Assembly (NCBI GenBank): GCA_046498385.1
Contig: JAWOAU010000011.1
Location: 4,315-68,314 of the forward strand
Direction of reading: 5' to 3'
Source of the DNA: Thermoplasmata archaeon
Lineage (GTDB): Archaea > Thermoplasmatota > Thermoplasmata > Halarchaeoplasmatales > Halarchaeoplasmataceae
Length of the DNA: 64,000 bases
Shown: in pieces, positions 1-64,000 of the stretch
Numbering within the stretch: the stretch's first letter is position 1
How the letters are laid out: each line of letters starts with the position of its first letter
The notes under the pieces: model-generated
The model's database searches: none
Seen by the model: only the letters and a program-made list of their open reading frames with translations
Told to the model about the DNA's origin: nothing
Position numbers and translations under genes: made by a program

Positions 1-3000
1 TCACGTAGAAACCTTGGAAATCGGCTTCATCATCTTCGTAGTTGTCCATCACCGTGTTGGTCACAACCCTGAACCGGATGTTGATAACGTTGCCTGAGAA
101 GTCCGATAGGTCAACGCTGAGCCTGTTGAGAGAGCTTGCGTATACCCAGTCCTCGCCTATATCTTCACCGTCGTAACCGCCGTCGTCTCCTCCGGAGACA
201 CCCCAAGATGCTCTTACTCCCAGATTGATGGCAACCCAAGTACGTCCACCGTTATCACTCACTTCCACCCTGAATCCCGGCGGAGGTTTGCCGTCCCTTG
301 AATTTATGTTGAATTTGAATTCCGCTTCAAGATCGGCGGTTTCGGCGTTCCGCAGGTCTATGGGATCGGTGATCAAACTGTTGTCGATACCTTCTTTGAA
401 CGAGTTCCACCATGCGATGGTCGGCTGCCCATCGCTGTCCATGGTGTTATTTAGCCACCATACATCATCGGAATCCATGGTCTCGTTCCACCAATCACCG
501 CTTCGGGTGGTGATGACGCTGGTATCGTCTATCCACCATCCGCCGGGTTTGACCCCGCCGCCGTACTGTTTGTAGTAGAACCGAATTCTGACGCTCTCCA
601 ATGCTTCATAGGAAATATCATATTCATCCTGTAGCACCCACAGTTCCCGCATTAGGTCGAGCTTAACGAACTCCCAATTCATGGTACCGCCGGCACTATT
701 GCCGCTCCAGCAGAAGTGGATATCCTGCCCGAAATCATCCAAATGAGGATCTACGCTGTCGGAATCCAACAGATTACCCGTATAGGGCCCTATATGCGGT
801 CTTATATATCGCCATAGGTAGTCGTTTTCCGGGTCATCTAGATCAGGTACACCGATCTCTATATAAGCCCCGTTTACACCCTGAATCAGCCTATACCTGT
901 GCCAGAAAGTGAGCCACGCTTCATCGGCGTTGGTTAAGTCGAAGACCGGTGTAACCGCCCACTTATCGAAGTTTTCTGGTTCATCCATTAGCTCGTAAGA
1001 ATCGTCATCATTCTGCAGTACGGGGATGTCCACGCTGGTGAGATTCTGGGGGCCTGATAGAGATGCGCCAATTTGTTCAAATATGTCATCAAGATCTGTC
1101 CCATCTTCAGAGTAGTGATACTCTGCTTTTGATGTATTGGCAATTCTCCACAGATTATACTCTACAGTACCGGATTCTATTGCTAAAGGATCTGATGGAT
1201 TGATATATACGTGATTGTTAGGATCATTCCAAAAGTTTCCTTCAGCTACCGGTCTAACGTTTGTAGTAACTGCATCCCAGTTAGGTATATCTTCATAGTG
1301 TTCTAATCCCAAACCAATTGTAAATATTGGAACAGAAGCTCCTAAAAGACCTTTCCGTGTTCCTCCAGTAGGATATACCCAACCCCAGTAGCCAGGCATC
1401 TCTTTGTAATCGTTGAGCTGATATTTTCCTATACGCTCAGAGTATGGTTCTTCGGGATAGTTTGGAGAATCCATGTTGTGCCATGGACTCCATTCTTCGC
1501 TATTTTGTTCAGCCCTATCGAAAGCTACGGGGCGTGGGTTATTTATTGCTGCAGTATCACTTGCCCGGAGGTCACATCCATCGGAAAGAACTACTACTGC
1601 GCGCTGTAATTCAGGTTCTATATCGGCGTATGTATGGACCACCTCCCAATAACCCAAACCTACCGCATCCCATAACGGGGTTTGACCGCCATCCCACCAT
1701 AGAGCGTTTTCTGTATTTAACTCATCTTCTAAAGATTCCCTGTGATCGGCTAACTTATGATATGCACGACCTTCAACAAGATGTACCGCAGGATTAGATC
1801 CACTTCCACCCATGAGTAACACTATGGATTCATTTGATAACTGATTTATTAGGGTAATAGCACCTTGTTGAGCAGCCATCAACCGTTTAATACCTGCGGG
1901 CGTGTCATGATCTTTCATTGAATCAGAACCGTCTATAACAATCGCGACGAACACATCCGCCTTTTGTGCAATATCCCCTTCCGGTTCATACATGAAGTAG
2001 CTGTAGGGATCGCTGAAAGAGTGGTCGCTCACCACCTCGACTCCCTCAGTATCGGACCAGTTACCTGCAACGTTGGTATCCAGATCTGTGTACTCCTCTC
2101 CCATGTAATCTATGGGGCTCTCTCCGCTTATGTAGGCCAGCTGTGCCTCGTGGGACCACTTGCCCGGCCCTTCCTGCATATCGTCCCAGAAGTAGTAAAC
2201 AGGGGTGGTGACGATGGCCTGGTTGTTGAAGCCCATAAGGTCATCGGTTTCCCGTTCTCCGGGTGGATTGGGTACCTCGGGTATCTCATGCAGTGGATCC
2301 ACGATCACCCTGAGATTCCTTTCGGGAGATGCGAACTCGGGGGTCCATCTTAGTTCAACGTCAGCGAAGCCGTTTGCAGGTATGTATGCCGATTCGGAGC
2401 CGAGATGGTTATCACCGTCTCTGAACCGTACCAAGGCTTCGGATTCAACGCCACCGAGGTTCTGTATTCTTGTGGTGATAAAGTAAGACCTACCGATGTT
2501 GGGGTTATCACTCTCTATATCTATATCAACATCGGACACACGCAGTTCGATCCTCTCATCGTAGTGACTGAACCAGTTGTTCACCATATACAAAAATTCA
2601 GCGTGCATGGTTTCCGGTGAATAATCGAATCCCAACAAATCGTACCATTGCTGATATTCCTCGTTTATAGGAGTCCTGAAATGCGATATGTCTACCGAGG
2701 AGAACACCAGGTTGTAGCCTGCCCCGGCTACTCGGTGACCGTAAGTACTATCCGATTCTTTCAATATGGGTACTCCGTCACCCACGGTCTCGTAGGCAAA
2801 GGCATCGTCGTAGGGTTGAAGGCGATAGTTTATCCCATGGCTCAATGGATCATCGAACACGCCTTTCAGTGCTTGAGGGGCTTGTTCTTCTGCATAAGAA
2901 GACCTATCTATGCATAGGAAGAATTCAAAGATCTCATCCATCATAGGATCACCAGAAAGTCCTTGTAGTGCACCATCTCCCATGAGAAGCAGATTCTGAG

Positions 3001-5362
3001 TTCCGGGATATTCCGTATATTCCATGATATCTACCATATCATTCCAACCTAATTCACCTTCTGTTCCCGTTGTCCATATCACCAGATTAAAATTCCTCAT
3101 GAAGTCCGGGGTCAAATCAAGGTCGGTAGCATTTCTTAGCATGTAGGCATAAGTCATATCACCATATGCATTTTCAATATTCTCCACGGAATAATCAGTA
3201 TCCGTTGTATCATCGACTATCAGTGTATGGAATCTTACATGGATAAATATGTCCTGATCCGTGTAGGTTATATCGTTGTTCTCCATATTGGCCTCGGGTA
3301 TACGTTGGTATGGATTCACCACTATCTTGAGTTCGTGGGTACCCACGGGTTCCGCCACCCAATCGAACTGTACAGTTATAGCGCTGTTTTTTGGTATTGC
3401 ATACTCCTTGAATTTTATCTCTTCATCGTTCATCACCAAAGCCACTTCGGTGTAGTTTTGGTCCAAATCACCGTTATTACGTACGGTGGCGGTCACTTCA
3501 ACAGTATCTCTGTAATTGGGCATAGGGTTATAGAATTCCTGACTAGTTACCGCAAGATCGGTCATCCTCTCTTCCGATAGTCCACCGAGCCATGTTATAA
3601 CCTTGTTCACAAGGTCCGACCGGTGACCTGTACCTGCCTCCATAATGCTGTCGATTTTTACGGACTGAAAAAAAGTCCTGTATCCCCCGGGCCCCGTGGT
3701 GTTGTACGCAATGGCAACAGTCTCATTGTTTGTGTTGTCCCTGAGTGCAGGTTTTCCTTGATCAACGGGTATGATGTAATGATCTGGCTGATAGTCCATG
3801 TGTACATTGAATGTTTCCGCCTGTAGGAATATTCCTTCATGGATACCATCAAGATCGCCCAGCGGTGCCATAGCGTCGTTTCCCCTATCTGAATGAAGGT
3901 ATGTTTCGAGGAAGTCGTGATTACTGATGTCATCTGCGATATTTTCACCTATCAACCATAATCTATGGTTCTTATCCAAAAATTCTTCCAACTCATCTTT
4001 ATCGTCTTCGATAAGCGTGTCCGTATTCGATCCGGTTACCCAGATGACGAGGTCGTAGGCGGACAGCTGTATTTCACCTACATCGTATGCAGGACCGCTA
4101 CCTCCAGAAGGTATGATAAAAGTGTCATGACTATAGCCTAATCCCATAAGGGTGTTTCTCATGGTCTGAGCGTCCTGGCTCAAGGTGCTGCTGGTTCGGG
4201 ATAAACCCTTGTCTACCAACAGTATGGTCTGTTGCACGTCTAAATGCTTGCTGCCGTATGCTACGTTGTCGTTGTAATGCGCCTCTACAGTTACGTTGTG
4301 CACCCCTGCAGGTCTTATCCTCCAATCAGCCATTACATCTCTTCCACCACCTGCGGGAACGGTTATGGTTTCCGTATGGACTATGCTCCACGTACCACCA
4401 GGGGAGGTGACATTGAATACGATATCGGCCATGGTTTGAGTACCCCCTCGGTTGTAAATGCCCGCACTTGCCGTTACCATCTCTCCACTGATGGGATATG
4501 CGGGGACGAACTCCATCCGCTGTTCGTCCACGCGAAGTTCAGCCTCATCGAGTTTTTCATCGGGCTCTCCTACGTTGAGTTCCAGATATGCAAAATCTCT
4601 GTTGTCACCTTCGTCGCACGCCCTTATATCCAATCTATAGGTGCCGTTTTCCAGGTCATCAGGGATTGTATGGCGCAAGTTGAAGCGGTAGACACGGTTA
4701 TCTAATCGGCTATGGCGGTACATATCTTTAACTTCGCCTCCGATAGGCTCTAGGTCTAGGGTTACATTTAGGTCTTCAAAGGGCGAATTCATGTCCATGA
4801 CCTCTACCCAGAAGGTAACTCTTTCATCAGGATATGCAAAATCATCCCCGACTATGGGATAATCTACGTCCACCGCTCTTATAATGGGAGCTAGTTCTTT
4901 AAATTCATCCCTTAGGTACATTTGGAATATGGTATGTGACCGGTACTGATCCAGCATTACCAGCTCTATCTTTTCCGCTATAGATAGTCTAACCTGTTCA
5001 GCGCCAGAGAATTCTAAGCGTGCGGTGGCGCCTATGGTCCACTCGGAATTTCCTCCGATGCTGGCACGTATATCGTCCTGTGATACACGTATCATATCTC
5101 GCCCTTCGTCGATAAAGAGCATCATCTCAAGGTCCTGTATCTCGATACTCTTTCCGCCCTCGTGTGATATATTCAGATAATAGGTGTCCAGTTCTTCCCA
5201 GGTTATGGATAATCTGCGGTGTTGTTGGGGTACGGGCGGTTCAAAATTTTGAACGCTGGCGAAGATGGCCGTAAAAAGCACTATCGTTATGCTTAGAGTG
5301 AGTATACTGCCCACTACCTCGGAAACACCTTCTTTGTCCAGCTTAAACCCTCTTCTTAACAT
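1..5362 (-). CDS. Giant acidic secreted protein, paralog of the next gene. It has an N-terminal archaeal type IV pilin-like (class III, PF07790-like) signal peptide. The C-terminal end runs off the window start, so the CDS is partial.
   Basis: The ORF track omits it because there is no in-window stop. Manual reverse translation from the ATG (reverse complement of 5360-5362) gives MLRRGFKLDKEGVSEVVGSILTLSITIVLFTAIFASV... and stays open to position 1. An SD-like GAAGGT lies 8 nt upstream. At positions 1-140 the nucleotide and protein sequences resemble the C-terminal end of the 5368..11994 ORF. Internal segments (..DKGLSRTSSTLSQDAQTMRNTLMGLGY.., CARDB-like NYGG blocks) parallel gene 2. Confidence 0.7.
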   Translation of the reverse strand, partial: MLRRGFKLDKEGVSEVVGSILTLSITIVLFTAIFASVQNFEPPVPQQHRRLSITWEELDTYYLNISHEGGKSIEIQDLEMMLFIDEGRDMIRVSQDDIRASIGGNSEWTIGATARLEFSGAEQVRLSIAEKIELVMLDQYRSHTIFQMYLRDEFKELAPIIRAVDVDYPIVGDDFAYPDERVTFWVEVMDMNSPFEDLNVTLDLEPIGGEVKDMYRHSRLDNRVYRFNLRHTIPDDLENGTYRLDIRACDEGDNRDFAYLELNVGEPDEKLDEAELRVDEQRMEFVPAYPISGEMVTASAGIYNRGGTQTMADIVFNVTSPGGTWSIVHTETITVPAGGGRDVMADWRIRPAGVHNVTVEAHYNDNVAYGSKHLDVQQTILLVDKGLSRTSSTLSQDAQTMRNTLMGLGYSHDTFIIPSGGSGPAYDVGEIQLSAYDLVIWVTGSNTDTLIEDDKDELEEFLDKNHRLWLIGENIADDISNHDFLETYLHSDRGNDAMAPLGDLDGIHEGIFLQAETFNVHMDYQPDHYIIPVDQGKPALRDNTNNETVAIAYNTTGPGGYRTFFQSVKIDSIMEAGTGHRSDLVNKVITWLGGLSEERMTDLAVTSQEFYNPMPNYRDTVEVTATVRNNGDLDQNYTEVALVMNDEEIKFKEYAIPKNSAITVQFDWVAEPVGTHELKIVVNPYQRIPEANMENNDITYTDQDIFIHVRFHTLIVDDTTDTDYSVENIENAYGDMTYAYMLRNATDLDLTPDFMRNFNLVIWTTGTEGELGWNDMVDIMEYTEYPGTQNLLLMGDGALQGLSGDPMMDEIFEFFLCIDRSSYAEEQAPQALKGVFDDPLSHGINYRLQPYDDAFAYETVGDGVPILKESDSTYGHRVAGAGYNLVFSSVDISHFRTPINEEYQQWYDLLGFDYSPETMHAEFLYMVNNWFSHYDERIELRVSDVDIDIESDNPNIGRSYFITTRIQNLGGVESEALVRFRDGDNHLGSESAYIPANGFADVELRWTPEFASPERNLRVIVDPLHEIPEVPNPPGERETDDLMGFNNQAIVTTPVYYFWDDMQEGPGKWSHEAQLAYISGESPIDYMGEEYTDLDTNVAGNWSDTEGVEVVSDHSFSDPYSYFMYEPEGDIAQKADVFVAIVIDGSDSMKDHDTPAGIKRLMAAQQGAITLINQLSNESIVLLMGGSGSNPAVHLVEGRAYHKLADHRESLEDELNTENALWWDGGQTPLWDAVGLGYWEVVHTYADIEPELQRAVVVLSDGCDLRASDTAAINNPRPVAFDRAEQNSEEWSPWHNMDSPNYPEEPYSERIGKYQLNDYKEMPGYWGWVYPTGGTRKGLLGASVPIFTIGLGLEHYEDIPNWDAVTTNVRPVAEGNFWNDPNNHVYINPSDPLAIESGTVEYNLWRIANTSKAEYHYSEDGTDLDDIFEQIGASLSGPQNLTSVDIPVLQNDDDSYELMDEPENFDKWAVTPVFDLTNADEAWLTFWHRYRLIQGVNGAYIEIGVPDLDDPENDYLWRYIRPHIGPYTGNLLDSDSVDPHLDDFGQDIHFCWSGNSAGGTMNWEFVKLDLMRELWVLQDEYDISYEALESVRIRFYYKQYGGGVKPGGWWIDDTSVITTRSGDWWNETMDSDDVWWLNNTMDSDGQPTIAWWNSFKEGIDNSLITDPIDLRNAETADLEAEFKFNINSRDGKPPPGFRVEVSDNGGRTWVAINLGVRASWGVSGGDDGGYDGEDIGEDWVYASSLNRLSVDLSDFSGNVINIRFRVVTNTVMDNYEDDEADFQGFYV

Positions 5363-5367
5363 GGATA

Positions 5368-8300
5368 TCAACCTTCTTCTATAGAGCTACCGCTCACGAT
5401 AACGTTATCAACGTAGAAACCGGCATCCTCCCCGGGATCATCGTAGTGATTGTAACTACCGGTGGTTGTGATCATCCTGAATCGTATGCGGATAACTTCA
5501 CCTCTGAAGTCAGATAGATCCGTCTCCAACCTAGCTAGAGACTCGGCAGAGGTCCATCCGTGACCTATGTCTGTTCCCTGATATCCATCACCGCCGCCGG
5601 AAACACCCCATGAAGTTCTAACACCCAAGTTGATGGCCTGCCACGTCCGTCCGCCGTCGGTGGTGATCTCCACCCGAAATCCGTCCGGTGGTGCGCCGGA
5701 TTGAATATTGAAATTGAACTTAAAGTACGCGCTAAGTGTTGCATTTCGTGCGTTTGTCAGGTCTATGGAGGTGGTTATCAAGCTGTTGTCTATTCCGCTC
5801 TTCAGGTAATCTCCGTCGGGATCGGTAGGATGAGCGTTGCGCCACGCGGTGGTCGGATTTCCGTCCCAACCGGTGACCTCTTCCGTTCTCCAGACGTCCC
5901 GATGAGAATCAGTCAGATCATTATCGCCTCTGCTCACCACCATCCGTACGTCATCCAGGTACCAACCGTAACCTGTACCACCACCGTACTGGGTGTAGTT
6001 GAACATTATCCTTACATCGTCCTCATAACCCTCGGGAACGTACCGCAGCACGTTTATCTGTACCCTGTCCCAGCCGAAGGCTCCCCCACCGCTGGTACCA
6101 CTCCACGCGAAGTTGATATCATTCCCGAAGCTGTCCGTTCTTGTAACATCCATGTCAAGATTACTGGTGTAGGCCCCTTCCGTTGGTATTGCGTAGGTCC
6201 ATGCGTAACCGTGTTCGTCCACCCAATCTGCATCGAGATCCTCATCGGCCATCACGCCTACCATCACGAAACCACCATTGGTACCGGTAACCATTCTGTA
6301 CTTCGAGCGGAAGACGAGTCCAGCTTGCTGGTAATCCTGGAGGCTGAAGGATGGTGTGATCGCGGTTTTGTTGGTATTTTGCTCTCCAGGTTCACCGGGG
6401 TCGAGGTCATCGGGATCCTCTCCCTCAGCAACAGTGGTGAATGACCATGTTGCGGATTCATTCGTCATTGTTCCATCAAATGCTATTGCATACCATGAGT
6501 ATTCAACTTCATATTCAAGACCGTACCATCTAACCCCCGGGGTTCTAGTTCCACTGGGAACATCAAGATCGAAACCGATCAAATTGTCGTTGGATGCATC
6601 AAAGAATGCCACATCCATTGCTTTATCATCCGGGTGGGACACATATACACTCAGACTCGGTGTTGTGCTAACTGATGTTGCCCCGTCGGTGGGGTTTGGG
6701 TTTGTAGGTGAATCCGGAGGGTTTATTGCGGAATCCGAATGGGTAAACCCTTCTATACGAGAATTGTGATCTTCATCACCCCATGAGAAATATGAATATG
6801 TTCGTGTCCACCAGTATCCGTCCCTCTGTGTATAGTAATAAACAGTCCATTCGTTATCACGTAAGCTAACAGCACCCAGTTGTTCTGTGGTGAATTCGGC
6901 TCTTTGATTCCATGCACCACTTCCAAATCTATCGTAAACCCTCACAACGATGGAATCGGTAGTTGAAATTGAACTGTAAGGAGGTGTCCATGTTGCAGAT
7001 TGAATACCCTCGCCGTTTGAACTGCGTGATACTTGAGCAACAGGAGTTCCCGTTGTTATCTCTTCCGTACCACCCATCTCGTCCCGGGCCCAAACTCTTA
7101 TGCCCCATGTAACTGCAACATTAGAATCGATATCGTCTCCAACCGTATCAAAATCCAACCCGGGGCCGTCGGATTCCAATCTATATGTATCCAAGCCGTT
7201 GACATCCCAGGTCGTTGTTTTCATATATCGTGTTTCCGTAGTCTGTGCCCAACTATTTCTTGAAGTATATTCAGTACCAGTATCGTAGATGGCTATATCG
7301 TTGTCGGGAATAGATGTAACATTACCGGCTTCCGCTGACTCCTGAACAACCTCACTGAATATCTGTTGGAATATGCCTCCGAGTTGATCTGAATCAGGGG
7401 CATAGAAGTAACTCCCGTTGGTTGACTTTGCTATCTGGATTAATTGATATTCGCTCGTGAACGGGTATTCGGATGCAAAGGGAGACATGTAACTGGCATC
7501 TCCTGAAGGCAGATACGCACTGGGTGATGTACCCAATGCAACCGTGTACGTTAACATCGGTGCATTCACAAGAGCCAAACGTTCTGTGGAACGACTACTT
7601 GATCTTCTGTATAGGAGTTCTATCCAATCCACACTACCGTCATCCCAACGTAGTACATCATTATTAGATCCACCTTGATCTCGGTAATCGAATGCATCAT
7701 CACCCCATTCGTGACCGCCATCAACTCCCCAGGTATGATCCAAAGGTCCAACCCCTCGAACGCATCCGGGGGCATAAATATTACTTCCTCTTTCCGGAGG
7801 ATCATCAGCAAAATGTTCATCATCACCGTCGGTGAATAGTATAGTCGCTTGAACATAGTCTTCATCAGGAATACCGGTTGGTCTTGGATTGTCAATCACA
7901 TGGTTCAAGGTATAACCTGATGCATCCCAAAGGGGCGTCCCCCCACTTGCTGTGAAATCGTCTACTCTGGATTTAAAGAAATCCTTGTTGTCGTCCGTCA
8001 TGTATCTGAAATCTTCCCATAGGAAGGAGCCATCATCTTTATGATAACTGTCCAAATTAAACAAAGCTACCCGATCGTTCTCATCGAACATGTCTATCAG
8101 ATCTTTGGTTGCTATTTTTGCATCCTCGATTTTATCCCCGGACATACTTCCCGTGGTATCTACCATAACGCCCATATCTATCGGTAACCTGCCGCCGCTT
8201 ATCTCTCCGCCGACGGACTCCTTGAGATGATACGAGTACGGGTCGCTGAAGGCGTATTCATCGGTATTATTGATACCCTCGGACATATCGTTGTCCCAAT

Positions 8301-11300
8301 CATCGATGATTTCGGTGTAAACCGAGTCGTACTCTCCACTGAGATATTCAAGGGGATGCTCTCCGTTGACGTTCATTATGGTGGCTTCGGTCTCCCAGTT
8401 ATCCGCCCCGCTCTCCATATCATCCCAGAAGTAGTAGACCGGCGTCTCTATGAGGGCGTGGTTGTTGAAGCCCATGGTATTGTCGCCGATCTCGTCCACG
8501 GTACAGCGGGGGTCCACCAGCACACGTACGGGACGTACCGGACCGGCGAACAGCGGTCTCCACATAACTTCCGCAGTCGCACTGCCCCCGGAAGGTATGT
8601 ACATGCTCTCAGAGGCGATGTGGGAGTCTCCGTCCTTGAAGCGGACCAGGGCATCGGAGGGACTGTGTCCTAAGTTCGTTATGGTAGCACTCAAAAGATA
8701 AGAACGGCCGAGCATGGGTTGTTGTTCCTCTACGCTTATGTCCACCGAGGATATCTTGAGTTCAACCCTCTCGTCAACGTTCCCTAGATGATCGGTGACC
8801 ATGTATGTTAACTCGGTTTGCACGGGTAAGGAATCCAAGTCGATGTCCTCCTGGAAATCGTCGTACCAATCATCCAGGTAGACAGGACCTGTAAGACGGG
8901 CAAGGTCCATACCCAGGAAGATCACCTTTGAATCCTCGTAATCGTTTCTCGCACCTATCAGGGCATCCTTCTCATCGTTGTGGTAAGTGTATGCGAATCC
9001 GTGGCCACCGTTCAATACAAAAGTAGTGTGGGATCCATCCTCACCGTCAACACTGTATTCCATACCATGACCCAGTTCGTCGTCTATCTCTCCTCTTATC
9101 TCGTGAGGTGCATTGGTAACATTTCCAATATCACCTAAATTTCCGCTTATACCCATCACATCGTCTATGAACCCTGAATCAACTTCCCTAATATGTTCAA
9201 GCACGTTATCGCCGCTCAAAAAGAAGCTAGTCCCTTCTTTTTTGTCAAGGAATTCCTTTATACTCTCGAGCACGTCTCCAGATATAGCCTCTTTTACTTC
9301 CCCTGCATCCCAGTACACTGTATTGTAGCGTTTCAGAGTTTCGTTTATGTCTATGGGATCCCCGTTTTCATCTTCTATGCTTTCATCTTGGTAAGTGTAA
9401 ATATTATGTGCGTACCCCAGTTCTTCCAAAGTGCTCTGGAGCGGCGTATCCTCTCCTTCGACCCGGGCATTCACCAGCATCACCGAGAAGCGCACGTTCA
9501 CCGTGTAGTCAACGTCGGTGTAGCGTATATCGTTGTTCTCCTGAGTTGTCTCTTCTACACGGTTGTAGGGATCAACGACTACCAGTATCTCATGCACGCC
9601 AACCGGTTCGGCCGTCCAGTAAAAGGTAACGTCCTTTGTCTCGCCCTCAGTTATGTTAACGTACTTTCTGTAGTCCTCTCCCCTGAGATAATTACCGTTA
9701 ACCTTGAGCCGTACTTCCACGTTCGTCATATTTTCCACACCGTTGTTGAGTATGGTCCCGGTTACGTTTACTTCTTGCTGATACATGGGATGTATCGGTC
9801 CGTAGACCCCGTCGAATTTCTGGTCGATCAGGGCAAGGTCGTTGCCGTGACGTTGGCTGATGTTTCCAAGCCATTCGAGTACCCTGCCGGCCATCAGTAA
9901 CCTGCTCCCGGGCTCCACGGACCTGAACATATAGGAGTTGAACATGGTCCTGTTTCTTCCGCCTTCCCAGCTAACACCCAGTCCACCTCCTCCGTCACCA
10001 TCTGTCATTGCAAGTGTCCCTTCATCTATTGCATCGATATATCCCCCTTTCCAGGTTCCGGTTGCGGGATAATGCTGTCCCTCGGTGAAAGGCGTGTCTA
10101 TACCGTATATCAGACTTTTAAAGGGTGCATCTGCATTTGCAATATCTATCTCTGCGTGCAGGTTATCTTGGAGCCAACCATCCCAACCATTTTCTTGAGC
10201 ATCGTTCAGGATACCTTCGCCTACGAGCCACAGGAATCCACCTTCTTCGATGAACTTCGCAAGATTCTCCCGGTCAGCTTCAGTGAGGGTTCTGCGCATC
10301 TCTATATTATCTCCTCCTAGGTCCCTCCTGGTCCTACCGGTCATCCATATGACTAGATCCTGTTCTTTCAGCGGAAACTCACCTTCATCCCAAAGGGGAG
10401 GTGAGTTTGTATATCTATAATCCTGATCTAGGCCGTCCAATGCCCCTTTCATCGCCCTTCCGTCGCTGCCATAGGTCTCTTGAGTATCGTCTACCAGTAG
10501 TATGATGGGACTTACGAACAATTCACTCCTGTCGATGTTCAAATCCGGACTGGCATCGCTACCGCCGGTTGAAAAGATGTCGTGCAGTTCGACGGTTATC
10601 TCATGTTCACCGCTGCCGTTCACCTGCCAGGTAACCTGTAAGTCCCTGCCACCTCCAGCGGCCACGTGGAGATGCTCTATGAAGCCTATATTTTCACCGT
10701 AGTCCAACTCATCATACACTTCGTGAGGCAGTCTATCGTAAAACGAAATGTTCATCCTGGCGGAGCTCCCGCCGTAGTTCTCTATGGTGGCCCGGACGGT
10801 AACGCTGTCTCTGTTCGTTGGATTCACAGGAATGAACTCCTGTATATTGACACGCAAGTCGGGCTCTTCACCTACGACTCCGGCCCGGCCCACGTTTAGC
10901 GTAATGTACTCAGACCGTGACCAGGCTACGCTATTGTTCATGGTCCCGTTAACCGCCAGCTCTCGAGATATATCTTCGTTTCCCGTATGTATGTATATCC
11001 GCAGCAAATACGTACCGTTATCCTGTTCTCTAGGCACCGTGAGGGACCCTGAATGGGGGTAAACGAACCGGTTACCTTGTCTGCTCATGTTGTACAGATT
11101 GGAACCCCATGCACCACCATCCTGGAATCCTTCTATACGTCCAAGGTCGACCATCACGTTATCTTTTATATCGTTCAAATCTCCGCCATCCCACTCTATA
11201 TTAGCGTAAAGAGAAACATCTTCTCCTGCATCGACGGCTACATGCCATGGTTGGGGGTACACCACGCCGGCTTCTTTAACATAGGGACGTTCGCCGAGGA

Positions 11301-11823
11301 TACCGCTGATGAATACTTCGCCATCCCACACGATGCCACCGTGGGTTATTATCAATACGGTCAGGCGGTCGACGGAGTTCTCCATCTCACTCCAGTCTTC
11401 ATAACTTAGCTTATCAGGTAGTTCGGTCACGTTTAACATAAGATTCCCTCCGATATCCCAGTATTGTTCATCCCTCCCGGTGATCTCGATTATCTCTTCG
11501 TCGTCGAACATGAAGCGGTGACTGCGAACCCTCTCGTCATAGGACACAATATGAAGACTGGATTCACGAATATTTATGGGATGTCCTCCTTTATGTTCGA
11601 TGGTTATGGTTCTGATCATCTCTTCATCCACCACCTCCCAACTAAAATTAGCTTCCATGGTCAGATAAGCGGTCCTTTCCGGCGATTCCAATCTTGTGAC
11701 AGCGGCAAAGATAGTGGAAAAGAGCACTACCGTTATAGATAAAACAAGGATGGTGCCTACCACTTCCGACACAGCACTTCCGTCTTTACTCAGTCTGCGT
11801 TTGCAAAAATCATTTCGTTTCAA
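5368..11823 (-). CDS. Giant (about 2,150 aa; ORF track gives 5368..11994, 2208 aa) acidic secreted protein. It has an archaeal type IV pilin-like N-terminal signal peptide, CARDB-like and FN3-like beta domains, and a vWA (MIDAS) domain. It is a putative pilus-associated adhesin.
   Basis: The 6.6-kb ORF is uninterrupted. The pilin_N-like motif KRRLSKDGSAVSEVVGTILVLSITVVLFSTIFAAV lies about 60 aa after the track's first Met. A likely true start is TTG at 11821-11823 (reverse complement), preceded by GGGGGT 7 nt upstream. The upstream 170 nt of the track ORF overlaps the divergent gene at 11963. The vWA motifs DTTGSMSG...ASGGTPLWDA...ILFTDGDD map to about 7800-8170. There are many N-x-S/T sequons. 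Confidence 0.75.
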   Translation of the reverse strand: MKRNDFCKRRLSKDGSAVSEVVGTILVLSITVVLFSTIFAAVTRLESPERTAYLTMEANFSWEVVDEEMIRTITIEHKGGHPINIRESSLHIVSYDERVRSHRFMFDDEEIIEITGRDEQYWDIGGNLMLNVTELPDKLSYEDWSEMENSVDRLTVLIITHGGIVWDGEVFISGILGERPYVKEAGVVYPQPWHVAVDAGEDVSLYANIEWDGGDLNDIKDNVMVDLGRIEGFQDGGAWGSNLYNMSRQGNRFVYPHSGSLTVPREQDNGTYLLRIYIHTGNEDISRELAVNGTMNNSVAWSRSEYITLNVGRAGVVGEEPDLRVNIQEFIPVNPTNRDSVTVRATIENYGGSSARMNISFYDRLPHEVYDELDYGENIGFIEHLHVAAGGGRDLQVTWQVNGSGEHEITVELHDIFSTGGSDASPDLNIDRSELFVSPIILLVDDTQETYGSDGRAMKGALDGLDQDYRYTNSPPLWDEGEFPLKEQDLVIWMTGRTRRDLGGDNIEMRRTLTEADRENLAKFIEEGGFLWLVGEGILNDAQENGWDGWLQDNLHAEIDIANADAPFKSLIYGIDTPFTEGQHYPATGTWKGGYIDAIDEGTLAMTDGDGGGGLGVSWEGGRNRTMFNSYMFRSVEPGSRLLMAGRVLEWLGNISQRHGNDLALIDQKFDGVYGPIHPMYQQEVNVTGTILNNGVENMTNVEVRLKVNGNYLRGEDYRKYVNITEGETKDVTFYWTAEPVGVHEILVVVDPYNRVEETTQENNDIRYTDVDYTVNVRFSVMLVNARVEGEDTPLQSTLEELGYAHNIYTYQDESIEDENGDPIDINETLKRYNTVYWDAGEVKEAISGDVLESIKEFLDKKEGTSFFLSGDNVLEHIREVDSGFIDDVMGISGNLGDIGNVTNAPHEIRGEIDDELGHGMEYSVDGEDGSHTTFVLNGGHGFAYTYHNDEKDALIGARNDYEDSKVIFLGMDLARLTGPVYLDDWYDDFQEDIDLDSLPVQTELTYMVTDHLGNVDERVELKISSVDISVEEQQPMLGRSYLLSATITNLGHSPSDALVRFKDGDSHIASESMYIPSGGSATAEVMWRPLFAGPVRPVRVLVDPRCTVDEIGDNTMGFNNHALIETPVYYFWDDMESGADNWETEATIMNVNGEHPLEYLSGEYDSVYTEIIDDWDNDMSEGINNTDEYAFSDPYSYHLKESVGGEISGGRLPIDMGVMVDTTGSMSGDKIEDAKIATKDLIDMFDENDRVALFNLDSYHKDDGSFLWEDFRYMTDDNKDFFKSRVDDFTASGGTPLWDASGYTLNHVIDNPRPTGIPDEDYVQATILFTDGDDEHFADDPPERGSNIYAPGCVRGVGPLDHTWGVDGGHEWGDDAFDYRDQGGSNNDVLRWDDGSVDWIELLYRRSSSRSTERLALVNAPMLTYTVALGTSPSAYLPSGDASYMSPFASEYPFTSEYQLIQIAKSTNGSYFYAPDSDQLGGIFQQIFSEVVQESAEAGNVTSIPDNDIAIYDTGTEYTSRNSWAQTTETRYMKTTTWDVNGLDTYRLESDGPGLDFDTVGDDIDSNVAVTWGIRVWARDEMGGTEEITTGTPVAQVSRSSNGEGIQSATWTPPYSSISTTDSIVVRVYDRFGSGAWNQRAEFTTEQLGAVSLRDNEWTVYYYTQRDGYWWTRTYSYFSWGDEDHNSRIEGFTHSDSAINPPDSPTNPNPTDGATSVSTTPSLSVYVSHPDDKAMDVAFFDASNDNLIGFDLDVPSGTRTPGVRWYGLEYEVEYSWYAIAFDGTMTNESATWSFTTVAEGEDPDDLDPGEPGEQNTNKTAITPSFSLQDYQQAGLVFRSKYRMVTGTNGGFVMVGVMADEDLDADWVDEHGYAWTYAIPTEGAYTSNLDMDVTRTDSFGNDINFAWSGTSGGGAFGWDRVQINVLRYVPEGYEDDVRIMFNYTQYGGGTGYGWYLDDVRMVVSRGDNDLTDSHRDVWRTEEVTGWDGNPTTAWRNAHPTDPDGDYLKSGIDNSLITTSIDLTNARNATLSAYFKFNFNIQSGAPPDGFRVEITTDGGRTWQAINLGVRTSWGVSGGGDGYQGTDIGHGWTSAESLARLETDLSDFRGEVIRIRFRMITTTGSYNHYDDPGEDAGFYVDNVIVSGSSIEEG

Positions 11824-11962
11824 TTTTGATACCCCCAAGGTAACACTACAGCAAGTCTTTCTAGAATATATAAACGTTGTGTGGTAATCACCATTTTCAG
11901 ATGGTAATCGCACTCGACAACATTTATATCGTGTACCGCACCTAAACCCTCTTTGAAATAAC

Positions 11963-12937
11963 ATGAAAATAGGGGTCGTAGGTGTCGGGTCCATGGGTCA
12001 GAATCACGCCCGTGTCCTTGACCAGATAGGGTATCTTGCAGGTGTTATGGATTCTAAAAAAACCGCAGCCAAAGCCGCGGGTGAAAAACACAACGTACCG
12101 TGGTTCACCGATCTAAAGGGATTCCTGGAAACCGGTATGGACGGGGTAACGGTGGCTACACCTGCACGGACCCATGTGGACGTATGCGAAGAGATGATCA
12201 AAGAGGGGATACCGGTACTGGTGGAAAAGCCCATAGCGCTATCGCTCCCAAAGGCTGAAAGTCTGGTGAAACTGGCAGAGGAACAAAACGTTGTTCTGGC
12301 GGCGGGGATGATAGAAAGACACAACCCGGTGGTATCCTCCGCAAAAAAACTTCTCCAGGACGGAAACGTAGGTGACGTGATAACCATCAGCTCCAAGCGG
12401 GTGAGCTCCTTTCCCACTCGTGTAGCGGATATGGGTGTGATCCATGATCTCGCCATCCACGACGTGGACGTCATGCGCTACCTCATAGGAGAAGAACCGG
12501 AAAAGGTATTCGCCTTGGGCGGTCCCGCCAATCAAGGTAAATACGAGGACCACGCCAACATGATGCTGCACTTTCCAGGAGACATAACAGGCGTTTTGGA
12601 GGTCAACTGGCTCACACCTCATAAGGTGAGAAAACTCTCACTCACCTGTTCCAACGATTTCATCGAGATAGACTACATCGCCCAGTCCCTTGTGCTCACC
12701 TCTTCCAGGCTCATGGAATACGATACCAGCAATCTGTTCGACATACCTCTTGAGCACAACATACGCAAGTACACAGTTAAGCGTCAGGAACCGCTCATGA
12801 AGGAGATGGAGGATTTCGTCGGTGCCGTTAAAAAGAAGCACCCGCCCCTAGTTACCGGTAAGGACGGCTTGTTGAGCATGAAAGTGGTGGATGCCGCCAG
12901 ACGCTCCATGGTAGAGGGGAAGGAGGTCTACGTTTGA
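11963..12937 (+). CDS. Gfo/Idh/MocA-family NAD-dependent oxidoreductase (UDP-GlcNAc(A) 3-dehydrogenase, WbpB-like)
   Basis: The N-terminal Rossmann motif MKIGVVGVGSMGQNHARVL and the 324-aa length fit the family. The 4-nt ATGA overlap with the downstream acetyltransferase is typical of wbpB-wbpD-like sugar-modification pairs. Confidence 0.75.
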   Translation: MKIGVVGVGSMGQNHARVLDQIGYLAGVMDSKKTAAKAAGEKHNVPWFTDLKGFLETGMDGVTVATPARTHVDVCEEMIKEGIPVLVEKPIALSLPKAESLVKLAEEQNVVLAAGMIERHNPVVSSAKKLLQDGNVGDVITISSKRVSSFPTRVADMGVIHDLAIHDVDVMRYLIGEEPEKVFALGGPANQGKYEDHANMMLHFPGDITGVLEVNWLTPHKVRKLSLTCSNDFIEIDYIAQSLVLTSSRLMEYDTSNLFDIPLEHNIRKYTVKRQEPLMKEMEDFVGAVKKKHPPLVTGKDGLLSMKVVDAARRSMVEGKEVYV

Positions 12938-13515
12938 AAAAGATGGGGCCTATAATAAAGGGGGAAAACGTATACATCTCAGAGACCGCCATCCTGGGTC
13001 ATCCCGGTAAAAAAAACAAGGACCTTTTGATAACCGGAAGGTTCAACGGACTCCGACCGGTTAAAATAAAAGACGACGTACTGTTGAGAGATCACACCGT
13101 TGTCTACGAAGGCGTAAGCTTGGGAACAGGGGTGGAAACCGGCCACCGTGTACTGATAAGGGAGGATACCGATATAGGTGAACACACCGTCGTCGGCAGC
13201 GGTACTATAATCGAAGCGGGCTGCGAAATAGGAAAAAAAGTGTCCATCCAAAGCTCCGTATATCTAGCCAACGGGACAAAAGTATTGGACGATGCATTCC
13301 TTGGACCTATGGTCTGCTTGATCAACGATAAATACATGGACGGTAGAATCCAACCGTGTACCATCGGCGAAGACGCAAGGATCGGGGCGGGCTCCACCAT
13401 ATTTCCCGGTGTATCGGTAGGTAAAGGGGCGGTGGTAGGTGCCGACTCTCTGGTAACAAAGGACATACCTAACAACAAAAAAGCCTTTGGCAGACCTGCA
13501 AAGCTCCGGGGTTAG
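12934..13515 (+). CDS. Hexapeptide-repeat (left-handed beta-helix) acetyltransferase, WbpD-like UDP-amino-sugar N-acetyltransferase
   Basis: The sequence shows repeated [LIV]-G-x-x-x-x hexapeptides (IGEHTVVGSGTIIEAGCEIGKKVSIQ...), is 193 aa long, and is translationally coupled to the oxidoreductase. Confidence 0.7.
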   Translation: MKKMGPIIKGENVYISETAILGHPGKKNKDLLITGRFNGLRPVKIKDDVLLRDHTVVYEGVSLGTGVETGHRVLIREDTDIGEHTVVGSGTIIEAGCEIGKKVSIQSSVYLANGTKVLDDAFLGPMVCLINDKYMDGRIQPCTIGEDARIGAGSTIFPGVSVGKGAVVGADSLVTKDIPNNKKAFGRPAKLRG

Positions 13516-13558
13516 AAAGGTTTATTTTTGCCACCTGCGTTATCGCCTTTGAGATAAA

Positions 13559-14044
13559 ATGACAGATGCACAGAAACTGCTGGAAGAAGGCGAACGGTTG
13601 CTAAATGAATTCGACTTCGAGGGCGCGTATAAAAAATTTGACAAGGCTCTAAAAACAGAAGAGAGTGCCGCCGCTTACTTTGGAAAAGCGGAGGCAGCCC
13701 TCGGCATGCCGGAAGTGGATGCGGAGAATATAATCCAGGACTACGAAAAGGCGATAGAGATACAGGACGACCCGTTTTATCGTCAGGCGGCTGCCTCTTT
13801 TTGTGTAGACGTGGGAAAGTTCGAAAAGGCTGAAAAGCACTATCGAAAGGCGGCGGAACTCGACCCAGATAACCGGGAGAACTACCTATCCGAGTTTGCG
13901 GTGGGGTATCGGTTCAAAGCGCCTATCATGATGCAGAAGTATCTAGCCCAGGGCGGAGAAGACGTGATACTTCGTAAGGCCTTGAACTATATGCTCGAGG
14001 CCATGGATATAGACCGGGGCAAGGCTCTGGAACTTCTTAAGTGA
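13559..14044 (+). CDS. TPR-repeat protein
   Basis: The 161-aa protein has about 34-aa degenerate helical repeats (AYKKFDKALK..., AAAYFGKAEAALG, EKHYRKAAELDPDN). Confidence 0.55.
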   Translation: MTDAQKLLEEGERLLNEFDFEGAYKKFDKALKTEESAAAYFGKAEAALGMPEVDAENIIQDYEKAIEIQDDPFYRQAAASFCVDVGKFEKAEKHYRKAAELDPDNRENYLSEFAVGYRFKAPIMMQKYLAQGGEDVILRKALNYMLEAMDIDRGKALELLK

Positions 14045-14072
14045 GCAAGCACAAAATATTTAAGAGTGCGCC

Positions 14073-14393
14073 TTGAATAGCTGTTTTAACATGTTCTGCG
14101 AAAAATGCAAATCACTGATGATACCGTCGAAGGGCCTTTGGCAATGTAAAAGATGTTCTCACGAGAAAAAGGTCAACAAGAACGACAAGCAGGTTATCAC
14201 TACCAAAAGAGAAGAACGTGAAACGGTCGTCATAGATCAGGAGGTAGATACTCTCCCCAAGACCAAGGCCCGCTGTGAAAAATGCGATAACAATGAAGCT
14301 TTCTGGCGTCTTCAGCAGACCCGGGCTGCGGACGAACCCGAAACGCGCATATACAGGTGTACCAAGTGTGGTCACACGTGGAGGGAGTATTGA
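14073..14393 (+). CDS. tfs: Transcription factor S (TFS) / RNA polymerase subunit M, a TFIIS-type zinc ribbon protein
   Basis: There is an N-terminal zinc ribbon (CEKCKSLM...CKRC) and a C-terminal TFIIS-type ribbon ending QTRAADEPETRIYRCTKCGHTWREY, with the acidic DE loop. The length is 106 aa. Confidence 0.85.
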   Translation: MNSCFNMFCEKCKSLMIPSKGLWQCKRCSHEKKVNKNDKQVITTKREERETVVIDQEVDTLPKTKARCEKCDNNEAFWRLQQTRAADEPETRIYRCTKCGHTWREY

Positions 14394-14394
14394 A

Positions 14395-15015
14395 TTGTTC
14401 GAGATCGGTAGGATAAGATTCAGACCCTTGGAAAAGGAAGATATATGCTTGATGGACCGCTGGGAGGACCACCATGTGGTCACCCTGTTCGCCAGAGGTA
14501 AAACCCTTGTGTTCAAGGCCAGAGAGGAGATCAAGAGGGAATACGAAGAGTATCTGGAAAACCGATCAAAAACAAGACTTATCGTCGAGCTTGTGGAAGA
14601 TTCTAAGGAAATAGGCATAGCGACTTACAAGGACAGGAACGGTGATGTGAGGTCCACCGATATAGGGTGCTATATAGGTGAACCCAGTTACTGGAACCAG
14701 GGACTAGGTAAGGAGATCGCCCTTGGGTTTTGCGAGATGCTCTTTTATCAACAGAAATACGATAGGTTGAGTGCCTGGAGCAGTTCGGTTAACACCAGGG
14801 CACACAGCGTTTTAGAGTCTGTCGGCTTCCAGCTCTCTGGAAGAGCCAGGAAAAGCGGCTACATGATGGGGAAAAAGATAGATTGGCTCATGTTCGATAT
14901 CCTGCGAGAAGAGTACATACCAAAAAGAAAAGAATACCTCAACAAGTACCTTACGGAAGCCCAGTTGGAGACATATTCTGAAGATTATTGTTCCCTAAAA
15001 TCTTACAAGCCTTGA
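14395..15015 (+). CDS. GNAT-family N-acetyltransferase (RimL/RimJ-like)
   Basis: The motifs IRFRPLEKEDICLMDRWEDHHV and the acetyl-CoA-binding-like block NQGLGKEIALGFCEMLF fit the family. The ORF track starts at 14275 inside tfs. The likely real start is TTG at 14395 just after the tfs stop, or alternatively ATG at 14452. Confidence 0.65.
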   Translation: MFEIGRIRFRPLEKEDICLMDRWEDHHVVTLFARGKTLVFKAREEIKREYEEYLENRSKTRLIVELVEDSKEIGIATYKDRNGDVRSTDIGCYIGEPSYWNQGLGKEIALGFCEMLFYQQKYDRLSAWSSSVNTRAHSVLESVGFQLSGRARKSGYMMGKKIDWLMFDILREEYIPKRKEYLNKYLTEAQLETYSEDYCSLKSYKP

Positions 15016-15052
15016 AAAAATTTATTTATCTAAGGTCATATACCGCTAACAG

Positions 15053-16189
15053 ATGGGAACTAAAGAGCTCACGTACAAGGAGAAGGTCCTTCTATATCTT
15101 AGGGATTACAAGTCTTTGGGTGAAAAGAAGGTTTATCCTAGGGGGATCACTCAAAAAGGTATAGCTGAAGCCGTGGGCATGCGCAGGACCCATGTTTCCA
15201 GGGTGATGAGGGACCTTATAGAAAACAAAGAAGTAGAAGAATATCTAGGACACGTTAAGGGCCGTTCCAGAAAACTAAAGGTTTACACCCTAAGACCGGA
15301 GGGTGTGGCGAGGGGTGACGAGATAATAAAAGAACTTGAAAGTGTGTATGTACAGGTTTCCAAAGAAGGGAGAACCTTCAAGTCCAAACTCACCGAACTT
15401 GAAGAACTTTCTGGAAAAAGACTGAGCCTTCTGGAATCCATCGAGCTGGTTGAAACCTCCGATCAACCTATAGACCTGGATGAATCCGGTTCAAAACGGT
15501 TTGTGACTGAACTTTCCAAGGCACCTGTTGTAGAAGAACTATACGGTAGAAATGAAGTTTTAACGATGATGGACGAATGGATGAAAAAAGATATCCCGGT
15601 TGCGGTTTTGGAGGGGCGAAGAGGTTCCGGCGCATCGTGTACCGCCCGCCGTTTTCTTGATTCGGTGGATGACAGACACCTGCTTTGGGTCGATGTGCAG
15701 GATGATGATGTGATAAAGAAGATAGATGATTTTTTTTTCACCGTCCATGATGATAAAAAAAAATTGTTTCAGGCATTAAAGGAAACTCCTGCATTGATCG
15801 TGATCGATGATTATTACAACGTAGAGGACGAACTTGTGGACTTTTTTGTGGAGATGGTTGATCGATTGGATAAAGAATACCAAACTAAAATACTGGTGAC
15901 TACCAGGGAAGGTCTACCGGTCTACGAACGGTTTTATCACCGAGAACATTTGAAGGAGGGAAAAGTGGACCAAATAAGCATACCCCCACTTAACGAAGAA
16001 GAGGCGGAGTTGATACTGGGCAAAGAGTTGGAATCCAGCGCCCTCCGACGTATAATGTTGATGACCAAGGGTTCGCCCCAGATACTCAAACACCTCCGGG
16101 ACGGCCGTATCGATAAGATAGAGGGGGAAAGTGCATTGGTCAGGGAGCAGGTTTCACTGCTTATGTTTCTAAAGGAACAGACCCGCTGA
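15053..16189 (+). CDS. Winged-HTH plus P-loop-like (degenerate Walker A) domain protein, a putative regulator
   Basis: The N-terminal wHTH is GITQKGIAEAVGMRRTHVSRVMRDLIE. A central degenerate Walker A is VAVLEGRRGSGAS (no Lys) and a Walker-B-like segment is ALIVIDDYY. It resembles archaeal ATPase-domain regulators. Confidence 0.45.
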   Translation: MGTKELTYKEKVLLYLRDYKSLGEKKVYPRGITQKGIAEAVGMRRTHVSRVMRDLIENKEVEEYLGHVKGRSRKLKVYTLRPEGVARGDEIIKELESVYVQVSKEGRTFKSKLTELEELSGKRLSLLESIELVETSDQPIDLDESGSKRFVTELSKAPVVEELYGRNEVLTMMDEWMKKDIPVAVLEGRRGSGASCTARRFLDSVDDRHLLWVDVQDDDVIKKIDDFFFTVHDDKKKLFQALKETPALIVIDDYYNVEDELVDFFVEMVDRLDKEYQTKILVTTREGLPVYERFYHREHLKEGKVDQISIPPLNEEEAELILGKELESSALRRIMLMTKGSPQILKHLRDGRIDKIEGESALVREQVSLLMFLKEQTR

Positions 16190-16242
16190 GGGCAAACCTT
16201 TTAATCGATTTCATGTTCTCTCCTGAAATCACAGCTAGATTT

Positions 16243-16327
16243 GCGGGGGTAGCTCAGCCTGGTAGGGCGATGGACTGCTAATCCATTGGTGCCTTGCACC
16301 CCGGGGGTTCAAATCCCCCTCCCCGCG
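16243..16327 (+). tRNA. tRNA-Ser (anticodon GCU), type II with a long variable arm
   Basis: The cloverleaf fits: acceptor GCGGGGG/UCCCCGC, anticodon stem ATGGA/TCCAT with loop CTGCTAA, a 16-nt variable arm with a GGTGC/GCACC stem, T-loop TTCAAAT and discriminator G. No CCA is encoded. Confidence 0.85.
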
Positions 16328-16353
16328 CTAAATATCACCGGTTCGATGTGAAG

Positions 16354-18120
16354 TCAGTAATCTACCGTCCACTTTACGGCATAGTCTTCACCGTTATACA
16401 CCATGTAACCCTGTCCTGGCGAGAAGGTAAAGTTTCCCGCATCATAATCGTAAGATACGTTGTACTCACCATTCGTATCAAAATATCCTATTTTCGTCAC
16501 TTCTCCCGGGAGGCCGTGATTCCCTTCACTCTCACTAGGTACTCCAACCATGTTCCAGCCAGGATATAGGGCTATGTCGGTGCTGGTCGGTTCGATCCCT
16601 TCCATGGTAAGTAAGTCATCCTTGAGCATACGTATCCAGAAACCCATAGTGTATTCCAAGTTGTGTAGGCTGTTGAAATTCTCAGGCCTGTTCGGTGAGT
16701 AAACCAGCCAATCTTCGATAGAAGCATCGTAATACAACACCCGGTCGTAATTTCCTTCGATATCCGCTAAAAGATATGCAATAGACGTATCTTTCGGCGA
16801 TATGTTAAAAGAAATAAAGTTCCATCCTCCGCTTTCAGGAAAAGCATACAAATTTAGTTCGACGGATCTAACTACCGGCGTATCCTGCCACTGTAGAAGA
16901 GGATAAGTTACATTCTCTATTATGCACCAGATCTCTTGGAAATCCCATCCAACGTCGGTAAAAGTACTCTTGTTTTGCATCTCGGCGGTTATCTTTCTGG
17001 TAGCATTACCAGCGGTTTCTGTCTGATAACTGGTTTCGGAATCCCAGAAGTTGCCAACCATCTGGTAATCACCGTCTACCTTTCCGGCGAATCCATTTTC
17101 ATATGGATCGGACGCTCCATCGTAAAGCACACGTCCCGTGGAATAGCTGTTTGTGATATTCATGCCTTGGTTGAACCCTACAAACCCGCCGAAGCTCGTA
17201 GCATCACCCGATGTGCGAGTTACATTTCCTCTGGAATAAGAGTCAAAGACCGAACCGACGTTGAGTCCTACAAATCCACCGGAGTTGCTAACACCTATAA
17301 CCTCTCCCGTTGCATAACATTTGGACAAGGTTCCCTCCTCGTTCCAGCCTACGAATCCTCCGACGTCATCACCTGTACCGTCTACGTTCCCTGTAGCATA
17401 AGATCTAAGGACGGTGCCGCCCCAGTTGAATCCTACGAGACCACCTATATAGTGGTTTCCGCTAACCCCCCCAACGGCATAGGAGTCGGATATGCTACCA
17501 TCGTTTCTACCTGCAAGACCTCCGAGTCGGGAGCTTCCTTCGATGTTTGCCTCACTATGAGCGTTTGATATCACACCAGTACTTAGCCCTACGAGACCAC
17601 CGACCCAAAACCGTCCTACAATGTGTCCTGCGGTATAGGAATTGTTTATACTACCTCCTTCGTTTGAACCCACCAAACCCCCAACACCATTATCGCCTGT
17701 TATTTTCGCATCGATCATCCTGACCTCGTTTATCTCTGAATTGTCTGTACGACCAAATAGACCTATGTATCTCGAGTCCGGTCTGTTGATGTATAATCCG
17801 GTTATCTCATAGCCATTCCCATCTAATCTGCCGCTGAACTGATAGTCATAGTTCCCTACGGGTTCGAACCCTGCCCCATCGTTCCACTCCTTGGTCACAT
17901 TGGCATCTATATCGTTTGCCAGTGCATAGTGTGCACTCAAATTATTTCTCATCGCCTGCAAATCGTGAACATCGTATATCATATGTGGATCATCCAACGT
18001 ACCGCTTCCCTCACCAAACGTGTGCGATTCTATTTCTATACGGCGCAAATTTCCCACACCACCGGATGCTACTGCTAAAGTACAGACCACAAAAAACACA
18101 GCACAGACCTTTCCCATCAT
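16354..18120 (-). CDS. Secreted GLUG-repeat protein (signal peptide plus about 12 tandem GGLVG/GGFVG GLUG motifs plus a C-terminal beta domain)
   Basis: The signal peptide is MMGKVCAVFFVVCTLAVASG. Repeats of about 20 aa of the form [NS]xSYaTG.V.G....GGLVG (the GLUG motif, PF07581-like) span about 17100-17800. The protein is 588 aa. Confidence 0.7.
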   Translation of the reverse strand: MMGKVCAVFFVVCTLAVASGGVGNLRRIEIESHTFGEGSGTLDDPHMIYDVHDLQAMRNNLSAHYALANDIDANVTKEWNDGAGFEPVGNYDYQFSGRLDGNGYEITGLYINRPDSRYIGLFGRTDNSEINEVRMIDAKITGDNGVGGLVGSNEGGSINNSYTAGHIVGRFWVGGLVGLSTGVISNAHSEANIEGSSRLGGLAGRNDGSISDSYAVGGVSGNHYIGGLVGFNWGGTVLRSYATGNVDGTGDDVGGFVGWNEEGTLSKCYATGEVIGVSNSGGFVGLNVGSVFDSYSRGNVTRTSGDATSFGGFVGFNQGMNITNSYSTGRVLYDGASDPYENGFAGKVDGDYQMVGNFWDSETSYQTETAGNATRKITAEMQNKSTFTDVGWDFQEIWCIIENVTYPLLQWQDTPVVRSVELNLYAFPESGGWNFISFNISPKDTSIAYLLADIEGNYDRVLYYDASIEDWLVYSPNRPENFNSLHNLEYTMGFWIRMLKDDLLTMEGIEPTSTDIALYPGWNMVGVPSESEGNHGLPGEVTKIGYFDTNGEYNVSYDYDAGNFTFSPGQGYMVYNGEDYAVKWTVDY

Positions 18121-18288
18121 TTTTGATACCTCTTCATGACCTCATCTTAATGCCAGATTAAACAATTCGCATCTAGATACAAATAGTTTTTGTACACATA
18201 TCAAACACCTCCCTTATATAGATATAACGAGCTTTTAATAGCGTTCAAGAATTCGACTTGCTCTTTCATCTCCTCATCGCCTTCGGAA

Positions 18289-18400
18289 AATAAAAAGGTG
18301 CAGGGGGCTAGTGTCCCCCTTTACTTCGGAAGGCAACCGCCTTCCTTCAAATGCGTGGGAAGGGAATTTAACGCCAATTTGCATACAGCCTTCCCACTTT
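18289..18400 (-). terminator. An array of three GC-rich hairpins followed by T-tracts (read on the minus strand), downstream of tRNA-Leu and the rpoD operon
   Basis: The hairpins are GGGGG-ctagtgt-CCCCC (18303-18319), GGAAGGC-aacc-GCCTTCC (18328-18345) and GTGGGAAGG-25nt-CCTTCCCAC (18355-18397). On the minus strand they are followed by CACCTTTTTATTTTCC. Confidence 0.4.
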
Positions 18401-18422
18401 TATTTCATTATAAATAAAATAA

Positions 18423-18507
18423 TGCGAGGGAAGGGATTTGAACCCTTGGACCTCTATAGGACAGCGCCCTCAACGCTGCGCCGTTGGCCATGCTTGGCTA
18501 CCCTCGC
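18423..18507 (-). tRNA. tRNA-Leu (anticodon GAG), type II
   Basis: The reverse complement folds with acceptor GCGAGGG/CCCTCGC, anticodon stem CAGCG/CGCTG with loop TTGAGGG, a long variable arm, T-arm AAGGG-TTCAAAT-CCCTT and discriminator A. Confidence 0.85.
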
Positions 18508-18570
18508 TTTAAGAGTGAATTAGTATAGGGAGGAAAACAAAGTTTTCTGCGTTCTTTTGATTATTGAGAT

Positions 18571-19419
18571 CTACTCAATGTTCTGTACCAGTTCCATGAA
18601 CCCGTCGAATTTATCTTGGAGTATCTCCAAAGACTTCTTCAGGACTGCTTCGGTTGTTAAGGAACCGTCGGTTTCGTACCTGAGTATCAGTTTGTCGTCC
18701 AACCCCTCGACGGAGATGGCGTCTCTTTTACATGTTTCTACGCATGATTTGCATAGTTTGCATGCCTCCATGTCGCTGACCTGGATTCCGTCGTCGCCTT
18801 TTTCCAGTATACCCATCGGGCACACTTCCAGACAATCGTCACACTGGTCACATTTATCCTGGTCGATAACGACGTTGGGGTAATACTTGTATCCGACACC
18901 GCTTGTAGGCTGCCATTTGGCGTGCTCATTTGCGGTCCCTAACTCTGCAATCGCGTAGATCAATATAGCTTGATCGTCGGCCAGCTTGATGATGGGTATC
19001 AGGTCGTCGACTACCCTGAGTTCCACTTCACCTACCGGAATCAAGTCTCCTGAATAAACCGTGCACGGTCCTCTTTTATTGAGGCTGTATATCACGGTAC
19101 AGTTTGGACAGCCTTCACCATCACACTCCTCACATTCGTCCCTGAAGTTAAAGAGCTCTAAGTCCGTTGGTATGGGGATCAGACCTAACCTATGCGCGAT
19201 CATCTCGTCAAAAAGGGGCGTTGTACTCTTGTACTCCTTTGTCCCGCTTTCGTCGCCGATGGTCCCCAGGTGAAACTCCACGTCTTCGATTGCCAGCTTT
19301 GGAACGTCAGCGATCAGCACCCGCCGTAATGCATTTACTAGCGTGGGATTTGTATCGCTTAGGAATAATGTTGCCGTCCTTTCCTGCATCTCTCGAATCT
19401 CTATTTTCATCTTATCCAC
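18571..19419 (-). CDS. rpoD: DNA-directed RNA polymerase subunit D (Rpo3), with a ferredoxin-like 4Fe-4S insert
   Basis: The N-terminus IEIREMQERTATLFLSDTNPTLVNALRRVLIADVP matches RpoD. The motifs CDQCDDCLEVCP ... CKLCKSCVETC are the archaeal D-subunit Fe-S domain. The gene follows rps11. Confidence 0.9.
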   Translation of the reverse strand: MDKMKIEIREMQERTATLFLSDTNPTLVNALRRVLIADVPKLAIEDVEFHLGTIGDESGTKEYKSTTPLFDEMIAHRLGLIPIPTDLELFNFRDECEECDGEGCPNCTVIYSLNKRGPCTVYSGDLIPVGEVELRVVDDLIPIIKLADDQAILIYAIAELGTANEHAKWQPTSGVGYKYYPNVVIDQDKCDQCDDCLEVCPMGILEKGDDGIQVSDMEACKLCKSCVETCKRDAISVEGLDDKLILRYETDGSLTTEAVLKKSLEILQDKFDGFMELVQNIE

Positions 19420-19429
19420 AAGCCGTGCT

Positions 19430-19819
19430 CTAAACTCTTCTTCCCCTTCGACCGCCCTTTGGTCTGGTAGTGTCGTGAGGGATGGGAGTTACATCTTCTA
19501 TGGTGCCTATCCTTACCCCTGCCCTGGCAAATGAACGAATGGCCGCCTGAGACCCAGGTCCGGGTGAGTGGGATTTGCTTCCGCCAGGCGCCCTGACCTT
19601 TACATGTATATTGGTGATACCCTTCTCCTTTGCATCGTCTATGGCCTTTCTAGCGGCTTCCATGGCCGCATAGGGTGAGGCCTGGTCCTTGTCTTGTCTC
19701 ACTACCATCCCTCCGGTAGCTTTGGCGATCGTCTCGGCACCAGTGATATCCGTAATGGTGATAAGCACATTGTTATAGGACGCGTATACGTGGGCGATAC
19801 CCCATTTTACCATGATCAT
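19430..19819 (-). CDS. rps11: 30S ribosomal protein S11
   Basis: The motifs [27 protein letters not shown] ... [10 protein letters not shown] match S11. There is a 4-nt overlap with rps4. Confidence 0.9.
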
Positions 19820-20421
19820 CGCCTCCTACGGCGGTTGAATTTTTTTCTTTCTTCTTCTTTTTGCATCCGTTCTTCTATAGTCATGGCCACCGCCTCGTCA
19901 CCGGGTCGCTCTGGATGAAGCTCATCTTTTAACGGGGAGTTATCGTGGTATTCAAGCGCAGCTTCATCTTCTCTATTAACCGTATAGCTGGGTATATTAA
20001 CACGTCTATCTTTTATCCTGATATGTCCGTGGGTGATAAACTGCCGTGCTTGATTGGGACTACGGGCAAGTCCTCGGTTGAAGACCACCGTCTGAAGTCG
20101 CCTGTTCAATATGTTCTCCACTTCCAAGTTCAACACGTCGTTGATCCCTATATTTTCACCTACCAAATATCCCTTTTGGTGGAGCATGCTGAGGAGTTCG
20201 TCTATTTCTTTGGTTGCCTGTTTATCCCCATATCTCAACCTGGCTTGAAGATGGCGTGCCTGTCCTCTTATTCTTTTGAGATTCGACTTTGCCTTCCAGA
20301 ATTCTTTTTTATTCTTAAGACCGTAGTGCCTCATGTAATCGTTTTCAACCTTAATACGATCTGCCTGCCAAGGGTGTGGTGGGTTCTGATATTTCTTTCT
20401 GCTAAATTTTGGGTCGCCCAT
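19816..20421 (-). CDS. rps4: 30S ribosomal protein S4 (S9e-type)
   Basis: The sequence [18 protein letters not shown]... matches S4. The track ORF extends to 20472. The probable start is the Met at 20421, 13 nt after the rps13 stop. Confidence 0.88.
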
Positions 20422-20434
20422 GAGATCACTGTCC

Positions 20435-20911
20435 TTATTTATTCTCTCCCATAACCTTTCTACGCTGTACACCTACAGTCATCCCAGACCTTCCGTTAGA
20501 CCGGGTACGTTGTCCTCTAACCTTCTGACCTTGTTCGTGACGTATACCCCGATAGCAGCTTATCTTCTTGAGCCTGTTGAAATCCTCTCGTAGGGTAAGG
20601 TCCAGATCGTTACCAAAAAGGTGCAGGTTTTTTCCGGAATGGGGATCTCTTTTTCGATTGAACATCCATTCCGGCGCCATATCCGAAAAGCGTTGGAGTG
20701 CGCCCTTTAGCTTTTCTACCTCCTGGTCTTCAAGGGTACCTATCTTTTGAGAGGGATCTACTTCTGCATCCCTAACTATAGACTCCGCTACACGGGTGCC
20801 TACCCCCTTGATGCCTCTAAGTGCATAAAGCGTAGGTTGTTCCCCATCTAGGTCGGTATTCATAAGACGGACTATGTAGTTGAAATCCTCTGCGTGTTCT
20901 TCGTCAGCCAA
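20435..20911 (-). CDS. rps13: 30S ribosomal protein S13
   Basis: The motifs FNYIVRLMNTDLDGEQPTLYALRGIKGVG...RGIRHEQGQKVRGQRTRSNGR match S13. Confidence 0.9.
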   Translation of the reverse strand: MADEEHAEDFNYIVRLMNTDLDGEQPTLYALRGIKGVGTRVAESIVRDAEVDPSQKIGTLEDQEVEKLKGALQRFSDMAPEWMFNRKRDPHSGKNLHLFGNDLDLTLREDFNRLKKISCYRGIRHEQGQKVRGQRTRSNGRSGMTVGVQRRKVMGENK

Positions 20912-21228
20912 GTTAATTTCCTCCTTTTAAGTATGGTGGAGTATTGTTAGGATGAAACGCTACAATGCCGCTCATATAAAAGCGTTGTCCTTTATCAGTC
21001 TGTCAGGTTCTTAGTGATATTTGTACATATCTGTGAAATCATTAAACGTTTGACAGGCTCATTTTGGGATAATTTATTTATAGTACTTCGACCTCAGCCG
21101 CACTTGGAGAACCCTCCATGTACGATAGATCAAGGATGCCGTGCTCAACGTCTTCATGTGTTTTTTGGAATATTTATGGAAGGTTTTCTTTTCGGAGATG
21201 CTTTTTTTGAATAGAGGTGTAATCCATT

Positions 21229-21486
21229 ATGGAAGATAAAAATAAGTCTGACCAGAAATGCTGGTTGATAGAAAAAAAGGAAAAAAAGGGAGAACTCTGC
21301 GTGATCTACGAGAGGTGTAAAGGGTGCGGCTACTGTATCGAGTTCTGCCCGGTAAATGCACTGGAATTTTCCAAAGATACCACTGAAAGAGGTTATCTCC
21401 TCCCTGATATGGTCGGAGAGTGCGTACTCTGTGGAAAATGCGAAAAAATGTGCCCTGAATTTGCAATATATCTAAAGGAGGAATGA
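21229..21486 (+). CDS. 2-oxoacid:ferredoxin oxidoreductase delta subunit (2x[4Fe-4S] ferredoxin-like), first OFOR locus
   Basis: Two CxxCxxCxxxCP motifs are present (CKGCGYCIEFCP, CVLCGKCEKMCP). A GAGGTG SD precedes the ATG. The gene is immediately upstream of the alpha subunit. Confidence 0.8.
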   Translation: MEDKNKSDQKCWLIEKKEKKGELCVIYERCKGCGYCIEFCPVNALEFSKDTTERGYLLPDMVGECVLCGKCEKMCPEFAIYLKEE

Positions 21487-22667
21487 ACATGGGAGTTATG
21501 AAAAAAGGAACGTATTTCATGGACGGCAACACCGCTTGTGCGGAAGGTGCGATAATGGCGGGATGTACCTTTTTTGGCGGCTATCCTATCACCCCAGCAA
21601 CGGAGATCTTAGAAAGACTGACCAACCGTTTTCCCGAGATACACGGTAGCTACCTTCAGATGGAGGACGAACTGGCGAGTATAGCCGCGGTCATCGGTGC
21701 ATCGTGGGCCGGGAGAAAGGCCATGACCGCAACCTCCGGTCCAGGATTCAGTTTGATGATGGAGAACTACGGCTTTGCCCTTATGACCGAAACGCCGTGT
21801 GTTATAGTTAACGTAATGCGGGGAGGACCGTCCACGGGCTTGCCTACTATGGTGGCCCAGGGGGACGTGATGCAGACACGTTGGGGTACTCACGGTGACG
21901 TTGGTGTTATCGTGCTCAGTCCTTCCTCTCCTCAGGAGATGTTCGACTTCACGATCGAAGCATTCAATCTGTCGGAAGAATACCGACTGCCGGTGGTGCT
22001 TTTGTCCGACGAGATGGTTTCTCATATGACGGAGAAGGTTAACATACCTGCAAAGGAAGAAGTTAGGATAATCAACAGAAAGAAACCGGATGTCCCCCCT
22101 GAAGAATATCTACCCTACTGCCCTGACGAAAACCTAGTTCCTCCCATGGCCTGTACCGGCGAGGGATACTCTATACATGTGACAGGGTTAGCCCATGATG
22201 AAAGAGGGTACCCTGTCATAGACGAAAGGGTACAAAACAACCTGGTCACCAGGTTGATAGACAAGATAAGGAAAAATTCTGAAGACATACTTCGGTATGA
22301 AGAATACATGGTGGACGATGCGGATATAATCGTTGTTTCCTACGGCAGTGCGTCCCGCTCCGCCAGAGAAGCCATCGATATGGCTAGGGAGAAAGGTATA
22401 AAAGCCGGCCTTCTACGGCCGATCACCATATGGCCCTTCCCGGAGGACAGAATACACCAGTTGGCTAAAGGGGGACTGAACGCCCTGGTAGTGGCGGAAA
22501 TAAACTTTGGGCAGATAGTTTACGAAGTACAAAGGTGCAGTGACGGCCGCTGCCCCACCTATCTTGTACCCCGTATGGGCGGAAGTATACATACGCCTGA
22601 AGAAATAGTTGAGCGATTGGAGAAGGTAGATAAAGATGAAATACAGTTGGAGGAGGGAGATGTATGA
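21483..22667 (+). CDS. 2-oxoacid:ferredoxin oxidoreductase alpha subunit (Kor/Por/Vor A-type)
   Basis: The motifs GNTACAEGAIMAGCTFFGGYPITPATEI ... TSGPGFSLMMENYGFA match the family. The protein is 394 aa and overlaps the delta subunit by 4 nt. Confidence 0.9.
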   Translation: MNMGVMKKGTYFMDGNTACAEGAIMAGCTFFGGYPITPATEILERLTNRFPEIHGSYLQMEDELASIAAVIGASWAGRKAMTATSGPGFSLMMENYGFALMTETPCVIVNVMRGGPSTGLPTMVAQGDVMQTRWGTHGDVGVIVLSPSSPQEMFDFTIEAFNLSEEYRLPVVLLSDEMVSHMTEKVNIPAKEEVRIINRKKPDVPPEEYLPYCPDENLVPPMACTGEGYSIHVTGLAHDERGYPVIDERVQNNLVTRLIDKIRKNSEDILRYEEYMVDDADIIVVSYGSASRSAREAIDMAREKGIKAGLLRPITIWPFPEDRIHQLAKGGLNALVVAEINFGQIVYEVQRCSDGRCPTYLVPRMGGSIHTPEEIVERLEKVDKDEIQLEEGDV

Positions 22668-23569
22668 GCATAAGAAGGAGCAGAAATTGGTTTTCTCCGG
22701 ACTATTTGAATCAGCGCCGGGAAAAGGAGTCCGTGTACGGCCTTCATCCACTGGACGATTACCTTAAAAAAGAACGTATACCCCATATCTGGTGTCCGGG
22801 ATGCGGGCTTGGAGTAGTCTTGAGTGCTTATCTAAGGGCCTTAAAGGATTCTGGCATACCAAAGGAAAAGGCTGCGGTTGTATCGGGCATAGGTTGTACC
22901 GGTAGGGCGGCGGGGTACGTTAATATGGACTCGTTCCACATGACCCATGGTCGTGCCATACCCTTCGCCACGGGATTAAAGATAGGCAACCCAGATGTGG
23001 TAACCACCGTGTTCAGCGGCGACGGAGACCTTTTCGCCATCGGCGGCAATCACTTCATACATGCCGCCAGACGAAACGTTGATTTCAACGTGATCTGTGT
23101 GAACAACTTCAACTACGGGATGACCGGCGGTCAGGCCGCCCCGACCACGCCTATGGATGCAAAGACTTCCACCACCCCTTACGGCGGTTTCGAACACCCG
23201 TTCAATCTGCCGTCTGTAGCCGCCGGCTCAGGGGCGGTATACGTGGCTAGGTGGACCACCTATCATGTTGAACAGCTTACGAAGGGGATAGAGGAGGCAC
23301 TCAACAAGGAAGGTTTCTGTTTCATTGAAGTCCTATCTCCTTGTCCCACCGGCTATGGTCAAAAGGCAGGTCAGGAGACCGGTAGGGATACCATGAAGTA
23401 TTACAAGGAGAACAGCAGGGTCGAACACGGAGCGGACACTAAGGACGTCTCTCTCCGCAGGGATAAAGAGATAATCGTGGGAAAGTTCGTTGATAGGAGT
23501 GCCCCTACCTTCCAGCAAAAACGTGGCGAAGTATTTCAGAAGGCAAGAGACGACTTGGGGGTAAAATGA
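22664..23569 (+). CDS. 2-oxoacid:ferredoxin oxidoreductase beta subunit (TPP-binding)
   Basis: The motifs WCPGCGLG ... GIGCTGR ... FSGDGDLFAIGGNHFIHAARRN match the TPP-binding beta subunit. Confidence 0.9.
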   Translation: MSIRRSRNWFSPDYLNQRREKESVYGLHPLDDYLKKERIPHIWCPGCGLGVVLSAYLRALKDSGIPKEKAAVVSGIGCTGRAAGYVNMDSFHMTHGRAIPFATGLKIGNPDVVTTVFSGDGDLFAIGGNHFIHAARRNVDFNVICVNNFNYGMTGGQAAPTTPMDAKTSTTPYGGFEHPFNLPSVAAGSGAVYVARWTTYHVEQLTKGIEEALNKEGFCFIEVLSPCPTGYGQKAGQETGRDTMKYYKENSRVEHGADTKDVSLRRDKEIIVGKFVDRSAPTFQQKRGEVFQKARDDLGVK

Positions 23570-24096
23570 TGAGAACAGAACTGCGTTTCGCCGGCTTCGG
23601 AGGTCAAGGAGTGATAATGATGGGGCATATAATGGGAAAGGCCGCAGTTATCGACGGTAAGAACGTTACATTGACCCAGAGCTACGGTCCTGAAGCAAGA
23701 GGCGGTGCATGCAGCGTTGATGTGATAGTTAGCGACGGTGAGATATACTATCCCCATGTAAGGGAGCCGGATGTTCTTGTTATAATGTCCCAATCCGCCC
23801 TAAAATCCTACGCATCAAATGTTAAAAAAGATGGGATACTGCTGGTCGATAACGGTCTTGTGGAATGTTCGAAGATCGACATGGAAGTCAAAGGGCTCCC
23901 GGCGACCGAGTTTGCCAAGGATGAACTGAATACGAGAATAGTTTCCAATATAGTGATGCTTGGTTTTCTAGTAGGTGTGACTGAATTGGTGGACGTTTCG
24001 TCCATGAAAGAAGCCATCCGCAGCCTGGTACCGGGTGGGACCGAGGATAAGAACATCGATGCCTTTGAAATCGGGTACCAAGAAGGAAAAAAATGA
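23566..24096 (+). CDS. 2-oxoacid:ferredoxin oxidoreductase gamma subunit
   Basis: The motifs FAGFGGQGVIMMGHIMGKAA...SYGPEARGG match the gamma subunit. The protein is 176 aa. Confidence 0.85.
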   Translation: MMRTELRFAGFGGQGVIMMGHIMGKAAVIDGKNVTLTQSYGPEARGGACSVDVIVSDGEIYYPHVREPDVLVIMSQSALKSYASNVKKDGILLVDNGLVECSKIDMEVKGLPATEFAKDELNTRIVSNIVMLGFLVGVTELVDVSSMKEAIRSLVPGGTEDKNIDAFEIGYQEGKK

Positions 24097-24150
24097 TCCC
24101 ATGGTCAAAAACGATATATTAATCGATACCTATGAGGGTGCTGATTTACC

Positions 24151-24996
24151 ATGTTGATAAAAGGACCGGGTTCGCCGGGTTTATGTGAACGGTTGGAAGT
24201 TTCTGAGAGTGTTGAAGTTAAAAGCAAGGTGTTCCCCGACGGAGAGATATACGTTCGGTTAGAGGGGGACGTTACCGGTGAAGACTGCGTACTGGTGCAG
24301 ACAACCTATCCCAACAAACACCTTATTGAAATGCTGTTTATACTGGATGCACTGGTGGAAAACCAAGCCTCGTCGGTTACAACGGTGATACCTTACTACA
24401 GCTATTCCAGGCAGGACAAGGCGTTCAAGGAAGGTGAATGCGTAAGCTCTCGTGCCATTGCAAGGATTATATCAACCTGTGCCGATGAATTTTACAGTAT
24501 CGACCTTCATTCTAAAAGTATAGTCAATTTTTTCAACGTACCGGCTGAAAATCTAGAGGCAATGGGCCTCTTGGCAGAACATTCGCTCAAGTACGAGCCG
24601 GACATGCTCCTTTCTCCGGACGAAGGGGGTAGAGGGCGTGTTATGCTCGCTTCCGAAAGGGTAGGCGTACCCTGGGACTATCTTAAAAAGACCAGGATCG
24701 ATGATTCCACCGTTGAGATCAAACCCAAAAACCTGGGAGTAGAGGGCAAGACAGTGGTCATTTTAGACGACATAATCTCCACCGGCGGTACCATGATGGA
24801 GGCAGCAAAACAACTGTACGATAAGGGAGCCGAAGAGGTACATGCAGGGTGCACCCACGGACTGTTCGTTGAAGGTTCCGACAAAAAGCTGAAAAAATAC
24901 TTTGAATCCGTATTTTGCACGGATACAATCGAGGGAAAGAACAGCGATGTAACAGTAGCACCGCTGATCAAAGAAAAGGTATTCCATAGGCTTTAG
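24151..24996 (+). CDS. prs: Ribose-phosphate pyrophosphokinase (PRPP synthetase)
   Basis: The PRPP-binding loop VVILDDIISTGGTM and the IPYYSYSRQDK motif are present. The protein is 281 aa. Confidence 0.85.
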   Translation: MLIKGPGSPGLCERLEVSESVEVKSKVFPDGEIYVRLEGDVTGEDCVLVQTTYPNKHLIEMLFILDALVENQASSVTTVIPYYSYSRQDKAFKEGECVSSRAIARIISTCADEFYSIDLHSKSIVNFFNVPAENLEAMGLLAEHSLKYEPDMLLSPDEGGRGRVMLASERVGVPWDYLKKTRIDDSTVEIKPKNLGVEGKTVVILDDIISTGGTMMEAAKQLYDKGAEEVHAGCTHGLFVEGSDKKLKKYFESVFCTDTIEGKNSDVTVAPLIKEKVFHRL

Positions 24997-25115
24997 TTCG
25001 AAGACTGTGCGAAATTCCTTTTATAATACCTTTACACTTAGAACAACATAAGAAGACATGACGATAAACCTCCTCAACCCTTTTTAAGAGGGTTTTCGAG
25101 GAGATCTCTAGGTGT

Positions 25116-26027
25116 ATGTGGATGACGGTTAAGAAAAGTATCTGGGTCGCCGCAGCGGCATTCATCGTATTAGCAGCATTAGCACCTATTGCACATGCTC
25201 AGCACTCACTTCCGGGTGAATTGGGGGTGGACATAGATACCGAAGAAAACCCCATCATCTCATTATCATCGGAAAAAGACGTTTTCCTTTTCTCGGTAGA
25301 GTATGTTGCACTACAATTTCGGCCCGAAGAGGGCGGCTTGGAGGACGTGTCATTGGATACGGATTGGGAGGTATCGACGAGCTCCTTTACTCACCACGAA
25401 TTCCCCCACATCTACGTGACCATGAAAACGTCTTTACCACTCCAGGACCAGGAGATAGGACTCAACTTCCGTTTTAACATACTTTCCGTAAAAGATACTT
25501 CTGAGATATCATTTAACTTTGAGATAGATAGATTAGACGGGGAGATATTAGGTGATTTCTTTGTGGTACAGACCATCAATGCTAACGGTGAGATAATGCA
25601 CAGCCCGGGATATTTGATACCCGGACAAGACCCCATCATGTATTACGAGTTCGACCTGGTTGAAAATAGGAAAGGTTACTACAGTTGGAGTACCATAGCT
25701 AATGTAGATGGAGGTACGCAAGATACCAAGGTTGAAACACCTTTACCGGATGAACACACCTTGTTTTTAGGTATTTCATACGATGACCCCGAAGCGGATA
25801 GAGTTTACATCTCATCGATCGAGCTGGAAAAGTCCATGGTGAGCGGTGCCCTGGTGCCGGTACCGGAATCGTACAGCCGCCTGCCGTCTTTTGTGATTGG
25901 GATGCTCGTGGCAGGTGGCTTCGTGATAGGTTTCCTTTTCCAGGAGAGGACACGCTTTTACAAAAAAGAAGATTCTACAAGCATAGTTCGATTAGAAGAT
26001 TCTCCTTATTACCGTGGTAAAGAATAA
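25116..26027 (+). CDS. Secreted hypothetical protein with a signal peptide and a C-terminal transmembrane anchor
   Basis: The signal peptide is MWMTVKKSIWVAAAAFIVLAALAPIAHAQ. A C-terminal transmembrane segment LPSFVIGMLVAGGFVIGFLF is followed by a charged tail. It does not look like a canonical PGF-CTERM. Confidence 0.5.
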   Translation: MWMTVKKSIWVAAAAFIVLAALAPIAHAQHSLPGELGVDIDTEENPIISLSSEKDVFLFSVEYVALQFRPEEGGLEDVSLDTDWEVSTSSFTHHEFPHIYVTMKTSLPLQDQEIGLNFRFNILSVKDTSEISFNFEIDRLDGEILGDFFVVQTINANGEIMHSPGYLIPGQDPIMYYEFDLVENRKGYYSWSTIANVDGGTQDTKVETPLPDEHTLFLGISYDDPEADRVYISSIELEKSMVSGALVPVPESYSRLPSFVIGMLVAGGFVIGFLFQERTRFYKKEDSTSIVRLEDSPYYRGKE

Positions 26028-26671
26028 GGAAGTTCAAGCAGATCCGCAAGTTCGGTTAAACCCTTCCCCTTTCTGGCATTGGCTTCTATTAACGTTCCGT
26101 TGGGATTTATCTTTTTGTGATCGCTCCTGATTATGTCAAGGTCAACTTCCATCACATCCACAAGGTCCACTTTGTTCAACACCGTGATATCTGCCTGGGA
26201 AAATATCAGAGGATGCTTACGCACCATATCGTCGCCTTCTGTGACAGATATGACAACTATGTCGCCTTCCGTACCAAGGGGGAAATCTACGGGACATATT
26301 AGATTACCCACGTTCTCTATGAATAGGTAATCTATATCCTCCAGAGGTATATCTTCCAAAGCATGATTGACCAGGTGTGCGTCCAGATGACAGTCCTTTC
26401 CGGTGTTGATGGATATTGAACGTATCCCATGTGATTCAAAACGCATATGGTCGTCTTCACCTGTTAGGTCGCCAGCGATGGCCCCTATGTTTTTGTCTTT
26501 CATCCCTTTGTAAAGTGATTCTATCAGCGTAGTTTTACCAGATCCTATGGCTCCTAGTACGTTGAATGCTCTGATATTGTGTTCCTTAAATGCATGTTCG
26601 TTCAGATGAGCTATGCGTTGATTTTCTTCCAGTATGTTCTTCTCCATACTAACATCACAGATTTTGTGCAT
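26009..26671 (-). CDS. hypB: Hydrogenase nickel-incorporation GTPase HypB
   Basis: The P-loop GAIGSGKTTL, the metal-binding ENVGNLICP and NKVDL motifs of the HypB/UreG family are present. Confidence 0.85.
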   Translation of the reverse strand: MHKICDVSMEKNILEENQRIAHLNEHAFKEHNIRAFNVLGAIGSGKTTLIESLYKGMKDKNIGAIAGDLTGEDDHMRFESHGIRSISINTGKDCHLDAHLVNHALEDIPLEDIDYLFIENVGNLICPVDFPLGTEGDIVVISVTEGDDMVRKHPLIFSQADITVLNKVDLVDVMEVDLDIIRSDHKKINPNGTLIEANARKGKGLTELADLLELPYSLPR

Positions 26672-26695
26672 CGTAGAATCTCATTCCATGGTGTT

Positions 26696-28606
26696 TTATA
26701 AAGTTTGTTCAACTTTTCTATGGAAGAATTCACGTATATCTTGTCCCGGGTCCTCAGTAGGTTTCAATCCCGGTAGATATTCCTTAAAATGGACCGCCCT
26801 ATCGTCCATGATCAAGACCACACCCAGGTCCTTCTCGCTACGCACGACCCGTCCCGAGGACTGGAGTATTTTACGTACCGCCGGCGCCTTAACGGTGTAC
26901 TCCCACCCTTTGCCGAATTTTATATCGTAGTAGTGCTGCAGTCCCTTCTGTCTGGCAGTTGGTTTCGGATAGGGTATGCCCACTATGATCGCCACCTCTA
27001 ACTCCTTTCCCGGAAAGTCCATCCCCTCGCTTATCCGCCCTCCGATTACGGAAAATAGCGTACCCCCGTTTCTCTTGAACCGGTCTACCAGGGCCATCAA
27101 CTCGGGCTGGCTCATGTCCTGCTCCTCCACAAAAGTGTTGTTCTGGCAAAAGGAGATGCACACTTCACTCATCAGCTTGTAACTGGGAAAAAAGACCACG
27201 GTGTTGCGCCGTATGCCGTTTAGGACCCCTTTTAGAACGCCCCTTATCTTCTCCACCATGGTACCGTCTCGCGCGATATACTGGTATTTGGTGGTGATTT
27301 CCTCTAAATAGTACACCGCCTTGTTCTCCGGTGGAAAGGGAGGGGGGTAGATACGGGTAACGGTGTCAAAGGGCAGTCCCAGGGAGTCCCGGTATTCGTT
27401 CAGGGGTTCAAGGGTACCGGACATGTGTATGCTGGTGTGGCAGTGGTTTAAGCACTCGGTTACGTGGCTTGGGTCCAAGCAGTAGCCTTCGATGGCGGGA
27501 TTACTCCCTCCTTTTACCAGCTTTATGTAATGACTTCTCTCCATATTTATCCAGAACTGCAAAAAATTTGCCATGGAGTTCATGTGAGAGCGTGGCAATT
27601 TTTTATCATCCCTCTTTTCCTGCTGTACCAGTTCCCCCTGGAGTTTCAGGTCGAAAACGATATCTTTTATGTCGTTAGTGTTTACCTTCAAAGAGTGCAT
27701 GAGCTCGGTTTTCAGCTCGTCCGGTGGTACCAATCCGTCTTCGTCTGTTACATACTCCCGCACCATTTCATCTATTATCCTAGAAAGTGTCCGACCGAGT
27801 TGGGTCACGGGAATATCCGGTCCTACCTTAGGGTCTTTTCTCTCAACGCCCTCAGAGACGGTCCTTTCGATGCTTATCTGACTCATATCTCCGGACGCAA
27901 GTTCACGGGCGTAGTCCGGTAGGTTATGGGCTTCGTCGACCACCACTATCAGATCATCTATCTCAACACCCATCCACTCCAGCAGCCGCCGGCGTATGAA
28001 GGGAACAAAAAAGTAAACGTAGGGTGCGGTCACAAGGACCGCACTGTTGACCAGCAGCTTTGATGCCTCGTAGGGACAAACGCACAGTTCGGTGCATTTT
28101 TCCATGAGTTCACCGTTGGTCGGCATGCTGTCCTCGGCCCACCTTCTCAGCTCGTCGAAGGGCGAAGTGAGCAGACCGGCATAGTAGGGGCAGCTGAATT
28201 TTTCTTTCCCCTCGCTTACCTGCTGTCTTACCTCTTTTTTTCTGTCTCCACAGTATTTTGAAAGCTCTTCGGCACTGCCCTGGGACAGATCCTCGTCGTT
28301 CAAGGCCAATATACATGTGTTGTTCCTGCCCTGGAGACCTGTGCCAAAAGATCCACCGGTTCGCCTTAGCTCGAGTATCACCTGTTTTTGCTGGGAGTTG
28401 GTCCGGGTAAGGTAAAGGATCCGTTTTCCATTTTTTTTAGCGTATTCTAAGGTGGGTGCCAAGGTACATATGGTTTTTCCCGAACCCGTCGAGGCCTGGA
28501 ATACCAGAGGTATCTTATTTTTAACACTGGACCGTATGTCGTCCATGATATCTTCCTGATTTTTCCTGGGCCTATATGGGAAAAGGGGATTATCGGATAG
28601 AGCCAT
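26696..28606 (-). CDS. XPD/Rad3-family 4Fe-4S DNA helicase
   Basis: The motifs FFPYRPRKNQ, Walker A ASTGSGKT, DEAH (VVVDEAHNL) and Fe-S cysteines (C..C..C..CPY) are present. The track ORF extends to 28762. The likely start is MALSDNPLFPY at 28606. Confidence 0.85.
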   Translation of the reverse strand: MALSDNPLFPYRPRKNQEDIMDDIRSSVKNKIPLVFQASTGSGKTICTLAPTLEYAKKNGKRILYLTRTNSQQKQVILELRRTGGSFGTGLQGRNNTCILALNDEDLSQGSAEELSKYCGDRKKEVRQQVSEGKEKFSCPYYAGLLTSPFDELRRWAEDSMPTNGELMEKCTELCVCPYEASKLLVNSAVLVTAPYVYFFVPFIRRRLLEWMGVEIDDLIVVVDEAHNLPDYARELASGDMSQISIERTVSEGVERKDPKVGPDIPVTQLGRTLSRIIDEMVREYVTDEDGLVPPDELKTELMHSLKVNTNDIKDIVFDLKLQGELVQQEKRDDKKLPRSHMNSMANFLQFWINMERSHYIKLVKGGSNPAIEGYCLDPSHVTECLNHCHTSIHMSGTLEPLNEYRDSLGLPFDTVTRIYPPPFPPENKAVYYLEEITTKYQYIARDGTMVEKIRGVLKGVLNGIRRNTVVFFPSYKLMSEVCISFCQNNTFVEEQDMSQPELMALVDRFKRNGGTLFSVIGGRISEGMDFPGKELEVAIIVGIPYPKPTARQKGLQHYYDIKFGKGWEYTVKAPAVRKILQSSGRVVRSEKDLGVVLIMDDRAVHFKEYLPGLKPTEDPGQDIREFFHRKVEQTL

Positions 28607-28715
28607 CTTTTTCAGGTGCTCATGGACCTTGGACTTAAATAAGTTCCCTAGAGGGGTACGCGAAAGTGAGGCGTAAAAACCTAATAACAGCGTGTTAGTA
28701 AAGGCTAGAATACAC

Positions 28716-29726
28716 ATGTACGGAAAAAAAGTAGGCTCCGCACTAGAGCTTATCGGGGACACACCTTTAGTCAGGATAAACAGGTTGAACCCTCACGACA
28801 ACGTCGAGATATATGCGAAGCTGGAGAAGTTGAACCCCATGGGCTCGGTGAAGGACAGGATCGCATACTACATGATAGACCACGCCGAGAAGATGGGTGA
28901 GATAGACCCGGATACAGTGATCGTAGAAGCAACCAGCGGAAATACCGGCCTGGGTCTGGCTATGGTCTGTGGAATCAAGGGCTACCATCTTCATCTAACG
29001 ATGTCGAGGGGTGTAAGCATAGAGAGGGTGCGCATGCTCACCGCCCTGGGTGCGGAGATTGAGTTCACCCCTGAGCAGGAAGGTACCGACGGTGCCATAA
29101 ATAGGGCGGTGGAACTTTCCCAGGATGAGGGGTACTGGAGACCCAACCAGTTCGACAATCCCGTGAATTCACTGGCCCATTATGAGACGACCGGCAGGGA
29201 GATAGTCGAGGCCGTAGGTGACGAGATGACCCACTTTGTGGCGGGCATGGGGACCACTGGGACCCTCATGGGGGTTTCAAAGAGGTTGAAGGAACACGAC
29301 CAGTCCATCAAGGTTATAGGCGTTGAACCCAATCCCAACTACTGCATACAGGGTCTGAAGAACATGACGGAGGATATCGTTCCGGGGATCTACGATAAAG
29401 AATGGCTGGATGAGATAAGGAACGTTGAGGATGACGATGCCTTTGAGACCGCTAGGAAACTTTCGGTGAAAGAGGGACTCTTCGTTGGCATGAGTTCCGG
29501 TGCGGCCATGTACGTCTGTCTAGAGATGGCTTCCGAACTCGATGGCGGCACGATAGTTACCCTGTTCCCCGATGGCGGTGAAAAGTACTTCAGCACACCC
29601 CTGTTCGATGCCGGCGAGTGTTTGAGATGTGTGAAAGAACATGGTGGATTGGATTCTCACCCACCTGCGAATCTGACTCAATATCTAGACGAGATAAACG
29701 AATTGATAAAAAAGAGTTCCCTATGA
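28716..29726 (+). CDS. PLP-dependent cysteine synthase / O-(phospho)serine sulfhydrylase family
   Basis: The motifs LIGDTPLVRINRL, SVKDRIAYYMI (PLP lysine) and TSGNTGLGLA are present. The track ORF starts at 28692. Confidence 0.8.
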   Translation: MYGKKVGSALELIGDTPLVRINRLNPHDNVEIYAKLEKLNPMGSVKDRIAYYMIDHAEKMGEIDPDTVIVEATSGNTGLGLAMVCGIKGYHLHLTMSRGVSIERVRMLTALGAEIEFTPEQEGTDGAINRAVELSQDEGYWRPNQFDNPVNSLAHYETTGREIVEAVGDEMTHFVAGMGTTGTLMGVSKRLKEHDQSIKVIGVEPNPNYCIQGLKNMTEDIVPGIYDKEWLDEIRNVEDDDAFETARKLSVKEGLFVGMSSGAAMYVCLEMASELDGGTIVTLFPDGGEKYFSTPLFDAGECLRCVKEHGGLDSHPPANLTQYLDEINELIKKSSL

Positions 29727-29737
29727 GGTGATAGAGA

Positions 29738-30163
29738 ATGGACGATGTAACCACTTTCGACATAGACATAAAGCATATAGAAAACATGAAATTCGAGGTA
29801 TCCTTCGACCATGAAGAGATGGGTACCCTGATAACCGACGAGACCCCGGATATCGGGGGTGAAAACGCCGGCCCTACCCCCGGGAGACTGCTTGTGGCCT
29901 CCACTTTGAACTGTCTCATGGCCAGTTTACTGTTCTGCGTGAACAAGAAGAGGGTCGAGATGACGGATCTTCAAGGGGAGATAAGGGGGACCGTTGAAAG
30001 GGTCGAAGGCAGATGGAGGGTAACAAAAATGGATGCGGTGCTCAGGCCCGAGGTCGAGGATCCGGAAAAGATACAGAAGTGCATAGAAATATTCCAGAAT
30101 TACTGCATAGTTACCGAGAGCGTTAGAAACGGTATCGACGTAGATGTGAAGGTAGAGATATGA
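29738..30163 (+). CDS. OsmC/Ohr-family peroxiredoxin-like protein
   Basis: The protein is 141 aa, has the segment PTPGRLLVASTLNCLMASL and the second Cys region of the family. Confidence 0.75.
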   Translation: MDDVTTFDIDIKHIENMKFEVSFDHEEMGTLITDETPDIGGENAGPTPGRLLVASTLNCLMASLLFCVNKKRVEMTDLQGEIRGTVERVEGRWRVTKMDAVLRPEVEDPEKIQKCIEIFQNYCIVTESVRNGIDVDVKVEI

Positions 30164-30696
30164 AATTAAAAGAAAGTATTTCCGAATGTACCCGCTGCCG
30201 TCTCCACAAAACCAGAACCAATTCCGTACCAGGTGAAGGGCCATACGATGCCCAGGTAGTTTTTATCGGCGAGGGTCCTGGAAAAAAGGAGGACCAAGAA
30301 GGAAGGCCCTTCGTCGGGCGTGCCGGGGAACTTTTGAACGACCTCCTCTCCACGGCCGATTTATCGCGGGAAAAGGTGTTCATAACCAATGTGGTAAAAT
30401 GCCGGCCGCCGGGCAACCGTGATCCGCGAAAGGATGAGAAAGAGGCGTGCGAGGTGTATCTGATACAACAGTTGGATATGATAAAACCAAAGGTTGTCTG
30501 TACCTTGGGCAACCATGCCACCGCCTATTTTCTAGGGAGTGCCGGCATAAGTAAAAAGCACGGCATGGTGTTCAAAAAAAACGGTCTTACCATAGTCCCC
30601 CTCTATCATCCCGCCGCGGCGTTATACAATCCCAATCTAAAGACGGCCATGGAAGAGGATTTTAGGTTTCTAGGATCGATGCTCAGACGTAAGTAA
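30160..30696 (+). CDS. Uracil-DNA glycosylase, family 4 (4Fe-4S)
   Basis: The motifs CTRCRLHKTRTNSVPGEGP...VFIGEGPG...RPFVGRAG...VVKCRPPGNRDP are present. The start overlaps the upstream gene by ATGA. Confidence 0.85.
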   Translation: MKLKESISECTRCRLHKTRTNSVPGEGPYDAQVVFIGEGPGKKEDQEGRPFVGRAGELLNDLLSTADLSREKVFITNVVKCRPPGNRDPRKDEKEACEVYLIQQLDMIKPKVVCTLGNHATAYFLGSAGISKKHGMVFKKNGLTIVPLYHPAAALYNPNLKTAMEEDFRFLGSMLRRK

Positions 30697-30735
30697 ATTT
30701 TATTAATAGGCTGTACCTAGACGGTATCCCCATGG

Positions 30736-30810
30736 GGGCCCATGGCTTAGGTTGGTTATAGCGTCCGGCTGATAACCGGGAGGTCGAGAGTTCAAATCTC
30801 TCTGGGCCCA
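30736..30810 (+). tRNA. tRNA-Ile (anticodon GAU)
   Basis: The acceptor GGGCCCA/TGGGCCC, anticodon stem with loop CTGATAA, T-arm GAGAG-TTCAAAT-CTCTC and discriminator A give 75 nt. It is followed by a T-tract. Confidence 0.9.
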
Positions 30811-30826
30811 CTTTTTTCACTTTTTG
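30811..30826 (+). terminator. An oligo-T archaeal terminator after tRNA-Ile
   Basis: The sequence CTTTTTTCACTTTTTG lies immediately 3' of the tRNA. Confidence 0.5.
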
Positions 30827-31776
30827 TAGGCCACGTATATGTCCGCTTCTATCATTTCACTGTGCTCGTGAAAGTGATGTACGAAGTAAAGGTTGCCCGC
30901 ATCGTCCAAAGTTGGCTCTCCGGCGAACTGGGATACTATCATCTCAGGTTCCTGCCAATCACCGTTTATCTTTAGGGAACGAAATATCGCTGGGGTCCCA
31001 AGATGAGTTCTGGTGAACCAAACCTCCTTTCCGTCGGATGATACAAAGGGTAGGCTTTCGTTCTCCTCGGTGTTCACCGCCTCTATGTTGATGGGTTCCG
31101 ACCATCCATCGTTGCTCCTAGTGGTCATCCATATATCTCTACCCCCCTCTCCCCCTGCTCTATCGGAATGAAAGTAAAGGTCGTCTCCGTGTATGTGCAC
31201 CTCGCCGATCTCGAATTCCTTCATGAGTTGATCACCGGCGTAGGTCCAGTCCGTCCAGCTTTCGCCGTCCCACCGCGCGGTGAACATGTTCATATCGGTA
31301 TAATCCCCTCTCGCCGAGCAGAACCACATCTCGTCGTCCTGGATAGCCACCGCACCGTCCAGGGCCAGTTTTCCCGGTTCCTGTAACCACACCCTTTCAG
31401 GCTTGCTCCATGTATTACTTGTCTTATGAGTTACCCAAATGCCACTGATATCGTCCGTTACCTGCTCCTCAGGAGGAATCCTTACATCCGGGGTGAAGAA
31501 AAAGTACAGTGTATTACCGTCCGGTAGTATGAAAGGTGAGTCCTCGGCACCTGCGGTGTTCACCGGGTACGGCAGAGGCACGGGCTCTTCAAACTCATGG
31601 GAATGAAGTATCGGCGGATGAAGGTCCGCTTCAGGTCCCCACTTTGTTATATCCGTCGGGATCTTATCTTCACGGTCCACGTCCGGGTGCTCTTCATTAC
31701 CGATACATCCTGAGAGTCCCATGGCGATCACAAGCAGTGCGATCATCGAAAGTACCTTCACTTTCCCGTTCATCAT
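30817..31776 (-). CDS. Lipoprotein with a PD40/TolB-like beta-propeller repeat domain
   Basis: The signal peptide and lipobox are MMNGKVKVLSMIALLVIAMGLSGC. Repeated motifs of the form DG..LYF.S.R...G..DIW match WD40-like/PD40 repeats. The track ORF starts at 31950. Confidence 0.55.
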   Translation of the reverse strand: MMNGKVKVLSMIALLVIAMGLSGCIGNEEHPDVDREDKIPTDITKWGPEADLHPPILHSHEFEEPVPLPYPVNTAGAEDSPFILPDGNTLYFFFTPDVRIPPEEQVTDDISGIWVTHKTSNTWSKPERVWLQEPGKLALDGAVAIQDDEMWFCSARGDYTDMNMFTARWDGESWTDWTYAGDQLMKEFEIGEVHIHGDDLYFHSDRAGGEGGRDIWMTTRSNDGWSEPINIEAVNTEENESLPFVSSDGKEVWFTRTHLGTPAIFRSLKINGDWQEPEMIVSQFAGEPTLDDAGNLYFVHHFHEHSEMIEADIYVAYKK

Positions 31777-31880
31777 CAAGTATATCTTTATGATAGCATA
31801 TATAATTATCCTTGAAAATCTGATCGACTTATAACCTGCATTAAGGTGAACGTTATTTAACCACAAACATATACAGGAAC

Positions 31881-32438
31881 ATGACAGAAGAGATGATCGG
31901 ACTGAAAGAGGCTGCAAAGGAGGTTGAATTGGTGAGCAGAAGGGTAGCACTGCTCCATATCTCCTATGCGAAAATGCTGACCGAAGAATTCGGTGAAGAA
32001 CGTGGTAGGGAACTGATCTTGAAGGCCGTCAAGGGTTACGGCAGAATCATAGGAGAAAAAAGAAGGAAGGAGATCGAGGAAAGAGGGATGGAGCCTGTGC
32101 CGAAAAACTTCGGAAAAGGAGATGTCCTGAGGATACCACGTTTCGGGGTGCACTCTAGATTAGAGGAAACTGAAGATAGTATGAAACTCTACGGATGCGC
32201 CATGGGTAAACTGTGGAGAGAATACGGTGAAGAAGAACTGGGAAAATTGTACTGCTACGTGGACCCTGCGAAGTACATGGGATTTAACGAGGATTTCATT
32301 CAAGTGCATAGGAAGGCCGTGCCCGCCGGCGGTGATTTTTGTGAATTCGTGGTAAGGCCCTCTACGGAAGAGGAAAGGGAACTTTTCAGATCCGATAAAA
32401 AGGACTTTTCGGATGCTGACCCGGGATTGAAGGGTTAA
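31881..32438 (+). CDS. Hypothetical protein, possibly ATC-hydrolase-like
   Basis: The 185-aa soluble protein carries the segment LYCYVDPAKYMGFN. The family assignment rests on weak recall only. Confidence 0.35.
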   Translation: MTEEMIGLKEAAKEVELVSRRVALLHISYAKMLTEEFGEERGRELILKAVKGYGRIIGEKRRKEIEERGMEPVPKNFGKGDVLRIPRFGVHSRLEETEDSMKLYGCAMGKLWREYGEEELGKLYCYVDPAKYMGFNEDFIQVHRKAVPAGGDFCEFVVRPSTEEERELFRSDKKDFSDADPGLKG

Positions 32439-32474
32439 ATTAATTATAAAGTAAAAAGATACGAAGGAAAGAAC

Positions 32475-33530
32475 ATGGACAGAGATGTATTTAAAGATAG
32501 GAAGATTTTAGCGTTATGTGTAGTAGCGGTAGTAGTTCTCTTGTTGATCTATTCGATATACTACACGTCTTTATTCAACGGGGATAGTGAAACAGGGGAC
32601 GAGAGCGATTGGACTGATTATCCTTACGTGATCCCAGGCACGGACATGAGATTTCCGGATGTCGAAGGTAAATATACACCAGGCGATACCTGGCTCTCAC
32701 TCGGCTTCGAGCTGGATTTCATAGACTCAGATAAGGAAAACGCTCACCTTGCTTTGCTGTACCATCCCAAATATAAGGACGTTTTTTTAAGTACATCTGA
32801 CGATATATTTAAAACACGTTTTAATGGTGAACGGACACTCCCAGTCGGAAAGATAGACATGACTTTCGACGCCCCGGGATTACCTGAAGATAGTTTACGG
32901 GTAAAGGATGGTCAGGCCTTCCATTATGACCTCTTGGCTCATTTTGAAATCGACGGGACGCTGTACCGGTTGGATGTAGAGCTAGAGTCCATAAAACCAC
33001 CTGCCACTATGTTCGACGGCCAGGTAGTAATGGGGAATGAGTATTACAAACTCCACGCGTTAAGCAATTGTGTGACAACCGGCACTTTGAGTATAGGCGA
33101 AGATGTGCACGGAGTAACCGGTCAGGCCTGGTTTGAAAACCAGAGGGGTACCTTTGGATCTATGAAGTGGAATTGGTTTTGCTTTTTCGGCGATGATGAT
33201 ACTGAAATGGAGATAGTAGACCTCTACGGGCCGGATGAACAAAATTTTAACTATGCCATGTATATACAAAGAAACGGCGAGGTTTTGACAATCGACGATA
33301 TATCCATAGAAACCACCTCTTTCATAGAACCTCCCTCGTCTCCGAATAAATTTGGTTATTCATGGGAGATATTTTCCAGCAAATACTATGTATCTTTGAA
33401 CATCACCAGCGTAGAAGAGGATATGTATTACAACGGTTATGCCGTAGGCGTAGGCAGGGTGACCGGAACATTGATGGGTAGGGAGATCGATACCTGGACC
33501 TATGTAGAGCAGACAAAGCTACACTTTTGA
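32475..33530 (+). CDS. Membrane-anchored secreted protein with an AttH/CrtC-like (lipocalin-like) domain
   Basis: An N-terminal transmembrane helix is LALCVVAVVVLLLIYSIYY. The motif GQAWFENQRGTFG resembles the AttH/hydroxyneurosporene-synthase signature G.AW.D.QWG. Confidence 0.45.
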   Translation: MDRDVFKDRKILALCVVAVVVLLLIYSIYYTSLFNGDSETGDESDWTDYPYVIPGTDMRFPDVEGKYTPGDTWLSLGFELDFIDSDKENAHLALLYHPKYKDVFLSTSDDIFKTRFNGERTLPVGKIDMTFDAPGLPEDSLRVKDGQAFHYDLLAHFEIDGTLYRLDVELESIKPPATMFDGQVVMGNEYYKLHALSNCVTTGTLSIGEDVHGVTGQAWFENQRGTFGSMKWNWFCFFGDDDTEMEIVDLYGPDEQNFNYAMYIQRNGEVLTIDDISIETTSFIEPPSSPNKFGYSWEIFSSKYYVSLNITSVEEDMYYNGYAVGVGRVTGTLMGREIDTWTYVEQTKLHF

Positions 33531-33676
33531 TCTGCCTCGCGGAATTTTTCCTTACTAAAGTGCTACTCAAGACTGCGAACGGTTTTTCGACACGCTGCAT
33601 AACCTATGCTTTCCCCGGCCCTATTCAGAAAGTTATATATACTAGGAATGAATTAATTGTATTTAAGGTGTCAAAT

Positions 33677-34042
33677 ATGGCGAATAAGAAACTCGCGGAT
33701 GAGTTGATCGATAGGCTGATAAAAACAGGGTTGCAGAAGAATCTTGCCATAACTCTAGTATTTATCGCCGAACATGAAGAAACCCAAAGTAGAACGATAG
33801 AGGACAATACTAGATTAAGACAGCCGGAGGTGTCTATCGCAACCAATGAACTGCAGAGAAGAGGGTGGATAAAAAAACGAGATATCCCGACCGAAGGAAG
33901 GGGTAGACCGGTAATCGGTTATAGTATGGAAAAACCTATCGATGAGGTAATAGAGGAGATCGAAAAGCAAGAGAGAGAAAAAATCGAGGAAATAGAGTCT
34001 AATATAAAGAGGATCAAGGAGATCAAAGCCAAGATATTTTGA
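33677..34042 (+). CDS. Winged-HTH transcriptional regulator (TrmB/ArsR-like) with a C-terminal coiled coil
   Basis: The sequence MANKKLADELIDRLIKTGLQKNLAITLVFIAEHEETQSRTIEDNTRLRQPEVSIATNELQRRGWIKKR fits the family. A GGTG SD lies 6 nt upstream. The track ORF starts at 33527. Confidence 0.6.
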   Translation: MANKKLADELIDRLIKTGLQKNLAITLVFIAEHEETQSRTIEDNTRLRQPEVSIATNELQRRGWIKKRDIPTEGRGRPVIGYSMEKPIDEVIEEIEKQEREKIEEIESNIKRIKEIKAKIF

Positions 34043-34169
34043 TAATCTCGTCAAATATCGAAGTTTTTTAAAGGCATGTATCGTATGATGTATGACAATA
34101 TAATTACATTACATTGCTTTAGTCGGCTTACGAAAAATTATATTAGATAATGCAACTGTCTAAGAATAT

Positions 34170-34643
34170 ATGGTACATATATTCGATAAGAAACTTGATA
34201 AAAAAACCTTGAAACATTATCTATTCCAAAGCGTCCTTGCCACGTTGGTTTTGTTTCTTTGTCTAAACGTACCTTTCATCGATGATGCGGTTCTTATAGC
34301 GGCCATAGGTTCCACCACATTCATACTGTTCGCCATGCCTAAAACACTTCCCGCACGTCCTAGGAACGTACTGGGCGGTCACTTTGTTTGCGGCTTGATC
34401 GGTATTGTTTTTTCCATGTTCAACAGCGGTTTCATACCCAACACCACAATGTTGAGCCTGGCGGTCGGATTATCCATCCTTGCGATGGTCACACTTGCCA
34501 TCGAACATCCACCTGCCGGAGGTACCGTTATTGCACTATTATTTTCAACAGACTATGTAGCCTTCGTCACCCTGCTTCTATTGTCCAGCATAATGATGCT
34601 CTTCGTTCATCTTCTTAAACCATACATGATCAATCTGATGTGA
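34170..34643 (+). CDS. HPP-family small integral membrane protein
   Basis: There are four transmembrane helices. The motif AAIGSTTFILFAMPKTLPARPRNVLGGH matches the HPP signature. Confidence 0.5.
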   Translation: MVHIFDKKLDKKTLKHYLFQSVLATLVLFLCLNVPFIDDAVLIAAIGSTTFILFAMPKTLPARPRNVLGGHFVCGLIGIVFSMFNSGFIPNTTMLSLAVGLSILAMVTLAIEHPPAGGTVIALLFSTDYVAFVTLLLLSSIMMLFVHLLKPYMINLM

Positions 34644-34681
34644 CACAATTCTAATAAACACCCTACGCTCTCCGAAGTACC

Positions 34682-36826
34682 ATGCGTATCATACTGAAGG
34701 GAATCGTACAGGGAGTCGGCTTTCGGCCAACGGTTTACCGGGTGGCAAAGAACCTCGGTATGAACGGTTACGTAAAGAACATGGGGAGTGAGGTGGAGGT
34801 TGTTATCGACGGTGATGTGGACGAGTTTTTGAGTGAACTGAAAAGGGCGCTACCACCGCTTGCAAAGCTTACATCCGTGGATGTATTCGAGAGCGGTGGG
34901 ACCTATGATGATTTCAGCATAATATCCAGTACAGATGGTGACCGATCGTCCTCCATCCCGGTGGACACGGCCACCTGTAAAAACTGTGTGGCGGAGCTGG
35001 AAGATAGAAAAAATAGACGTTTCACATACCCCTTCATAAACTGCACTGACTGCGGAGCACGTTACTCCGCTATCCGGGAATTACCCTACGACCGTGAGAA
35101 GACCACAATGGCACCCTTCCATATGTGCCCTTCTTGCAGGGAGGAGTACGGCGAGCCCATGGACCGCCGATTTCACGCCCAAACACTTTCATGTCCGGAT
35201 TGTGGCCCTGGGTACACCCTTTACGATAAGAACAAGAAGAGGATAGGCGGGGTTGTGGAATTCATCTCTATGATAGAAGAAGGCTCGGTGGGTGTCGCTA
35301 AGAGTTGGGGCGGTATGCACATAGTCAGCACTCTAGATAGGATACCCGAACTCCGCAGAAGGTACGGTCGTTCACAGAAACCCTTCGCTATAATGGTTAA
35401 AGATCTAGAAACCGCTAGGAAGTACGCCCATATTACCAGGGAGGACGTGTTCACCGGTCCGAGGCGTCCCATAATGATCTACGAGAAAAAAGAACCTCTG
35501 GAAAAAGTGGCACCGGGATTACCAACGGTTGGGATGATGCTCCCCTACACACCCCTACATCATATACTGTTCGACGGGATATCTGAGGATGCACTGGTGA
35601 TGACCAGTGCCAACCTACCCGGCGAGCCAATGATAATAAAGAATAGAGATGCATTTTCACTCGATCTGGACTGCTACCTTCTGCACGATAGGAAGATAGC
35701 AAACCGCATAGACGATTCCCTCATCAGGGTTCATGGTGACGAACTCTGTCCCATAAGGAGATCAAGAGGTTACGTGCCTGAAACATTACCATTCGACAAA
35801 TCCACCGTTTTCGCCGCCGGAGCGGACCAAGGCGGTTGTCTGGCCTTTTCAACGAACGCCCATCTATACCCAAGTCAGTACTTGGGTGACCTGGGGTCCT
35901 ACGGTGCCAAGGTGTTCTACCAGAACACGGTCGAGCACCTGGAGTCCATGCTGGGTATCCAGGAGGTCGAGGCGGTTGCCGTGGACCTGCATCCCGCCTA
36001 CACCAGTAGAAAGCTCGGTTTAGAATATGCAAAAAACAAAGACATCCCGGTGGTAGAAGTGCAGCACCACTGGGCACACGGAGCATCCCTCCTTTTAGAG
36101 CACGATCTAGAACACATAGTGTGCATAGCGGTGGACGGCACGGGATATGGTGAGGACGGAGGGAGCTGGGGTGGTGAGGTATTATACTGTACCGCTGATG
36201 AATACGAAAGAACGGCACATCTGGAACCGTTCCCTCTACTGGGTGGAGAGCAGGCGGTAAAATATCCTAAAAGGTTGGCCCACGCCATCCACAGAAAGCT
36301 CGGTCACGATAGCCCATATTTCGACGACAAAACCGCATCCATATTGGATAAGTTGATGGATAAGAGCGTTAACACCACCAGCTTCGGTAGGCTGCTGGAT
36401 GCGGTATCGGCCGCACTGGGAGCGTGCACCGGACGTACATACGAGGGGGAACCGGCCATGAAGCTGGAGAAACTGCAGTTGGAAGGTGAAAATACCAGAG
36501 AATATACGGTTTATCGAAAGGGAGATACCATACACACACTGAAAGGGTTCGTTGAGATGCTAAAAGACCGTTCACCCGATGCAGACAGGGCGGCTTCCTA
36601 CGCCGCACAGGTATCATACGCTTTGTCAGACGCCGCAGCGGACGCCGCAGAAAAGTACGGCGCACCCGTAGGCATCTCCGGGGGAGTTTCCTACAACAGA
36701 CACATAGTGGATCAGGTACGAAGCCGGTTAAAAGAACGCGGATACCAACTGTTGGTGCATCAAAGAGTACCAAATGGAGATATGGGCGTGTGTGTCGGCC
36801 AAGCATCCATCGCCGCCAGTATGTGA
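34682..36826 (+). CDS. hypF: [NiFe]-hydrogenase maturation carbamoyltransferase HypF
   Basis: There is an N-terminal acylphosphatase domain (GIVQGVGFRPTVYRVA), two CxxC-x18-CxxC zinc fingers, YrdC-like and Kae1-like domains. The protein is 714 aa. Confidence 0.9.
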   Translation: MRIILKGIVQGVGFRPTVYRVAKNLGMNGYVKNMGSEVEVVIDGDVDEFLSELKRALPPLAKLTSVDVFESGGTYDDFSIISSTDGDRSSSIPVDTATCKNCVAELEDRKNRRFTYPFINCTDCGARYSAIRELPYDREKTTMAPFHMCPSCREEYGEPMDRRFHAQTLSCPDCGPGYTLYDKNKKRIGGVVEFISMIEEGSVGVAKSWGGMHIVSTLDRIPELRRRYGRSQKPFAIMVKDLETARKYAHITREDVFTGPRRPIMIYEKKEPLEKVAPGLPTVGMMLPYTPLHHILFDGISEDALVMTSANLPGEPMIIKNRDAFSLDLDCYLLHDRKIANRIDDSLIRVHGDELCPIRRSRGYVPETLPFDKSTVFAAGADQGGCLAFSTNAHLYPSQYLGDLGSYGAKVFYQNTVEHLESMLGIQEVEAVAVDLHPAYTSRKLGLEYAKNKDIPVVEVQHHWAHGASLLLEHDLEHIVCIAVDGTGYGEDGGSWGGEVLYCTADEYERTAHLEPFPLLGGEQAVKYPKRLAHAIHRKLGHDSPYFDDKTASILDKLMDKSVNTTSFGRLLDAVSAALGACTGRTYEGEPAMKLEKLQLEGENTREYTVYRKGDTIHTLKGFVEMLKDRSPDADRAASYAAQVSYALSDAAADAAEKYGAPVGISGGVSYNRHIVDQVRSRLKERGYQLLVHQRVPNGDMGVCVGQASIAASM

Positions 36827-36915
36827 TGCAAAACAAAAATATGAAATATCACCCGTTTCCTTCTCCTGGTTGTGGATCATGTTCCAAGCAATTATAGACC
36901 GGAGAGGAGGATAAC

Positions 36916-37932
36916 GTGGCCCAGAGACTCATCGAGTTGGTGGTACCTGCACACTTTGAGGACGATGTAGAACAACTTCTCGAAAAGGACGACAAGGTAT
37001 TTGATTTTTGGTGCGCAAGGGCATCCGGTGAAAAGGTTCAGTTCAAGATCTTAGTGGATGCCGAGGAAAGTCAAACCGTCATCGATCAGCTAGAAAATAA
37101 TTATGACACCACTGAGGGATTCAGACTTTTGATGTTCCATGTAGAGGCCTCCCTACCTATTCAAAAGGAGGAGGAAAAAGAGGAGGAAAAGGAAAAAAAA
37201 GAGGATGATGATGGGGAGGAGACACGTGGAGTTAGCAGGGTAGAACTGTACACGGCGGCGTCGGACCAGATAAAACTGTCAAGCGTGTATCTGCTGCTGA
37301 TGGGGCTATCCGCTATAGTCGCCGCTATCGGTGTTCTTAGAAGCGACGTAGCGGTCATTATCGGTGCTATGGTGATCGCACCACTCCTGGGACCTAATGT
37401 AGGTTTATCACTGGCAACTACTCTGGCGGATTCGCAACTAGCTAAGAAAGCAATAAGAACCAACCTTGCAGGTGTCCTTCTATCATTCGTCATAGCAGTG
37501 ATCATAGGAATTCTATTCACAGAGAATCCAACCGGGTCCGTGGAATTGATGGCTAGAACAAATGTGGGATACGGCGACGTGGCTTTAGCCTTGGCCGCCG
37601 GTAGTGCCGGAGCTTTGGCATACACCCGAAGTATACCTGCGGCTCTGATCGGAGTTATGGTGGCAATAGCTCTGGTTCCGACCATAGTCACATCCGGCCT
37701 TTTACTGGGTGCCGGCTATTTTACTCTTTCCTTCTACGCATTGATGTTGTTTTTGATAAATTTAATTTGTATAAACCTATCCGGTGTGTTCACTTTCTTG
37801 ATGCAGGGCTTCACCCCTAGTCAGTGGTGGAAAGCGGATAAAGCAAAGAAATTGACTCGACTAGCTATCGCCATCTGGGTAGCTTTATTACTCTTTCTAG
37901 TTGGTGTGATCTCTTATCTGAGATTTTTGTAA
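36916..37932 (+). CDS. DUF389/TIGR00341-like membrane protein (a soluble N-terminal domain, an acidic low-complexity linker, and a C-terminal multi-TM domain)
   Basis: An acidic linker KEEEKEEEKEKKEDDDGEE is followed by about six transmembrane helices (AIVAAIGVL..., VIIGAMVIAPLLGPN...). Confidence 0.45.
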   Translation: MAQRLIELVVPAHFEDDVEQLLEKDDKVFDFWCARASGEKVQFKILVDAEESQTVIDQLENNYDTTEGFRLLMFHVEASLPIQKEEEKEEEKEKKEDDDGEETRGVSRVELYTAASDQIKLSSVYLLLMGLSAIVAAIGVLRSDVAVIIGAMVIAPLLGPNVGLSLATTLADSQLAKKAIRTNLAGVLLSFVIAVIIGILFTENPTGSVELMARTNVGYGDVALALAAGSAGALAYTRSIPAALIGVMVAIALVPTIVTSGLLLGAGYFTLSFYALMLFLINLICINLSGVFTFLMQGFTPSQWWKADKAKKLTRLAIAIWVALLLFLVGVISYLRFL

Positions 37933-38133
37933 AAAAAGAAGGGGAGGGGGCTAGACTGGAAGGATGGTGGGATGGGATGCACTCTAACCGACTAGCCCGA
38001 GTTATCCCCTGTATGTAGTTTATTTCCTTAAGGGCCATATATATTTTGTGGTAAAAATATCGATCTGCCAGGGGAAGCTTTAAATACCATATCCAAAAAA
38101 AAGAAAAAAAAGGTCTTTTTTGTTGTCATACCT

Positions 38134-39075
38134 TCAGTCTCTCGTACCTTCCCCTTTGACAACGAATACGGCCTCTCCGTCAGGCAGGTTAGGTGAATCC
38201 ACCAGCCGAGCTATACGTTTGTTCCCCTTGCTCTTTCGAAGATATATCCTAAAGGTAGCGGTATGTCCTAGTATGTGTCCGCCTATAGGCTTAGTAGGAT
38301 CTCCGAAGAATTGATCTGGATTGGCCGATACCTGATTGGTCACAACTATCGCCGAGTTGAACCTGTCGGCAAAGCGCAGTAACTTATGTAGGTGTTTGTT
38401 CAAAGTCTGCTGTCTCTCGGCCAACGCCCCTCTGCCGACGTACTCCGCCCTGAAGTGAGATGTAAGTGAGTCCACTACCAGCAGTTTTATCGGTGCCTCT
38501 TCGGCTACTTCCAAGGCCTTCTCGGCAAGCAGCATCTGGTGATGGGAGTTGAAGGCCCGTGCCACTTTGATCTTTTTCAAGACCTCTTCTGGATCTTGAT
38601 CTAATCCTTCTGCCATCTGGATTATCCTTTCCGGTCGGAAACTGTTTTCCGTATCGATTATGATGACCTCGCCTTCCAGTCCCCCTTCACTTTTGGGCAT
38701 GGTAGCAGTCACCGCCAGCTGATGGACTAGTTGTGTCTTACCTGAGCCGTACTCTCCGAAAAATTCGGTTATCGATCTGGTCTCCACACCTCCGCCGAGC
38801 AGCGAATCCATGGATTCGGCACACGTGGTCAGCTTTCCGATTTCCTTTCGTTTTTCCATTACTTGGTCCCCAGTTTCGAAATCTCCTATATCTGCGGAAG
38901 CTTTTGCAGCGTTTATTATCTTTGCAGCGGTGGCTTCACCTATCTCTGCAACGTCGGATAACACTCTCGGGGATTCCACGGCGATGGCCAAGTAATCCTT
39001 GTAACCTGCTTCGATGAGCTTCTCTGCAGTTGCGGGTCCTACTCCTGGCAACTCTTGTATTTCTTCTTTGCTCAT
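38134..39075 (-). CDS. radA: DNA repair and recombination protein RadA
   Basis: The N-terminal HhH ([12 protein letters not shown]), Walker [10 protein letters not shown] and Walker B LLVVDS are present. The protein is 313 aa. Confidence 0.95.
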
Positions 39076-39141
39076 TTTATCGGCCTCCTTTAGCGAATAT
39101 TCCTTTATAACCTTTTGTCAGAGGGTAGGGTGAAAGTGGCT

Positions 39142-39552
39142 TCACACATCGAAGATCACCCTGATCTTTCCCTCTCTATCGACCAATATTTCATGATATG
39201 AAACCGCCTTAATAGCGGTATCTAAGGGGTGCTTATCCAAGTCTATCTCCTCACCTCTGCACACCGCCTCAAGTGTGAACTCTTTGCTTTCTTGTATCCT
39301 TACTTGGAATTCGCAGAACAGCATACTTTTCACCTCGAACATGAATACGAATTCAGATAGAAAGTCGACTAAAAGAGTCTCCAAAGAATCACTGGCAGCC
39401 TTGATCTCGTGTTTCTCACGAGGTTCCACGGTATCTATATCCGTAAAAACGTCGAACATACCCTTTGCCGCTTCCTGGAATGCCTTTTCCAAATTATCTC
39501 CCCATGCCTCCAACCCTATGTCGGCGGTATGTTCGAACTGTTTATAGGGCAT
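39142..39552 (-). CDS. Archease
   Basis: The N-terminal signature is MPYKQFEHTADIGLEAWG. The protein is 136 aa. Confidence 0.85.
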   Translation of the reverse strand: MPYKQFEHTADIGLEAWGDNLEKAFQEAAKGMFDVFTDIDTVEPREKHEIKAASDSLETLLVDFLSEFVFMFEVKSMLFCEFQVRIQESKEFTLEAVCRGEEIDLDKHPLDTAIKAVSYHEILVDREGKIRVIFDV

Positions 39553-39556
39553 GATC

Positions 39557-40024
39557 TCATCTCATGGACAGCAGGTTCATCTTTCTGCTTTTGTCGTACT
39601 TCCTTGTTAGAGTAACGTCATCAAAGACCAGTATGACCATCTCCACGACATTGAAAATCGTACCGTTATCAAGGTGCCCTCCACGGAGCATATGATCCTC
39701 CCCTGAGATGCTGGCATGAAGATGTATGGTTCCTTCGTCGCTTATGCTGCCGCCGAGGTTCACCAGTTCCATGGGTTCGTGGAAATTTTCCCAGGAATAC
39801 TCGCCGTTCTTGCTGTTGTAGTACCCAAGCTTAAAATCCTTTAACATACCTATCCCAGATACCACCATACCACTGTTTCGGTCCAATTCCGAAAGTATGT
39901 CCTTGATATCTTGAAATATATTCGCACCGTGATCCAGCTTAGCGACCACGATATTTTTTTCTATCTTATAATCCATGTTATCGATATGTGATTGCGTACC
40001 TAGGTAATAAACATTATTTTTCAT
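39557..40024 (-). CDS. PPC/DUF296-domain protein
   Basis: The segments MVVSGIGMLKDFKLGYY ... HLHASISGEDHMLRGGHL match the DUF296 pattern. Confidence 0.5.
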   Translation of the reverse strand: MKNNVYYLGTQSHIDNMDYKIEKNIVVAKLDHGANIFQDIKDILSELDRNSGMVVSGIGMLKDFKLGYYNSKNGEYSWENFHEPMELVNLGGSISDEGTIHLHASISGEDHMLRGGHLDNGTIFNVVEMVILVFDDVTLTRKYDKSRKMNLLSMR

Positions 40025-40187
40025 CCAACGTTCAGTTGATCACTTGTGGATCCTTCCCTCCCTGGCGGAAGGGGCTTCCAAAGAAGTTTGACGGGTATTT
40101 TACGACGCCATCCTTATTCTCTGTAGCGTATCCATTTTTGAAAATACCGATGATACCACCGTTGTTGAATACTGGATAGGTATTTTT

Positions 40188-41126
40188 TCATTTCAAAGGC
40201 CGTGCATGGATACCCAATTCACCCTCCACCGCCGAGCAGAATTCCTTACCACTGCCGTGCACGGTAAGGACCTCCTCCGGATCGCACTTTTCAACAAACT
40301 CCATCAGCTCATCGAATCCTGCATGGTCTGATAACGGAAACTGAGCGTCTATGTCCTTACTTCTGAAAAAGGAATAGAATGCACACCAGCCTGATAGATA
40401 TGCGATGTTTCCATTTTTTTTACGAGCGAGCCCGGCAAAACCGGACGATGGTTTTTTCAACTCCGCCGGGGTGACCACCGCTGTAAAATTATCTTGGGGT
40501 TCATCGGTCCTGTATTCTAGGTCCACACCGTGATCTCTGTATATATCACATATATCCGCTATCTTCTTTGGCACCGATGGAGTTTTTCCCATGGAGTTCA
40601 GGATGGCAATGGTCTCCTGTGCCTTGCCGAACTCGTAGGCACCGAAGACCACGGGTCCTTCGTTGAGCATCATCTTCGTCCACACTTTAAGGTCCTCTTC
40701 CACCTTGTTCTTCGGAGGTAACCTGTACTTTTTTTTCCCGTAAGTTGTTTCTATGATCAGGGTCTCACACCTCCGAGGTTCCGCTTTGCCGCATGTCATG
40801 CCGCCCAGAGTGTTGAAATCACCCGTATAAAGAATATCGCCTACGCTTATCATCGCGGAGCCGAACACATGCCCTGCGGGTGAGAGTGTGATATCTTCAA
40901 AACCTCCTATGCAGATATCTTCACCGTAGGGAACGGGTTTCCCCCTGCGTTCTCCCAGGCGTACTTCCAATATATCCAGTGTATGGGGTGTCATGTAGGC
41001 GTCCTTGACCAGATGGTCGAGATGTCCGTGGGTGACTATACCTATATCACTCTGGTGTGATGGATCCAGCAGCAGTTTTTTATTTCCTTCCCTGAGGACT
41101 ATGCCTCGTTCATATCCTATATTCAT
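40188..41126 (-). CDS. Metallo-beta-lactamase-fold hydrolase (beta-CASP-like nuclease family)
   Basis: The HxHxDH motif (VTHGHLDHL) and downstream D/H motifs are present. The protein is 312 aa. Confidence 0.6.
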   Translation of the reverse strand: MNIGYERGIVLREGNKKLLLDPSHQSDIGIVTHGHLDHLVKDAYMTPHTLDILEVRLGERRGKPVPYGEDICIGGFEDITLSPAGHVFGSAMISVGDILYTGDFNTLGGMTCGKAEPRRCETLIIETTYGKKKYRLPPKNKVEEDLKVWTKMMLNEGPVVFGAYEFGKAQETIAILNSMGKTPSVPKKIADICDIYRDHGVDLEYRTDEPQDNFTAVVTPAELKKPSSGFAGLARKKNGNIAYLSGWCAFYSFFRSKDIDAQFPLSDHAGFDELMEFVEKCDPEEVLTVHGSGKEFCSAVEGELGIHARPLK

Positions 41127-41129
41127 CTT

Positions 41130-41534
41130 TTACTTCTCCTGATCAAATTCAAAGTGATATCTGGTGGGGACCCGTCTTTTTAAAGAGGTCCAGTAAGGGC
41201 ATTGGGTGCACCTGTATCCCAGTGTGACCGTACCGCCGAATATTGTTTCGTTCTTAGTTGTTTTGAGTTTACCACCACATACAGGACACTTTCCTCTCAA
41301 GCTCTTTACCTTATCTTTCTGCCGTGCATCGATACTCACCTTCAGAAAAGGTGCCCTCGCGGCCATTTTTCTAAGTCTTTCCCGGCTTATGGTGTAAGAA
41401 GGGTCCCGGTTCTTCAATTCCTTTAAGATAAGAGTACGCAACTTGGTAAGAGAATTGATCCCCTTCATCCTCCGCATGACCGACCGCAGAGCATCTAGTA
41501 CCTCTTCGTCATCGGGAATCGAGTAGGGCATCAA
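41130..41534 (-). CDS. Hypothetical zinc-ribbon protein
   Basis: The pattern CPVCGGK...CTQCPYW suggests a zinc ribbon. Confidence 0.4.
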   Translation of the reverse strand: MMPYSIPDDEEVLDALRSVMRRMKGINSLTKLRTLILKELKNRDPSYTISRERLRKMAARAPFLKVSIDARQKDKVKSLRGKCPVCGGKLKTTKNETIFGGTVTLGYRCTQCPYWTSLKRRVPTRYHFEFDQEK

Positions 41535-41567
41535 AGGGGGTATCGCGGTAGGATTACTTATTTTTAT

Positions 41568-41969
41568 CTATTTAGTACTCTTGTAAAGCTTGACCACGCT
41601 TTCCACAGCATTTTTCGCCCTTTCTATACGCTGTTCGGCCTGCATCCTCGTCATACCCGGACCAGTTATACCTAGGCTCACCGGCTTACCGTAATCCAGG
41701 GACAGGTCCGCTATCTTCCGTGCGGCGTGAGAGATCACGGTTTCGTCGTGATCTGTTTCTCCCTTTATCACGGCACCCAAGGTGACCACGCCGTCGATAT
41801 CCTTATTCTCCAGCAGCTTTTTGATAACCAGCGGCATATCGAATACCCCGGGAACGTGCTTTATCTCTTTTACCTCTATTCCAAGGAATTTAGCATGTTC
41901 CTTTGCCCTCTCGAGCATCATGTGCGTTATGTCGTAGTTGAATTCCGACACTACTATTCCTATTTTCAT
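41568..41969 (-). CDS. ribH: 6,7-dimethyl-8-ribityllumazine synthase
   Basis: The sequence [26 protein letters not shown]...[16 protein letters not shown] matches lumazine synthase. Confidence 0.85.
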
Positions 41970-41982
41970 ATCTATTCACCTT

Positions 41983-42444
41983 TTATCTAATTGGTTCTGC
42001 ATCGGGATGTCCTTCCCGCTGACCGGTACCGGCCATCCTCTGAAGCCTTTCTTGCCTAAAGAGCAGGTCGTAGGCGTTCGCCGCGTGTTCTCTTGCTCTG
42101 TTGTGGGCAAGTCGGCCCAGTTCTTTATCGTCATCTGCTTCGTCTTCGTGGACGAAGACCTCCAGTATGTGTACATCGTGCTTTATCTCTACCTGCAGCA
42201 GTGCACGGGACGCCTGGTCCGCACACTGCTTGTCTATGGGTTCGGGACCGGGCATCCCGAGAGCTAGTACCAGATCGCACCCCATTTCAATGAGTTTCTG
42301 GGATGCTATGGCAAGGTCTTTGATCCCGGGTACAGTATATCTTTTAACCTTAAAACCTGTTCCCATGGAATTGAGCTCGTTCACCACACTGCGGTACATA
42401 TCGCACCTGGCGAAGGTAGTATCCGCAACTCCTATTGTCTTCAT
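41983..42444 (-). CDS. ribC: Archaeal-type riboflavin synthase
   Basis: The sequence MKTIGVADTTFAR...GCDLVLALGMPG matches the archaeal enzyme. The track ORF extends to 42486. Confidence 0.75.
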   Translation of the reverse strand: MKTIGVADTTFARCDMYRSVVNELNSMGTGFKVKRYTVPGIKDLAIASQKLIEMGCDLVLALGMPGPEPIDKQCADQASRALLQVEIKHDVHILEVFVHEDEADDDKELGRLAHNRAREHAANAYDLLFRQERLQRMAGTGQREGHPDAEPIR

Positions 42445-42899
42445 CGGCCTTCCACCTGCTCTAGTTCTTTTTTCATACTGTACCAATCCACTATCTTTCG
42501 AATTATCTTCCTGGTACCGTCGAGATCGTCTTTGTAGTGTTGCATCCTTACCACGTTCGCTCTTATCCCTCTCTCTTTCAGTTCCTTCTGTATGGTCCCT
42601 TCCTCGTGGATCTGATCGTATCCCAATGCGATAATATCCGGCCCGATCTCTTCAACGGTGCGGTACTTGTCCTCCTCATGCCCCACTATCACTTCGTCTA
42701 CCGGCTTTAGGGCTGCCACCATCTCCGCCCTCACGTCCTCTTTCATCAATGGTTCGTGTTTTTGCTTCCTCACCGTTTCATCGCAGGCAACCACCACTAT
42801 CAACCGCTCTCCCAATTTTTTTGCTTCTTTAAGGTAATGTACGTGTCCGAGATGTAAAATATCGAATACTCCTACCGCCATCACCTTTTTATCAGCCAT
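42441..42899 (-). CDS. ribL: Archaeal CTP-dependent FAD synthetase RibL (cytidylyltransferase fold)
   Basis: The sequence VMAVGVFDILHLGHVHYLKEAKKLG matches RibL. The start is chosen at MADKK, 2 nt after the ribB stop. The track gives 42923. Confidence 0.75.
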   Translation of the reverse strand: MADKKVMAVGVFDILHLGHVHYLKEAKKLGERLIVVVACDETVRKQKHEPLMKEDVRAEMVAALKPVDEVIVGHEEDKYRTVEEIGPDIIALGYDQIHEEGTIQKELKERGIRANVVRMQHYKDDLDGTRKIIRKIVDWYSMKKELEQVEGR

Positions 42900-43593
42900 T
42901 ATTTTCCTCCCACACCGATACAAGGTCCCTTCCTTCGATCAATGGAATATCGTTTTCTTCTCCATATATGGAAGCCTCCTCTTCGGACATACTTCCACCA
43001 CCGTCTGAGAGCATCTCGCAGATGGTCATACTGGGATATAGAGAAGTCAGGCTTAATATGTATGTAGCCAGTTCGGTGTGTCCCATCCTCTCATCCAGTA
43101 AACCTTCAGAAGCGTTCAGTAAAAAAACATGACCCGGAGTACGGAATTCTTTTCCGAATTCTACCGATGCCTCTCCTTGTTTCATATCTTTTATTCTTTC
43201 TCCTAAAACAGCCATGCGTTTGATGGTCAGAGACCGGTCCAAATCGGTGATTCCTGTGAATGTATCACGATGGTTTACCGAGAGAGAGAAGGTAGATTTC
43301 TCGTCATATGGTATGTCGTCGGCCTCCATGTATCTGAGTATTTCAAACCTGTCCGATGAATGAGTGTATATATCCTGCAGATAGGGCAGTGTCAACTTGC
43401 TCCATGTATCTTGTGGTATGGTTACACAGATAAGCCCGCCGGCGTCCTGCCTCAGCCTCCTCACCTTTCGCGGAGTGATCTTTTGTGAGGGTGTGACAAG
43501 GTCTACTTCCTCCTCTCTACCATCGGAGTCGTATATCATAACGAACCCTCCTTTCTTTAACCTGCCTACCGCTTCTTCCACCGTGTCGAGCAT
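42892..43593 (-). CDS. ribB: 3,4-dihydroxy-2-butanone-4-phosphate synthase
   Basis: The sequence GGFVMIYDSDGREEEVDLV...RMGHTELA matches the enzyme. The protein is 233 aa. Confidence 0.85.
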   Translation of the reverse strand: MLDTVEEAVGRLKKGGFVMIYDSDGREEEVDLVTPSQKITPRKVRRLRQDAGGLICVTIPQDTWSKLTLPYLQDIYTHSSDRFEILRYMEADDIPYDEKSTFSLSVNHRDTFTGITDLDRSLTIKRMAVLGERIKDMKQGEASVEFGKEFRTPGHVFLLNASEGLLDERMGHTELATYILSLTSLYPSMTICEMLSDGGGSMSEEEASIYGEENDIPLIEGRDLVSVWEENNG

Positions 43594-43706
43594 GCTCGTG
43601 GAATAATTTTGGGTTATAATAGAGTTTTGGTTTGCACGGTATAAGGGCAGTTAACGACGTTGTGCGTTCCCCAAAACGTAAATTCCGGATTTGTAATATC
43701 GTGTAG

Positions 43707-44096
43707 ATGATACAACTCTCCACGGTGATGGTTTTCTCATACGATTATCGAAATAGCTTGATAGTAGATTCGCTATGTGGATACTTCACAACATGCTGCC
43801 TTTTCCTTTTGTTCGTGGCTATCATCATGATCATATATTATCTCATAAAGCCGGGCCGGCTTAGAGTCGTTTCATGGAAAAGCAAACAATGTCCAAACTG
43901 TGGGATACCCTTGAAATACGAGGGTGAAAGATGCCCGCGGTGCGGCGGGATACAGACGGAAGAAAAAAAGACATCTTCTTTTTTCTCAAAATTTACTCGC
44001 AAGGGTAAGAAGAGGTGTGAGGAATGTGATGTAGAGATGATCCGCCAAGAGGAGATCGACGCCTGGTATTGTCCCTCCTGCCGTACTTATAAATGA
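43707..44096 (+). CDS. Hypothetical membrane protein with a C-terminal zinc ribbon
   Basis: Two transmembrane helices are followed by CPNCG...CPRCGG and a C..C...CPSC pattern. Confidence 0.4.
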   Translation: MIQLSTVMVFSYDYRNSLIVDSLCGYFTTCCLFLLFVAIIMIIYYLIKPGRLRVVSWKSKQCPNCGIPLKYEGERCPRCGGIQTEEKKTSSFFSKFTRKGKKRCEECDVEMIRQEEIDAWYCPSCRTYK

Positions 44097-44104
44097 AAAA
44101 TATA

Positions 44105-45109
44105 TTATGGTGGAAGGCCGGATCTTTCCATCATAAAGATCATGGTCGCGGATAGGACAGGGATGATCACGTTATCCTCGTTGAGTATCTCCAGGTATCC
44201 CTTGAAATATATCCCCTCAACGAACATCACCACCGATGCGGCGGCGAATGCGGTCACGGGCTGCACCAGCAAAGATGCCACCACCCCGCTTAAGATCGCC
44301 CCTACTATATGCCCTTCGATGTTCTTATCTTTGCTGAGAGGGTGCTTGACGGTTCCGAAGTGAGTGCCTACGACATGGGAAGTGGAGTCACCTACGGCCA
44401 GAATCAGCAGTGCCGCTCCTATTATGTGCTCCTGAAAGAACAAAGATATCGCAAAGGCACCGAGGAAAAACAAAAAGCAGCCTTTTCCCGGAAATTCATA
44501 CCGGAGTTCCTTTCTTTCGAACTTATCCAAAAACCAGTGGATAACGGGGATATCGATTTTTCTAGAGGTCCACACCGTTGTTCCTCCGATAACCAAAATC
44601 ATCAAAAATGTCCTAGACACCGGCGGCAGAGGTTCCAACGGTATGTAGGATCCGATTTCGCCCAAGAAACCTTTGATCAACAGCACCACAAGGGATATCC
44701 CTAACAATGCGTGAAAAAGCTGTCTTTTTAGCTCTGTTTCTTCTATGATAAATTTATAATTCAAGAATGCCAACCCTACAAGATATCCTACCATGGCACC
44801 GAATATTATATCGCTTAAGTAATGTGCCCCCAAGTAGAGCCTTGAGACGGCTACCAAGAGTCCGAAAGATATCCAAAGTCCTTTGTATCTGGGAAGTACT
44901 TTTATCAATATCGGGATCGCCGCAAAGGCCACGGCGGTGTAACCGCATAGAAAGGAGCACTGCCATATCTTTAACGATACACCTATCAGTTCTATCTTTC
45001 CGGGCATGGTTCTCGTAAAGGCGTTCTGAAACCCGATGGCCACGAAGGTACCGAAGAGGATAGAGGCCATCAAAGGTGGCGTCCACCATATCTTGTCGTT
45101 TTTCCACAA
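44105..45109 (-). CDS. Polytopic membrane protein with PAP2-like phosphatase motif 3 (SRLYLGAHYLSD) fused to a polyprenol/dolichol-kinase-like (CdsA-superfamily) C-terminal domain
   Basis: About 10 transmembrane helices are predicted. The C-terminal segment SKDKNIEGHIVGAILSG resembles the dolichol kinase/CdsA family motif. Confidence 0.45.
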   Translation of the reverse strand: MWKNDKIWWTPPLMASILFGTFVAIGFQNAFTRTMPGKIELIGVSLKIWQCSFLCGYTAVAFAAIPILIKVLPRYKGLWISFGLLVAVSRLYLGAHYLSDIIFGAMVGYLVGLAFLNYKFIIEETELKRQLFHALLGISLVVLLIKGFLGEIGSYIPLEPLPPVSRTFLMILVIGGTTVWTSRKIDIPVIHWFLDKFERKELRYEFPGKGCFLFFLGAFAISLFFQEHIIGAALLILAVGDSTSHVVGTHFGTVKHPLSKDKNIEGHIVGAILSGVVASLLVQPVTAFAAASVVMFVEGIYFKGYLEILNEDNVIIPVLSATMIFMMERSGLPP

Positions 45110-45249
45110 TAAAATATCCCTTGTGTTTCATACTTTTCAACATTTACTAATTTTGTTGAATATCCATCTCCTTCATATAAACCTTGGGCTCAAATTTAAA
45201 AAACTAGTTTCCAAAAGATACTTAACGGTGGGGCAAATCTCGGGTTCGT

Positions 45250-45453
45250 ATGGGAAAAGAAGACGAAGTAAAGATAGAAGAAGTAGGTAAAGGAGAAGAA
45301 ATAGGTGTAAAAGTAGCCGATTGGCTAGCTGAAAAGAACAGGATACCTGAAGGAGTGGTTGAAGGTACCGTTGAGGCGGTGACTGAAAAGGCCATCTTAG
45401 TCAACGACGATTGGATACCAAAAAGCCAGGTTGAAAAGGCTTGGCTACTGTAA
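45250..45453 (+). CDS. Small acidic hypothetical protein (67 aa)
   Basis: It sits in an otherwise empty intergenic region upstream of hdrA and has no recognised motifs. Confidence 0.3.
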   Translation: MGKEDEVKIEEVGKGEEIGVKVADWLAEKNRIPEGVVEGTVEAVTEKAILVNDDWIPKSQVEKAWLL

Positions 45454-45483
45454 TGGGCTGCTGTAATGATTTAATAAACGAAC

Positions 45484-45500
45484 CGAAGGTATTATAAACT
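45484..45500 (+). promoter_or_regulatory. Putative BRE/TATA promoter of the hdrA operon
   Basis: The sequence CGAAGGTATTATAAA lies about 50 nt upstream of the ATG. A GGTAGGT SD-like element lies 4 nt before the ATG. Confidence 0.35.
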
Positions 45501-45549
45501 ACTTGATGTTCCACCCTTCAGAATATCCATTGCCCGATGGTAGGTACAT

Positions 45550-48549
45550 ATGAAAAAAGATGTTTTAATAATCGGCGGCGGAATCTCTGGCGTTCAATCC
45601 GCACTTGACCTGGCCCAGAAGGGTTATGAGGTGGTGCTGGTTGATAAATCTCCTAGTATAGGTGGGAACATGGTGAAATTGGATAAGACTTTTCCTACTA
45701 ACGACTGTTCTATATGCATATCGGCTCCTAAGATGGTGGAAGCCAGCAGGAACGAGAATATTACATTACTGACTTACTCGGAGGTAAAGGAACTTATCGG
45801 CAACGCTGGTGGATTCAAGGTTAAAATCTGGAAGAGAACAAAGTACGTTGACCCCGAGGTCTGCACAGGATGCGGAGACTGCGAAGAGGTCTGTCCGGTG
45901 GAAGTACCGAGCGAGTTCGAGCAGAAATTGTCCGACAGAAAGGCGATTTACGTTGAATTCCCTCAATCGGTTCCCCTCACATACACCCTGGATTACGCAA
46001 ACTGCGTGGGCTGCGGCGCCTGCGAGCGGGTGTGCGATGCCGGGGCCATCAATTTCCTGGAAAACTCAAGGGAGATCGCGATAGAGGTTGGAAGCATAAT
46101 CGTGGCTACGGGTTACGAGATGATGCAGCCCGACGAGTGGAGGGAAGAGTACGGTTACGGTAAATATCCCAATGTGTTAACAGCCATGGAGTACGAGAGA
46201 TTGCTGTCCGCCTCAGGACCCACCGGCGGCAAGGTGCTGAAAAGAAGTGACGGAAAACCCCCGGAGTCGGTCGCGTGGATACAGTGCGTCGGCTCCAGGT
46301 GCAAGCAGAAGGGTATGCCCTACTGTTCAAGGGTATGCTGTATGTACGCTACCAAACAAGCGTCCATAAGCAAGGGAGAGAATCCGGAGCTTGATACTGC
46401 GGTTCACTACATTGATCTTAGGGCTTATGGCAAGGACTTCCAGCAGTACTTTGACAAGGCGAAAAAAGAGGGTGTCAACTATTTAAGGGGCAGGCCGTCT
46501 AGAGTTTACCAGACCGAGGATGGAAGGTTAGCAGTAGAATATGAGGATACTGAAAGGGGAGAAGTCACAACTAACGTCGTCGATATGGTAGTCTTGTCTG
46601 CAGCCATTATACCATCCTACGGAAACCAGAAGTTGGCGGAGATTTTGGATATAGAGTTAGACGAGAACGGTTTCTTCGAATCCAAGGATCTTCTCACTGC
46701 ACCTACGGATTCTACACGGGAAGGTATCTACCTAGCTGGATGTGCCCAAGCACCTAAGGATATTCCCGACAGTGTTGCACAGGCCAGCGGTGCAGCGGCA
46801 CAGGCGATGACCCCTATCAAGAACAGGAAAAGGAAAGGTGTACCAGAGAAAACTCCTGAAAAAGATGTAAGCGCCGAAGGACCGTGCATAGGCGTTATCG
46901 TTTGCGACTGCGGAAAGAATATAGCTAACTATATCGACGTTCCGGATGTAGTGGAGAGAATAAAGGATTGGCCGGGTGTTGTCCACGTTGAAGAGACCAT
47001 GTTCGCATGCTCTGAAGACTCGCAGACGAGAATCAAAGAGATGATCGAAGAAAAGAACCTGAACAGGCTGGTGATAGCGGCATGTTCGCCGACCACCCAC
47101 GGACCACTTTTCCAAGATACCTTGGAAGAAGCCGGATTGAACCGCTACCTTTTCGAGATGGCAAATATAAGAAATCAGTGCAGCTGGGTTCATAGTCATG
47201 ATGTCGAAAAAGCCACTGATAAAGCAGAGATCTTGACAGAGATGGCAGTCGAGAAGGTGAAGAATTTAAGTCCCTTGGAAGAGCAGACCATCGAGATCAG
47301 AGACCGGTCGATAATCATAGGGGGAGGTGTTGCGGGGATGCAAACTGCGCTGAGCCTTGCGGATTCCAGCATCAAAGTTACCTTGATAGAGAGGGAAGAA
47401 AAACTCGGGGGTAAATTGAACACGTTGAATACGCTTTTCCCAACCGATATCGATGCCCAGGAATTAGCTGACAAGCTTATACATCTCGTGGGGGACAGCG
47501 ATAATATCAGGGTGATGACAAATGCCAACATCGAAGCTATCGACGGGTACATAGGCAATTATGAAGTGCAGGTAGATGGAGAGACGATAGATGGGGACAC
47601 GATAATCCTAACCACTGGATTCCAGGAGATCGATCCAACTGATTTCTATCACTACGGTGATGACGACCGGATAATGACACAGCTGGAACTCGACCGGGCT
47701 CTTCAAAGGGACGAATTGAAAGACCCGAAAAATGTCGTTTTCATCAACTGTGTAGGTGCCATGGAAGAAGAAAGACCGTGGTGCTGTCGTGTAGGATGCG
47801 GGAACTCACTGAAGAACGCCAAAGCGATCAAAGAGAAATATCCAGATTCAAACGTTTACATCATGTACAAAGACATGAGGGTGTTCGGTAAAAGGGAAGA
47901 GGAGTACTACATGGACGTTTCAGAGAAGGACGGGGTCATCTTTCTTCGATACTCGACGGAGAATAAACCCGATGTCACTGTTGGAGAAGATCAGCTCGAC
48001 ATCAAAGTTTATGACAACCTTTTGGATGAGGACTTGGAGATAGATGCGGATTATCTTGTTCTCGCTATGCAACTCGAAGGTGACAAGAGCGCAAGAGAGC
48101 TCAAAAAGATGTTGAAGATCTCTTCTAATCCAGCGAACTTTTACATGGAGGCACACGCCAAACTAAGGCCTTTAGAATTCCCTGCCGAAGGTGTTTATCT
48201 GGCAGGTGGGGCACACTATCCAAAAAACATCTCGGATACTTTGGCTCAAGCCCTAGGAGCCGCTTCGAAGGCTTCGATCCCTATGATGAAGGGGTTCACT
48301 AAAAGTGAAGGCATAACTGCAGTCGTTGACGAAGACACCTGCATGGGATGCAGATTGTGTATAGATGTGTGCCCCTTCGGATCCATCGATTTCAACGAAG
48401 AAAAAGGTGTTGCAAAAGTTACTCCCGTTCTTTGTAAGGGGTGCGGGCTCTGTACTGCTACATGCCGTTCAGGTTCTATACAACAGAAGGGGTTTACGGA
48501 TAACCAGATACTTTCTATGATCAAAAATGCCACCAAAGGGGCGACTTAA
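45550..48549 (+). CDS. hdrA: Heterodisulfide reductase subunit A, a double-length (999 aa) form with two complete FAD-binding HdrA modules and ferredoxin-like domains
   Basis: The first module begins [24 protein letters not shown] and includes ...CxxCxxCxxxCP. The second begins at about residue 590 with [19 protein letters not shown]...GGKL, followed by [12 protein letters not shown] and [11 protein letters not shown]. Confidence 0.9.
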
Positions 48550-48550
48550 T

Positions 48551-48991
48551 ATGGGGGATGAAAATAAAATAGGAAATTGGGACCCGGTCATCGTCGGTTT
48601 CTGCTGTAACTGGTGCAGTTACGCCGGTGCAGATCTCGCAGGAACATCTAGAGAGCAGTACCCACCGAATATCAGGGTTATCAAGGTCATGTGCTCGGGC
48701 AGGATAAGTCCGGAATTTATTTTGAAGACGTTCCAGGAAGGGGCAGACGGCGTGCTGGTTTCTGGCTGCCATCCGGGAGATTGCCACTACATAGAAGGGA
48801 ATTACTACACTCGAAGAAGGCTGACCATCCTTTGGGATTTCCTAGATTACATGGGTATAGAACCAGAAAGACTTAAGCTATCATGGATATCGGCAGCCGA
48901 GGGCAAAAAATTCGCAAACGTTGTTGAGGAGTTCACTGACAAGGTGAGAGAACTAGGACCGCAGAAAAAACTACGGAAAGGGGTAGAATGA
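48551..48991 (+). CDS. mvhD: MvhD/FlxD-like delta subunit ([2Fe-2S] electron-transfer partner of HdrA)
   Basis: The motifs [19 protein letters not shown] ... KVMCSGRI...[10 protein letters not shown] match MvhD. The protein is 146 aa. Confidence 0.85.
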
Positions 48992-49872
48992 CCAGAGATT
49001 ACGAAAAGATAGAAGAAGAGATAAAAGAACAGGCGAAGGAGTGGCTGGAAAACGACGACGTGAATTACCTTATAGGATATGAAAAGGGGTCCGACCCACT
49101 CATCGCGAGACCAGTCTTCATCAGAACTCCAGAAGATGCAGACAGGTTAGTATGGAATCAGGGATGCGTCAACAACCTCACGAGATTTTTGGTCGAGAAC
49201 ATAAGGAAAGAGAAGGACACCACAATCGGTATAGTCGTGAAACCGTGCGACTCCAAAGCGATCGTCGAACTGATCAAGGAGAACGTTCTACCAAGAGAAA
49301 GAATGAAGATAATAGGCGTTACATGTGAAGGCATGATAGATAAGGACAAGGAAGAGGACGATACCTTGGCAGATAAGTGTCAGGTCTGTACAACTCATAA
49401 TCCAGTTATAGCCGATGTTGTCTTTGGCCCCGAAGTCGAGGAAGATTTTACAGATGAATATCAAGATATACAGGACATCGAAGAGATGGATGTTGAGGAG
49501 AGATGGGAGTACTGGGAAGATCAACTTTCCAAGTGCATACGCTGCTATGCGTGCAGAGACGTATGCCCAATGTGCTATTGTGAGGAATGTGTTTTCGAGC
49601 GTGAGAAACCACATCGATGGCTGGACAAGAGCGTTACGAAAGAAGATAATTTTTTCTACCACATGATAAGAGCGTTGCACCTTGCGGGTCGATGTATAGA
49701 CTGCGGTGAGTGCGAGAGGGTCTGTCCCATGGACATCCCTATAAGAAAGATGAACAGGATATTGGAGAAATGTGTGAAAAAGAGATTCGATTTGAAACCA
49801 GGTATGGATGTGGATGATAAAAGTCTGTTCGGTTCTTATGATAAAGATGATCCAGAGGAGGTCATTGTATAG
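48988..49872 (+). CDS. Iron-sulfur cluster-binding protein (FlxC/FrhB-like) with two 4Fe-4S ferredoxin motifs
   Basis: The motifs [16 protein letters not shown] and [12 protein letters not shown] are present. The protein is 294 aa and overlaps mvhD by ATGA. Confidence 0.6.
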
Positions 49873-49873
49873 G

Positions 49874-50917
49874 ATGAGTGATACAGTGAATTATGTCCTA
49901 AAAAAAGAGGATTTAACTGACTTCCTGAGTTCATTTTCAGATTATAAAGTTGTTCTGCCCGTAAAAAAGGACGGAGCAGTCAAGTTTAGAACGTACGATG
50001 GCGAAGGGCCTGATTTGGAAGTTGGGCCCACACAAAAATCATGCAAAGAAGTCTTCTTCCCACAGACGGAAAAGATGTTCGACTTTAAAAGAGAAAGGAA
50101 CAGATTCGTCGGGACGGAAGAAGTAAATTTTGAGCCTGAAAAAACCCTCCTATTTGGTGTAAGGCCCTGCGATGCCAGGGCGATGACACAATTGGACAAA
50201 GTTTTCGGAGAAGACTACAGGGATAACTACTATATGGATCGAAGGGAAAAAACAACTATCATCTCCGTAGGATGTGAAGAATCCGCTAAGAACTGTTTTT
50301 GTACATCCGTGGGTGGTGGACCTCATACCGAGGAGGGCTCTGATATGCTCTGGACAGACATAGGCGACAGCTACCATGTTGAGATTCTCACCGAGAAAGG
50401 TGAGGAGATAGTCAAGAACACCGAGGATTTCTTGGACAAGGCATCCAAGGAAGATGAAAAGAAATCGGAAAAAGTGAAGGAGGATGCGGTGGATAAGATA
50501 AATAGATCACTGGATACTGATGGCCTACAGGATGCCCTAGAAGACGTGTTCGAAAACGATTACTGGGAGCAGGTAGCAGATAGGTGCATAGGCTGCGGTA
50601 TCTGCACGCTATTGTGTCCTACTTGTTACTGCTTCGATATCAACGATATTATAGTTGGAGATAAGGGGTGGAGAGAACGCAACTGGGACTCTTGTCAATT
50701 CGATTATTATTCCATACACGCTTCGGGATACAACCCGAGACCCGAGAAAAAGCACAGGCTGAGAAACAGATTGTATCACAAGTACCTATATATGCCTAAG
50801 AATATCGACGTGATCGGCTGTGTTGGATGCGGGAGATGCATAACGAATTGTCCCACGGACATAGACATAATCGAGGTACTGGAACAGGTGGAGGAGGTGA
50901 GTAGCGATGGAAAATGA
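49874..50917 (+). CDS. AsrA/HydB-like 4Fe-4S subunit (sulfhydrogenase-beta / anaerobic sulfite reductase A family)
   Basis: The motifs CIGCGICTLLCPTCYC and CVGCGRCITNCP are present. The track ORF starts at 49808. The likely start is MSDTVNY at 49874. Confidence 0.65.
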   Translation: MSDTVNYVLKKEDLTDFLSSFSDYKVVLPVKKDGAVKFRTYDGEGPDLEVGPTQKSCKEVFFPQTEKMFDFKRERNRFVGTEEVNFEPEKTLLFGVRPCDARAMTQLDKVFGEDYRDNYYMDRREKTTIISVGCEESAKNCFCTSVGGGPHTEEGSDMLWTDIGDSYHVEILTEKGEEIVKNTEDFLDKASKEDEKKSEKVKEDAVDKINRSLDTDGLQDALEDVFENDYWEQVADRCIGCGICTLLCPTCYCFDINDIIVGDKGWRERNWDSCQFDYYSIHASGYNPRPEKKHRLRNRLYHKYLYMPKNIDVIGCVGCGRCITNCPTDIDIIEVLEQVEEVSSDGK

Positions 50918-51854
50918 TTCACCATACAGACCATTCACCGCAACACTCATAGATATCAGGTTGGAGTGCGGTGGAGAAAGACCCATAAGAACCTTTAGAT
51001 TGGAAATAGATGATGAAGAAGCAAAAGAAAATTTTGATTACAAGCCAGGTCAGTTCGTGATGGTTTCCGTGTTCGGAGAAGGAGAATCTCCATTCGCGCT
51101 GTCATCCCCCCCTACCGATGAGGTACTCGAGGTCACAGTGATGAGGGTTGGTAATGTGACAACTAGTCTCCATTCGTTGAACGTAGGAGACAAGGTAGGT
51201 ATTAGAGGGCCCTACGGAAATGGTTTCCCAGTGGGGGAATGGGAAGGTAAGAACTTGGTTTTCATCGGTGCAGGTATAGGTATAGCGCCCCTTCGCTCGG
51301 TATATGGTTATGTTCTCAGTGATGAACATCGGGACAAATTTGGAGATGTGAACCTTATTTACGGTGCCAGGAGCATAAACGATATGGCTTACAAGGACCA
51401 ACTAGAGGAGTTGGGCGGAAGAAACGACTTAGAGCTCTGGAGATGCATAGATTGGAACTTCGGTGAAGAAGGCATCATCAAAGAGTGTGCTGAAGAGGGA
51501 TGGGAACCGGTCGATCTAGATTATAAGGAAGAGACGAGGACTTGTTCACTCGATAACTGCTACACTGCGTTCGTTCCAGAGCTGGTGAGAATCGTAGAAC
51601 CGGATCCCGAGAACACCATAGCACTTACATGCGGTCCACCCATAGCTATCAAACTCACCCTAAAAGCCTTGATGGATTTGGGTTGGCAGCCTTCAAATGT
51701 TTACACTACTTTGGAGAACCGGATGAAATGCGGTATAGGTAAATGCGGCCGGTGCAACATAGGGAACAAGTACGTTTGTAAGGATGGGCCAGTCTTCAAT
51801 TATGAAGAGCTGATGGAGATGAAACCGGAGAACGAAGTCACCGAGGAGGCCTAG
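50907..51854 (+). CDS. AsrB/HydG/PyrK-like FAD- and NAD(P)H-binding subunit with a C-terminal 2Fe-2S
   Basis: The FAD/NAD ferredoxin-reductase fold is indicated by RTFRLEID...PGQFVMVS...GPYGNGF...VFIGAGIGIAP. The C-terminal cysteines are CGIGKCGRC...C. Confidence 0.7.
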   Translation: MENDSPYRPFTATLIDIRLECGGERPIRTFRLEIDDEEAKENFDYKPGQFVMVSVFGEGESPFALSSPPTDEVLEVTVMRVGNVTTSLHSLNVGDKVGIRGPYGNGFPVGEWEGKNLVFIGAGIGIAPLRSVYGYVLSDEHRDKFGDVNLIYGARSINDMAYKDQLEELGGRNDLELWRCIDWNFGEEGIIKECAEEGWEPVDLDYKEETRTCSLDNCYTAFVPELVRIVEPDPENTIALTCGPPIAIKLTLKALMDLGWQPSNVYTTLENRMKCGIGKCGRCNIGNKYVCKDGPVFNYEELMEMKPENEVTEEA

Positions 51855-51867
51855 GGGTTGAATTAAC

Positions 51868-52254
51868 ATGAAAGTGAAAAGAGATAAGGAATTTCTTGAT
51901 AAAGTAGAAGAACTGTCAGGACAGTCAGTCACTTCTTGTATCCGATGCGGGACTTGTTCTGCTGGATGTCCTTTTGTGGAGGAAATGGACGAACTACCAG
52001 AGAGAGTATTCGAAAGGATAATCCTCGGTGACAAAGAAGGGGTGTTGGAGAGGAACACCATGTGGATATGTGCAGCGTGCTTCCAGTGCAGCGTGAGATG
52101 CCCGAGGGATATCGATATCGCCAAGATCATGGAAGCAGTAAGACAGATCACGTTAAGAAAAAACATCGATAAAGTAGATTTAGATCATGTGGAAAATATG
52201 GCTGAACTACCGCAGCTCGCTGTAGTTGGCTGCTTCAGGAAGGAGACTGGATAA
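51868..52254 (+). CDS. hdrC: Heterodisulfide reductase subunit C-like (2x4Fe-4S)
   Basis: The motifs CIRCGTCSAGCP and CAACFQCSVRCP are present. The protein is 128 aa and lies immediately upstream of hdrB. Confidence 0.8.
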   Translation: MKVKRDKEFLDKVEELSGQSVTSCIRCGTCSAGCPFVEEMDELPERVFERIILGDKEGVLERNTMWICAACFQCSVRCPRDIDIAKIMEAVRQITLRKNIDKVDLDHVENMAELPQLAVVGCFRKETG

Positions 52255-52255
52255 C

Positions 52256-53110
52256 ATGGACGGGGATGCACTGTTGTACTATCCAGGATGTACGCTAAAG
52301 ACAAAGGCCAGCGATTACGAACAGAGCGCTATGGCGGTCATGGAAGCTCTGGGGAAACCGTTGGTCGAGATGGATAACTGGTACTGTTGTGGAGCCGTCC
52401 AATCGTTGACCACCGATGATATCATGCACCAGATCGCACCGATAAGAACAATGTGCTGTGCACAGGAACAGGGTGAGAAAGAAGTCATCACGCTGTGTGA
52501 TATGTGCTACAACGTTCTAAAACAGGCTAACGAGAGGATGAAGGATAAACCGGATGACCTGGAAACAATGAACGAGTTCCTGACCGAGGATTCGGATTAC
52601 GAAGGTAACGTAGATGTAAAACACCTTTTCCAGATATTGATCGATATGAAGGACGAGATCAAGAAGCGGGTTACCAAACCATTGGATAATCTAAAAGTGG
52701 CTACTTACTACGGCTGCATGCTGTTAAGACCGGACATTGTCGCCATCGACGGCCCTGAGAACCCGACTATCATGGGAGATCTGCTGGAGTGCACTGGTGC
52801 ACAGGTGATCAGAACCCCGAAGAGGACAGAATGCTGTGGATCGTATCACACGGTAAACAGGAGCGATATCGTTGAAAAGAGGGTGGAAGATATCGTGGGC
52901 AGGGCCGTGGAGGAGGGGGCAGAAGCCATCGTGCTTTCGTGCCCCTTGTGCCAGTTCAACCTTGACTTTCACCAAAGGGCTACCGAATACGAGATACCGG
53001 TCTTTTACCTGACCGAACTGATAACCCTCTCATTTGGATTGGATGTAGAGATGAAGAAACATAAGGTCGACCCGAAAAAATTACTAAAGGATAAGGATAT
53101 TTTGGAGTGA
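52256..53110 (+). CDS. hdrB: Heterodisulfide reductase subunit B-like (two CCG domains)
   Basis: The segments YYPGCTLKT...WYCCGA and YYGCMLLRP...ECCGS are present. The track ORF starts at 52226. Confidence 0.85.
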   Translation: MDGDALLYYPGCTLKTKASDYEQSAMAVMEALGKPLVEMDNWYCCGAVQSLTTDDIMHQIAPIRTMCCAQEQGEKEVITLCDMCYNVLKQANERMKDKPDDLETMNEFLTEDSDYEGNVDVKHLFQILIDMKDEIKKRVTKPLDNLKVATYYGCMLLRPDIVAIDGPENPTIMGDLLECTGAQVIRTPKRTECCGSYHTVNRSDIVEKRVEDIVGRAVEEGAEAIVLSCPLCQFNLDFHQRATEYEIPVFYLTELITLSFGLDVEMKKHKVDPKKLLKDKDILE

Positions 53111-53117
53111 GATTGGT

Positions 53118-53834
53118 ATGCCTGAAGATGAAGAGAAAGATAAAGAAGAGGAAGAAAATCTAATCGACATATACGTCATGGGTAAGAGGTACAAAGTACC
53201 CGAAGGACTCACTATCATGACTGCGCTCGAGTATGCAGGATACAAGTTCGTACGTGGATGTGGTTGCAGAGGAGGTTTCTGCGGAGCGTGTGCCACGGTC
53301 TACAGGAGTAAGGACGAGTACAAGTTGAAGATGGATTTAGCGTGTCAAACGGCAGTCGAGGAGGGAATGTTCTTGGTGCAGCTACCCTTCGTTCCTGGTG
53401 TCAGGGAAGAATATGACATCGATGAAGTGAATCCTGAGAAAAGGGACAACGTGATGTTGGAGTACTATCCTGAGATCGCCAGGTGCGTATCCTGCAATAC
53501 CTGCACAAAATCTTGTCCACAAGATATCGAAGTGATGGATTACGTACAGGCAGCGCTACGAGGGGATATCGAAAGATGTGCAGATCTATCGTTCGATTGT
53601 ATCCAATGCGGTTTATGCTCTATAAGATGTCCCGCAGATATCAAACATTATCATCTCGCACAGCTTGCTAGGAGGATAACTGGCAAGTATATTGACAAGG
53701 ACAGTGAAGAACTTGAGAAGAGGGTTAAAGAGATCGAGGAAGGAAAGTTCGATAAAGATTTCGAAAAATTGGTCAACATGAGCGAAGAGGAGTTGAAGAA
53801 AGCCTATGACGAGAGAAAATTCGAAAAGGAGTGA
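53118..53834 (+). CDS. Succinate dehydrogenase / fumarate reductase iron-sulfur subunit (SdhB/TfrB-like; 2Fe-2S plus 4Fe-4S/3Fe-4S)
   Basis: The 2Fe-2S segment is RGCGCRGGFCGACA. The motifs CVSCNTCTKSCP and CIQCGLCSIRCP are also present. Confidence 0.75.
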   Translation: MPEDEEKDKEEEENLIDIYVMGKRYKVPEGLTIMTALEYAGYKFVRGCGCRGGFCGACATVYRSKDEYKLKMDLACQTAVEEGMFLVQLPFVPGVREEYDIDEVNPEKRDNVMLEYYPEIARCVSCNTCTKSCPQDIEVMDYVQAALRGDIERCADLSFDCIQCGLCSIRCPADIKHYHLAQLARRITGKYIDKDSEELEKRVKEIEEGKFDKDFEKLVNMSEEELKKAYDERKFEKE

Positions 53835-55492
53835 TCACGATGGCTGACGGTTATCCAGAATATATGAGAAAATCCATTGAAAAAGTAGAAAAAACGAGAC
53901 CTGATAGGATCGGTAAGACCTTCGAAAGGATGTCAGCTGAACAGGCTGATGAGACGCTTCATAACTTCCATCCCGATTATAGAGAAGGTGGAAAAAGAGA
54001 AATTAAAATAGGGCCCAGTAAGGGTGAGATCGGTCCGACAGAACTTGTAGATCTCCTGGAGGCTCACAGCCTCATCGCCCCTTCTGATATAGATCTGTCA
54101 CAGGTAGATCACGATGTCGATATACTGGTCATCGGAGGCGGGGGTGCAGGTACAGTTTCAGCTCTCTGGGCTGTAAAAGAAGGCATCAAACCGGAGAATA
54201 TACTAATATCTACAAAACTCAGACACGGTGATGCAAACAGCATGATGGCACAAGGAGGGATTCAAGCTGCTGATAAGAAAGATGATTCACCTGTACAGCA
54301 TTACTTAGATGCCATGGGAGGAGGGCACTACACGAACAAACCCGAACTAGTAAAGATACTGACCAGAGATGCACCGAAGATAATCCACTGGCACGAAGAA
54401 CTTGGAGTGATGTACGATAGGGACGAAGATGGTAATTTTATCGAATTGCCCGGTGGTGGAACATCTAGGTACAGATTACACTCTGCTAGAGATTATACCG
54501 GTCTTGAACTGATGAGGGTCATCAGGGATGAAGCTAGGAATTTAGAGATTCCTGTATTGGAGTTCACCCCAGCGGTAGAACTCCTTAAGGATGATAAAGG
54601 TCAGGTGGCCGGTGCGATCCTGATGAATTTGGAGACCAATGAATACTACGTCGTCAAAGCAAAGTCAACAGTTATGGCAACTGGTGGTTTCGGTAGACTG
54701 CACATACAATCATATCCTACGACAAACCATTATGGCGCCACCGGAGATGGTCTCATAATGGGCTACAAAGCTGGCATCCCCTTGAGAGATATGGACAGCG
54801 TTCAATATCATCCAACTGGTGCAGCTTATCCAGACCAGATAGTAGGGCTTCTTGTTACAGAAAAGGTTAGAAGTCTAGGTGGTCAACCAGTGAATAAACA
54901 CGGAGAACTGTTCGTGAATCCTCTCGAACCTAGGGATATCGAAGCATCTGCACTTATCAGGGAATGCTACGGAAGAGATAACGGTGTAACAACACCTACG
55001 GGGATGAAAGGTGTCTGGCTTGATGCTCCGTTGATAGATGAGATCAAGGGTGAAGGAACGGTAGCTGAAAGGCTCCCCGCTATGGTAAGACAGTATGAGA
55101 GGTTCGGAATCGACATGACAAAGGATCCAATATTGGTATTTCCCACACTTCACTATCAAAACGGCGGTTTAGTGATCGATACAAACGCATCTACACCTGT
55201 ACCAGGATTGTTTGCTGGTGGTGAGGTAGAAGGTGGTGTCCACGGGAAGAACAGACTGATGGGTAATTCTCTGTTGGACTACAGCGTATTCGGTAGGATA
55301 GCAGGTATCAGTGCTGCTAAGCACGTTAAGAAAGCAAAGATTGGTAAGCTGAGCCTCCAACACATAACGGATTACGAAAAAGAGATGGAGAAGAACGGGA
55401 TAAAAACGGATAGAGAATCGCCTATGCTTCTGCCGGAGTACAGAGGTAAGAGAGTATTAGAAAGGCACCTCGATGTAGAGGTGACCCTGTAG
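53831..55492 (+). CDS. Fumarate reductase / succinate dehydrogenase flavoprotein subunit (SdhA/TfrA-like)
   Basis: The dinucleotide fold is DILVIGGGGAGTVSALWA. The covalent/FAD region QGGIQAA and the conserved HYQNGG are present. The protein is 553 aa. Confidence 0.85.
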   Translation: MITMADGYPEYMRKSIEKVEKTRPDRIGKTFERMSAEQADETLHNFHPDYREGGKREIKIGPSKGEIGPTELVDLLEAHSLIAPSDIDLSQVDHDVDILVIGGGGAGTVSALWAVKEGIKPENILISTKLRHGDANSMMAQGGIQAADKKDDSPVQHYLDAMGGGHYTNKPELVKILTRDAPKIIHWHEELGVMYDRDEDGNFIELPGGGTSRYRLHSARDYTGLELMRVIRDEARNLEIPVLEFTPAVELLKDDKGQVAGAILMNLETNEYYVVKAKSTVMATGGFGRLHIQSYPTTNHYGATGDGLIMGYKAGIPLRDMDSVQYHPTGAAYPDQIVGLLVTEKVRSLGGQPVNKHGELFVNPLEPRDIEASALIRECYGRDNGVTTPTGMKGVWLDAPLIDEIKGEGTVAERLPAMVRQYERFGIDMTKDPILVFPTLHYQNGGLVIDTNASTPVPGLFAGGEVEGGVHGKNRLMGNSLLDYSVFGRIAGISAAKHVKKAKIGKLSLQHITDYEKEMEKNGIKTDRESPMLLPEYRGKRVLERHLDVEVTL

Positions 55493-55494
55493 GG

Positions 55495-55713
55495 TTGACA
55501 CTGATGATAGAAGTAAATGAGGATTACTGTAAAGGATGCAACCTGTGCATATTGTTCTGCCCTAGGGATGCACTCGAGGAGAGTGAAGAATTGAACAAAA
55601 AAGGAGTTCATCAACCAGTGGAGATAGAAGGTAGATGCAACAACTGCAGATTGTGTGAATTGATATGTCCGGACTTTGCTATTACGGTTGTTGAGGATGA
55701 AGAAGATGAATGA
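55495..55713 (+). CDS. 2-oxoacid:ferredoxin oxidoreductase delta subunit (ferredoxin-like), second OFOR locus
   Basis: The motifs CKGCNLCILFCP and CNNCRLCELICP are present. The protein is 72 aa. Confidence 0.75.
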   Translation: MTLMIEVNEDYCKGCNLCILFCPRDALEESEELNKKGVHQPVEIEGRCNNCRLCELICPDFAITVVEDEEDE

Positions 55714-56869
55714 AGAAGATTTCGACTTAGAGAAGGTAAAAAAGGTATTGGGTGCCAAGCAGCAGTTCATCCACGGCGATGCAGCCGTTTGCTACGGTGC
55801 ACTATTGGCGGGGTGCACTTTCTTCGGCGGATATCCCATAACACCGGCTTCTGAGATAGCCGAGATGATGTCAAGACTGCTACCCAAGGTCAGTGGTAGA
55901 TATATCCAGATGGAGGACGAGTTGGCGAGTATGGCATCGATCATCGGATCTTCGTGGACAGGTGCCAAAGCCATGACTGCAACCAGTGGACCCGGTTTTT
56001 CCCTTATGCAGGAGAATATAGGTTTCGCTGCTATGAGTGAAACACCAGTTGTTGTTGCTAATGTTCAAAGATCGGGGCCGTCTACAGGTCAGCCTACGTT
56101 GGGGGCACAGGGAGATGTCATGCAGGGCAGGTACGGCTCTCACGGTGATTATCATCCCATAGTTTTATCTCCTAACACTATCCAAGAGACCGTAGAATTA
56201 ACGATCAGAAGTTTCAATCTTGCAGAGGAGTACAGGACACCTGTTTTCTTGTTCATTAGTGCCGATTTGGGCCACATGAGAGAGATGATAGAGATACCAG
56301 ATGAAGTAGACCTATTTTACAGGAAGGAACCTAAGGTCCGTCCGGATGAGTATATACCCTTCGGAGAAGGTAATTACGGTAAGAAGAAAGTCCCTGAATT
56401 CGCCCCGTTCGGCACAGGGTACAGAACTTACGTTACTGGTTTGACACACGATGAACACGGATTCCCTGCAACGGATGACCAAGAAGATCACGACAAGCTG
56501 ATTCGAAGACAGATGGAGAAGGTCACCGATGATAGGGAGATATTAACGGATATCGAAGAGAGAAACATCGATGATGCAGATATAGCTATACTATCATACG
56601 GTATAGCTAGCAGGAGTGCGTTAGGTGCGGTTAACAAAGCGAGGAGACAAGGCAACAAGGTGGGCTATTTTAGGCTTAAAACACTTTGGCCGTTCCCTAT
56701 AAAAGCTGTAGAAGAGCTTTCAACAAAAGTAGACAAGATAGTTGTTGCGGAGATGAATACAGGCATGCTGTATCATAAAGTCAACGAATACGCTGATTGC
56801 AAGGTCGTTCTTGCCAGTGAGATCGGTGGAGAACTACACAAACCCGACGAGATATTGGAGGTGATCTGA
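55706..56869 (+). CDS. 2-oxoacid:ferredoxin oxidoreductase alpha subunit (paralog 2)
   Basis: The motifs GDAAVCYGALLAGCTFFGGYPITPASEI...TSGPGFSLMQENIGFA are present. The track ORF starts at 55676. The chosen start is MNEEDFD, overlapping the delta stop. Confidence 0.88.
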   Translation: MNEEDFDLEKVKKVLGAKQQFIHGDAAVCYGALLAGCTFFGGYPITPASEIAEMMSRLLPKVSGRYIQMEDELASMASIIGSSWTGAKAMTATSGPGFSLMQENIGFAAMSETPVVVANVQRSGPSTGQPTLGAQGDVMQGRYGSHGDYHPIVLSPNTIQETVELTIRSFNLAEEYRTPVFLFISADLGHMREMIEIPDEVDLFYRKEPKVRPDEYIPFGEGNYGKKKVPEFAPFGTGYRTYVTGLTHDEHGFPATDDQEDHDKLIRRQMEKVTDDREILTDIEERNIDDADIAILSYGIASRSALGAVNKARRQGNKVGYFRLKTLWPFPIKAVEELSTKVDKIVVAEMNTGMLYHKVNEYADCKVVLASEIGGELHKPDEILEVI

Positions 56870-56871
56870 AG

Positions 56872-57744
56872 ATGGTTTCAGAGAATAAAACTAAGAACGT
56901 AGACGTAGCTAGCGGTGAAAAGATAAGGGAAAAATACCTGAGAAAGGAGATGATGCCGCATATATTCTGCAACGGATGCGGTCTAGGTAATGTACTGGAT
57001 TACACACTCTGGGCCATAGAAAAGGAAGGCCTCGATATGGATAACACGGTCTTCCTATCCGGCATCGGCTGCTCTTCCAGGATACCGGGCTATGTGAAAG
57101 TCGATGCACTTCACACGACTCACGGCAGAGCACTAGCATTTGCTACTGGGGTCAAAGTAACAAATCCAGAGCTGAGCGTAGTCGTTTTCACCGGCGATGG
57201 TGATTGCATCGGTATAGGTGGAAATCACTTCATCCACGCCGTTAGAAGAAATATCGATCTGACCGTTATAGTGGTCAACAATTTCATCTATGGGATGACT
57301 GGAGGACAGGTTGCTCCGACGACGCCCGAAGGAGATTATGCAACTACTGCACCTTACGGTTGTATCGAACCCCCATTCGATATAAGCAAGATGGCGATTG
57401 CAGCTGGGGCATCATACGTTGCTAGATGGCCTGTTAACCGACCTAATCAACCAATCAACTCTATACGTCAGGGGCTTCAGAATAAAGGGTTCAGCTTAAT
57501 CGAGATGCTTTCACCATGTACGACAGCATACGGAAGGCGTAACAAATTCAGAGAGATCAAGGACCTTTGGAATCACTACGAAGAGATAACTATACTTACT
57601 GAAGATTACGATATGATCATGAAGTATGGTAGTGAAGAAGAGAAGAAGGAGATCAAAGATAAGATAAAAATCGGGGTGCTGCACAACGAGAGTAAGATAT
57701 CTTTAGGTGAAAGGTACGAAGAACTATTGGAGAGATTTAAATGA
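56872..57744 (+). CDS. 2-oxoacid:ferredoxin oxidoreductase beta subunit (paralog 2, TPP-binding)
   Basis: The motifs FCNGCGLG...GIGCSSR...FTGDGDCIGIGGNHFIHAVRRN are present. Confidence 0.88.
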   Translation: MVSENKTKNVDVASGEKIREKYLRKEMMPHIFCNGCGLGNVLDYTLWAIEKEGLDMDNTVFLSGIGCSSRIPGYVKVDALHTTHGRALAFATGVKVTNPELSVVVFTGDGDCIGIGGNHFIHAVRRNIDLTVIVVNNFIYGMTGGQVAPTTPEGDYATTAPYGCIEPPFDISKMAIAAGASYVARWPVNRPNQPINSIRQGLQNKGFSLIEMLSPCTTAYGRRNKFREIKDLWNHYEEITILTEDYDMIMKYGSEEEKKEIKDKIKIGVLHNESKISLGERYEELLERFK

Positions 57745-58283
57745 GGAAGAATATACGATTGTGTGGAAGCGGTGGTCAGGGCATTATGACTGCAGGTTAT
57801 ATCCTTGGAAAAGCAGCATCGGTTTTCCATGACTACAATGCCGTACAGATGCAGAGCTATGGCCCAGAAGCGAGGGGAGGGGCGGCCCGTTCTGAAGTAG
57901 TTATATCCGACCGTGAGATCGGATACTGTGGATTACCTAGTACTGACAATATGATGGTGATGTCTCAACCCGCTTGGGACAAGTACCACAAGGACCTTAC
58001 AGAGGAATCTATCGTTGTATTGGACCCGGACCTAGTTGTCAATTATGATTTCGAAAATGTCATAGAGATTCCAGCCACCCAGATGGCTGAGGACCTGGGT
58101 AATAAGATCGTGGCAAATATTGTCATGATCGGCGGATTCAACGCTGTTACAAAGCTGGTTCCCGACGAGGCATTGGAGGAATCCGTCAAGGACAGCGTAC
58201 CCAAACAATTCACGGAATTGAACTTTAACGCCCTGAAGAGGGGAAGGGACTACGTTACCAGTCACCACACCAAGAAGGATTGA
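57741..58283 (+). CDS. 2-oxoacid:ferredoxin oxidoreductase gamma subunit (paralog 2)
   Basis: The motifs LCGSGGQGIMTAGYILGKAA...SYGPEARGG are present. Confidence 0.85.
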   Translation: MRKNIRLCGSGGQGIMTAGYILGKAASVFHDYNAVQMQSYGPEARGGAARSEVVISDREIGYCGLPSTDNMMVMSQPAWDKYHKDLTEESIVVLDPDLVVNYDFENVIEIPATQMAEDLGNKIVANIVMIGGFNAVTKLVPDEALEESVKDSVPKQFTELNFNALKRGRDYVTSHHTKKD

Positions 58284-60247
58284 CCTATCAGTATAACAAT
58301 GGTCAATATGATGGTACATACCATCAACACTCTGCCAAGGGCGAATTTAAATTCCGTAGGATCGGATTGGTACTTTATTCCCACCGAAAAATAGGTGATC
58401 ACCGCACTCATAGTTAGTAAATACCCCGCTATAACAAGGGTAAATTCGTAGGGAGTTATTATCCCCTGACCCGAGATGTCCATAAACACTCTATATAACA
58501 TTGAATAAAGGGCCACTATTATACCCATGACCACGGGAGCGAAGAACATGGATGTGGCTTCCATCATCTCCACCGATTGGACCAGCTCCGAACGTATATC
58601 CTTTTCCATCTCCTGCATATCCTTGAGATACTCGGAATTTTGTAATATGATGGTACCTGCGGATGGTGGACTCTTTTGAGAGACGGATATCACGGATTTC
58701 ATACTGGCTTTGATCGTCCTAGAGGGGTGTGAGTTCAAGATCCCTTTGTTTCCAAAGAGGGCATCTTTTAAAGGCATCCTTTTTAATCTCGTTAAGGTGG
58801 TTATGTTTTTAAACAAGTTTCCGGCCTTGGAGCCGCTCATGCTTTTTCCGGTCTCTTCTATGGATTTTTCTAGGGATTTCCCCTCGGCCATCCTGCTCCC
58901 CAGCTGAAAAAGTGCATCGGGAAATTCTTTCTCCAGTTCCAATATCTCCATCCTTTGCTTTCTTTGTTTCCAGGAACTACTTATAAGGTAGTAAGAGACT
59001 GCAAGGACGGGAGCCCATATCCAGGGCAGGGGCATCAAAAATTCCAGTTGAGTGCGAAATAACCATACTAATATTAGTCCCGAAACAAGGATCGCCGACG
59101 GTATATAGTATGCAGTTTTCTCATCAGTGTCCATGGACGGTAAAACAGTGGTGCCAGGGCGGTTGATCAATATCTTATATGAATAAACAAATGCACCGAA
59201 GGGTATCAGTATGTTCATCAGAAGGACCACGTGGGCCAGTTTCAGACCACCGGTCTGTTCAGCCTGTTCTTGGTATATTGAGGTCAAATCCAGACCACCT
59301 AGGGTCATCATAGGCATCATGGCGCCGATTATAAGGGGCAGTAAGATACCTAGGGCAAAAAGTATGGTAGTGGGTGTTTTAAGAGAATTGGAAAAGTCCC
59401 GTATCTTTTGCTTTGTTCCTGTTGTTATGATGTCGTTGGCACGTTGAAGGGTGGCCTCTAGTCCTTCTTGGGTATTTTCCAATACAGACGAACGGATAAC
59501 ATAAAGTGATCTTTTTAGGTCGTCGTTCCATTCGCCCCATTCGCCCGCAAGGGCTATGATTGAGTCCTCCAAACTGCTCCTCTGCCTCAGATACACTTCC
59601 CAAATGGCTTTTTTTAGCCTTGATGCCAGGGGTTCGTCTACATTATTCGCCGCAAACAATATCGCATTGTGCAGTGACGGATGTGCCCTCATGGACATGG
59701 TCATGTAATTTATCCCTTCGGGGGCGGAACCTATTGTTTTGGCTTTGAGCTGTTGCGATCTGATCTCAGGATAATTGGCTAAATAGACGAGCACGCCCAT
59801 GGGAGCGGCCAAAAATAATGGTATCACCCACAATAGGACGGATATAAAGCTTAACCCGTAGGTCAGGTGGAATATGGATACTATGACTAATAATATCATA
59901 AAGGTTACAAATGCTCCGAAGACGGAGAGCAGCATTATTTCTTCTTCCTCAACATCGTAACCTATGAATTCCGCGGTACGATCGAACTCCGCTTTGGTGT
60001 AGGAACGTTGAATAACTTTGTATTTTTTTGATTTTTTCTCTTTTTCTTTTAAGCACTTTTTGTATTCCAAAGAATCCTTTCCATGCAGCACCAGTGCCTG
60101 GACTAGGTCCCTTTCAGCATCCTTTAGTTTCCGACGGGCTTCAAGGTATTTTTCCTTTTTTTCCTTTCTCTTTTCTATTATCTCTACCCGTGATGCTCCA
60201 AACCTTTTGTTTACTGCCTTGCAGAGTTTGATATATTGATCAGACAT
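58262..60247 (-). CDS. Archaeal type IV pilus/archaellum-type membrane platform protein (FlaJ/TadC/PilC-like) with an N-terminal coiled-coil extension
   Basis: About 9 transmembrane helices and two cytoplasmic T2SS-F-like domains are present. The N-terminal 100 aa are K/E-rich and precede the first transmembrane helix. The gene follows the ATPase gene. Confidence 0.7.
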   Translation of the reverse strand: MSDQYIKLCKAVNKRFGASRVEIIEKRKEKKEKYLEARRKLKDAERDLVQALVLHGKDSLEYKKCLKEKEKKSKKYKVIQRSYTKAEFDRTAEFIGYDVEEEEIMLLSVFGAFVTFMILLVIVSIFHLTYGLSFISVLLWVIPLFLAAPMGVLVYLANYPEIRSQQLKAKTIGSAPEGINYMTMSMRAHPSLHNAILFAANNVDEPLASRLKKAIWEVYLRQRSSLEDSIIALAGEWGEWNDDLKRSLYVIRSSVLENTQEGLEATLQRANDIITTGTKQKIRDFSNSLKTPTTILFALGILLPLIIGAMMPMMTLGGLDLTSIYQEQAEQTGGLKLAHVVLLMNILIPFGAFVYSYKILINRPGTTVLPSMDTDEKTAYYIPSAILVSGLILVWLFRTQLEFLMPLPWIWAPVLAVSYYLISSSWKQRKQRMEILELEKEFPDALFQLGSRMAEGKSLEKSIEETGKSMSGSKAGNLFKNITTLTRLKRMPLKDALFGNKGILNSHPSRTIKASMKSVISVSQKSPPSAGTIILQNSEYLKDMQEMEKDIRSELVQSVEMMEATSMFFAPVVMGIIVALYSMLYRVFMDISGQGIITPYEFTLVIAGYLLTMSAVITYFSVGIKYQSDPTEFKFALGRVLMVCTIILTIVILIGQSFLVW

Positions 60248-61961
60248 ATCTCGTCCTCATTTCGTACCATTCCATCCACTCTTTTTTTATCTCCTCATGT
60301 GAACCGGTTCCGTGATACTCCTCCACCAGATTCCAAAACTTGTCGTTGGTTTCCGAAACCCATGATGGACTTAGGAGATCCATTCCTTTCTTTTTCGACG
60401 TCTCTACCATCTTCGCTCTTAGGTCTGAACGCAAGTTGATATTCTCTATGGCTTGCTCATAGGTGATCGCCCATGACCGGGCGATGTGACCTATACGCTC
60501 GGAGTCTCTTTTCAATGTATTCGTGCTCTTTAGACCGTTGTCATAACGCATAAGGTCTGTAAAGGTACCTTCCTCGTATTCGGAGACATGTGTCAAGGTT
60601 CTTATCCTTCGCTGGGTTCCCCCTGGACGTATCATCCCGGCTATAAGCACTAAGTCCGTTGCGGAGAAGCTCTCCTCTGATATACCCATATCGAAGACCA
60701 CCCTTTCATAGACCGCATCCGGGGAGTCGCCGTGTATGGTCCCCATCACCGCACTTCCCGCGGTGCCGGCCCTCATAGCCTCGTATAGGGTTCTGGCTTC
60801 CTTACCTCTAACCTCACCAAGTACTAGGGATGATTCCCCGAGGCGTAAAGATACCCGCAGGGCATCGTCGGCGGTCATCTCGTTCTTTTCAAGAAGGGAA
60901 CCCACCGTTAGACTCTGTATGTTGTAACCCAACTGCTGCATGGTACGGGAAGGGAGTTCCCGAGTATCTTCGATGGTGAGTATCCGCTGACTTCTGGGGA
61001 ATTCCATCATCAACGCACTGAGTATAGATGTCTTACCCGCACCTCTGCTGCCTGCTACAAGTAAGGTACTTCGCCCGTCGACAAGAAAGGAAAGCAAACC
61101 TGCGGCTAGGGGTGTCATGCTCCCCACCCTGATCAGCTTCGGTAAGGTCCATGGTTCCTTGTTTCTTCTTCTGAGGGCCAAAGCGATCCCTTCCTGGCTC
61201 AAAGGTCTGCCGATGGCGGTAATACGGGTCTCGAACTCTTTTAAATTAGTTTCCAATACCGGGAATGCCTCGGAGAAGGGCTTTCCGCTTTCGGCCCTGA
61301 ACCGGGCCAACATACTCTCCACTTCTTCGTTGGTCAGATATATGTTAGTCCTGCATTTGTCCCTTATATCCGGTACACCCCCGAGCTCAACGTAAACGTT
61401 ATTGTCCTCCGAAGGGGCATCGATATAGATGTCCTGTACATGGGGGTCCCTTAACAGGGTTTCCACGACGCCATAGCCTGCGGTGTATTTTGTCAGTATG
61501 TCTACCAACACCTGAATGTCACTTGCAGTTTCTTCCCTGTTATCCTCCAAGGATATATCCAATTTTTCCGATGTCTTACTTATCATCTGTTTGCCTATGG
61601 ACTTGATGTACCTCCGTACCCCTTCGGTCGATGAAAGATCGGCCTTGATAGATGAATGGGCGTATAGGTTATCCATCACCTCGTTTAGTAGGACGTAGTA
61701 TTTCTTATCGAGGGTATATTCGTTGGGGGCGATGTAGTAATAATCATCGGTGCTATTTTTATCTCTGTACAAAGACACCTTGGTGTGCTTGATATAATAT
61801 TCTAGAACTTTTTCCAGATATTCGGGCAGTTTTATCGTCACCCAGGTGTAGGAAAAGCTGGGTCTCAATTCTCTTTCTCTCTCAGATATCTTTAGGATGC
61901 CGTTGAAAAACCGGTCGCCCCTTATATTTCCTATCTCCTTTACCTGCTCTGCGAAATTCAT
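60240..61961 (-). CDS. Type II/IV secretion-family ATPase (FlaI/ArlI/TadA/PilB-like) for archaeal type IV pilus assembly
   Basis: Walker A is LVAGSRGAGKTS, Walker B is LVLGEVRG, and His-box-like TIHG is present. The protein is 573 aa. Confidence 0.8.
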   Translation of the reverse strand: MNFAEQVKEIGNIRGDRFFNGILKISERERELRPSFSYTWVTIKLPEYLEKVLEYYIKHTKVSLYRDKNSTDDYYYIAPNEYTLDKKYYVLLNEVMDNLYAHSSIKADLSSTEGVRRYIKSIGKQMISKTSEKLDISLEDNREETASDIQVLVDILTKYTAGYGVVETLLRDPHVQDIYIDAPSEDNNVYVELGGVPDIRDKCRTNIYLTNEEVESMLARFRAESGKPFSEAFPVLETNLKEFETRITAIGRPLSQEGIALALRRRNKEPWTLPKLIRVGSMTPLAAGLLSFLVDGRSTLLVAGSRGAGKTSILSALMMEFPRSQRILTIEDTRELPSRTMQQLGYNIQSLTVGSLLEKNEMTADDALRVSLRLGESSLVLGEVRGKEARTLYEAMRAGTAGSAVMGTIHGDSPDAVYERVVFDMGISEESFSATDLVLIAGMIRPGGTQRRIRTLTHVSEYEEGTFTDLMRYDNGLKSTNTLKRDSERIGHIARSWAITYEQAIENINLRSDLRAKMVETSKKKGMDLLSPSWVSETNDKFWNLVEEYHGTGSHEEIKKEWMEWYEMRTRYV

Positions 61962-61965
61962 GTAT

Positions 61966-62466
61966 TCACCCTATTATTCCGTAGGCCTTATGTTTAACAT
62001 CATTTGATATGGTAATAAATTTACCACCTATGCGTTCAAGGTCCTCCTTGGTTGTTTTACGGCATTTCGGACAATCATCGGCTTTCATCAAGTTGAAAGC
62101 TATTTTTTTGTAGGTTTTAAAAAGTTCTTGGGGGTCCTTTTTTATCTTGTTGTCAAGTTCACTGAATAATATCTTCGGGGATACCTTGCAATCCTTGCAT
62201 TTACTTTCATTCGTTTTTCTCAATGACAATCTTTTCAATTCTCTAGATAGTGTACCCAAGTTGCTTAAAATCCGCACCGCATCGCCCTTTATCATGGTTT
62301 CTTTATGGTCTGAAAATATGATATTGTCTATGTTATATTCCATGGACATCATGCTCACAATTTGCGGGTAGCATCTTTTCAGGTCGAAATCCACTTCACA
62401 CTCTATGCAGTTAACGATGATTCTCCTGCCGCTGGGTTTTTCTTTAACATCATAATCACATTTCAT
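61966..62466 (-). CDS. Cys-rich hypothetical protein (several CxxC pairs) leading the pilus ATPase operon
   Basis: The pairs CIEC, CKDC and CPKC are present. The protein is 166 aa, and its stop lies 4 nt before the ATPase start. Confidence 0.45.
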   Translation of the reverse strand: MKCDYDVKEKPSGRRIIVNCIECEVDFDLKRCYPQIVSMMSMEYNIDNIIFSDHKETMIKGDAVRILSNLGTLSRELKRLSLRKTNESKCKDCKVSPKILFSELDNKIKKDPQELFKTYKKIAFNLMKADDCPKCRKTTKEDLERIGGKFITISNDVKHKAYGIIG

Positions 62467-62566
62467 ATGATCAACGCCATGACATTTGAGCAGACACTAG
62501 AATAATATAAAAGGCTTGCTATTCTGAGGACGGTAACATTTTTATCTTATGACTTAATCCACCGTA

Positions 62567-62866
62567 TTGATTATCATGTATGCAGTATTCGAAGTTCCCG
62601 GGGATAAAAAAGACATAGTACCTAAGGTACTCTCCGATGAGTTGGTAAGCAGACAGAGTTCCAGTGTTAGAGATGGTGAAAGTCTGGGATTTGAGGATGG
62701 AACTACCTACGCTTTGATCGAGGGTATGGAAGAAGGTGTAGGGAAGGCCGAGGAACTCTTCAAAGAGAACGATATAGAAGCGATGGAAGACGATAAAGAA
62801 GTCTACGAAGCCATCAAAGCAGCCGACGAGGATGCAGCAGCAGGTGTTGGCACTATCTTCGGATGA
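62567..62866 (+). CDS. Small highly acidic hypothetical protein (about 96-99 aa)
   Basis: It is a stand-alone ORF in a divergent intergenic region. Its sequence runs MYAVFEVPGDKKDIVPKV...EAIKAADEDAAAGVGTIFG. Confidence 0.35.
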   Translation: MIIMYAVFEVPGDKKDIVPKVLSDELVSRQSSSVRDGESLGFEDGTTYALIEGMEEGVGKAEELFKENDIEAMEDDKEVYEAIKAADEDAAAGVGTIFG

Positions 62867-63083
62867 ATGTTTTGTGTGCAGGATCCCATCCTTTCGGTTC
62901 TACTAGAACGTACTTCCACTTACCCGGAAGGATACGGCAGTTATCGCACAACGGATTGTTATACCTCCCACTATAATCGGCGGAGTCGATTAGCTTTTTA
63001 TAAAAAGCCCGATAAACGATCCAAATGTTTTTAGTTTCATGGGAAACTGTTATATAGGATAGTTTCGTAGGAAACTTGTTTCT

Positions 63084-64000
63084 ATGAAATACGACCCATC
63101 AGATCCGGAAAAGGATGAACAATCCGTTCACCTAGGAAAATTTCACCGGCTTAAAGATATAATGTCTCAACCAAAAAAGGATGAGATAATCGAAGGCAAT
63201 ATCGTTCTTGTTATGTTCAAACTCGCTTGGCCCCTTATGATATCTTCTTTCCTCATGACCCTATACAATCTGGTGGATACCATATGGCTCGGAAGGCTCC
63301 CGGGAGAGGAAGCACGGTACTCTGTTGGTGCCATGGGTATGTCCTGGTCTGTTGTATTCTTGATGATGGGTCTGGGAATGGGCTTTGGAATAGCGGCTCT
63401 CGCTCTGATATCGCAACATACTGGCGCTAAACAGTTCGAGGAAGCGAATCGGGATGCGGGACAGCTTTACATATTGGCGATCCTGTTCTCCATGGTTGTA
63501 GGGGTCATTGGTTATCTGTTAACTCCGTTTTTTCTGGATTTCTTGACGGGGTCCGGTGCGGAAGCTGCTGCCCTAGCAAGTTACGGGACCCAATATCTAC
63601 AGATCATATTCCTGGGTCTGCCTTTCATGTTCATGTTCTTTTCCTTTTCCTTCATACTACGGGGTTGGGGGGATACTATCACACCCATGATTATCACGGC
63701 GGTTTCGGTATTCATAAACATAATATTGGACCCGATACTGATCTTCGGCTTCGGACCCATACCCAAGATGGGAATCCAAGGGGCGGCTATTGCTACTGTA
63801 GCAACCAGGGGTATAGGCGCATTGATCGGATTATATCTTCTTTTCCATGGCAACCTGGGTATCAGACTCAAATTATCATATCTCATACCGGACTTTACCA
63901 AGATAAAAAAGCTGTTGTCCATCGGGATTCCCGCATCCCTGGGCCGTGAAGGCAGCGCCATGGGGTTCATACTGATATGGTACTTTATAAACCGTTTACC
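63084..64000 (+). CDS. MATE-family (MatE/NorM-like) multidrug/oligosaccharide efflux transporter; the N-terminal 305 aa are present and the gene runs off the window end (partial)
   Basis: Manual translation from ATG 63084 is open to position 64000. The segments LAWPLMISSFLMTLYNLVDTIWLGRLPGEEA...QGAAIATVATRG match MATE transporters. Confidence 0.7.
   Translation, partial: MKYDPSDPEKDEQSVHLGKFHRLKDIMSQPKKDEIIEGNIVLVMFKLAWPLMISSFLMTLYNLVDTIWLGRLPGEEARYSVGAMGMSWSVVFLMMGLGMGFGIAALALISQHTGAKQFEEANRDAGQLYILAILFSMVVGVIGYLLTPFFLDFLTGSGAEAAALASYGTQYLQIIFLGLPFMFMFFSFSFILRGWGDTITPMIITAVSVFINIILDPILIFGFGPIPKMGIQGAAIATVATRGIGALIGLYLLFHGNLGIRLKLSYLIPDFTKIKKLLSIGIPASLGREGSAMGFILIWYFINRL

What the first reader, a model, noticed from the sequence alone, without database searches (positions are those of the whole stretch)
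45550..58283. A 13-gene redox supercluster: double HdrA, MvhD, a Flx-like NAD(P)H module, HdrCB, an SdhBA-like fumarate reductase and a four-subunit OFOR in one operon
All genes lie on one strand with overlaps or gaps of 15 nt or less. The order is hdrA (999 aa), mvhD, an FeS protein, AsrA/HydB-like, AsrB/HydG-like (FAD/NAD(P)H/2Fe-2S), hdrC, hdrB, SdhB-like, SdhA-like, then OFOR delta, alpha, beta, gamma. The content matches a FlxABCD-HdrABC-type NAD(P)H-dependent bifurcating complex, but here it is fused into one operon with a soluble fumarate reductase and a ferredoxin-reducing 2-oxoacid oxidoreductase. A plausible reading is a flavin-based bifurcating or confurcating NAD(P)H:fumarate/ferredoxin system. 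In it HdrBC-type CCG domains hand electrons to SdhAB, giving a thiol:fumarate-reductase-like enzyme split into four polypeptides. The OFOR would be the ferredoxin partner. I do not know of this exact gene combination as a characterised complex.
Basis: partly seen in the sequence, partly recalled or inferred. Interest (0 to 1): 0.8.

Follow-up and report, generated by a model that had tools for sequence, protein, structure and literature searches.

The report
Hdr-linked soluble fumarate reductase operon
An archaeal 13-gene operon joins a heterodisulfide-reductase-type electron-splitting machine to a soluble fumarate reductase and a 2-oxoglutarate enzyme; the same gene set recurs in hundreds of uncultured archaea and bacteria, which suggests that fumarate is the missing acceptor for many 'orphan' Hdr complexes.

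Summary
Thirteen same-strand ORFs (45550-58283) have gaps or overlaps of at most 13-23 nt and are bounded by opposite-strand genes. None has a membrane segment.

The FAD protein (g9) and its FeS partner (g8) form a distinct, highly conserved family, found in about 600 or more species genomes. In 80 sampled loci the pair is adjacent in 78. It sits on one strand with hdrCB, hdrA, mvhD and a four-subunit Kor-type OFOR, in shuffled orders. Other recurrent neighbours are fumarase, SucCD and malic enzyme.

The electron-input slot is swappable. The closest relative (89% identical) carries the hydrogenase genes MvhGA exactly where this window has the Flx-like NAD(P)H module.

g9 keeps all fumarate-site residues but has an invariant Asn at the covalent-FAD histidine position. 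Together with thermodynamics this favours fumarate reduction.

Best model: NAD(P)H-driven bifurcation at HdrA, with one branch to fumarate and the other to ferredoxin or Kor.

This is not unprecedented. The same gene set was noted in tubeworm symbionts in 2019 and remains uncharacterised. The labels 'SdhAB' and 'thiol:fumarate reductase' do not fit.

The parts
45480..45549 (+). Likely promoter/5' region: TATTATAAA, an archaeal TATA-like box, about 55 nt upstream of the hdrA ATG
   Evidence: Read from the sequence. This is inference only. The sigma-70 scan is uninformative for an archaeon.
45550..48549 (+). Fused ('type II') HdrA, 999 aa. Module 1 is an FAD domain with an inserted 2x[4Fe-4S] ferredoxin domain; it keeps Cys53/Cys56 (= M. 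wolfeii Cys194/197). Module 2 has the N-terminal FeS domain, a divergent FAD domain lacking those Cys, and the C-terminal 2x[4Fe-4S] domain.
   Evidence: NCBIfam HdrA2 1055 bits. PDB alignments to 8rvu/5odc HdrA: res 5-375 to 154-524, 437-609 to 4-176, 848-994 to 508-652. Cys map. The pattern matches the fused HdrAs described in PMC9012536 and PMC12054007.
48527..48991 (+). MvhD/FlxD-like [2Fe-2S] electron-transfer protein (start may be 48551)
   Evidence: Pfam FlpD 193.7 bits; VhuD 137 bits
48988..49872 (+). FlxC-like FeS protein, 294 aa, two CxxCxxCxxxC motifs; distant paralog of the next gene
   Evidence: Pfam Fer4_8; no NCBIfam hit; Cys motifs; 24% identity to the HydB-like protein
49874..50917 (+). 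FlxB/HydB/AsrA-like FeS subunit (347 aa from the ATG at 49874)
   Evidence: Fer4_22 111.9 bits; ShyB 196.9, HydB 182.7, AsrA 150.9 bits, all below cut-offs
50907..51854 (+). FlxA/HydG/AsrB-like FAD + NAD(P)H + [2Fe-2S] subunit: the predicted NAD(P)H entry point
   Evidence: FAD_binding_6, NAD_binding_1, DHODB_Fe-S_bind; PRK08345 251 bits, ShyC 215 bits
51868..52254 (+). HdrC-like 2x[4Fe-4S] subunit, 128 aa
   Evidence: Fer4_17/Fer4_8; HdrC TIGR03290 67 bits; two CxxCxxCxxxC motifs
52256..53110 (+). HdrB-like subunit, 284 aa, with two complete CCG motifs (C12, C44C45, C81, C84 / C154, C193C194, C229, C232)
   Evidence: Pfam CCG x2; SdhE 160 bits and HdrB 149 bits; PDB best hit is methanogen HdrB, 122 bits; Cys map
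53118..53834 (+). FeS partner of the flavoprotein ('fes8'), 238 aa: one C-x4-C-x2-C...C [2Fe-2S] motif, two CxxCxxCxxxCP motifs, an acidic helical tail, and no CCG domain
   Evidence: Fer2_4 + Fer4; TfrB only 35.7 bits against a cut-off of 385; no SdhB hit among PDB sequences; adjacent to the flavoprotein in 78/80 loci; conserved family with inconsistent annotation
53840..55492 (+). Soluble fumarate-reductase-type flavoprotein, 550 aa: conserved 90-aa N-terminal extension, FAD and capping domains, no C-terminal helical domain, non-covalent FAD (Asn133)
   Evidence: FAD_binding_2 only; TfrA 342 bits against cut-off 718, aligned to model positions 7-427 of 546; H324, T340, E341, R344, R365, H438, R472 invariant in 47 homologs; AF2 pLDDT 81 and Foldseek top hit E. 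coli FrdA 1kf6_A, E 8e-30
55504..55713 (+). Kor/OFOR delta subunit (2x[4Fe-4S])
   Evidence: OGOR_delta 74.6 bits; Cys motifs
55697..56869 (+). Kor/OFOR alpha subunit
   Evidence: POR_N + PFOR_II; PRK08659 532.7 bits, above cut-off 411; 2-oxoglutarate synthase alpha 360.6 bits, below 579
56872..57744 (+). Kor/OFOR beta (TPP-binding) subunit
   Evidence: TPP_enzyme_C; best NCBIfam hit is 2-oxoglutarate Fd oxidoreductase beta, 274 bits, below cut-off 364
57741..58283 (+). Kor/OFOR gamma subunit
   Evidence: Pfam POR; PRK08537 198 bits, below cut-off 235

Best explanation
The operon encodes a soluble, modular, HdrABC/MvhD-type flavin-based electron-bifurcating system. Its high-potential acceptor is fumarate rather than a heterodisulfide.

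Proposed path (inferred):
1. NAD(P)H is oxidised by the FlxA/HydG-like subunit.
2. Electrons pass through the FlxB- and FlxC-like FeS proteins and MvhD to the FAD of the fused HdrA, where the pair is split.
3. The exergonic branch runs HdrA -> HdrC -> HdrB (CCG clusters acting as a relay) -> the 2Fe-2S/2x[4Fe-4S] protein -> the non-covalent FAD of the flavoprotein -> fumarate, giving succinate.
4. The endergonic branch leaves through HdrA's ferredoxin domain to ferredoxin, or directly to KorD.

One reduced ferredoxin is made per fumarate reduced. That is exactly what Kor needs to carboxylate one succinyl-CoA to 2-oxoglutarate, so the operon would cover the two reductive steps of the C4-to-C5 branch of the TCA cycle.

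What is shown: gene content, cofactor motifs, an intact fumarate site, conserved linkage, and a swappable input module.
What is inferred: physical assembly, electron path, direction, and the substrate of the OFOR.
For: 1. One tight operon of soluble proteins.

2. Linkage is conserved over very wide phylogenetic distance and despite rearrangement.
- The family was found at about 600 or more sites in one-genome-per-species contigs.
- fes8 and the flavoprotein are adjacent in 78/80 loci.
- With adequate flank, hdrB is present in 29/35, hdrA in 30/35, mvhD in 27/35 and korA in 22/35, all on the same strand.

3. The next most frequent neighbours are fumarate hydratase alpha/beta, SucC/SucD and malic enzyme. 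These are the enzymes that make fumarate and use succinate.

4. The input module is a swappable cassette.
- L081 (flavoprotein 89% identical, same downstream genes) has MvhG+MvhA exactly between mvhD and hdrC.
- DNA similarity is lost only across window 48961-51867.
- Across loci, 9 are Flx-type, 9 Mvh-type and 10 have no recognised input module next to the core.
- Swapping donor modules on a constant core is the known behaviour of Hdr bifurcating complexes (PMC9012536).

5. The flavoprotein has the FrdA/SdhA fold. All substrate and catalytic residues are invariant.

6. Asn replaces the flavinylated His in all 47 homologs. From established Complex II biochemistry (own knowledge), non-covalent FAD enzymes reduce fumarate but do not oxidise succinate.

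7. Only one CCG protein is encoded and fes8 has none. A free thiol shuttle would therefore have no oxidising site.

8. Thermodynamics from standard potentials (own knowledge: fumarate +33, NAD(P)H -320, H2 -414, Fd about -500 mV). The reaction 2 NAD(P)H + fumarate + Fd_ox is about -33 kJ/mol; with H2 it is about -70 kJ/mol.

9. Precedent: Moorella MetFV-HdrABC-MvhD uses the same fused HdrA type with a non-disulfide acceptor module.

10. The same gene set is co-expressed in Endoriftia, where the same hypothesis has been published.
Against: - No biochemical or structural data exist for any member (one search found nothing; still calls it a suggestion in 2026).
- HdrB keeps both complete CCG motifs of a true disulfide reductase. 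A thiol/disulfide substrate therefore cannot be excluded.
- 6 of 35 well-flanked loci have the fes8-flavoprotein pair with no Hdr or Kor nearby.
- In Endoriftia, tfrAB showed a different differential-expression pattern from the rest of the cluster.
- Malic enzyme and Kor usually run oxidatively in peptide fermenters, which is the inferred lifestyle of many host lineages.
- The OFOR passes only a generic 2-oxoacid cut-off. Two different Kor-like subfamilies are found in the clusters.
- No sucCD or fumarase lies in this 64-kb window.
- MAG binning errors inflate the apparent taxonomic spread (e.g. L001).
Confidence: 0.55

Rival explanations
1. Reverse operation (electron confurcation). Kor oxidises 2-oxoglutarate, for example from glutamate, and makes reduced ferredoxin. 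That ferredoxin is combined 1:1 at HdrA with the high-potential electrons of succinate oxidation to make NAD(P)H (or H2 in the Mvh versions). This would let fermenters run 2-oxoglutarate -> succinate -> fumarate -> malate -> pyruvate.
For: - Malic enzyme lies on the same strand in 13 loci. Fumarase and SucCD are also neighbours.
- Host lineages are mostly inferred peptide or amino-acid fermenters. The Culexarchaeia paper draws exactly this oxidative route through 'TfrA'.
- Asgard Mvh-Hdr is generally assumed to be confurcating.
- The 1:1 Fd:succinate stoichiometry fits this direction equally well.
Against: - Asn at the covalent-FAD position is invariant. Non-covalent FAD homologs are not competent succinate oxidisers (established knowledge).
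- At standard potentials the reaction is about +33 kJ/mol towards NAD(P)H and about +70 kJ/mol towards H2 (own calculation). It would need H2 near 0.1 Pa or a very oxidised NAD pool.
- In Endoriftia the cluster is part of a reductive TCA cycle.
Confidence: 0.15
2. There is no joint complex. A generic Flx-Hdr bifurcating enzyme reduces an unidentified disulfide (a small heterodisulfide or a DsrC-like protein) plus ferredoxin. The fumarate reductase and Kor are separate enzymes that are merely co-regulated because they consume those products. This is the indirect model of Rubin-Blum et al.
For: - HdrB has both intact CCG motifs and is closest to methanogen HdrB among solved structures.
- The indirect route is one of the two published models.
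- tfrAB expression is partly uncoupled in Endoriftia.
- Some genomes keep fes8/flavoprotein without Hdr nearby.
Against: - fes8 has no CCG domain and there is no second CCG protein. The fumarate reductase therefore has no recognisable thiol-oxidising site.
- No DsrC-like or thiol-cofactor genes were among the recurrent neighbours.
- Linkage of hdrCB directly to fes8-flavoprotein is the most conserved adjacency after the pair itself.
Confidence: 0.15
3. The flavoprotein acts on a different substrate. Examples are L-aspartate (as NadB does) or another C4-C6 dicarboxylate such as mesaconate/methylsuccinate or tricarballylate. The OFOR would then use the matching 2-oxoacid.
For: - The protein is below the curated cut-off of every NCBIfam model. 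NadB models score 200-260 bits, not far below TfrA at 342.
- It has a unique conserved N-terminal extension and lacks the C-terminal domain.
- The OFOR's specificity is not established.
Against: - Recurrent neighbours are fumarase and succinyl-CoA synthetase.
- Best sequence and fold matches are FrdA, SdhA, TfrA and Fcc3.
- The full set of fumarate-site residues is invariant.
Confidence: 0.05

Closest known systems
flxABCD-hdrABC / tfrAB / korABCD segment of the rTCA gene cluster in Ca. Endoriftia, the Escarpia symbiont and Thioflavicoccus mobilis (Rubin-Blum et al. 2019, PMC6315080; Mitchell et al. 2024, PMC11636981)
   Same: The same set of gene families lies on one strand, with kor interspersed with hdr. 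The published hypothesis is the same: a complex bifurcating NADH electrons to fumarate reductase and OGOR. It is still uncharacterised.
   Different: - The host here is an archaeon (Thermoplasmata).
- No aclAB, pntAB, rnf or other rTCA genes lie in the window.
- HdrA is the fused 999-aa form.
- The gene order differs, with kor at the 3' end.
- I could not test whether the symbionts' TfrAB belongs to the same subfamily as g8/g9.
- The published name 'thiol:fumarate reductase' is not supported for the window's proteins.
MvhADG-HdrABC of hydrogenotrophic methanogens (structures 5odc, 8rvu)
   Same: HdrA module 1 is very close to methanogen HdrA (420 bits over 370 residues). HdrB, HdrC and MvhD are all present with complete cofactor motifs. 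The nearest relatives of this operon carry MvhAG.
   Different: There is no hydrogenase in this window. HdrA is fused and asymmetric. The host is not a methanogen. An FeS/FAD fumarate module is appended where CoM-S-S-CoB would be the acceptor.
FlxABCD-HdrABC NADH dehydrogenase/heterodisulfide reductase of Desulfovibrio (Ramos et al. 2015; cited)
   Same: Same subunit types: an NAD(P)H/FAD/2Fe-2S subunit, two FeS proteins, an MvhD-like protein and HdrABC.
   Different: The proposed acceptor in Desulfovibrio is DsrC and the operon is linked to alcohol dehydrogenase. Here the order is hdrA-flxDCBA-hdrCB, and it is linked to a fumarate reductase and Kor. Orthology to the Desulfovibrio proteins was not tested.
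MetFV-HdrABC-MvhD complex of Moorella thermoacetica (as described in PMC9012536)
   Same: It is an Hdr/MvhD core with the same fused HdrA type, showing complementary loss of the N-domain and Cys197. It is coupled to a substrate-reducing flavoenzyme instead of a heterodisulfide.
   Different: The acceptor module is methylene-THF reductase, not a fumarate reductase. No OFOR is attached.
Thiol:fumarate reductase TfrAB of Methanothermobacter
   Same: TfrA is the best-scoring NCBIfam model for g9. Together, HdrB + HdrC + g8 + g9 contain the same cofactor types as TfrAB (CCG clusters, FeS chain, FAD).
   Different: g9 reaches 342 of the 718 bits required and lacks the C-terminal 120 model positions. 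g8 reaches 36 of 385 bits for TfrB and has no CCG domain. The proposed electron donor is HdrA, not CoM-SH/CoB-SH.
Type E succinate:quinone oxidoreductase / methylmenaquinol:fumarate reductase (SdhABE(F)) with a CCG-domain subunit
   Same: A CCG protein partners an FeS/FAD fumarate-succinate enzyme. The window's HdrB scores best on the MFR SdhE model (160 bits).
   Different: The score is far below cut-off (500). There is no membrane or quinone link. The flavoprotein has no covalent FAD and no C-terminal domain. The FeS subunit is not an SdhB homolog by sequence.
Five-subunit soluble NADH-fumarate reductase FrdABCDE of Hydrogenobacter thermophilus (Miura et al. 2008, as summarised in PMC13147460)
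   Same: It is a soluble, NADH-dependent, multi-subunit fumarate reductase serving a reductive TCA cycle.
   Different: It is not reported to bifurcate or to contain HdrA/MvhD. Its genes are dispersed. Subunit homology was not tested here.

Membership tests
FlxABCD-HdrABC | HdrA flavoprotein with FAD and FeS domains | tested here: met
   HdrA2 model 1055 bits (cut-off 1100, an 'exception' model that includes fused MvhD); PDB HdrA E 7e-204
FlxABCD-HdrABC | HdrB with two complete CCG motifs, plus HdrC with two [4Fe-4S] motifs | tested here: met
   Pfam CCG x2 and Cys maps. Scores are below the NCBIfam equivalog cut-offs.
FlxABCD-HdrABC | FlxA (NAD(P)H/FAD/2Fe-2S), FlxB and FlxC (FeS) and FlxD (MvhD-like) encoded with hdrABC | tested here: met
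   Domain architecture only. The subunit definitions come from my knowledge of Ramos et al. 2015. Orthology to the Desulfovibrio proteins was not tested.
FlxABCD-HdrABC | NADH-dependent reduction of ferredoxin plus a DsrC-type disulfide | not testable with these tools
   This is an enzyme activity. No DsrC-like gene was seen in the operon.
Thiol:fumarate reductase TfrAB | TfrA equivalog, including the C-terminal Succ_DH_flav_C domain | tested here: not met
   NF004900 342 bits against cut-off 718; aligned to model positions 7-427 of 546; no PF02910 hit
Thiol:fumarate reductase TfrAB | TfrB: FeS domain fused to two CCG domains, the site of thiol oxidation | tested here: not met
   g8 scores 35.7 bits against cut-off 385 and has no CCG domain or CC[GAS] motif. 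The CCG domains are on the separate HdrB.
Fumarate reductase / succinate dehydrogenase flavoprotein superfamily | FAD and capping-domain fold with the His-Thr-Glu-Arg-Arg-His-Arg dicarboxylate site | tested here: met
   H324, T340, E341, R344, R365, H438 and R472 are aligned to E. coli SdhA/FrdA residues and invariant in 47 homologs. Foldseek gives FrdA at E 8e-30, TM 0.63.
Membrane-bound Complex II (SdhABCD / FrdABCD) | Covalent 8-alpha-N3-histidyl FAD | tested here: not met
   Asn133 aligns with SdhA His45 / FrdA His44 and is invariant.
Membrane-bound Complex II (SdhABCD / FrdABCD) | SdhB-family FeS subunit and membrane anchor subunits | tested here: not met
   g8 has no SdhB model or PDB hit, although it has a three-cluster motif set. 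There is no TM segment in any of the 13 proteins and no anchor-like recurrent neighbour.
MvhADG-HdrABC | [NiFe] hydrogenase subunits MvhA and MvhG encoded with mvhD and hdrABC | tested here: not met
   Both are absent from the window. They are present in the same slot in L081 and about 20 other loci, with VhuA 399 bits and VhuG 208 bits as best hits.
[quoted passage not shown] | Alpha, beta, gamma and delta subunits with POR_N/PFOR_II, TPP_enzyme_C, POR and 2x[4Fe-4S] domains | tested here: met
[quoted passage not shown] | 2-oxoglutarate specificity | tested here: inconclusive
   The best named hits are OGOR subunits, but all fall below OGOR cut-offs. Only the generic PRK08659 model passes. 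SucCD as a neighbour in 11-12 loci supports the assignment. A second Kor-like paralog complicates it.
Endoriftia-type flx-hdr-tfr-kor rTCA cluster | kor, 'tfr', flx and hdr genes interspersed on one strand | tested here: met
   against the description
Endoriftia-type flx-hdr-tfr-kor rTCA cluster | Embedded among aclAB and other rTCA genes; orthology of TfrAB to g8/g9 | not tested
   No reference sequences were available. No ACL, aconitase or IDH genes were seen among the annotated window genes or the recurrent neighbours.

The most novel reading that the evidence does not exclude
A single ancient modular machine is spread across Asgard, Bathyarchaeia, Thermoplasmatota, Chloroflexota, Aminicenantes, WOR-3 and others. 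It uses fumarate as the 'heterodisulfide' of non-methanogens. It also docks Kor directly onto HdrA, so that the low-potential bifurcated electrons drive succinyl-CoA carboxylation without free ferredoxin. This would be a three-enzyme Hdr-Frd-Kor supercomplex performing both reductive steps of the C4-to-C5 TCA branch at 1:1 stoichiometry. The strict co-variation of HdrA form with Kor subfamily (6/6 and 25/25) would then reflect a physical HdrA-Kor interface.
Probability: 0.25. Interest if true: 0.85.

Novelty: new variant of a known kind. Interest (0 to 1): 0.62.

Why it matters
HdrABC/MvhD genes are common in non-methanogenic archaea and bacteria that make no CoM-S-S-CoB. Their acceptor has been an open question. 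Asgard reconstructions, for example, list Mvh-Hdr as 'heterodisulfide-dependent' and Flx as 'of unknown function'.

The conserved, rearrangement-resistant linkage found here points to fumarate as that acceptor for a large subset. It also yields a concrete, testable enzyme: an NAD(P)H- or H2-dependent, ferredoxin-reducing fumarate reductase. If confirmed, this would:
- add a new class of flavin-based electron bifurcation;
- explain how fermenters and autotrophs obtain the roughly -500 mV electrons needed for 2-oxoglutarate synthesis;
- correct widespread mis-annotation (SdhA, TfrA, HdrC, '4Fe-4S protein');
- change the energy budgets drawn for many uncultured lineages and for the reductive TCA cycle.

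Tried and rejected
- The sigma-70 promoter and intrinsic-terminator scan across the operon is not applicable to an archaeon. Its counts are close to the shuffled expectation, so I did not use it.
- AlphaFold of the FeS partner g8 gave pLDDT 57. That is too poor for a fold search, so whether it has an SdhB-like fold is unresolved.
- An exact-sequence look-up of the window's own flavoprotein found no contig on record. I used the 89%-identical relative instead.
- I looked for architectures lacking HdrBC as evidence of direct HdrA-to-g8 wiring. In L077 the contig ends at hdrA. L069 turned out to have a fused HdrCB (HdrD-like) upstream. This was inconclusive.
- I searched for Rosetta-stone fusions. 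All top g8 and g9 homologs are stand-alone proteins of constant length.
- I could not verify that the gammaproteobacterial 'TfrAB' is the same subfamily.
- A literature search for a characterised 'bifurcating fumarate reductase' returned nothing.
- I considered AprAB-like, TcuAB-like and NadB-like identities for g8/g9. I rejected them on best-hit ranking, active-site residues and neighbours.
- I considered a membrane-bound SQR and rejected it.

Full report
**1. Observation**

The window carries 13 ORFs on the + strand from 45550 to 58283. With the most plausible start codons, the junctions are overlaps of 4-23 nt or gaps of 1-13 nt. The operon is bracketed by opposite-strand genes:
- a PAP2 gene and riboflavin/FAD-synthesis genes upstream;
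- a T2SS-F/E-like pair downstream, the first of which overlaps korG convergently.

A TATA-like TATTATAAA lies about 55 nt upstream of hdrA (inference). The context is archaeal: RadA, archaeal S4/S13 and an archaeal pilin. The flavoprotein is 100% identical to one from a Thermoplasmata MAG. None of the 13 products has a membrane-spanning segment.

**2. Gene content**

Pfam and NCBIfam give the following.

| Gene | Product |
|---|---|
| g1 | HdrA, 999 aa |
| g2 | MvhD/FlpD |
| g3 | FeS protein with two CxxCxxCxxxC motifs; no named family |
| g4 | HydB/ShyB/AsrA-like |
| g5 | HydG/ShyC/AsrB-like (FAD, NAD(P)H, 2Fe-2S) |
| g6 | HdrC-like |
| g7 | HdrB-like with two CCG domains |
| g8 | 2Fe-2S + 2x[4Fe-4S] protein |
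| g9 | FAD_binding_2 flavoprotein |
| g10-13 | OFOR delta, alpha, beta, gamma; best named hits are 2-oxoglutarate enzymes |

Only the generic 2-oxoacid alpha-subunit model passes its curated cut-off. Every other protein is below the equivalog cut-offs. The names are therefore 'works like' labels, not memberships.

**3. HdrA anatomy**

I compared g1 with solved methanogen HdrA.
- Residues 5-375 match the FAD domain with its inserted ferredoxin domain (420 bits).
- Residues 437-609 match the canonical N-terminal FeS domain.
- Residues 848-994 match the end of the FAD domain plus the C-terminal ferredoxin domain.
- Residues 587-847 are a second, divergent FAD domain (GGGVAG at 591). It is only 26% identical to the first.

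Module 1 keeps Cys53/Cys56, equivalent to M. wolfeii Cys194/197, but has no N-domain. Module 2 has the N-domain but has Ile/Gln at those positions. This is the complementary pattern described for fused HdrAs that mimic an asymmetric dimer. It is seen in ANME HdrA3/4 and in the Moorella MetFV-HdrABC-MvhD complex (PMC9012536), and is called 'type II HdrA' in PMC12054007. Most relatives of this cluster instead have a canonical HdrA of about 650 aa.

**4. The fumarate module**

g9 (550 aa) aligns with TfrA, SdhA, FrdA, NadB and Fcc3 over the FAD and capping domains only. It lacks the C-terminal helical domain and has a conserved 90-aa N-terminal extension.

Residue-level alignment to E. coli SdhA and FrdA, combined with a 47-sequence alignment (positions verified), shows two things.
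- H324 (HPTG), T340/E341/R344, R365 (PRD, the proton donor), H438 and R472 are all invariant.
- The histidine that carries covalent FAD is an invariant Asn133.

The AlphaFold model (pLDDT 81) finds E. coli FrdA first, followed by SdhA and flavocytochrome c3.

g8 has a C-x4-C-x2-C...C motif and two CxxCxxCxxxCP motifs, so it has the same number of clusters as SdhB. It shows no sequence match to SdhB, scores 36 bits on TfrB, and has no CCG domain. Public annotations for g8 homologs vary: '4Fe-4S protein', 'HdrC', 'SdhB-like' and 'NuoI'.

HdrB has both five-Cys CCG motifs intact. It scores about equally on HdrB and on the CCG subunit SdhE of methylmenaquinol:fumarate reductase.

**5. Comparative genomics (main new evidence)**

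Of these, 597 were confirmed by tblastn. The 80 best loci (56-79% identical) come from a wide range of lineages.
- Archaea: Thermoplasmatota, Theionarchaea, Bathyarchaeia, Thor-, Heimdall- and Borrarchaeota, Culexarchaeia and Desulfurococcales.
- Bacteria: Aminicenantes, WOR-3, Chloroflexota, Bipolaricaulota, Spirochaetota, Cloacimonadota, Fermentibacteria, Clostridia and others.

Mapping the 13 window proteins onto these loci gave the following.
- g8 and g9 are adjacent in 78/80.
- Among the 35 loci with at least 9 kb upstream and 5 kb downstream, hdrB is present in 29, hdrA in 30, mvhD in 27 and korA in 22. All are on the g9 strand.
- Gene orders differ, for example kor-hdrA-mvhD-X-hdrCB-g8-g9; g8-g9-kor-hdrA-hdrCB-X; hdrCB-kor-hdrA-mvhD-flxCBA-g8-g9.

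Linkage that survives this much rearrangement and phylogenetic distance is strong evidence for a functional unit.

I clustered all other ORFs in the loci and scanned representatives. The most recurrent extra neighbours are:

| Neighbour | Loci |
|---|---|
| [NiFe] hydrogenase large subunit (Vhu/Mvh-type) | about 20 |
| [NiFe] hydrogenase small subunit (Vhu/Mvh-type) | 14-18 |
| Class I fumarate hydratase alpha/beta | 14 |
| Malic enzyme | 13 |
| Succinyl-CoA synthetase SucC/SucD | 11-12 |

These spell out malate-fumarate-succinate-succinyl-CoA-2-oxoglutarate. They support fumarate/succinate as the g9 substrate and 2-oxoglutarate as the OFOR substrate.

**6. Cassette swap**

The closest relative is L081, a Thermoplasmata MAG with g9 89% identical. 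It has the same operon and the same downstream genes. It carries MvhG (325 aa) and MvhA (487 aa) where the window has g3-g5, and a divergent fumarase pair upstream.

blastn aligns window 45550-48960 with L081 at 70.6% and window 51868-58243 at 81%. There is no similarity across 48961-51867. The electron-input module is therefore a replaceable cassette in a fixed slot between mvhD and hdrC. Across the well-flanked loci, 9 are Flx-type, 9 are Mvh-type and 10 have no recognised input module beside the core. Exchangeable donor modules on a constant Hdr core are the known design of Hdr bifurcating enzymes.

**7. Two architecture classes**

The window holds a second Kor-like four-subunit OFOR at 21316-24096, with KorA 49% identical. 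In 31 of 41 cluster-linked KorA genes elsewhere, the protein is closer to that paralog ('type 2') than to the operon's own KorA ('type 1'). Type 1 occurs only with the fused HdrA (6/6). Type 2 occurs with canonical HdrA (25/25). This may reflect an HdrA-Kor interface or shared descent. The loci are not phylogenetically independent, so I treat the pattern as suggestive only.

**8. Mechanism and direction**

Shown:
- the cofactor inventory;
- the intact fumarate site;
- non-covalent FAD;
- solubility of all products;
- one CCG protein only;
- conserved linkage;
- swappable donor modules.

Inferred path:
1. NAD(P)H enters at g5.
2. Electrons pass through g4, g3 and MvhD to the HdrA FAD, where they bifurcate.
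3. The high-potential branch runs HdrC -> HdrB -> g8 -> g9 FAD -> fumarate.
4. The low-potential branch goes to ferredoxin or KorD.

I calculated energetics from standard potentials (own knowledge: fumarate/succinate +33 mV, NAD(P)H -320, H2 -414, Fd about -500, CoM-S-S-CoB about -140). The forward reaction is about -33 kJ/mol with NAD(P)H and about -70 kJ/mol with H2. The reverse confurcation is correspondingly endergonic.

Non-covalent FAD in this superfamily supports fumarate reduction but not succinate oxidation (established Complex II biochemistry). Both points favour the reductive direction.

One reduced ferredoxin per fumarate matches the need of Kor for one succinyl-CoA carboxylation. 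Malic enzyme and fumarase as neighbours also fit a malate-dismutation-like supply of NAD(P)H and fumarate (inference).

**9. Evidence against and limits**

- No member has been characterised.
- HdrB retains a complete disulfide-reductase-type site.
- 6/35 loci have g8-g9 alone.
- Endoriftia tfrAB was differentially expressed differently from the rest of the cluster.
- Many hosts are inferred fermenters, in which Kor and malic enzyme usually run oxidatively.
- OFOR specificity is unproven.
- MAG mis-binning exists. L001, labelled 'Spirochaetaceae', is 76-82% identical to the Thermoplasmata cluster.

**10. Comparison with the literature**

- Rubin-Blum, Dubilier and Kleiner (2019, PMC6315080, main text and Text S1 Note 3) described korABCD and 'tfrAB' interspersed with flxABCD-hdrABC. 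They found this in tubeworm symbionts, Thioflavicoccus mobilis and one aquifer MAG. [quoted passage not shown]
- Mitchell et al. (2024, PMC11636981) showed co-expression in Endoriftia.
- A 2026 survey still treats it as a suggestion and says other rTCA bacteria lack it (PMC13147460).
- MAG papers on Culexarchaeia, WOR-3, Cloacimonadota and Asgard archaea annotate the parts separately.

What this analysis adds:
- the breadth of the family, with hundreds of species including Asgard and other archaea;
- the input-cassette swap;
- the finding that g8/g9 are neither Tfr nor Sdh by their defining features;
- the non-covalent-FAD and single-CCG arguments for direct wiring and for direction;
- the HdrA-form / Kor-type co-variation.

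**11. Verdict**

- It is best classed as a new (archaeal, fused-HdrA, NAD(P)H-input) variant of a previously noticed but uncharacterised Hdr-fumarate reductase-Kor gene cluster.
- Interest is moderately high because it offers a testable answer to what many non-methanogen Hdr complexes reduce.

Noticed in passing
window 21316-24096 (+): This is a second four-subunit Kor-like OFOR (delta, alpha, beta, gamma), with KorA 49% identical to the operon's. It lies between ribosomal protein genes and a PRPP synthetase gene. Most cluster-linked Kor enzymes in other lineages resemble this paralog more than the operon's own Kor.
   Followed up: partly
window 34682-36826 (+): This gene encodes HypF, the [NiFe]-hydrogenase maturation carbamoyltransferase. 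The organism therefore probably has a [NiFe] hydrogenase elsewhere, even though this operon carries the NAD(P)H module instead of MvhAG.
   Followed up: no
window 41568-43593 (-): Riboflavin and FAD biosynthesis genes lie just upstream of this flavin-rich operon: two lumazine/riboflavin synthase-like genes, a cytidylyltransferase-like FAD synthetase and DHBP synthase. This may be coincidence.
   Followed up: no
window 5368-11994 (-): This ORF encodes a 2208-aa protein with an archaeal type IV pilin N-terminus plus CARDB, VWA and MAM-like domains. It is a giant surface or adhesion protein.
   Followed up: no
window 45250-45453 (+): This 67-aa acidic ORF lies 96 nt upstream of hdrA on the same strand. 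It has no Pfam match and is not conserved upstream of hdrA in the closest relative L081.
   Followed up: partly
L001 (PWGF01000061.1, 5.8 kb, labelled Spirochaetaceae): The proteins on this contig are 72-82% identical to the Thermoplasmata cluster, and the gene order is the same. The contig is probably mis-binned, so taxonomic labels of short MAG contigs need caution.
   Followed up: no
L069 5239-7422 (+): An N6-adenine DNA methylase (Eco57I-like) ORF sits inside the cluster between hdrA and mvhD in an Anaerolineae MAG. The same locus has a fused HdrC-HdrB (HdrD-like, 376 aa) and two further fused HdrA-MvhD pairs downstream.
   Followed up: partly
window 45550-48960 vs 51868-58243 compared with L081: hdrA and mvhD are more diverged from the closest relative (70.6% nt) than hdrC through korG (81% nt). 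HdrA and MvhD may have been exchanged or may co-evolve with the input cassette.
   Followed up: no

Follow-up and report, generated by a model that had tools for sequence, protein, structure and literature searches.

A candidate electron-bifurcating fumarate reductase complex encoded by a thirteen-gene operon of a Thermoplasmata archaeon

Organization of the operon

In the window, by which we refer to the entire analysed stretch of 64,000 nucleotides from a Thermoplasmata MAG, ORF calls place four consecutive open reading frames on the + strand with an exact fit to positions 51868–55492. As proposed in the original prediction, they encode HdrC-like, HdrB-like, SdhB-like and SdhA-like proteins, the last two of which are termed FrdB and FrdA below. 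The genes of this cassette are separated by gaps of 1, 7 and 5 nt. An ATGA overlap that had been assigned to the last junction is absent: the TGA stop codon of frdB is located at 53832–53834 and the likely ATG start codon of frdA at 53840, where it is preceded by GGAG 8 nt upstream and coincides with the NCBI model P0001 (550 aa, 100% identity). An alternative GTG start at 53831 would create a GTGA overlap with frdB. The HdrB-like protein starts with the ATG at 52256, 1 nt past the hdrC stop, and not with the TTG at 52226. The cassette resides, as claimed, inside an Hdr operon, with hdrA, mvhD and three Flx-like genes on its 5' side and korDABG on its 3' side. The 13 genes of this operon (45550–58283), which follow the order hdrA-mvhD-flxC-flxB-flxA-hdrC-hdrB-frdB-frdA-korDABG, are tightly packed, with an intergenic spacing of -65 to 13 nt:

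45550–48549, + strand: hdrA, tandem double HdrA of 999 aa with two FAD/TrxR-like units and ferredoxin domains
48527–48991, + strand: mvhD/flxD, MvhD-type electron-transfer subunit (FlpD, E 1e-57)
48988–49872, + strand: flxC-like Fe-S protein of 294 aa with a 4Fe-4S dicluster (residues 179–250)
49808–50917, + strand: flxB-like Fe-S protein (HydB/ShyB/AsrA-like) of 369 aa (ShyB E 4e-58, HydB 9e-54, AsrA 5e-44; Fer4_22)
50907–51854, + strand: flxA-like subunit (HydG/ShyC/AsrB-like) of 315 aa with FAD, NAD(P)H and 2Fe-2S sites (FAD_binding_6, NAD_binding_1, DHODB_Fe-S_bind; PRK08345 E 1e-74)
51868–52254, + strand: HdrC-like 2x[4Fe-4S] subunit of 128 aa with two CxxCxxCxxxCP motifs (HdrC 8rvv_C, E 3e-16)
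52256–53110, + strand: HdrB-like subunit of 284 aa with two CCG domains (full-length match to HdrB 8rvv/5odc, E about 1e-34)
53118–53834, + strand: FrdB-like Fe-S subunit of 238 aa with [2Fe-2S] plus 2x[4Fe-4S]
53840–55492, + strand: FrdA-like flavoprotein of 550 aa (FAD_binding_2, E 4.5e-70), the predicted catalytic fumarate reductase with non-covalent FAD
55504–58283, + strand: korD-korA-korB-korG, four-subunit 2-oxoacid:ferredoxin oxidoreductase, predicted consumer of reduced ferredoxin

None of the 13 proteins contains a 19-residue window with a mean Kyte-Doolittle hydropathy of 1.6 or above and the operon thus encodes no membrane subunit, in line with the original prediction. It holds a single HdrA, a single HdrBC pair and a single FrdBA pair, and no thiol-carrier gene is found among its genes. 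The original prediction overlooked three points: that NAD(P)H can enter through a Flx-type module, that a 2-oxoacid:ferredoxin oxidoreductase is encoded next to the cassette, and that a bifurcating complex has already been proposed for this gene set (PMC6315080).

The HdrA protein matches solved HdrA (whole-protein E 7e-204), with residues 5–375, 437–609 and 848–994 corresponding to residues 154–524, 4–176 and 508–652 of HdrA 8rvu_a, and it scores 1055 bits against the HdrA2 model (cut-off 1100). We propose this tandem protein as the site of flavin-based electron bifurcation and the FlxA-like subunit as the entry point for NAD(P)H. The flxC-like protein shares 50–57% identity with its positional counterparts in two Flx-type clusters (L058 and L067). 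On the 3' side, KorA passes the cut-off of PRK08659 (533 bits vs 411) whereas Kor scores 361 bits against PRK09627 (cut-off 579), which leaves its specificity for 2-oxoglutarate putative.

In a blastn comparison with the closest relative (L005), the window shows homology at 45550–48960, a stretch that extends through mvhD, and at 51868–58243. The intervening flxCBA genes (48961–51867) occupy the exact place of mvhG-mvhA in this Mvh-type locus, and all close relatives carry mvhGA at this position. At the level of sequence, the electron donor is swapped while the remaining operon is kept, which defines an exchangeable Mvh/Flx input module. We found no description of the MvhAG variant of this gene set in the literature searched.

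Sequence properties of the cassette subunits

The FrdA-like flavoprotein aligns with both SdhA and FrdA of E. coli and retains equivalents of H242, T254, E255, R286, H354 and R399. All 85 family members compared have the fumarate-binding and catalytic residues H324, T340, E341, R344, H438 and R472 without exception. The histidine that would bind FAD covalently (SdhA H45), which the original prediction had suggested to check, is replaced by an asparagine (N133), as it is in every one of these members. Succinate oxidation requires covalent FAD, and E. coli FrdA H44 mutants, in which FAD is bound non-covalently, have lost this activity while fumarate reduction is kept. The architecture of the protein is unusual: its N-terminus is extended by a conserved stretch of about 96 aa, and a short tail stands in place of the classical C-terminal domain. 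The designation as SdhA-like conceals these features and the replaced FAD ligand. Among curated families, TfrA obtains the highest score, yet its 342 bits remain below the cut-off of 718; the nadB model gives 260 bits. Identity to P0309, a genuine TfrA representative whose termini are of the classical type, amounts to only about 40%. Fumarate is the likely substrate.

In FrdB, an N-terminal 2Fe-2S domain with the pattern C-x4-C-x2-C-x17-C is followed by two 4Fe-4S motifs, and the 12 cysteines are invariant across 79 orthologues. The predicted resemblance to SdhB is borne out by this domain architecture but not by sequence, as NCBIfam matches are weak (TfrB N-terminus 35.7 bits, dhsB 24.7 bits) and no SdhB chain appears in the best 60 of 118 PDB matches (E<0.1). 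FrdB and the HdrB-like and HdrC-like proteins score 29–36 bits against the TfrB model, with a cut-off of 385.

The HdrB-like protein contains all 10 CCG cysteines, which are invariant in 65 orthologues. It scores 149 bits against the HdrB model (cut-off 345) and 160 bits against the SdhE model (cut-off 500). Together with nine orthologues, including those of Methanofastidiosum, it covers a range of 127–176 bits against the HdrB model, which, at the level of profile scores, speaks against the placement among bona fide heterodisulfide reductases that would refute the original prediction. The HdrC-like protein is shorter (128 aa) than solved HdrC chains (183–191 aa) and scores 67 bits against TIGR03290 (cut-off 160); its 8 cysteines are invariant in 61 orthologues.

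Conservation and gene linkage

At least 591 species of archaea and bacteria share the gene set, the bacterial ones including Chloroflexales, Thermotogae, Bipolaricaulota, Spirochaetota and others. Linkage was analysed in a sample of 84 loci from about 80 species, 56 of which have long flanks. FrdB is located directly upstream of FrdA in 79/79 loci. Of 71 loci, 46 show the HdrC-HdrB-FrdB-FrdA cassette as an uninterrupted block and 9 more have HdrBC elsewhere in the same locus, while in 13 the pair was not found in the available flank. In the long-flank loci, FrdBA is linked to HdrA (41/56), MvhAG (26/56), FlxA (8/56), the Kor set (32/56) and class-I fumarase (15/56), and none of the sampled flanks combines the Mvh [NiFe] hydrogenase with the Flx NAD(P)H module. 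The order of genes varies, as illustrated by HdrB-KorDABG-HdrA-MvhD-FlxCBA-FrdBA in L046 and L055 and by FrdBA-KorDABG-HdrA-HdrCB-MvhGA in L063, L066, L068 and L070. Since gene order shuffles between lineages yet the set persists, we ascribe the linkage to functional coupling rather than to inherited synteny.

Two deviating arrangements bear on the autonomy of the parts. Two loci of Methanofastidiosia (L002, L003) and one of Theionarchaea (L016) carry the cassette by itself, and HdrA, Mvh and Flx are all missing within 10 kb, so that its function or its regulation can be independent of HdrA. In a sister clade with 45% identity, FrdBA is combined with a NuoF-like NADH module and Hdr genes are absent, which means that FrdBA can also be served by other donors.

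Predicted mechanism and alternative explanations

Invariant residues, the Asn in place of the covalent-FAD His, the lack of membrane segments and linkage across both domains agree with the claim of a cytoplasmic fumarate reductase that is fed via HdrB/HdrC-type subunits. Beyond this, we favour, at somewhat better than even chance, the view that the whole operon encodes a soluble electron-bifurcating complex of several subunits, to which the four genes contribute the output half, rather than a thiol:fumarate reductase or a succinate dehydrogenase that stands on its own. In such a complex, the FlxA-like flavoprotein would oxidise NAD(P)H and pass electrons along FlxB, FlxC and MvhD to the tandem HdrA, at whose FAD each pair would be split. 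The high-potential electron would travel through HdrC and the non-cubane clusters of HdrB to FrdB and there from the two [4Fe-4S] clusters to the 2Fe-2S cluster and on to the non-covalent FAD of FrdA, which would reduce fumarate to succinate, whereas ferredoxin would take up the low-potential electron. The co-transcribed KorDABG would spend the reduced ferredoxin, probably in the carboxylation of succinyl-CoA to 2-oxoglutarate. The overall reaction would be 2 NAD(P)H + fumarate + 2 Fd(ox) -> 2 NAD(P)+ + succinate + 2 Fd(red), for which we compute about -43 kJ/mol with E0' values of +33, -320 and -450 mV. With an E0' of +33 mV (PMC5861303), the fumarate/succinate couple surpasses CoM-S-S-CoB as a high-potential acceptor.

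We infer complex formation, bifurcation, a direct transfer through HdrB without free thiol, fumarate as the substrate and the direction of the reaction from catalytic residues, linkage, modularity, the single set of parts, gene packing, thermodynamics and literature. The lone cassettes and the 13 loci in which the HdrBC pair was not found in the available flank count against this reading. In solved Mvh-Hdr structures, the non-cubane clusters of HdrB form the catalytic end of the chain and not a relay and, since all ten cluster cysteines are retained, the HdrB-like protein may still engage in thiol/disulfide chemistry. Predicted structure models (pLDDT 60 and 47) are poor for judging interfaces.

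This chemistry is central to a less probable explanation, to which we assign roughly a one-in-five standing. Here, the cassette would act as a thiol:fumarate reductase whose electrons come from two thiols oxidised at the non-cubane clusters of HdrB. The resulting disulfide would be converted back to thiols by Flx-HdrA, together with this HdrBC or a second one, in a bifurcating reaction that also yields reduced ferredoxin. In methanogens, CoM-SH and CoB-SH could serve as the thiols, and other organisms could employ a DsrC-like protein or a different thiol. Besides the invariant CCG cysteines, such a two-step process is consistent with the lone cassettes of Methanofastidiosia and Theionarchaea and with the thiol-using TfrB of methanogens, reportedly a fusion of an SdhB-like domain to CCG domains (Heim et al., 1998, cited in PMC6315080). 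It was also given as alternative model by Rubin-Blum et al. (PMC6315080). Yet with one HdrBC pair, a free thiol that is both reduced and re-oxidised there would be a needless intermediate, and the operon provides no carrier gene for it. Scores far below the HdrB cut-off, even for Methanofastidiosum, and the missed TfrA and TfrB cut-offs further argue against the split thiol:fumarate reductase of the original prediction, as does the occurrence of the system in the listed bacterial groups, which are not known to make CoB. It is doubtful that the operon instead encodes two enzymes, a conventional FlxABCD-HdrABC NAD(P)H:ferredoxin/disulfide oxidoreductase acting on some disulfide and a separate soluble FrdBA fed by ferredoxin or another carrier, which would be co-located only as both serve the reductive branch to 2-oxoglutarate. 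The NuoF-paired sister clade, the separation of HdrCB from FrdBA in some loci and the non-Hdr accessory subunits of the Hydrogenobacter/Aquifex NADH-fumarate reductase (PMC10052474) would fit this arrangement. Conversely, the cassette is contiguous without nearby HdrA in L002, L016, L060, L065 and L082, which ties HdrBC to FrdBA and not only to HdrA, the set of HdrABC, FrdBA and donor module survives shuffling in both domains and the hosts offer no candidate disulfide substrate.

A flavoprotein with another substrate, either L-aspartate oxidase-like or a different enoate/2-enoyl-acid reductase with the same active-site residues, appears improbable. In its favour, L-aspartate oxidase likewise binds FAD non-covalently and relies on the His/Arg catalytic set, the nadB score is not far below that of TfrA and the unusual FrdA termini leave room for a changed specificity. 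However, an Fe-S partner adjoins the flavoprotein in all 79 loci whereas L-aspartate oxidase is not known to have one, and the linkage to class-I fumarase and Kor and the top rank of TfrA point towards fumarate. Finally, the anchor-less type-E succinate dehydrogenase that had been considered in the original prediction, an enzyme for succinate oxidation either in respiration or by confurcation, is highly improbable. Although the HdrB-like protein scores similarly against SdhE and HdrB, and the second 4Fe-4S motif of FrdB replaces a 3Fe-4S motif as in type-E SdhB, this assignment is at odds with the missed SdhE cut-off, the strict Asn at the FAD site, the lack of an SdhA C-terminal domain and the absence of both SdhF and a membrane segment in a context of HdrA with Flx or Mvh instead of a quinone system. 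Moreover, confurcation of electrons from succinate (+33 mV) and ferredoxin (-450 mV) to NAD+ (-320 mV) would be endergonic by about 110 mV.

Comparison with known systems

Our literature search found no report of an electron-bifurcating fumarate reductase. The bifurcation scheme has already been proposed for a bacterial gene set, to which the archaeal host described here adds a new member. In tubeworm symbionts, the genes frdB frdA hdrC hdrB korDABC hdrA flxDCBA are conserved and co-expressed (PMC6315080 and supplement; PMC11636981), and Rubin-Blum et al. (2019) suggested a bifurcating HdrABC-FlxABCD-KorABCD-TfrAB complex (PMC6315080; see also Mitchell et al., 2024, PMC11636981; bioRxiv 10.1101/2023.11.26.568696). 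Compared by gene content, both systems contain hdrA, flxD/C/B/A, hdrC, hdrB, frdB, frdA and a four-subunit kor, they share the internal order hdrA-flxD-flxC-flxB-flxA and the proposed role in NADH-driven bifurcation to fumarate reductase and OGOR/ferredoxin. They differ in their host, in the order of blocks, with hdrCB-frdBA here placed between flx and kor, in the absence of acl, idh, mdh and pntAB from the 64,000-nt window and in the presence of MvhAG hydrogenase in place of Flx in close relatives of the archaeon.

TfrAB of Methanothermobacter (Heim et al., 1998) is likewise a soluble, anchor-less fumarate reductase that serves the reductive branch to 2-oxoglutarate, with the same catalytic residues in a flavoprotein without covalent-FAD His and a 2Fe-2S plus two 4Fe-4S clusters with attached CCG-domain chemistry. 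In contrast, TfrB combines the SdhB-like part and two CCG domains in one polypeptide, where we find three genes that include an extra HdrC-like ferredoxin, and FrdA differs from TfrA by its N-terminal extension and by the loss of about 165 aa that make up the classical C-terminal domain. With MvhAGD-HdrABC and FlxABCD-HdrABC, the operon shares complete cluster ligands in MvhD, HdrC and HdrB, a Flx-type NAD(P)H module and the predicted bifurcation at the HdrA FAD. It is distinguished by the tandem HdrA, the truncated HdrC, scores of HdrB and HdrC below curated cut-offs and a proposed terminal acceptor that is fumarate via FrdBA and not CoM-S-S-CoB or DsrC. Type-E enzymes (SdhABEF of Sulfolobus/Acidianus, MfrABE of Campylobacter) resemble the cassette in an HdrB-like two-CCG subunit beside flavoprotein and Fe-S subunits, latter with a full second 4Fe-4S motif; the HdrC-like subunit is, besides the features named above, an addition found here.

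The NADH:fumarate reductase of Hydrogenobacter thermophilus, a soluble enzyme of five subunits (Miura et al., 2008, in PMC13147460 and PMC10052474), is by description similar in its soluble FrdA (~64 kDa) and FrdB (~27 kDa) with accessory electron-input subunits, its use of NADH and its reductive TCA direction. According to these sources, the accessory subunits are a 59.5-kDa, a Nox-like 53-kDa and a DmsB-like 19-kDa protein with Aquifex homologues and not HdrABC/Flx, the genes are scattered in the genome and bifurcation is not reported.

Organization of the operon

The four consecutive genes at 51868-55492 predicted to encode HdrC-like, HdrB-like, iron-sulfur and flavoprotein subunits on the forward strand are real, with minor corrections to their description, and we refer to the latter two proteins as FrdB and FrdA. 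As proposed, they are located within an Hdr operon, where they constitute the middle part of a 13-gene arrangement (45550-58283, all on the forward strand) of the order hdrA-mvhD-flxC-flxB-flxA-hdrC-hdrB-frdB-frdA-korDABG. Intergenic gaps range from -65 to +13 nt in the entire operon and amount to 1, 7 and 5 nt within the four-gene cassette, where the HdrB-like frame starts one base past the hdrC stop codon.

Genes of the operon, with window positions, strand and assignment
45550-48549, +, hdrA: HdrA, 999 aa
48527-48991, +, mvhD/flxD: MvhD-like protein
48988-49872, +, flxC-like: Fe-S protein
49808-50917, +, flxB-like: HydB/AsrA-type Fe-S protein
50907-51854, +, flxA-like: protein with FAD, NAD(P)H and 2Fe-2S sites
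51868-52254, +, HdrC-like: 128 aa, two CxxCxxCxxxCP motifs, match to HdrC (8rvv_C, E 3e-16)
start ATG 52256, +, HdrB-like: 284 aa, two CCG domains, full-length alignment to HdrB (8rvv, 5odc, E ~1e-34)
53118-53834, +, FrdB: Fe-S protein, 238 aa
start ATG 53840, +, FrdA: flavoprotein, 550 aa, FAD_binding_2 E 4.5e-70
55504-58283, +, korD, korA, korB, korG: four-subunit 2-oxoacid:ferredoxin oxidoreductase

The ATGA overlap that had been assigned to frdB and frdA is absent, as frdB terminates with TGA at 53832-53834 whereas frdA starts with ATG at 53840, in agreement with the NCBI model and with a GGAG located 8 nt upstream; the other possible start, GTG at 53831, would give GTGA. FrdA is 100% identical to an NCBI entry named 'FAD-binding protein [Thermoplasmata archaeon]', and a search of the contig index for FrdB found no exact match. 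The predicted lack of a membrane subunit is borne out by the hydropathy of all 13 operon proteins, whose Kyte-Doolittle mean over 19 residues does not exceed 1.59 and thus reveals no membrane-spanning stretch, and by the lack of an extra small gene in the operon for SdhF or any other membrane or quinone attachment.

HdrA is a tandem double unit, with its residues 5-375 resembling HdrA positions 154-524, residues 437-609 positions 4-176 and residues 848-994 positions 508-652. It scores 1055 bits with the HdrA2 model, slightly under the cut-off of 1100, and relatives contain HdrA in this form as well, with about 1000 residues (1004 aa in locus L004). This architecture would amount to a fused pseudo-dimer of HdrA, which forms a homodimer in solved Mvh-Hdr complexes. 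A second 2-oxoacid:ferredoxin oxidoreductase with delta, alpha, beta and gamma subunits, 40-49% identical to the Kor proteins of the operon, is found at 21316-24096 (+). Elsewhere, the window encodes a predicted surface protein of 2208 residues with an archaeal type-IV pilin N-terminus and CARDB, VWA and MAM-like domains (5368-11994, -) and a tRNA-Leu(GAG) identified by ARAGORN (18423-18507, -), which scores below the gathering threshold of the Rfam tRNA family.

Properties of the flavoprotein FrdA

In alignments to 1nek_A (E. coli SdhA), 2b76_A and 7d6v_A, FrdA retains the equivalents of the SdhA residues H242, T254, E255, R286, H354 and R399, and its residues H324, T340, E341, R344, H438 and R472 are invariant in 85 of 85 family sequences, a set that comprises the window protein and orthologues from 84 other loci. 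The original prediction had recommended a check for the histidine that covalently attaches FAD (SdhA H45 / FrdA H44). This histidine is absent and replaced by asparagine in all 85 members (Asn133 in the window protein). Since complex-II enzymes deprived of covalent FAD keep fumarate reduction and lose succinate oxidation, the replacement points to FrdA acting in the fumarate-reducing direction.

The protein is also unusual in its build. The classical C-terminal domain (Pfam Succ_DH_flav_C) finds no match in FrdA, where only 78 residues follow the catalytic R472, whereas this tail spans 102-213 residues in nearly all of about 55 sampled representatives without an N-terminal extension, the few outside this range being long multidomain or partial sequences. 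Members of the FrdA family and its sisters instead combine an N-terminal extension of 83-101 residues, which is highly conserved, or a fused FrdB in the protein representative P0242, with a tail of 24-82 residues beyond the catalytic arginine. Extension, short tail and asparagine at the covalent-histidine site are found in almost none of the other approximately 55 sampled representatives. When compared with 1.84 billion cluster representatives, the whole family falls into one 50% cluster (P0241, 64% identity, 814 bits), followed by full-length relatives at 519 and 484 bits (49% and 45% identity). AlphaFold2 models, which were based on alignments of close relatives only, are of insufficient quality for interpretation, with a pLDDT of 60 and a pTM of 0.66 for FrdA (12 sequences) and a pLDDT of 47 for FrdB (22 sequences).

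Iron-sulfur subunits

FrdB contains twelve cysteines that are invariant in 79 orthologues and that form a C-x4-C-x2-C-x17-C pattern, as found for the 2Fe-2S cluster in SdhB, and two complete CxxCxxCxxxCP motifs. Latter predict that FrdB carries two 4Fe-4S clusters and not the combination of 4Fe-4S and 3Fe-4S. The proposed designation as SdhB-like holds for the 2Fe-2S pattern but not for the sequence at large, which is distant from both SdhB and TfrB, with 24.7 bits for the dhsB profile, 35.7 bits for the TfrB N-terminus and no SdhB chain among the best 60 of 118 PDB matches at E<0.1. Public annotations of the protein conflict, naming it 'HdrC', 'SdhB-like', 'NuoI' or '2Fe-2S protein'. We consider FrdB a fair working name, as the gene is located immediately 5' of frdA wherever both were found.

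In the HdrB-like protein, the ten CCG cysteines that act as non-cubane 4Fe-4S ligands are present and invariant in 65 orthologues, and the HdrC-like protein contains all eight HdrC cysteines. Scores remain below the respective cut-offs, with 149 bits compared to 345 for HdrB (TIGR03288), 67 compared to 160 for HdrC (TIGR03290) and, despite the two CCG domains, 160 compared to 500 for SdhE (NF042965). Ten orthologues of the HdrB-like protein, two of them from Methanofastidiosia/Methanofastidiosum, score 127-176 bits with the HdrB model, and the nine or ten tested against the SdhE model score 111-166 bits. The window protein and its orthologues fall short of either family and appear to define a separate HdrB-like subfamily, at about equal distance to genuine HdrB and to SdhE, the 'anchor'. 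Between the elements of its N-terminal CCG motif, the window protein has a further Cys-Cys pair (C67-C68, 52454-52459), which only 11-12 of the 65 orthologues share.

Distribution and genomic linkage

When one genome per GTDB species was scanned, close relatives of FrdA were identified in at least 591 species of archaea and bacteria, and the 80 best matches all share 59% identity or more. Archaeal carriers include Thermoplasmata, Theionarchaea, Methanofastidiosum, Bathyarchaeia, Thor- and Borrarchaeota, Culexarchaeum and a Thermoproteota MAG (isolate Kor1), and bacterial carriers Chloroflexales/Oscillochloris, Thermotogae, Bipolaricaulota/Acetothermia, Spirochaetota, WOR-3, Aerophobetes, Aminicenantes, Acidobacteriota and Eubacteriales. 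In 84 loci, open reading frames were called and assigned by BLASTP to the window proteins and to MvhA, MvhG and FumAB of a relative.

Gene linkage in the loci compared
FrdB directly upstream of FrdA: 79/79 loci
HdrC-HdrB-FrdB-FrdA contiguous: 46/71 loci
HdrBC elsewhere within the same locus: 9 more loci
HdrA: 41/56 long-flank loci
MvhA and MvhG: 26/56 long-flank loci
FlxA: 8/56 long-flank loci
MvhA together with FlxA: 0/56 long-flank loci
Kor: 32/56 long-flank loci
Class-I fumarase: 15/56 long-flank loci

The order of genes varies between lineages, being HdrB-KorDABG-HdrA-MvhD-FlxCBA-FrdBA in Eubacteriales, FrdBA-KorDABG-HdrA-HdrCB-MvhGA in some Thermoplasmatales and FumAB/HdrCB-FrdBA-HdrA in Bathyarchaeia, while the set persists, a pattern expected from selection for shared function. 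A third variant, HdrA-MvhD-FlxC-like-HdrC-HdrB-FrdB-FrdA-KorDABG, is found in five Chloroflexales/Oscillochloris loci (L034, L039, L042, L062, L076), whose clusters contain neither FlxA and FlxB nor MvhA and MvhG.

The four-gene cassette is also found on its own in the Methanofastidiosia loci L002 and L003 and the Theionarchaea locus L016. In a gammaproteobacterial sister clade (45% identity), Hdr genes are absent and FrdB-FrdA is followed by a NuoF-like NADH-binding subunit with Complex1_51K and NADH_4Fe-4S domains (L085/L086, 9366-12891, Gammaproteobacteria MAGs), an arrangement suggestive of a simple, soluble NADH:fumarate reductase. FrdBA thus constitutes a catalytic unit that is portable and can be combined with different modules for electron input. 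In one MAG, FrdB is fused to FrdA in a protein of 727 residues (L087, 5250-7433).

A contig of 5.8 kb from a bin named 'Spirochaetaceae bacterium' (L006, PWGF01000061.1) encodes MvhA-HdrCB-FrdBA-Kor with 72-84% identity to Thermoplasmata genes and is probably a mis-binned archaeal contig. In an Asgard locus (L001), the stretch of approximately 2 kb that separates korG from mvhD (2624-4591), where hdrA would be expected, contains no called gene. It may harbour an hdrA with an internal in-frame UGA (selenocysteine), as has been reported for Hdr-Mvh of Asgard archaea (PMC9723677).

Exchange of the electron-input module

All close relatives of the window system (L004-L015, 75-89% FrdA identity) carry mvhG-mvhA in place of flxC-flxB-flxA. 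A blastn comparison with the closest of them, L005, yields one block at 45550-48960 covering hdrA and mvhD (70.6% identity) and a second at 51868-58243 from hdrC through korG (81%), with no similarity between window positions 48961-51867 and L005 positions 5576-8029. The breakpoints coincide with the stop codon of mvhD and the start of hdrC. With homology on both sides and none between, the predicted electron donor was exchanged from H2 to NAD(P)H by an exact replacement of the donor cassette, with everything downstream kept. The FlxCBA proteins best match Flx-type Thermoplasmatota clusters (L058, L067) with 49-59% identity. Divergent fumarase genes located upstream of hdrA in relatives are absent, and neither fumarase nor mvhA or mvhG was found across the window by tblastn. 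The window still encodes HypF and a HypB/CobW-type GTPase of [NiFe]-hydrogenase maturation (34682-36826, +, and 26009-26671, -), and since these genes were kept although the operon lost Mvh, another [NiFe] hydrogenase is probably encoded elsewhere.

Proposed mechanism

The most economical reading of the gene content is a complex that would couple the oxidation of NAD(P)H to the reduction of fumarate and ferredoxin by electron bifurcation. Electrons would enter at FlxA and be carried by FlxB, FlxC and MvhD to the flavin of HdrA, where they would bifurcate. The downhill electron would then pass from HdrC via HdrB and FrdB to FrdA and on to fumarate (+33 mV), while the second would move uphill to ferredoxin, to be consumed in its reduced form by KorDABG. 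From E0' values of -320, +33 and about -450 mV, an energy sum of about -43 kJ is obtained for 2 NAD(P)H. Cofactor sites, catalytic residues, linkage and modularity are direct observations, whereas complex formation, bifurcation, the substrate and a relay function of HdrB are inferred. The opposite process, a confurcating oxidation of succinate in which succinate and reduced ferredoxin would yield NADH, was rejected, as it would be about 110 mV uphill and as the covalent-FAD histidine is absent.

The main rival assigns to HdrB the role of a thiol/disulfide catalyst, as in the split thiol:fumarate reductase (Tfr) of the original prediction. The full retention of its non-cubane cluster ligands would suit this function, as would the existence of stand-alone four-gene cassettes, but the operon contains a single HdrBC and no gene for a thiol carrier, and many of the hosts are bacteria from phyla that, to our knowledge, are not known to make CoB.

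Extending this relay model, we tentatively propose that many 'orphan' MvhADG-HdrABC and Flx-HdrABC complexes, in organisms without CoM, CoB and Mcr, might use fumarate, reached via FrdBA, as their physiological high-potential acceptor, with the non-cubane clusters of HdrB serving as relay to the Fe-S/flavin module and not as thiol/disulfide catalyst. The proposal, which falls somewhat short of what we would call probable, encompasses Thermoplasmatota, Asgard archaea, Bathyarchaeia, Theionarchaea, Chloroflexales, Thermotogae and Bipolaricaulota. If true, it would define a new class of flavin-based electron-bifurcating enzymes in which H2 or NAD(P)H reduces a C=C bond and ferredoxin, with the ferredoxin fed directly into 2-oxoglutarate synthesis.

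Relation to known systems

Many non-methanogen anaerobes carry genes for Mvh-Hdr or Flx-Hdr enzymes with no known disulfide substrate. Their linkage to FrdBA in at least 591 species of both domains, with shuffled gene order and exchangeable input from H2 or NAD(P)H, offers a testable acceptor for a large share of these orphan Hdr proteins. If the model is right, this acceptor would be fumarate, reduced ferredoxin would pay for the adjacent 2-oxoacid synthase, the reductive TCA branch would supply its own low-potential electrons and fumarate reductase would join the bifurcating enzymes.

Genome papers usually describe the Mvh-Hdr and Flx-Hdr proteins of non-methanogens by the CoM-S-S-CoB reduction of methanogens (PMC12542636, PMC11287216, PMC8163825, PMC9723677). 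Papers on archaea and other phyla refer to FrdA as 'thiol:fumarate reductase', 'terminal oxidase' or 'SdhA' and treat the parts separately, with one noting their co-location uninterpreted. The hydrogenase-linked form, the commonest in our sample of long-flank loci, thus seems not to have been recognised in the searchable literature, where we found neither 'bifurcating fumarate reductase' or a similar phrase nor a biochemical test. A set of frdB, frdA, hdrC, hdrB, korDABC, hdrA and flxDCBA has been described in tubeworm symbionts and Thioflavicoccus mobilis, for which an 'HdrABC-FlxABCD-KorABCD-TfrAB' bifurcating complex was proposed, with a thiol/DsrC shuttle as alternative (PMC6315080). Co-expression in the Riftia symbiont supports the operon (PMC11636981), and the idea of a bifurcating complex has also been applied to Bipolaricaulia and appears in an rTCA survey of 2026. 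As the concept is already in print for bacterial symbionts, the window adds breadth and an archaeal example. The system is a good experimental target for this breadth, for the interchange of Mvh and Flx and because it may resolve the question of the orphan Hdr proteins.

Our family placement of FrdA and the HdrB-like protein is based on curated-profile scores, identity gaps and architecture. The best curated family for FrdA is TfrA (NF004900), whose profile is covered from positions 7-427 of 546 with 342 bits compared to a cut-off of 718. The latter is passed with 765 bits by P0309, a representative with classical termini and a glycine at the covalent-histidine site that is 40% identical to FrdA. 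In TfrB, an SdhB-like Fe-S domain and two CCG domains reside on one polypeptide, whereas the same parts are spread over three genes in the window, whose products score 35.7 (FrdB), 35.3 (HdrB-like) and 29.3 bits (HdrC-like) with the TfrB model (NF004898, cut-off 385). These scores speak against a split thiol:fumarate reductase, and the anchor-less type-E succinate dehydrogenase offered as its alternative is disfavoured by the low SdhE score and by the lack of SdhF, membrane attachment and covalent histidine. The broader view of a cytoplasmic fumarate reductase fed via CCG/Hdr-type subunits is supported by the conserved catalytic residues, the absence of membrane stretches and the location in an Hdr operon. 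The five-subunit FRD of Hydrogenobacter was not retained as a system with HdrB/HdrC-like subunits, since its homologues in Aquifex comprise a 59.5-kDa protein together with a Nox-like and a DmsB-like protein.

By domain content, FlxA, FlxB, FlxC, FlxD, HdrA, HdrB and HdrC are all encoded in one cluster, so that the operon can be described as a predicted FlxABCD-HdrABC set joined by FrdBA and a four-subunit 2-oxoacid:ferredoxin oxidoreductase. As in the cluster of Rubin-Blum 2019, flxABCD-hdrABC, frdAB and a four-subunit kor are clustered co-directionally, and the order hdrA-flxD-flxC-flxB-flxA is the one in the supplement of PMC6315080. The window system is thus a newly found archaeal, Flx-type instance of a gene-cluster type that had already been proposed in print.

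Follow-up and report, generated by a model that had tools for sequence, protein, structure and literature searches.

Which machine is encoded by the three adjacent genes that lie close to one end of the 64-kb stretch of DNA analysed here (hereafter the window), and what does this machine assemble? Thermoplasmatota have no rigid wall, and to our knowledge their surface appendages have barely been studied. The original prediction described the locus as an archaeal type IV pilus (T4P) assembly module, made up of a Cys-rich protein, an ATPase and a polytopic platform, and proposed it as the likely partner of two giant pilin-like proteins encoded elsewhere in the window. The analysis upholds the T4P-like ATPase and platform module and finds no comparative support for the partnership. 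In our reading, to which we give a probability of about 0.7, the three genes form a self-contained operon for the core of a T4P-like machine, in its cytoplasmic and membrane parts, and its nearest counterparts are the archaeal systems of subclade 4F.

Organization of the locus

The three predicted open reading frames are present exactly where they had been placed, all on the minus strand. The leading gene (61966..62466, an ORF call) encodes a Cys-rich, presumably cytoplasmic protein of 166 aa; it is followed by the gene for a secretion ATPase of the T2SSE/FlaI-GspE type (60240..61961, 573 aa, an ORF with a Pfam T2SSE match) and by that for a polytopic platform of the TadC/PilC/FlaJ type (58262..60247, 661 aa, recognized as an ORF with a marginal T2SSF match and from its topology). 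The Cys-rich and ATPase genes are separated by 4 nt and the ATPase and platform genes overlap by 8 nt; judging by this spacing, both junctions are translationally coupled. Sequence inspection also revealed a TATA-box-like element, TTTATATT (62504..62511, minus strand), 37 nt upstream of the Cys-rich start codon (ATG); it is a candidate promoter of the three-gene operon. At the opposite end, the 3′ end of the platform gene overlaps convergently with the OFOR gamma gene by 22 nt (58262-58283), as had been noted. OFOR was considered as a functional partner and rejected, given that OFOR genes adjoin only about 20 of 82 trio loci, in varying orientation, and that the overlap is missing in locus L002. 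A divergent gene of 99 aa is conserved in three close relatives only.

Conservation of the trio

Related loci were gathered with an ATPase alignment, and the trio proved to be conserved across Thermoplasmatota. The Cys-rich gene is immediately upstream of the ATPase gene, or fused to it, in 85 of 88 Thermoplasmatota sources, which establishes the leader of the operon as a strictly linked component; the platform gene is immediately downstream of the ATPase gene in 85 of the 88 as well, and the three misses in each of these counts include loci truncated by contig ends. In the five loci that were inspected the trio is kept while the flanks vary, and a neighbourhood survey of the related loci found no fourth gene that is universal. 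Among species-representative genomes at least 257 loci carry the trio, and no other T4P-like module found in Thermoplasmatota is conserved as widely.

The secretion ATPase

The ATPase matches the Pfam family T2SSE (PF00437) with 78 bits, against a cutoff of 24.9. Its predicted Walker A motif, GSRGAGKTS, was confirmed at aa 304-312 (nt 61026-61052), and an Asp box (IEDTRE, aa 330), a Walker B motif (LGEVRG, aa 381) and a His box (GTIHG, aa 407) were recognized downstream; these catalytic motifs are invariant across the relatives. Against the NCBIfam equivalogs, every score is below its cutoff, and the sequence matches in the PDB are afGspE (103 bits), CpaF (100 bits) and FlaI (79 bits). The best match outside the phylum is the pHTUR04 ATPase of Haloterrigena (43% identity), which at 233 bits outscores afGspE (clade 2) and FlaI (clade 3), and the platform encoded beside it reaches 190 bits with the profile of the trio platform family. 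This match leads to subclade 4F, a group defined computationally by an arCOG01818 ATPase (“MA1299-like”) and an arCOG01814 TadC protein (Makarova, Koonin and Albers, 2016; PMC4858521). In fact, one clade of the 2016 tree contains two Thermoplasmata genomes (Mx1201 and BRNA1) together with Haloterrigena and MA1299, and these genomes are listed under clade 4 (PMC4858521). The pHTUR04 ATPase is probably the single clade 4 member of Haloterrigena (GI 284176147), and with this identity best-hit logic would place the trio with 4F, whose systems are its nearest described relatives.

The ATPase had also been credited with some 100 extra aa at its C-terminus; this was not confirmed, the excess over archaeal relatives being only about 10-20 aa. 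For example, 118 residues follow the last aligned position in the alignment with afGspE, which itself has 102; the corresponding figures are 152 and 142 for FlaI, and 109 and 89 past the alignment end for the NCBIfam FlaI model. The excess is about 33 aa relative to the Haloterrigena ATPase and about 50 aa relative to bacterial CpaF. The tail is nevertheless conserved within the family and rich in invariant Trp residues. The whole ATPase holds a single Cys.

The Cys-rich protein

The three CxxC pairs described in the leading protein are real (CIEC at 20, CKDC at 90 and CPKC at 132), and C3 and C32 are additional to them. The eight conserved cysteines are thus arranged as C3-x16-C20xxC23-x8-C32 and C90xxC93-x38-C132xxC135. 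In 39 diverse family members C20, C23, C32, C90, C93, P97, C132 and C135 do not vary, and C3 is kept in at least 90%. The family is larger than a quick search would indicate: word-indexed searching recovers only nine relatives, whereas an exhaustive HMM search gives the full family of 252 representative clusters. No transmembrane segment is predicted in the protein, and no Pfam or NCBIfam family is matched by it; a Pfam scan of the 39 members yielded only three matches, to DUF7351 and all sub-threshold. Foldseek searches of the model against the PDB and viral libraries found no fold match (best E 0.44), and the family profile gave chance-level matches only (e.g., ferritin and RPB9) among PDB sequences. 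The statement that this protein is not a known Fla/Aap/Ups component has to be qualified, since an extra N-terminal Cys-rich domain had already been noted on the 4F ATPases of arCOG01818 (Makarova et al., 2016; PMC4858521).

The relation to the ATPase is documented by gene fusions. In 8 loci of the 88 sources the Cys-rich domain is fused to the N-terminus of the ATPase, and the linker in such fusions measures roughly 10 aa; of the top 120 ATPase homologs, three are fusions, and all six long members of the Cys-rich family that were tested contain T2SSE, i.e., they are fusion proteins. A look-up of the fusion-protein clusters returned Thermoplasmatota names only and no Methanomicrobia. Another line of evidence comes from Haloterrigena: aa 37-111 of its pHTUR04 ATPase can be aligned with the first half of the Cys-rich family, a homology that is weak and extends no further along the Cys-rich protein (hmmsearch 17 bits, with a single-target E of 1e-7; hhalign E 1.8e-4). 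Because of these fusions and of the weak homology to the haloarchaeal ATPase N-terminus, we read the Cys-rich protein as probably an N-terminal module that has become detached from the ATPase.

The platform protein

According to transmembrane prediction and an AlphaFold2 model (pLDDT 83.6), the platform has about nine transmembrane helices and two cytoplasmic helical domains. The original prediction made both of these domains T2SSF-like. The first is matched marginally by Pfam T2SSF (PF00482; aa 180-307, 27.4 bits, cutoff 25.2), and the same family is matched by 18 of 26 diverse platform relatives (best E 1.3e-9). The second domain, on the other hand, is not detected by sequence and is predicted from the AlphaFold2 helix pattern, in which a cytoplasmic bundle of helices occupies about aa 430-560; comparison of domain 1 with domain 2 by hhalign was not significant (E 0.05-0.12). 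Foldseek comparison of the platform with a PilC model and with the cytoplasmic domains of EpsF/OutF gave target-normalised TM-scores of 0.54-0.62 with E-values above 0.2, which are not significant, and the platform profile found no real match among PDB sequences. The unusual charged extension claimed for the platform was borne out as a family-wide feature: K, R, E and D make up 47% of the first 100 aa, and this region of about 100 aa is modelled as a helical hairpin (pLDDT 81-93).

Candidate substrates and alternative functions

A first alternative, which takes up the partnership first proposed for this DNA, is that the trio is dedicated to the processing-dependent surface display or assembly of the two giant Pilin_N/CARDB/VWA/MAM proteins; it would act on adhesins as a bindosome does and would build no pilus from small pilins. 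Both giant ORFs match Pilin_N (PF07790; 42 and 46 bits, cutoff 25.2) and, as claimed, they carry the only class III-like signals of the window, in which scans found none besides. The giants are, moreover, tandem paralogs, and arCOG02981, a pilin family tied to subclade 4F, is described as prone to tandem duplication and includes one CARDB protein of 1852 aa (Makarova et al., 2016; PMC4858521), which is a weak precedent for giant substrates. Against this stand the distance and the neighbours: the giants are 46 kb away with unrelated housekeeping genes in between, and they are surrounded by genes for sugar modification, not by pilus genes. A comparison among the related loci points in the same direction, since only one of the 87 others (L045) has a Pilin_N-type gene at most about 8 kb from the trio, and this gene encodes a pilin of 304 aa. 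In 14 more distant loci the trio has small pilin-like neighbours of about 165 aa, which carry an N-terminal RG/KG-VAGFF motif and by this motif may be of the arCOG02981 type; the profiles of these recurring families do not match the giants, and no homolog of them is present in the window. Finally, a tblastn search with one giant against plasmids found no match. Comparative data therefore do not support the link between the trio and the giants, which comes down to their co-presence about 46 kb apart, and we consider it unlikely that the giants are its substrates.

A second alternative is that the trio serves the transport of nucleic acids or proteins, as in DNA uptake or transfer, and not an adhesive pilus. 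A HerA-like ATPase (DUF87 + HerA_C) is encoded after the platform in five paralogous loci, a DUF87 gene is found 4 kb from the Haloterrigena locus, and loci of Ca. Natronoplasma carry genes for large HhH (HHH_5) surface proteins directly upstream. However, HerA, DUF87 and HhH genes are absent from the window and from most loci, there was no sign of a relaxase, a nuclease or a ComEC-like channel, and in three of the five loci pilin-like genes follow HerA, an arrangement that fits a filament; a transport function is accordingly rated as quite improbable. The proposal that the locus is a remnant or variant of the archaellum (arlI/arlJ) is effectively refuted, since the FlaI equivalog (NF058587, cutoff 550) is matched only in part and with 114 bits, afGspE and CpaF both outscore FlaI among the PDB matches, no arl genes are adjacent, and neither arlB, arlH, arlF, arlG nor arlCDE occurs in the window or in the inspected loci.

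The preferred reading, a self-contained core of a T4P-like machine, requires pilins from elsewhere. The 64-kb window has no small pilin and no linked pilin of the arCOG02981 type (“KG” motif), and none of its polytopic membrane proteins is a Peptidase_A24. The pilins and the prepilin peptidase would be encoded at other places in the genome, as in the case of PilB3-C3 of Haloferax.

Proposed mechanism and significance

In the mechanism that we propose for the T4P-like core, a hexameric ATPase of the FlaI/GspE type would hydrolyse ATP and drive the TadC/PilC-type platform, which would in turn pull pilins processed by the signal peptidase out of the membrane and into a surface filament. The Cys-rich protein would be the counterpart of the Cys-rich domain that 4F-type ATPases carry at their N-terminus, made here as a separate polypeptide. 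It would be located in the cytoplasm, where its eight cysteines most likely bind two metal ions (Zn or Fe), and it may dock on the N-terminus of the ATPase as a structural or regulatory adaptor, perhaps with a link to the charged N-terminal helical hairpin of the platform. A bolder scheme, which is speculative and in our view improbable, makes the Cys-rich protein a metal or redox switch that couples the ATPase hexamer to the platform via this hairpin and gates filament assembly according to the redox or metal state of the cell, or else has the trio mount the two giant CARDB/VWA adhesins on the wall-less cell surface in a bindosome-like manner.

Two of the three trio proteins are annotated as hypothetical, and no experimentally characterised member of the trio lineage or of 4F was found in the literature. 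The obligatory partnership of the Cys-rich protein, whose family lacks a Pfam model and matches no structure in the PDB or in the viral model library, provides a concrete subunit for the uncharacterised 4F machines. Together with the ATPase, it is also a clean case of a secretion ATPase domain undergoing fission and fusion. In addition, the attribution of the giant pilin-like proteins to the trio, tempting though it is, is corrected as unsupported.

Comparison with known systems

Several known systems share parts of this architecture. The bacterial Tad system (TadA/CpaF, TadB and TadC) was considered and rejected, with 141 bits for TIGR03819 against a cutoff of 373, and with a platform that is one protein of 661 aa and is not split into two one-domain proteins. 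The bacterial ATPases GspE and PilB have a tetracysteine zinc-binding subdomain inserted in their C-terminal ATPase domain. The trio resembles them in combining a CxxC...CxxC site, in its case a predicted metal site, with a secretion ATPase, a likeness by analogy only; unlike theirs, its cysteines are on a separate N-terminal module. The Sulfolobus bindosome (BasE/BasF), in which a T4P-like ATPase and platform handle large non-pilin substrates with class III signals, is the model for the giant-substrate proposal, but the trio has no linked substrate genes, and identity of its ATPase with BasE was rejected (NCBIfam NF053672, 81 bits against a cutoff of 1000). Another example is CdiP of Cuniculiplasma (Thermoplasmatales), likewise a pilus machine of Thermoplasmata, with pilin genes located about 500 kb from the machinery operon; in contrast to the trio, CdiP comprises two ATPases and its platform is split, and a Cys-rich partner has not been described for it (PMC12448462). 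The PilB3-PilC3 pair of Haloferax volcanii, which belongs to clade 2, is similar in being an ATPase/platform operon without pilin genes, its pilins being provided in trans. It differs in the clade of the ATPase (the clade 2 representative afGspE reaches only 103 bits), and descriptions of PilB3-PilC3 give no Cys-rich partner.

Closest of all are the 4F systems. As in these, a Cys-rich domain is tied to the ATPase, here as a separate upstream gene with fusions in 8 related loci; the platform is a single large TadC protein; pilins of 4F often stand alone; and HerA and FtsZ-like neighbours recur among the trio loci, as noted for halobacteria. The differences are that the Cys-rich module is here a gene of its own, encoding 166 aa and joined to the ATPase in only some 10% of the related loci, and that the trio locus is devoid of pilin genes. 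Compared with Haloterrigena, the trio Cys-rich protein has a second CxxC...CxxC cluster, carried on a helical bundle, and the trio platform starts with about 100 aa of K/E-rich helical sequence that are missing from the Haloterrigena platform. The N-terminal Cys-rich domain of the 4F ATPases was already known and the class had been computationally described, so that the trio adds to it as a variant of the 4F-like class.

Organization and Conservation of the Locus

The probable core of a type IV pilus-like machine is encoded by three minus-strand genes (the trio), specifying a Cys-rich protein of 166 aa (61966–62466), a T2SSE ATPase of 573 aa (60240–61961) and a T2SSF-type platform protein of 661 aa (58262–60247), at exactly the coordinates of the original prediction. 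The stop codon of the Cys-rich gene lies 4 nt from the ATG of the ATPase, the ATPase and platform ORFs overlap by 8 nt, and a TATA-like element, TTTATATT, can be read from the sequence 37 nt 5′ of the ATG of the Cys-rich gene, the first of the trio. The 22-nt convergent overlap described between the platform and OFOR gamma genes has also been confirmed (stop codons tca, as read on the plus strand, at 58262–58264 and tga at 58281–58283). Because both genes merely abut in L002, a related locus 76% identical, this overlap is without evident function. Divergent from the trio is a gene for a 99-aa acidic protein of no family (62567–62866, plus strand), whose conservation is limited to three close relatives (L002, L010, and L021).

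The same trio is found among unrelated flanks at five loci reached via ATPase homologs. A scan of species-representative genomes gave 257 relatives, and the best 80 of these, almost all carrying the label Thermoplasmata or Thermoplasmatota, include Ca. Saliniplasma, Ca. Natronoplasma, Ca. Haladaptatiplasma, and Methanomassiliicoccales MAGs. In 85 of 88 sources the Cys-rich gene directly precedes the ATPase or shares its reading frame, the three misses being ATPases at a contig end or within ~400 nt of one; the platform is immediately 3′ of the ATPase likewise in 85 of 88, the misses being loci that end inside the ATPase or shortly after it. No universal fourth gene accompanies the trio (OFOR genes adjoin it in only ~20 of 82 loci), and several genomes carry two trios.

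Several features of the neighborhood have been also recorded. Upstream of the OFOR operon runs a series of redox genes (45550–55492), one of which encodes a 999-aa FAD/pyridine-nucleotide oxidoreductase bearing several 4Fe-4S domains; a 553-aa ORF (53831–55492) is also part of the series. The corresponding region of L002 encodes a FAD_binding_2 protein, Fer4/CCG-type proteins, and NiFe hydrogenase subunits. The redox series and OFOR are syntenic with the trio in the closest relatives only. In Ca. Natronoplasma, very large surface proteins with Flg_new_2 or PQQ repeats and HHH_5 helix-hairpin-helix domains are encoded directly 5′ of the trio (L006, 1–7283; L007, 7–9209). Elsewhere in the window, ARAGORN predicts a tRNA-Leu(gag) at 18423–18507 (minus strand), and, of the tRNAs, an Rfam scan at gathering threshold gives only the other two.

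The Cys-Rich Protein

Sequence comparison is best read as identifying the Cys-rich protein with the N-terminal domain of subclade 4F ATPases, here encoded by a separate gene. Subclade 4F is an archaeal type IV pilus-like group defined computationally by Makarova, Koonin and Albers (2016; PMC4858521), whose ATPases (arCOG01818) have an extra N-terminal Cys-rich domain; halobacteria and nanoarchaea do not conserve its cysteines. The best match of the window ATPase outside its phylum is the pHTUR04 ATPase of Haloterrigena turkmenica (43% identity, 233 bits), and the family profile gives the adjoining Haloterrigena platform 190 bits. Since Haloterrigena has a single clade 4 ATPase and the GI lies outside the chromosomal range, the pHTUR04 gene is probably GI 284176147, which the published tree places in one clade, at support 1.0, together with nanoarchaea, two Thermoplasmata genomes (Mx1201 and BRNA1), other halobacteria, and Methanomicrobia including MA1299 (Makarova et al., 2016). 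Residues 37–111 of the Haloterrigena ATPase align with the Cys-rich family over its first half, and the match takes in three cysteines and an E-x-Y-x-G motif.

Fusions of the Cys-rich protein and ATPase occur at 8 loci of the 88 sources. An exhaustive profile search placed the Cys-rich family in 252 representative clusters; among the 150 listed, 11 long proteins have the domain at their N-terminus, with T2SSE downstream in all six tested, and ~10 residues separate the domain from the ATPase start in a fused homolog. One fusion, P0257 (1224 aa), has its T2SSE domain split by an intein with a LAGLIDADG homing endonuclease. Across 39 diverse members C20, C23, C32, C90, C93, P97, C132, and C135 are invariant and C3 nearly so. 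The protein has no predicted TM segment and matches no Pfam or NCBIfam family; its AlphaFold2 model (pLDDT 76.5, pTM 0.72), in which a small beta-sheet subdomain precedes a helical bundle, is unmatched in the PDB and a viral model library. The module, probably metal-binding, would most likely sit on the N-terminus of the ATPase.

The ATPase and the Platform

The ATPase scores 78 bits against Pfam T2SSE, and its Walker A (GSRGAGKTS), Asp box, Walker B, and His box are invariant among relatives. It falls below every NCBIfam equivalog cutoff (TadA 141 vs 373, archaellum FlaI 114 vs 550, BasE 81 vs 1000) and lies at roughly equal distance from the nearest solved structures (afGspE 103 bits, CpaF 100, FlaI 79). 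A C-terminal extension of ~100 aa had been proposed and did not survive comparison: 118 residues follow the last aligned one vs 102 in afGspE, 152 vs 142 in FlaI, and 109 vs 89 against the FlaI model. The tail is Trp-rich and conserved inside the family, with no counterpart in the Haloterrigena homolog. Three ATPase homologs (P0076, P0085, and P0113) carry an FHA domain (PF00498) and N-terminal extensions ahead of the ATPase core, which may point to phosphorylation-dependent regulation in certain lineages.

Of the two T2SSF-like domains predicted in the platform, the first (aa 180–307) passes narrowly (27.4 bits, cutoff 25.2), and T2SSF is matched in 18 of 26 diverse relatives (best E 1.3e-9). 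The second is undetected by sequence and can only be suggested, because the two halves align colinearly at an E no better than 0.05–0.12. Hydropathy and the AlphaFold2 model (pLDDT 83.6, pTM 0.77) place an N-terminal helical hairpin ahead of two TM helices, after which come a helical cytoplasmic domain, three to four TM helices, another helical cytoplasmic domain, and a final three TM helices. Foldseek places a PilC model at the top, and the cytoplasmic domains of EpsF/OutF at target-normalised TM-scores of 0.54–0.62, with no significant E-value. The charged region at the N-terminus is a genuine feature shared across the family (median 105 aa, 41% charged in 47 sequences); it is absent from the Haloterrigena platform.

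Candidate Substrates

Two giant tandem minus-strand ORFs 46 kb away (2–5386, at least 1795 aa; 5368–11994, ~2140 aa) had been proposed as substrates, and their pilin-like character holds: both contain Pilin_N, plus CARDB, VWA, and MAM-like domains. The class III-like signal of the second begins ~70 aa inside the longest ORF, which makes an internal true start probable. The genes flanking the two giants encode sugar-modification enzymes (GFO/IDH/MocA oxidoreductase, hexapeptide transferase, and GNAT). The link between trio and giants is neither supported nor refuted by the present data, its only outside support being a 1852-aa CARDB protein within arCOG02981, the 4F pilin family, which has a 'KG' motif and is mostly stand-alone and prone to tandem duplication (Makarova et al., 2016).

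Motif and profile scans found no small pilin in the window, nor any Peptidase_A24, its polytopic membrane proteins being HPP, DUF389, PAP2, MatE, and the platform; a Pilin_N-type gene is near the trio at only one of 87 other loci. Fourteen more distant loci instead encode proteins of ~165 aa in which an initial RG/KG-VAGFF(E/L)(E/D) precedes a hydrophobic helix, and another family starts with RG-V(T/I)(D/E)xPLEL. At five paralogous or distant loci (L077, 5942–8376; L053, L056, L064, and L087), a HerA-like ATPase (DUF87 and HerA_C, ~450 aa) is directly 3′ of the platform, followed in three by a small KG/RG-VAGFF pilin-like gene. In Haloarcula hispanica, a HerA gene adjoins a stand-alone arCOG02981 pilin (Makarova et al., 2016, Table S4). 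Most likely, the ATP-driven platform would assemble pilins encoded in trans.

Comparison with Known Systems

Subclade 4F also has TadC (arCOG01814) and a coiled-coil cytoplasmic protein, and FtsZ-like genes occur near its halobacterial loci (Makarova et al., 2016), echoed in L002 by an FtsZ/tubulin-family gene (5492–6418) that lies ~1 kb 5′ of the Cys-rich gene. No experimental work on 4F was found in the literature; the systems studied in Haloferax are PilB3 (clade 2) and PilB1 (4C). The pilus machine of Cuniculiplasma is organized unlike the trio (PMC12448462). The host falls within the haloalkaliphilic Thermoplasmatota; the order was described from a soda-saline lake. The general class of the trio is rated as already defined computationally, and what is rated as new is the splitting of the domain, a second cluster of cysteines, and the coiled-coil extension of the platform.
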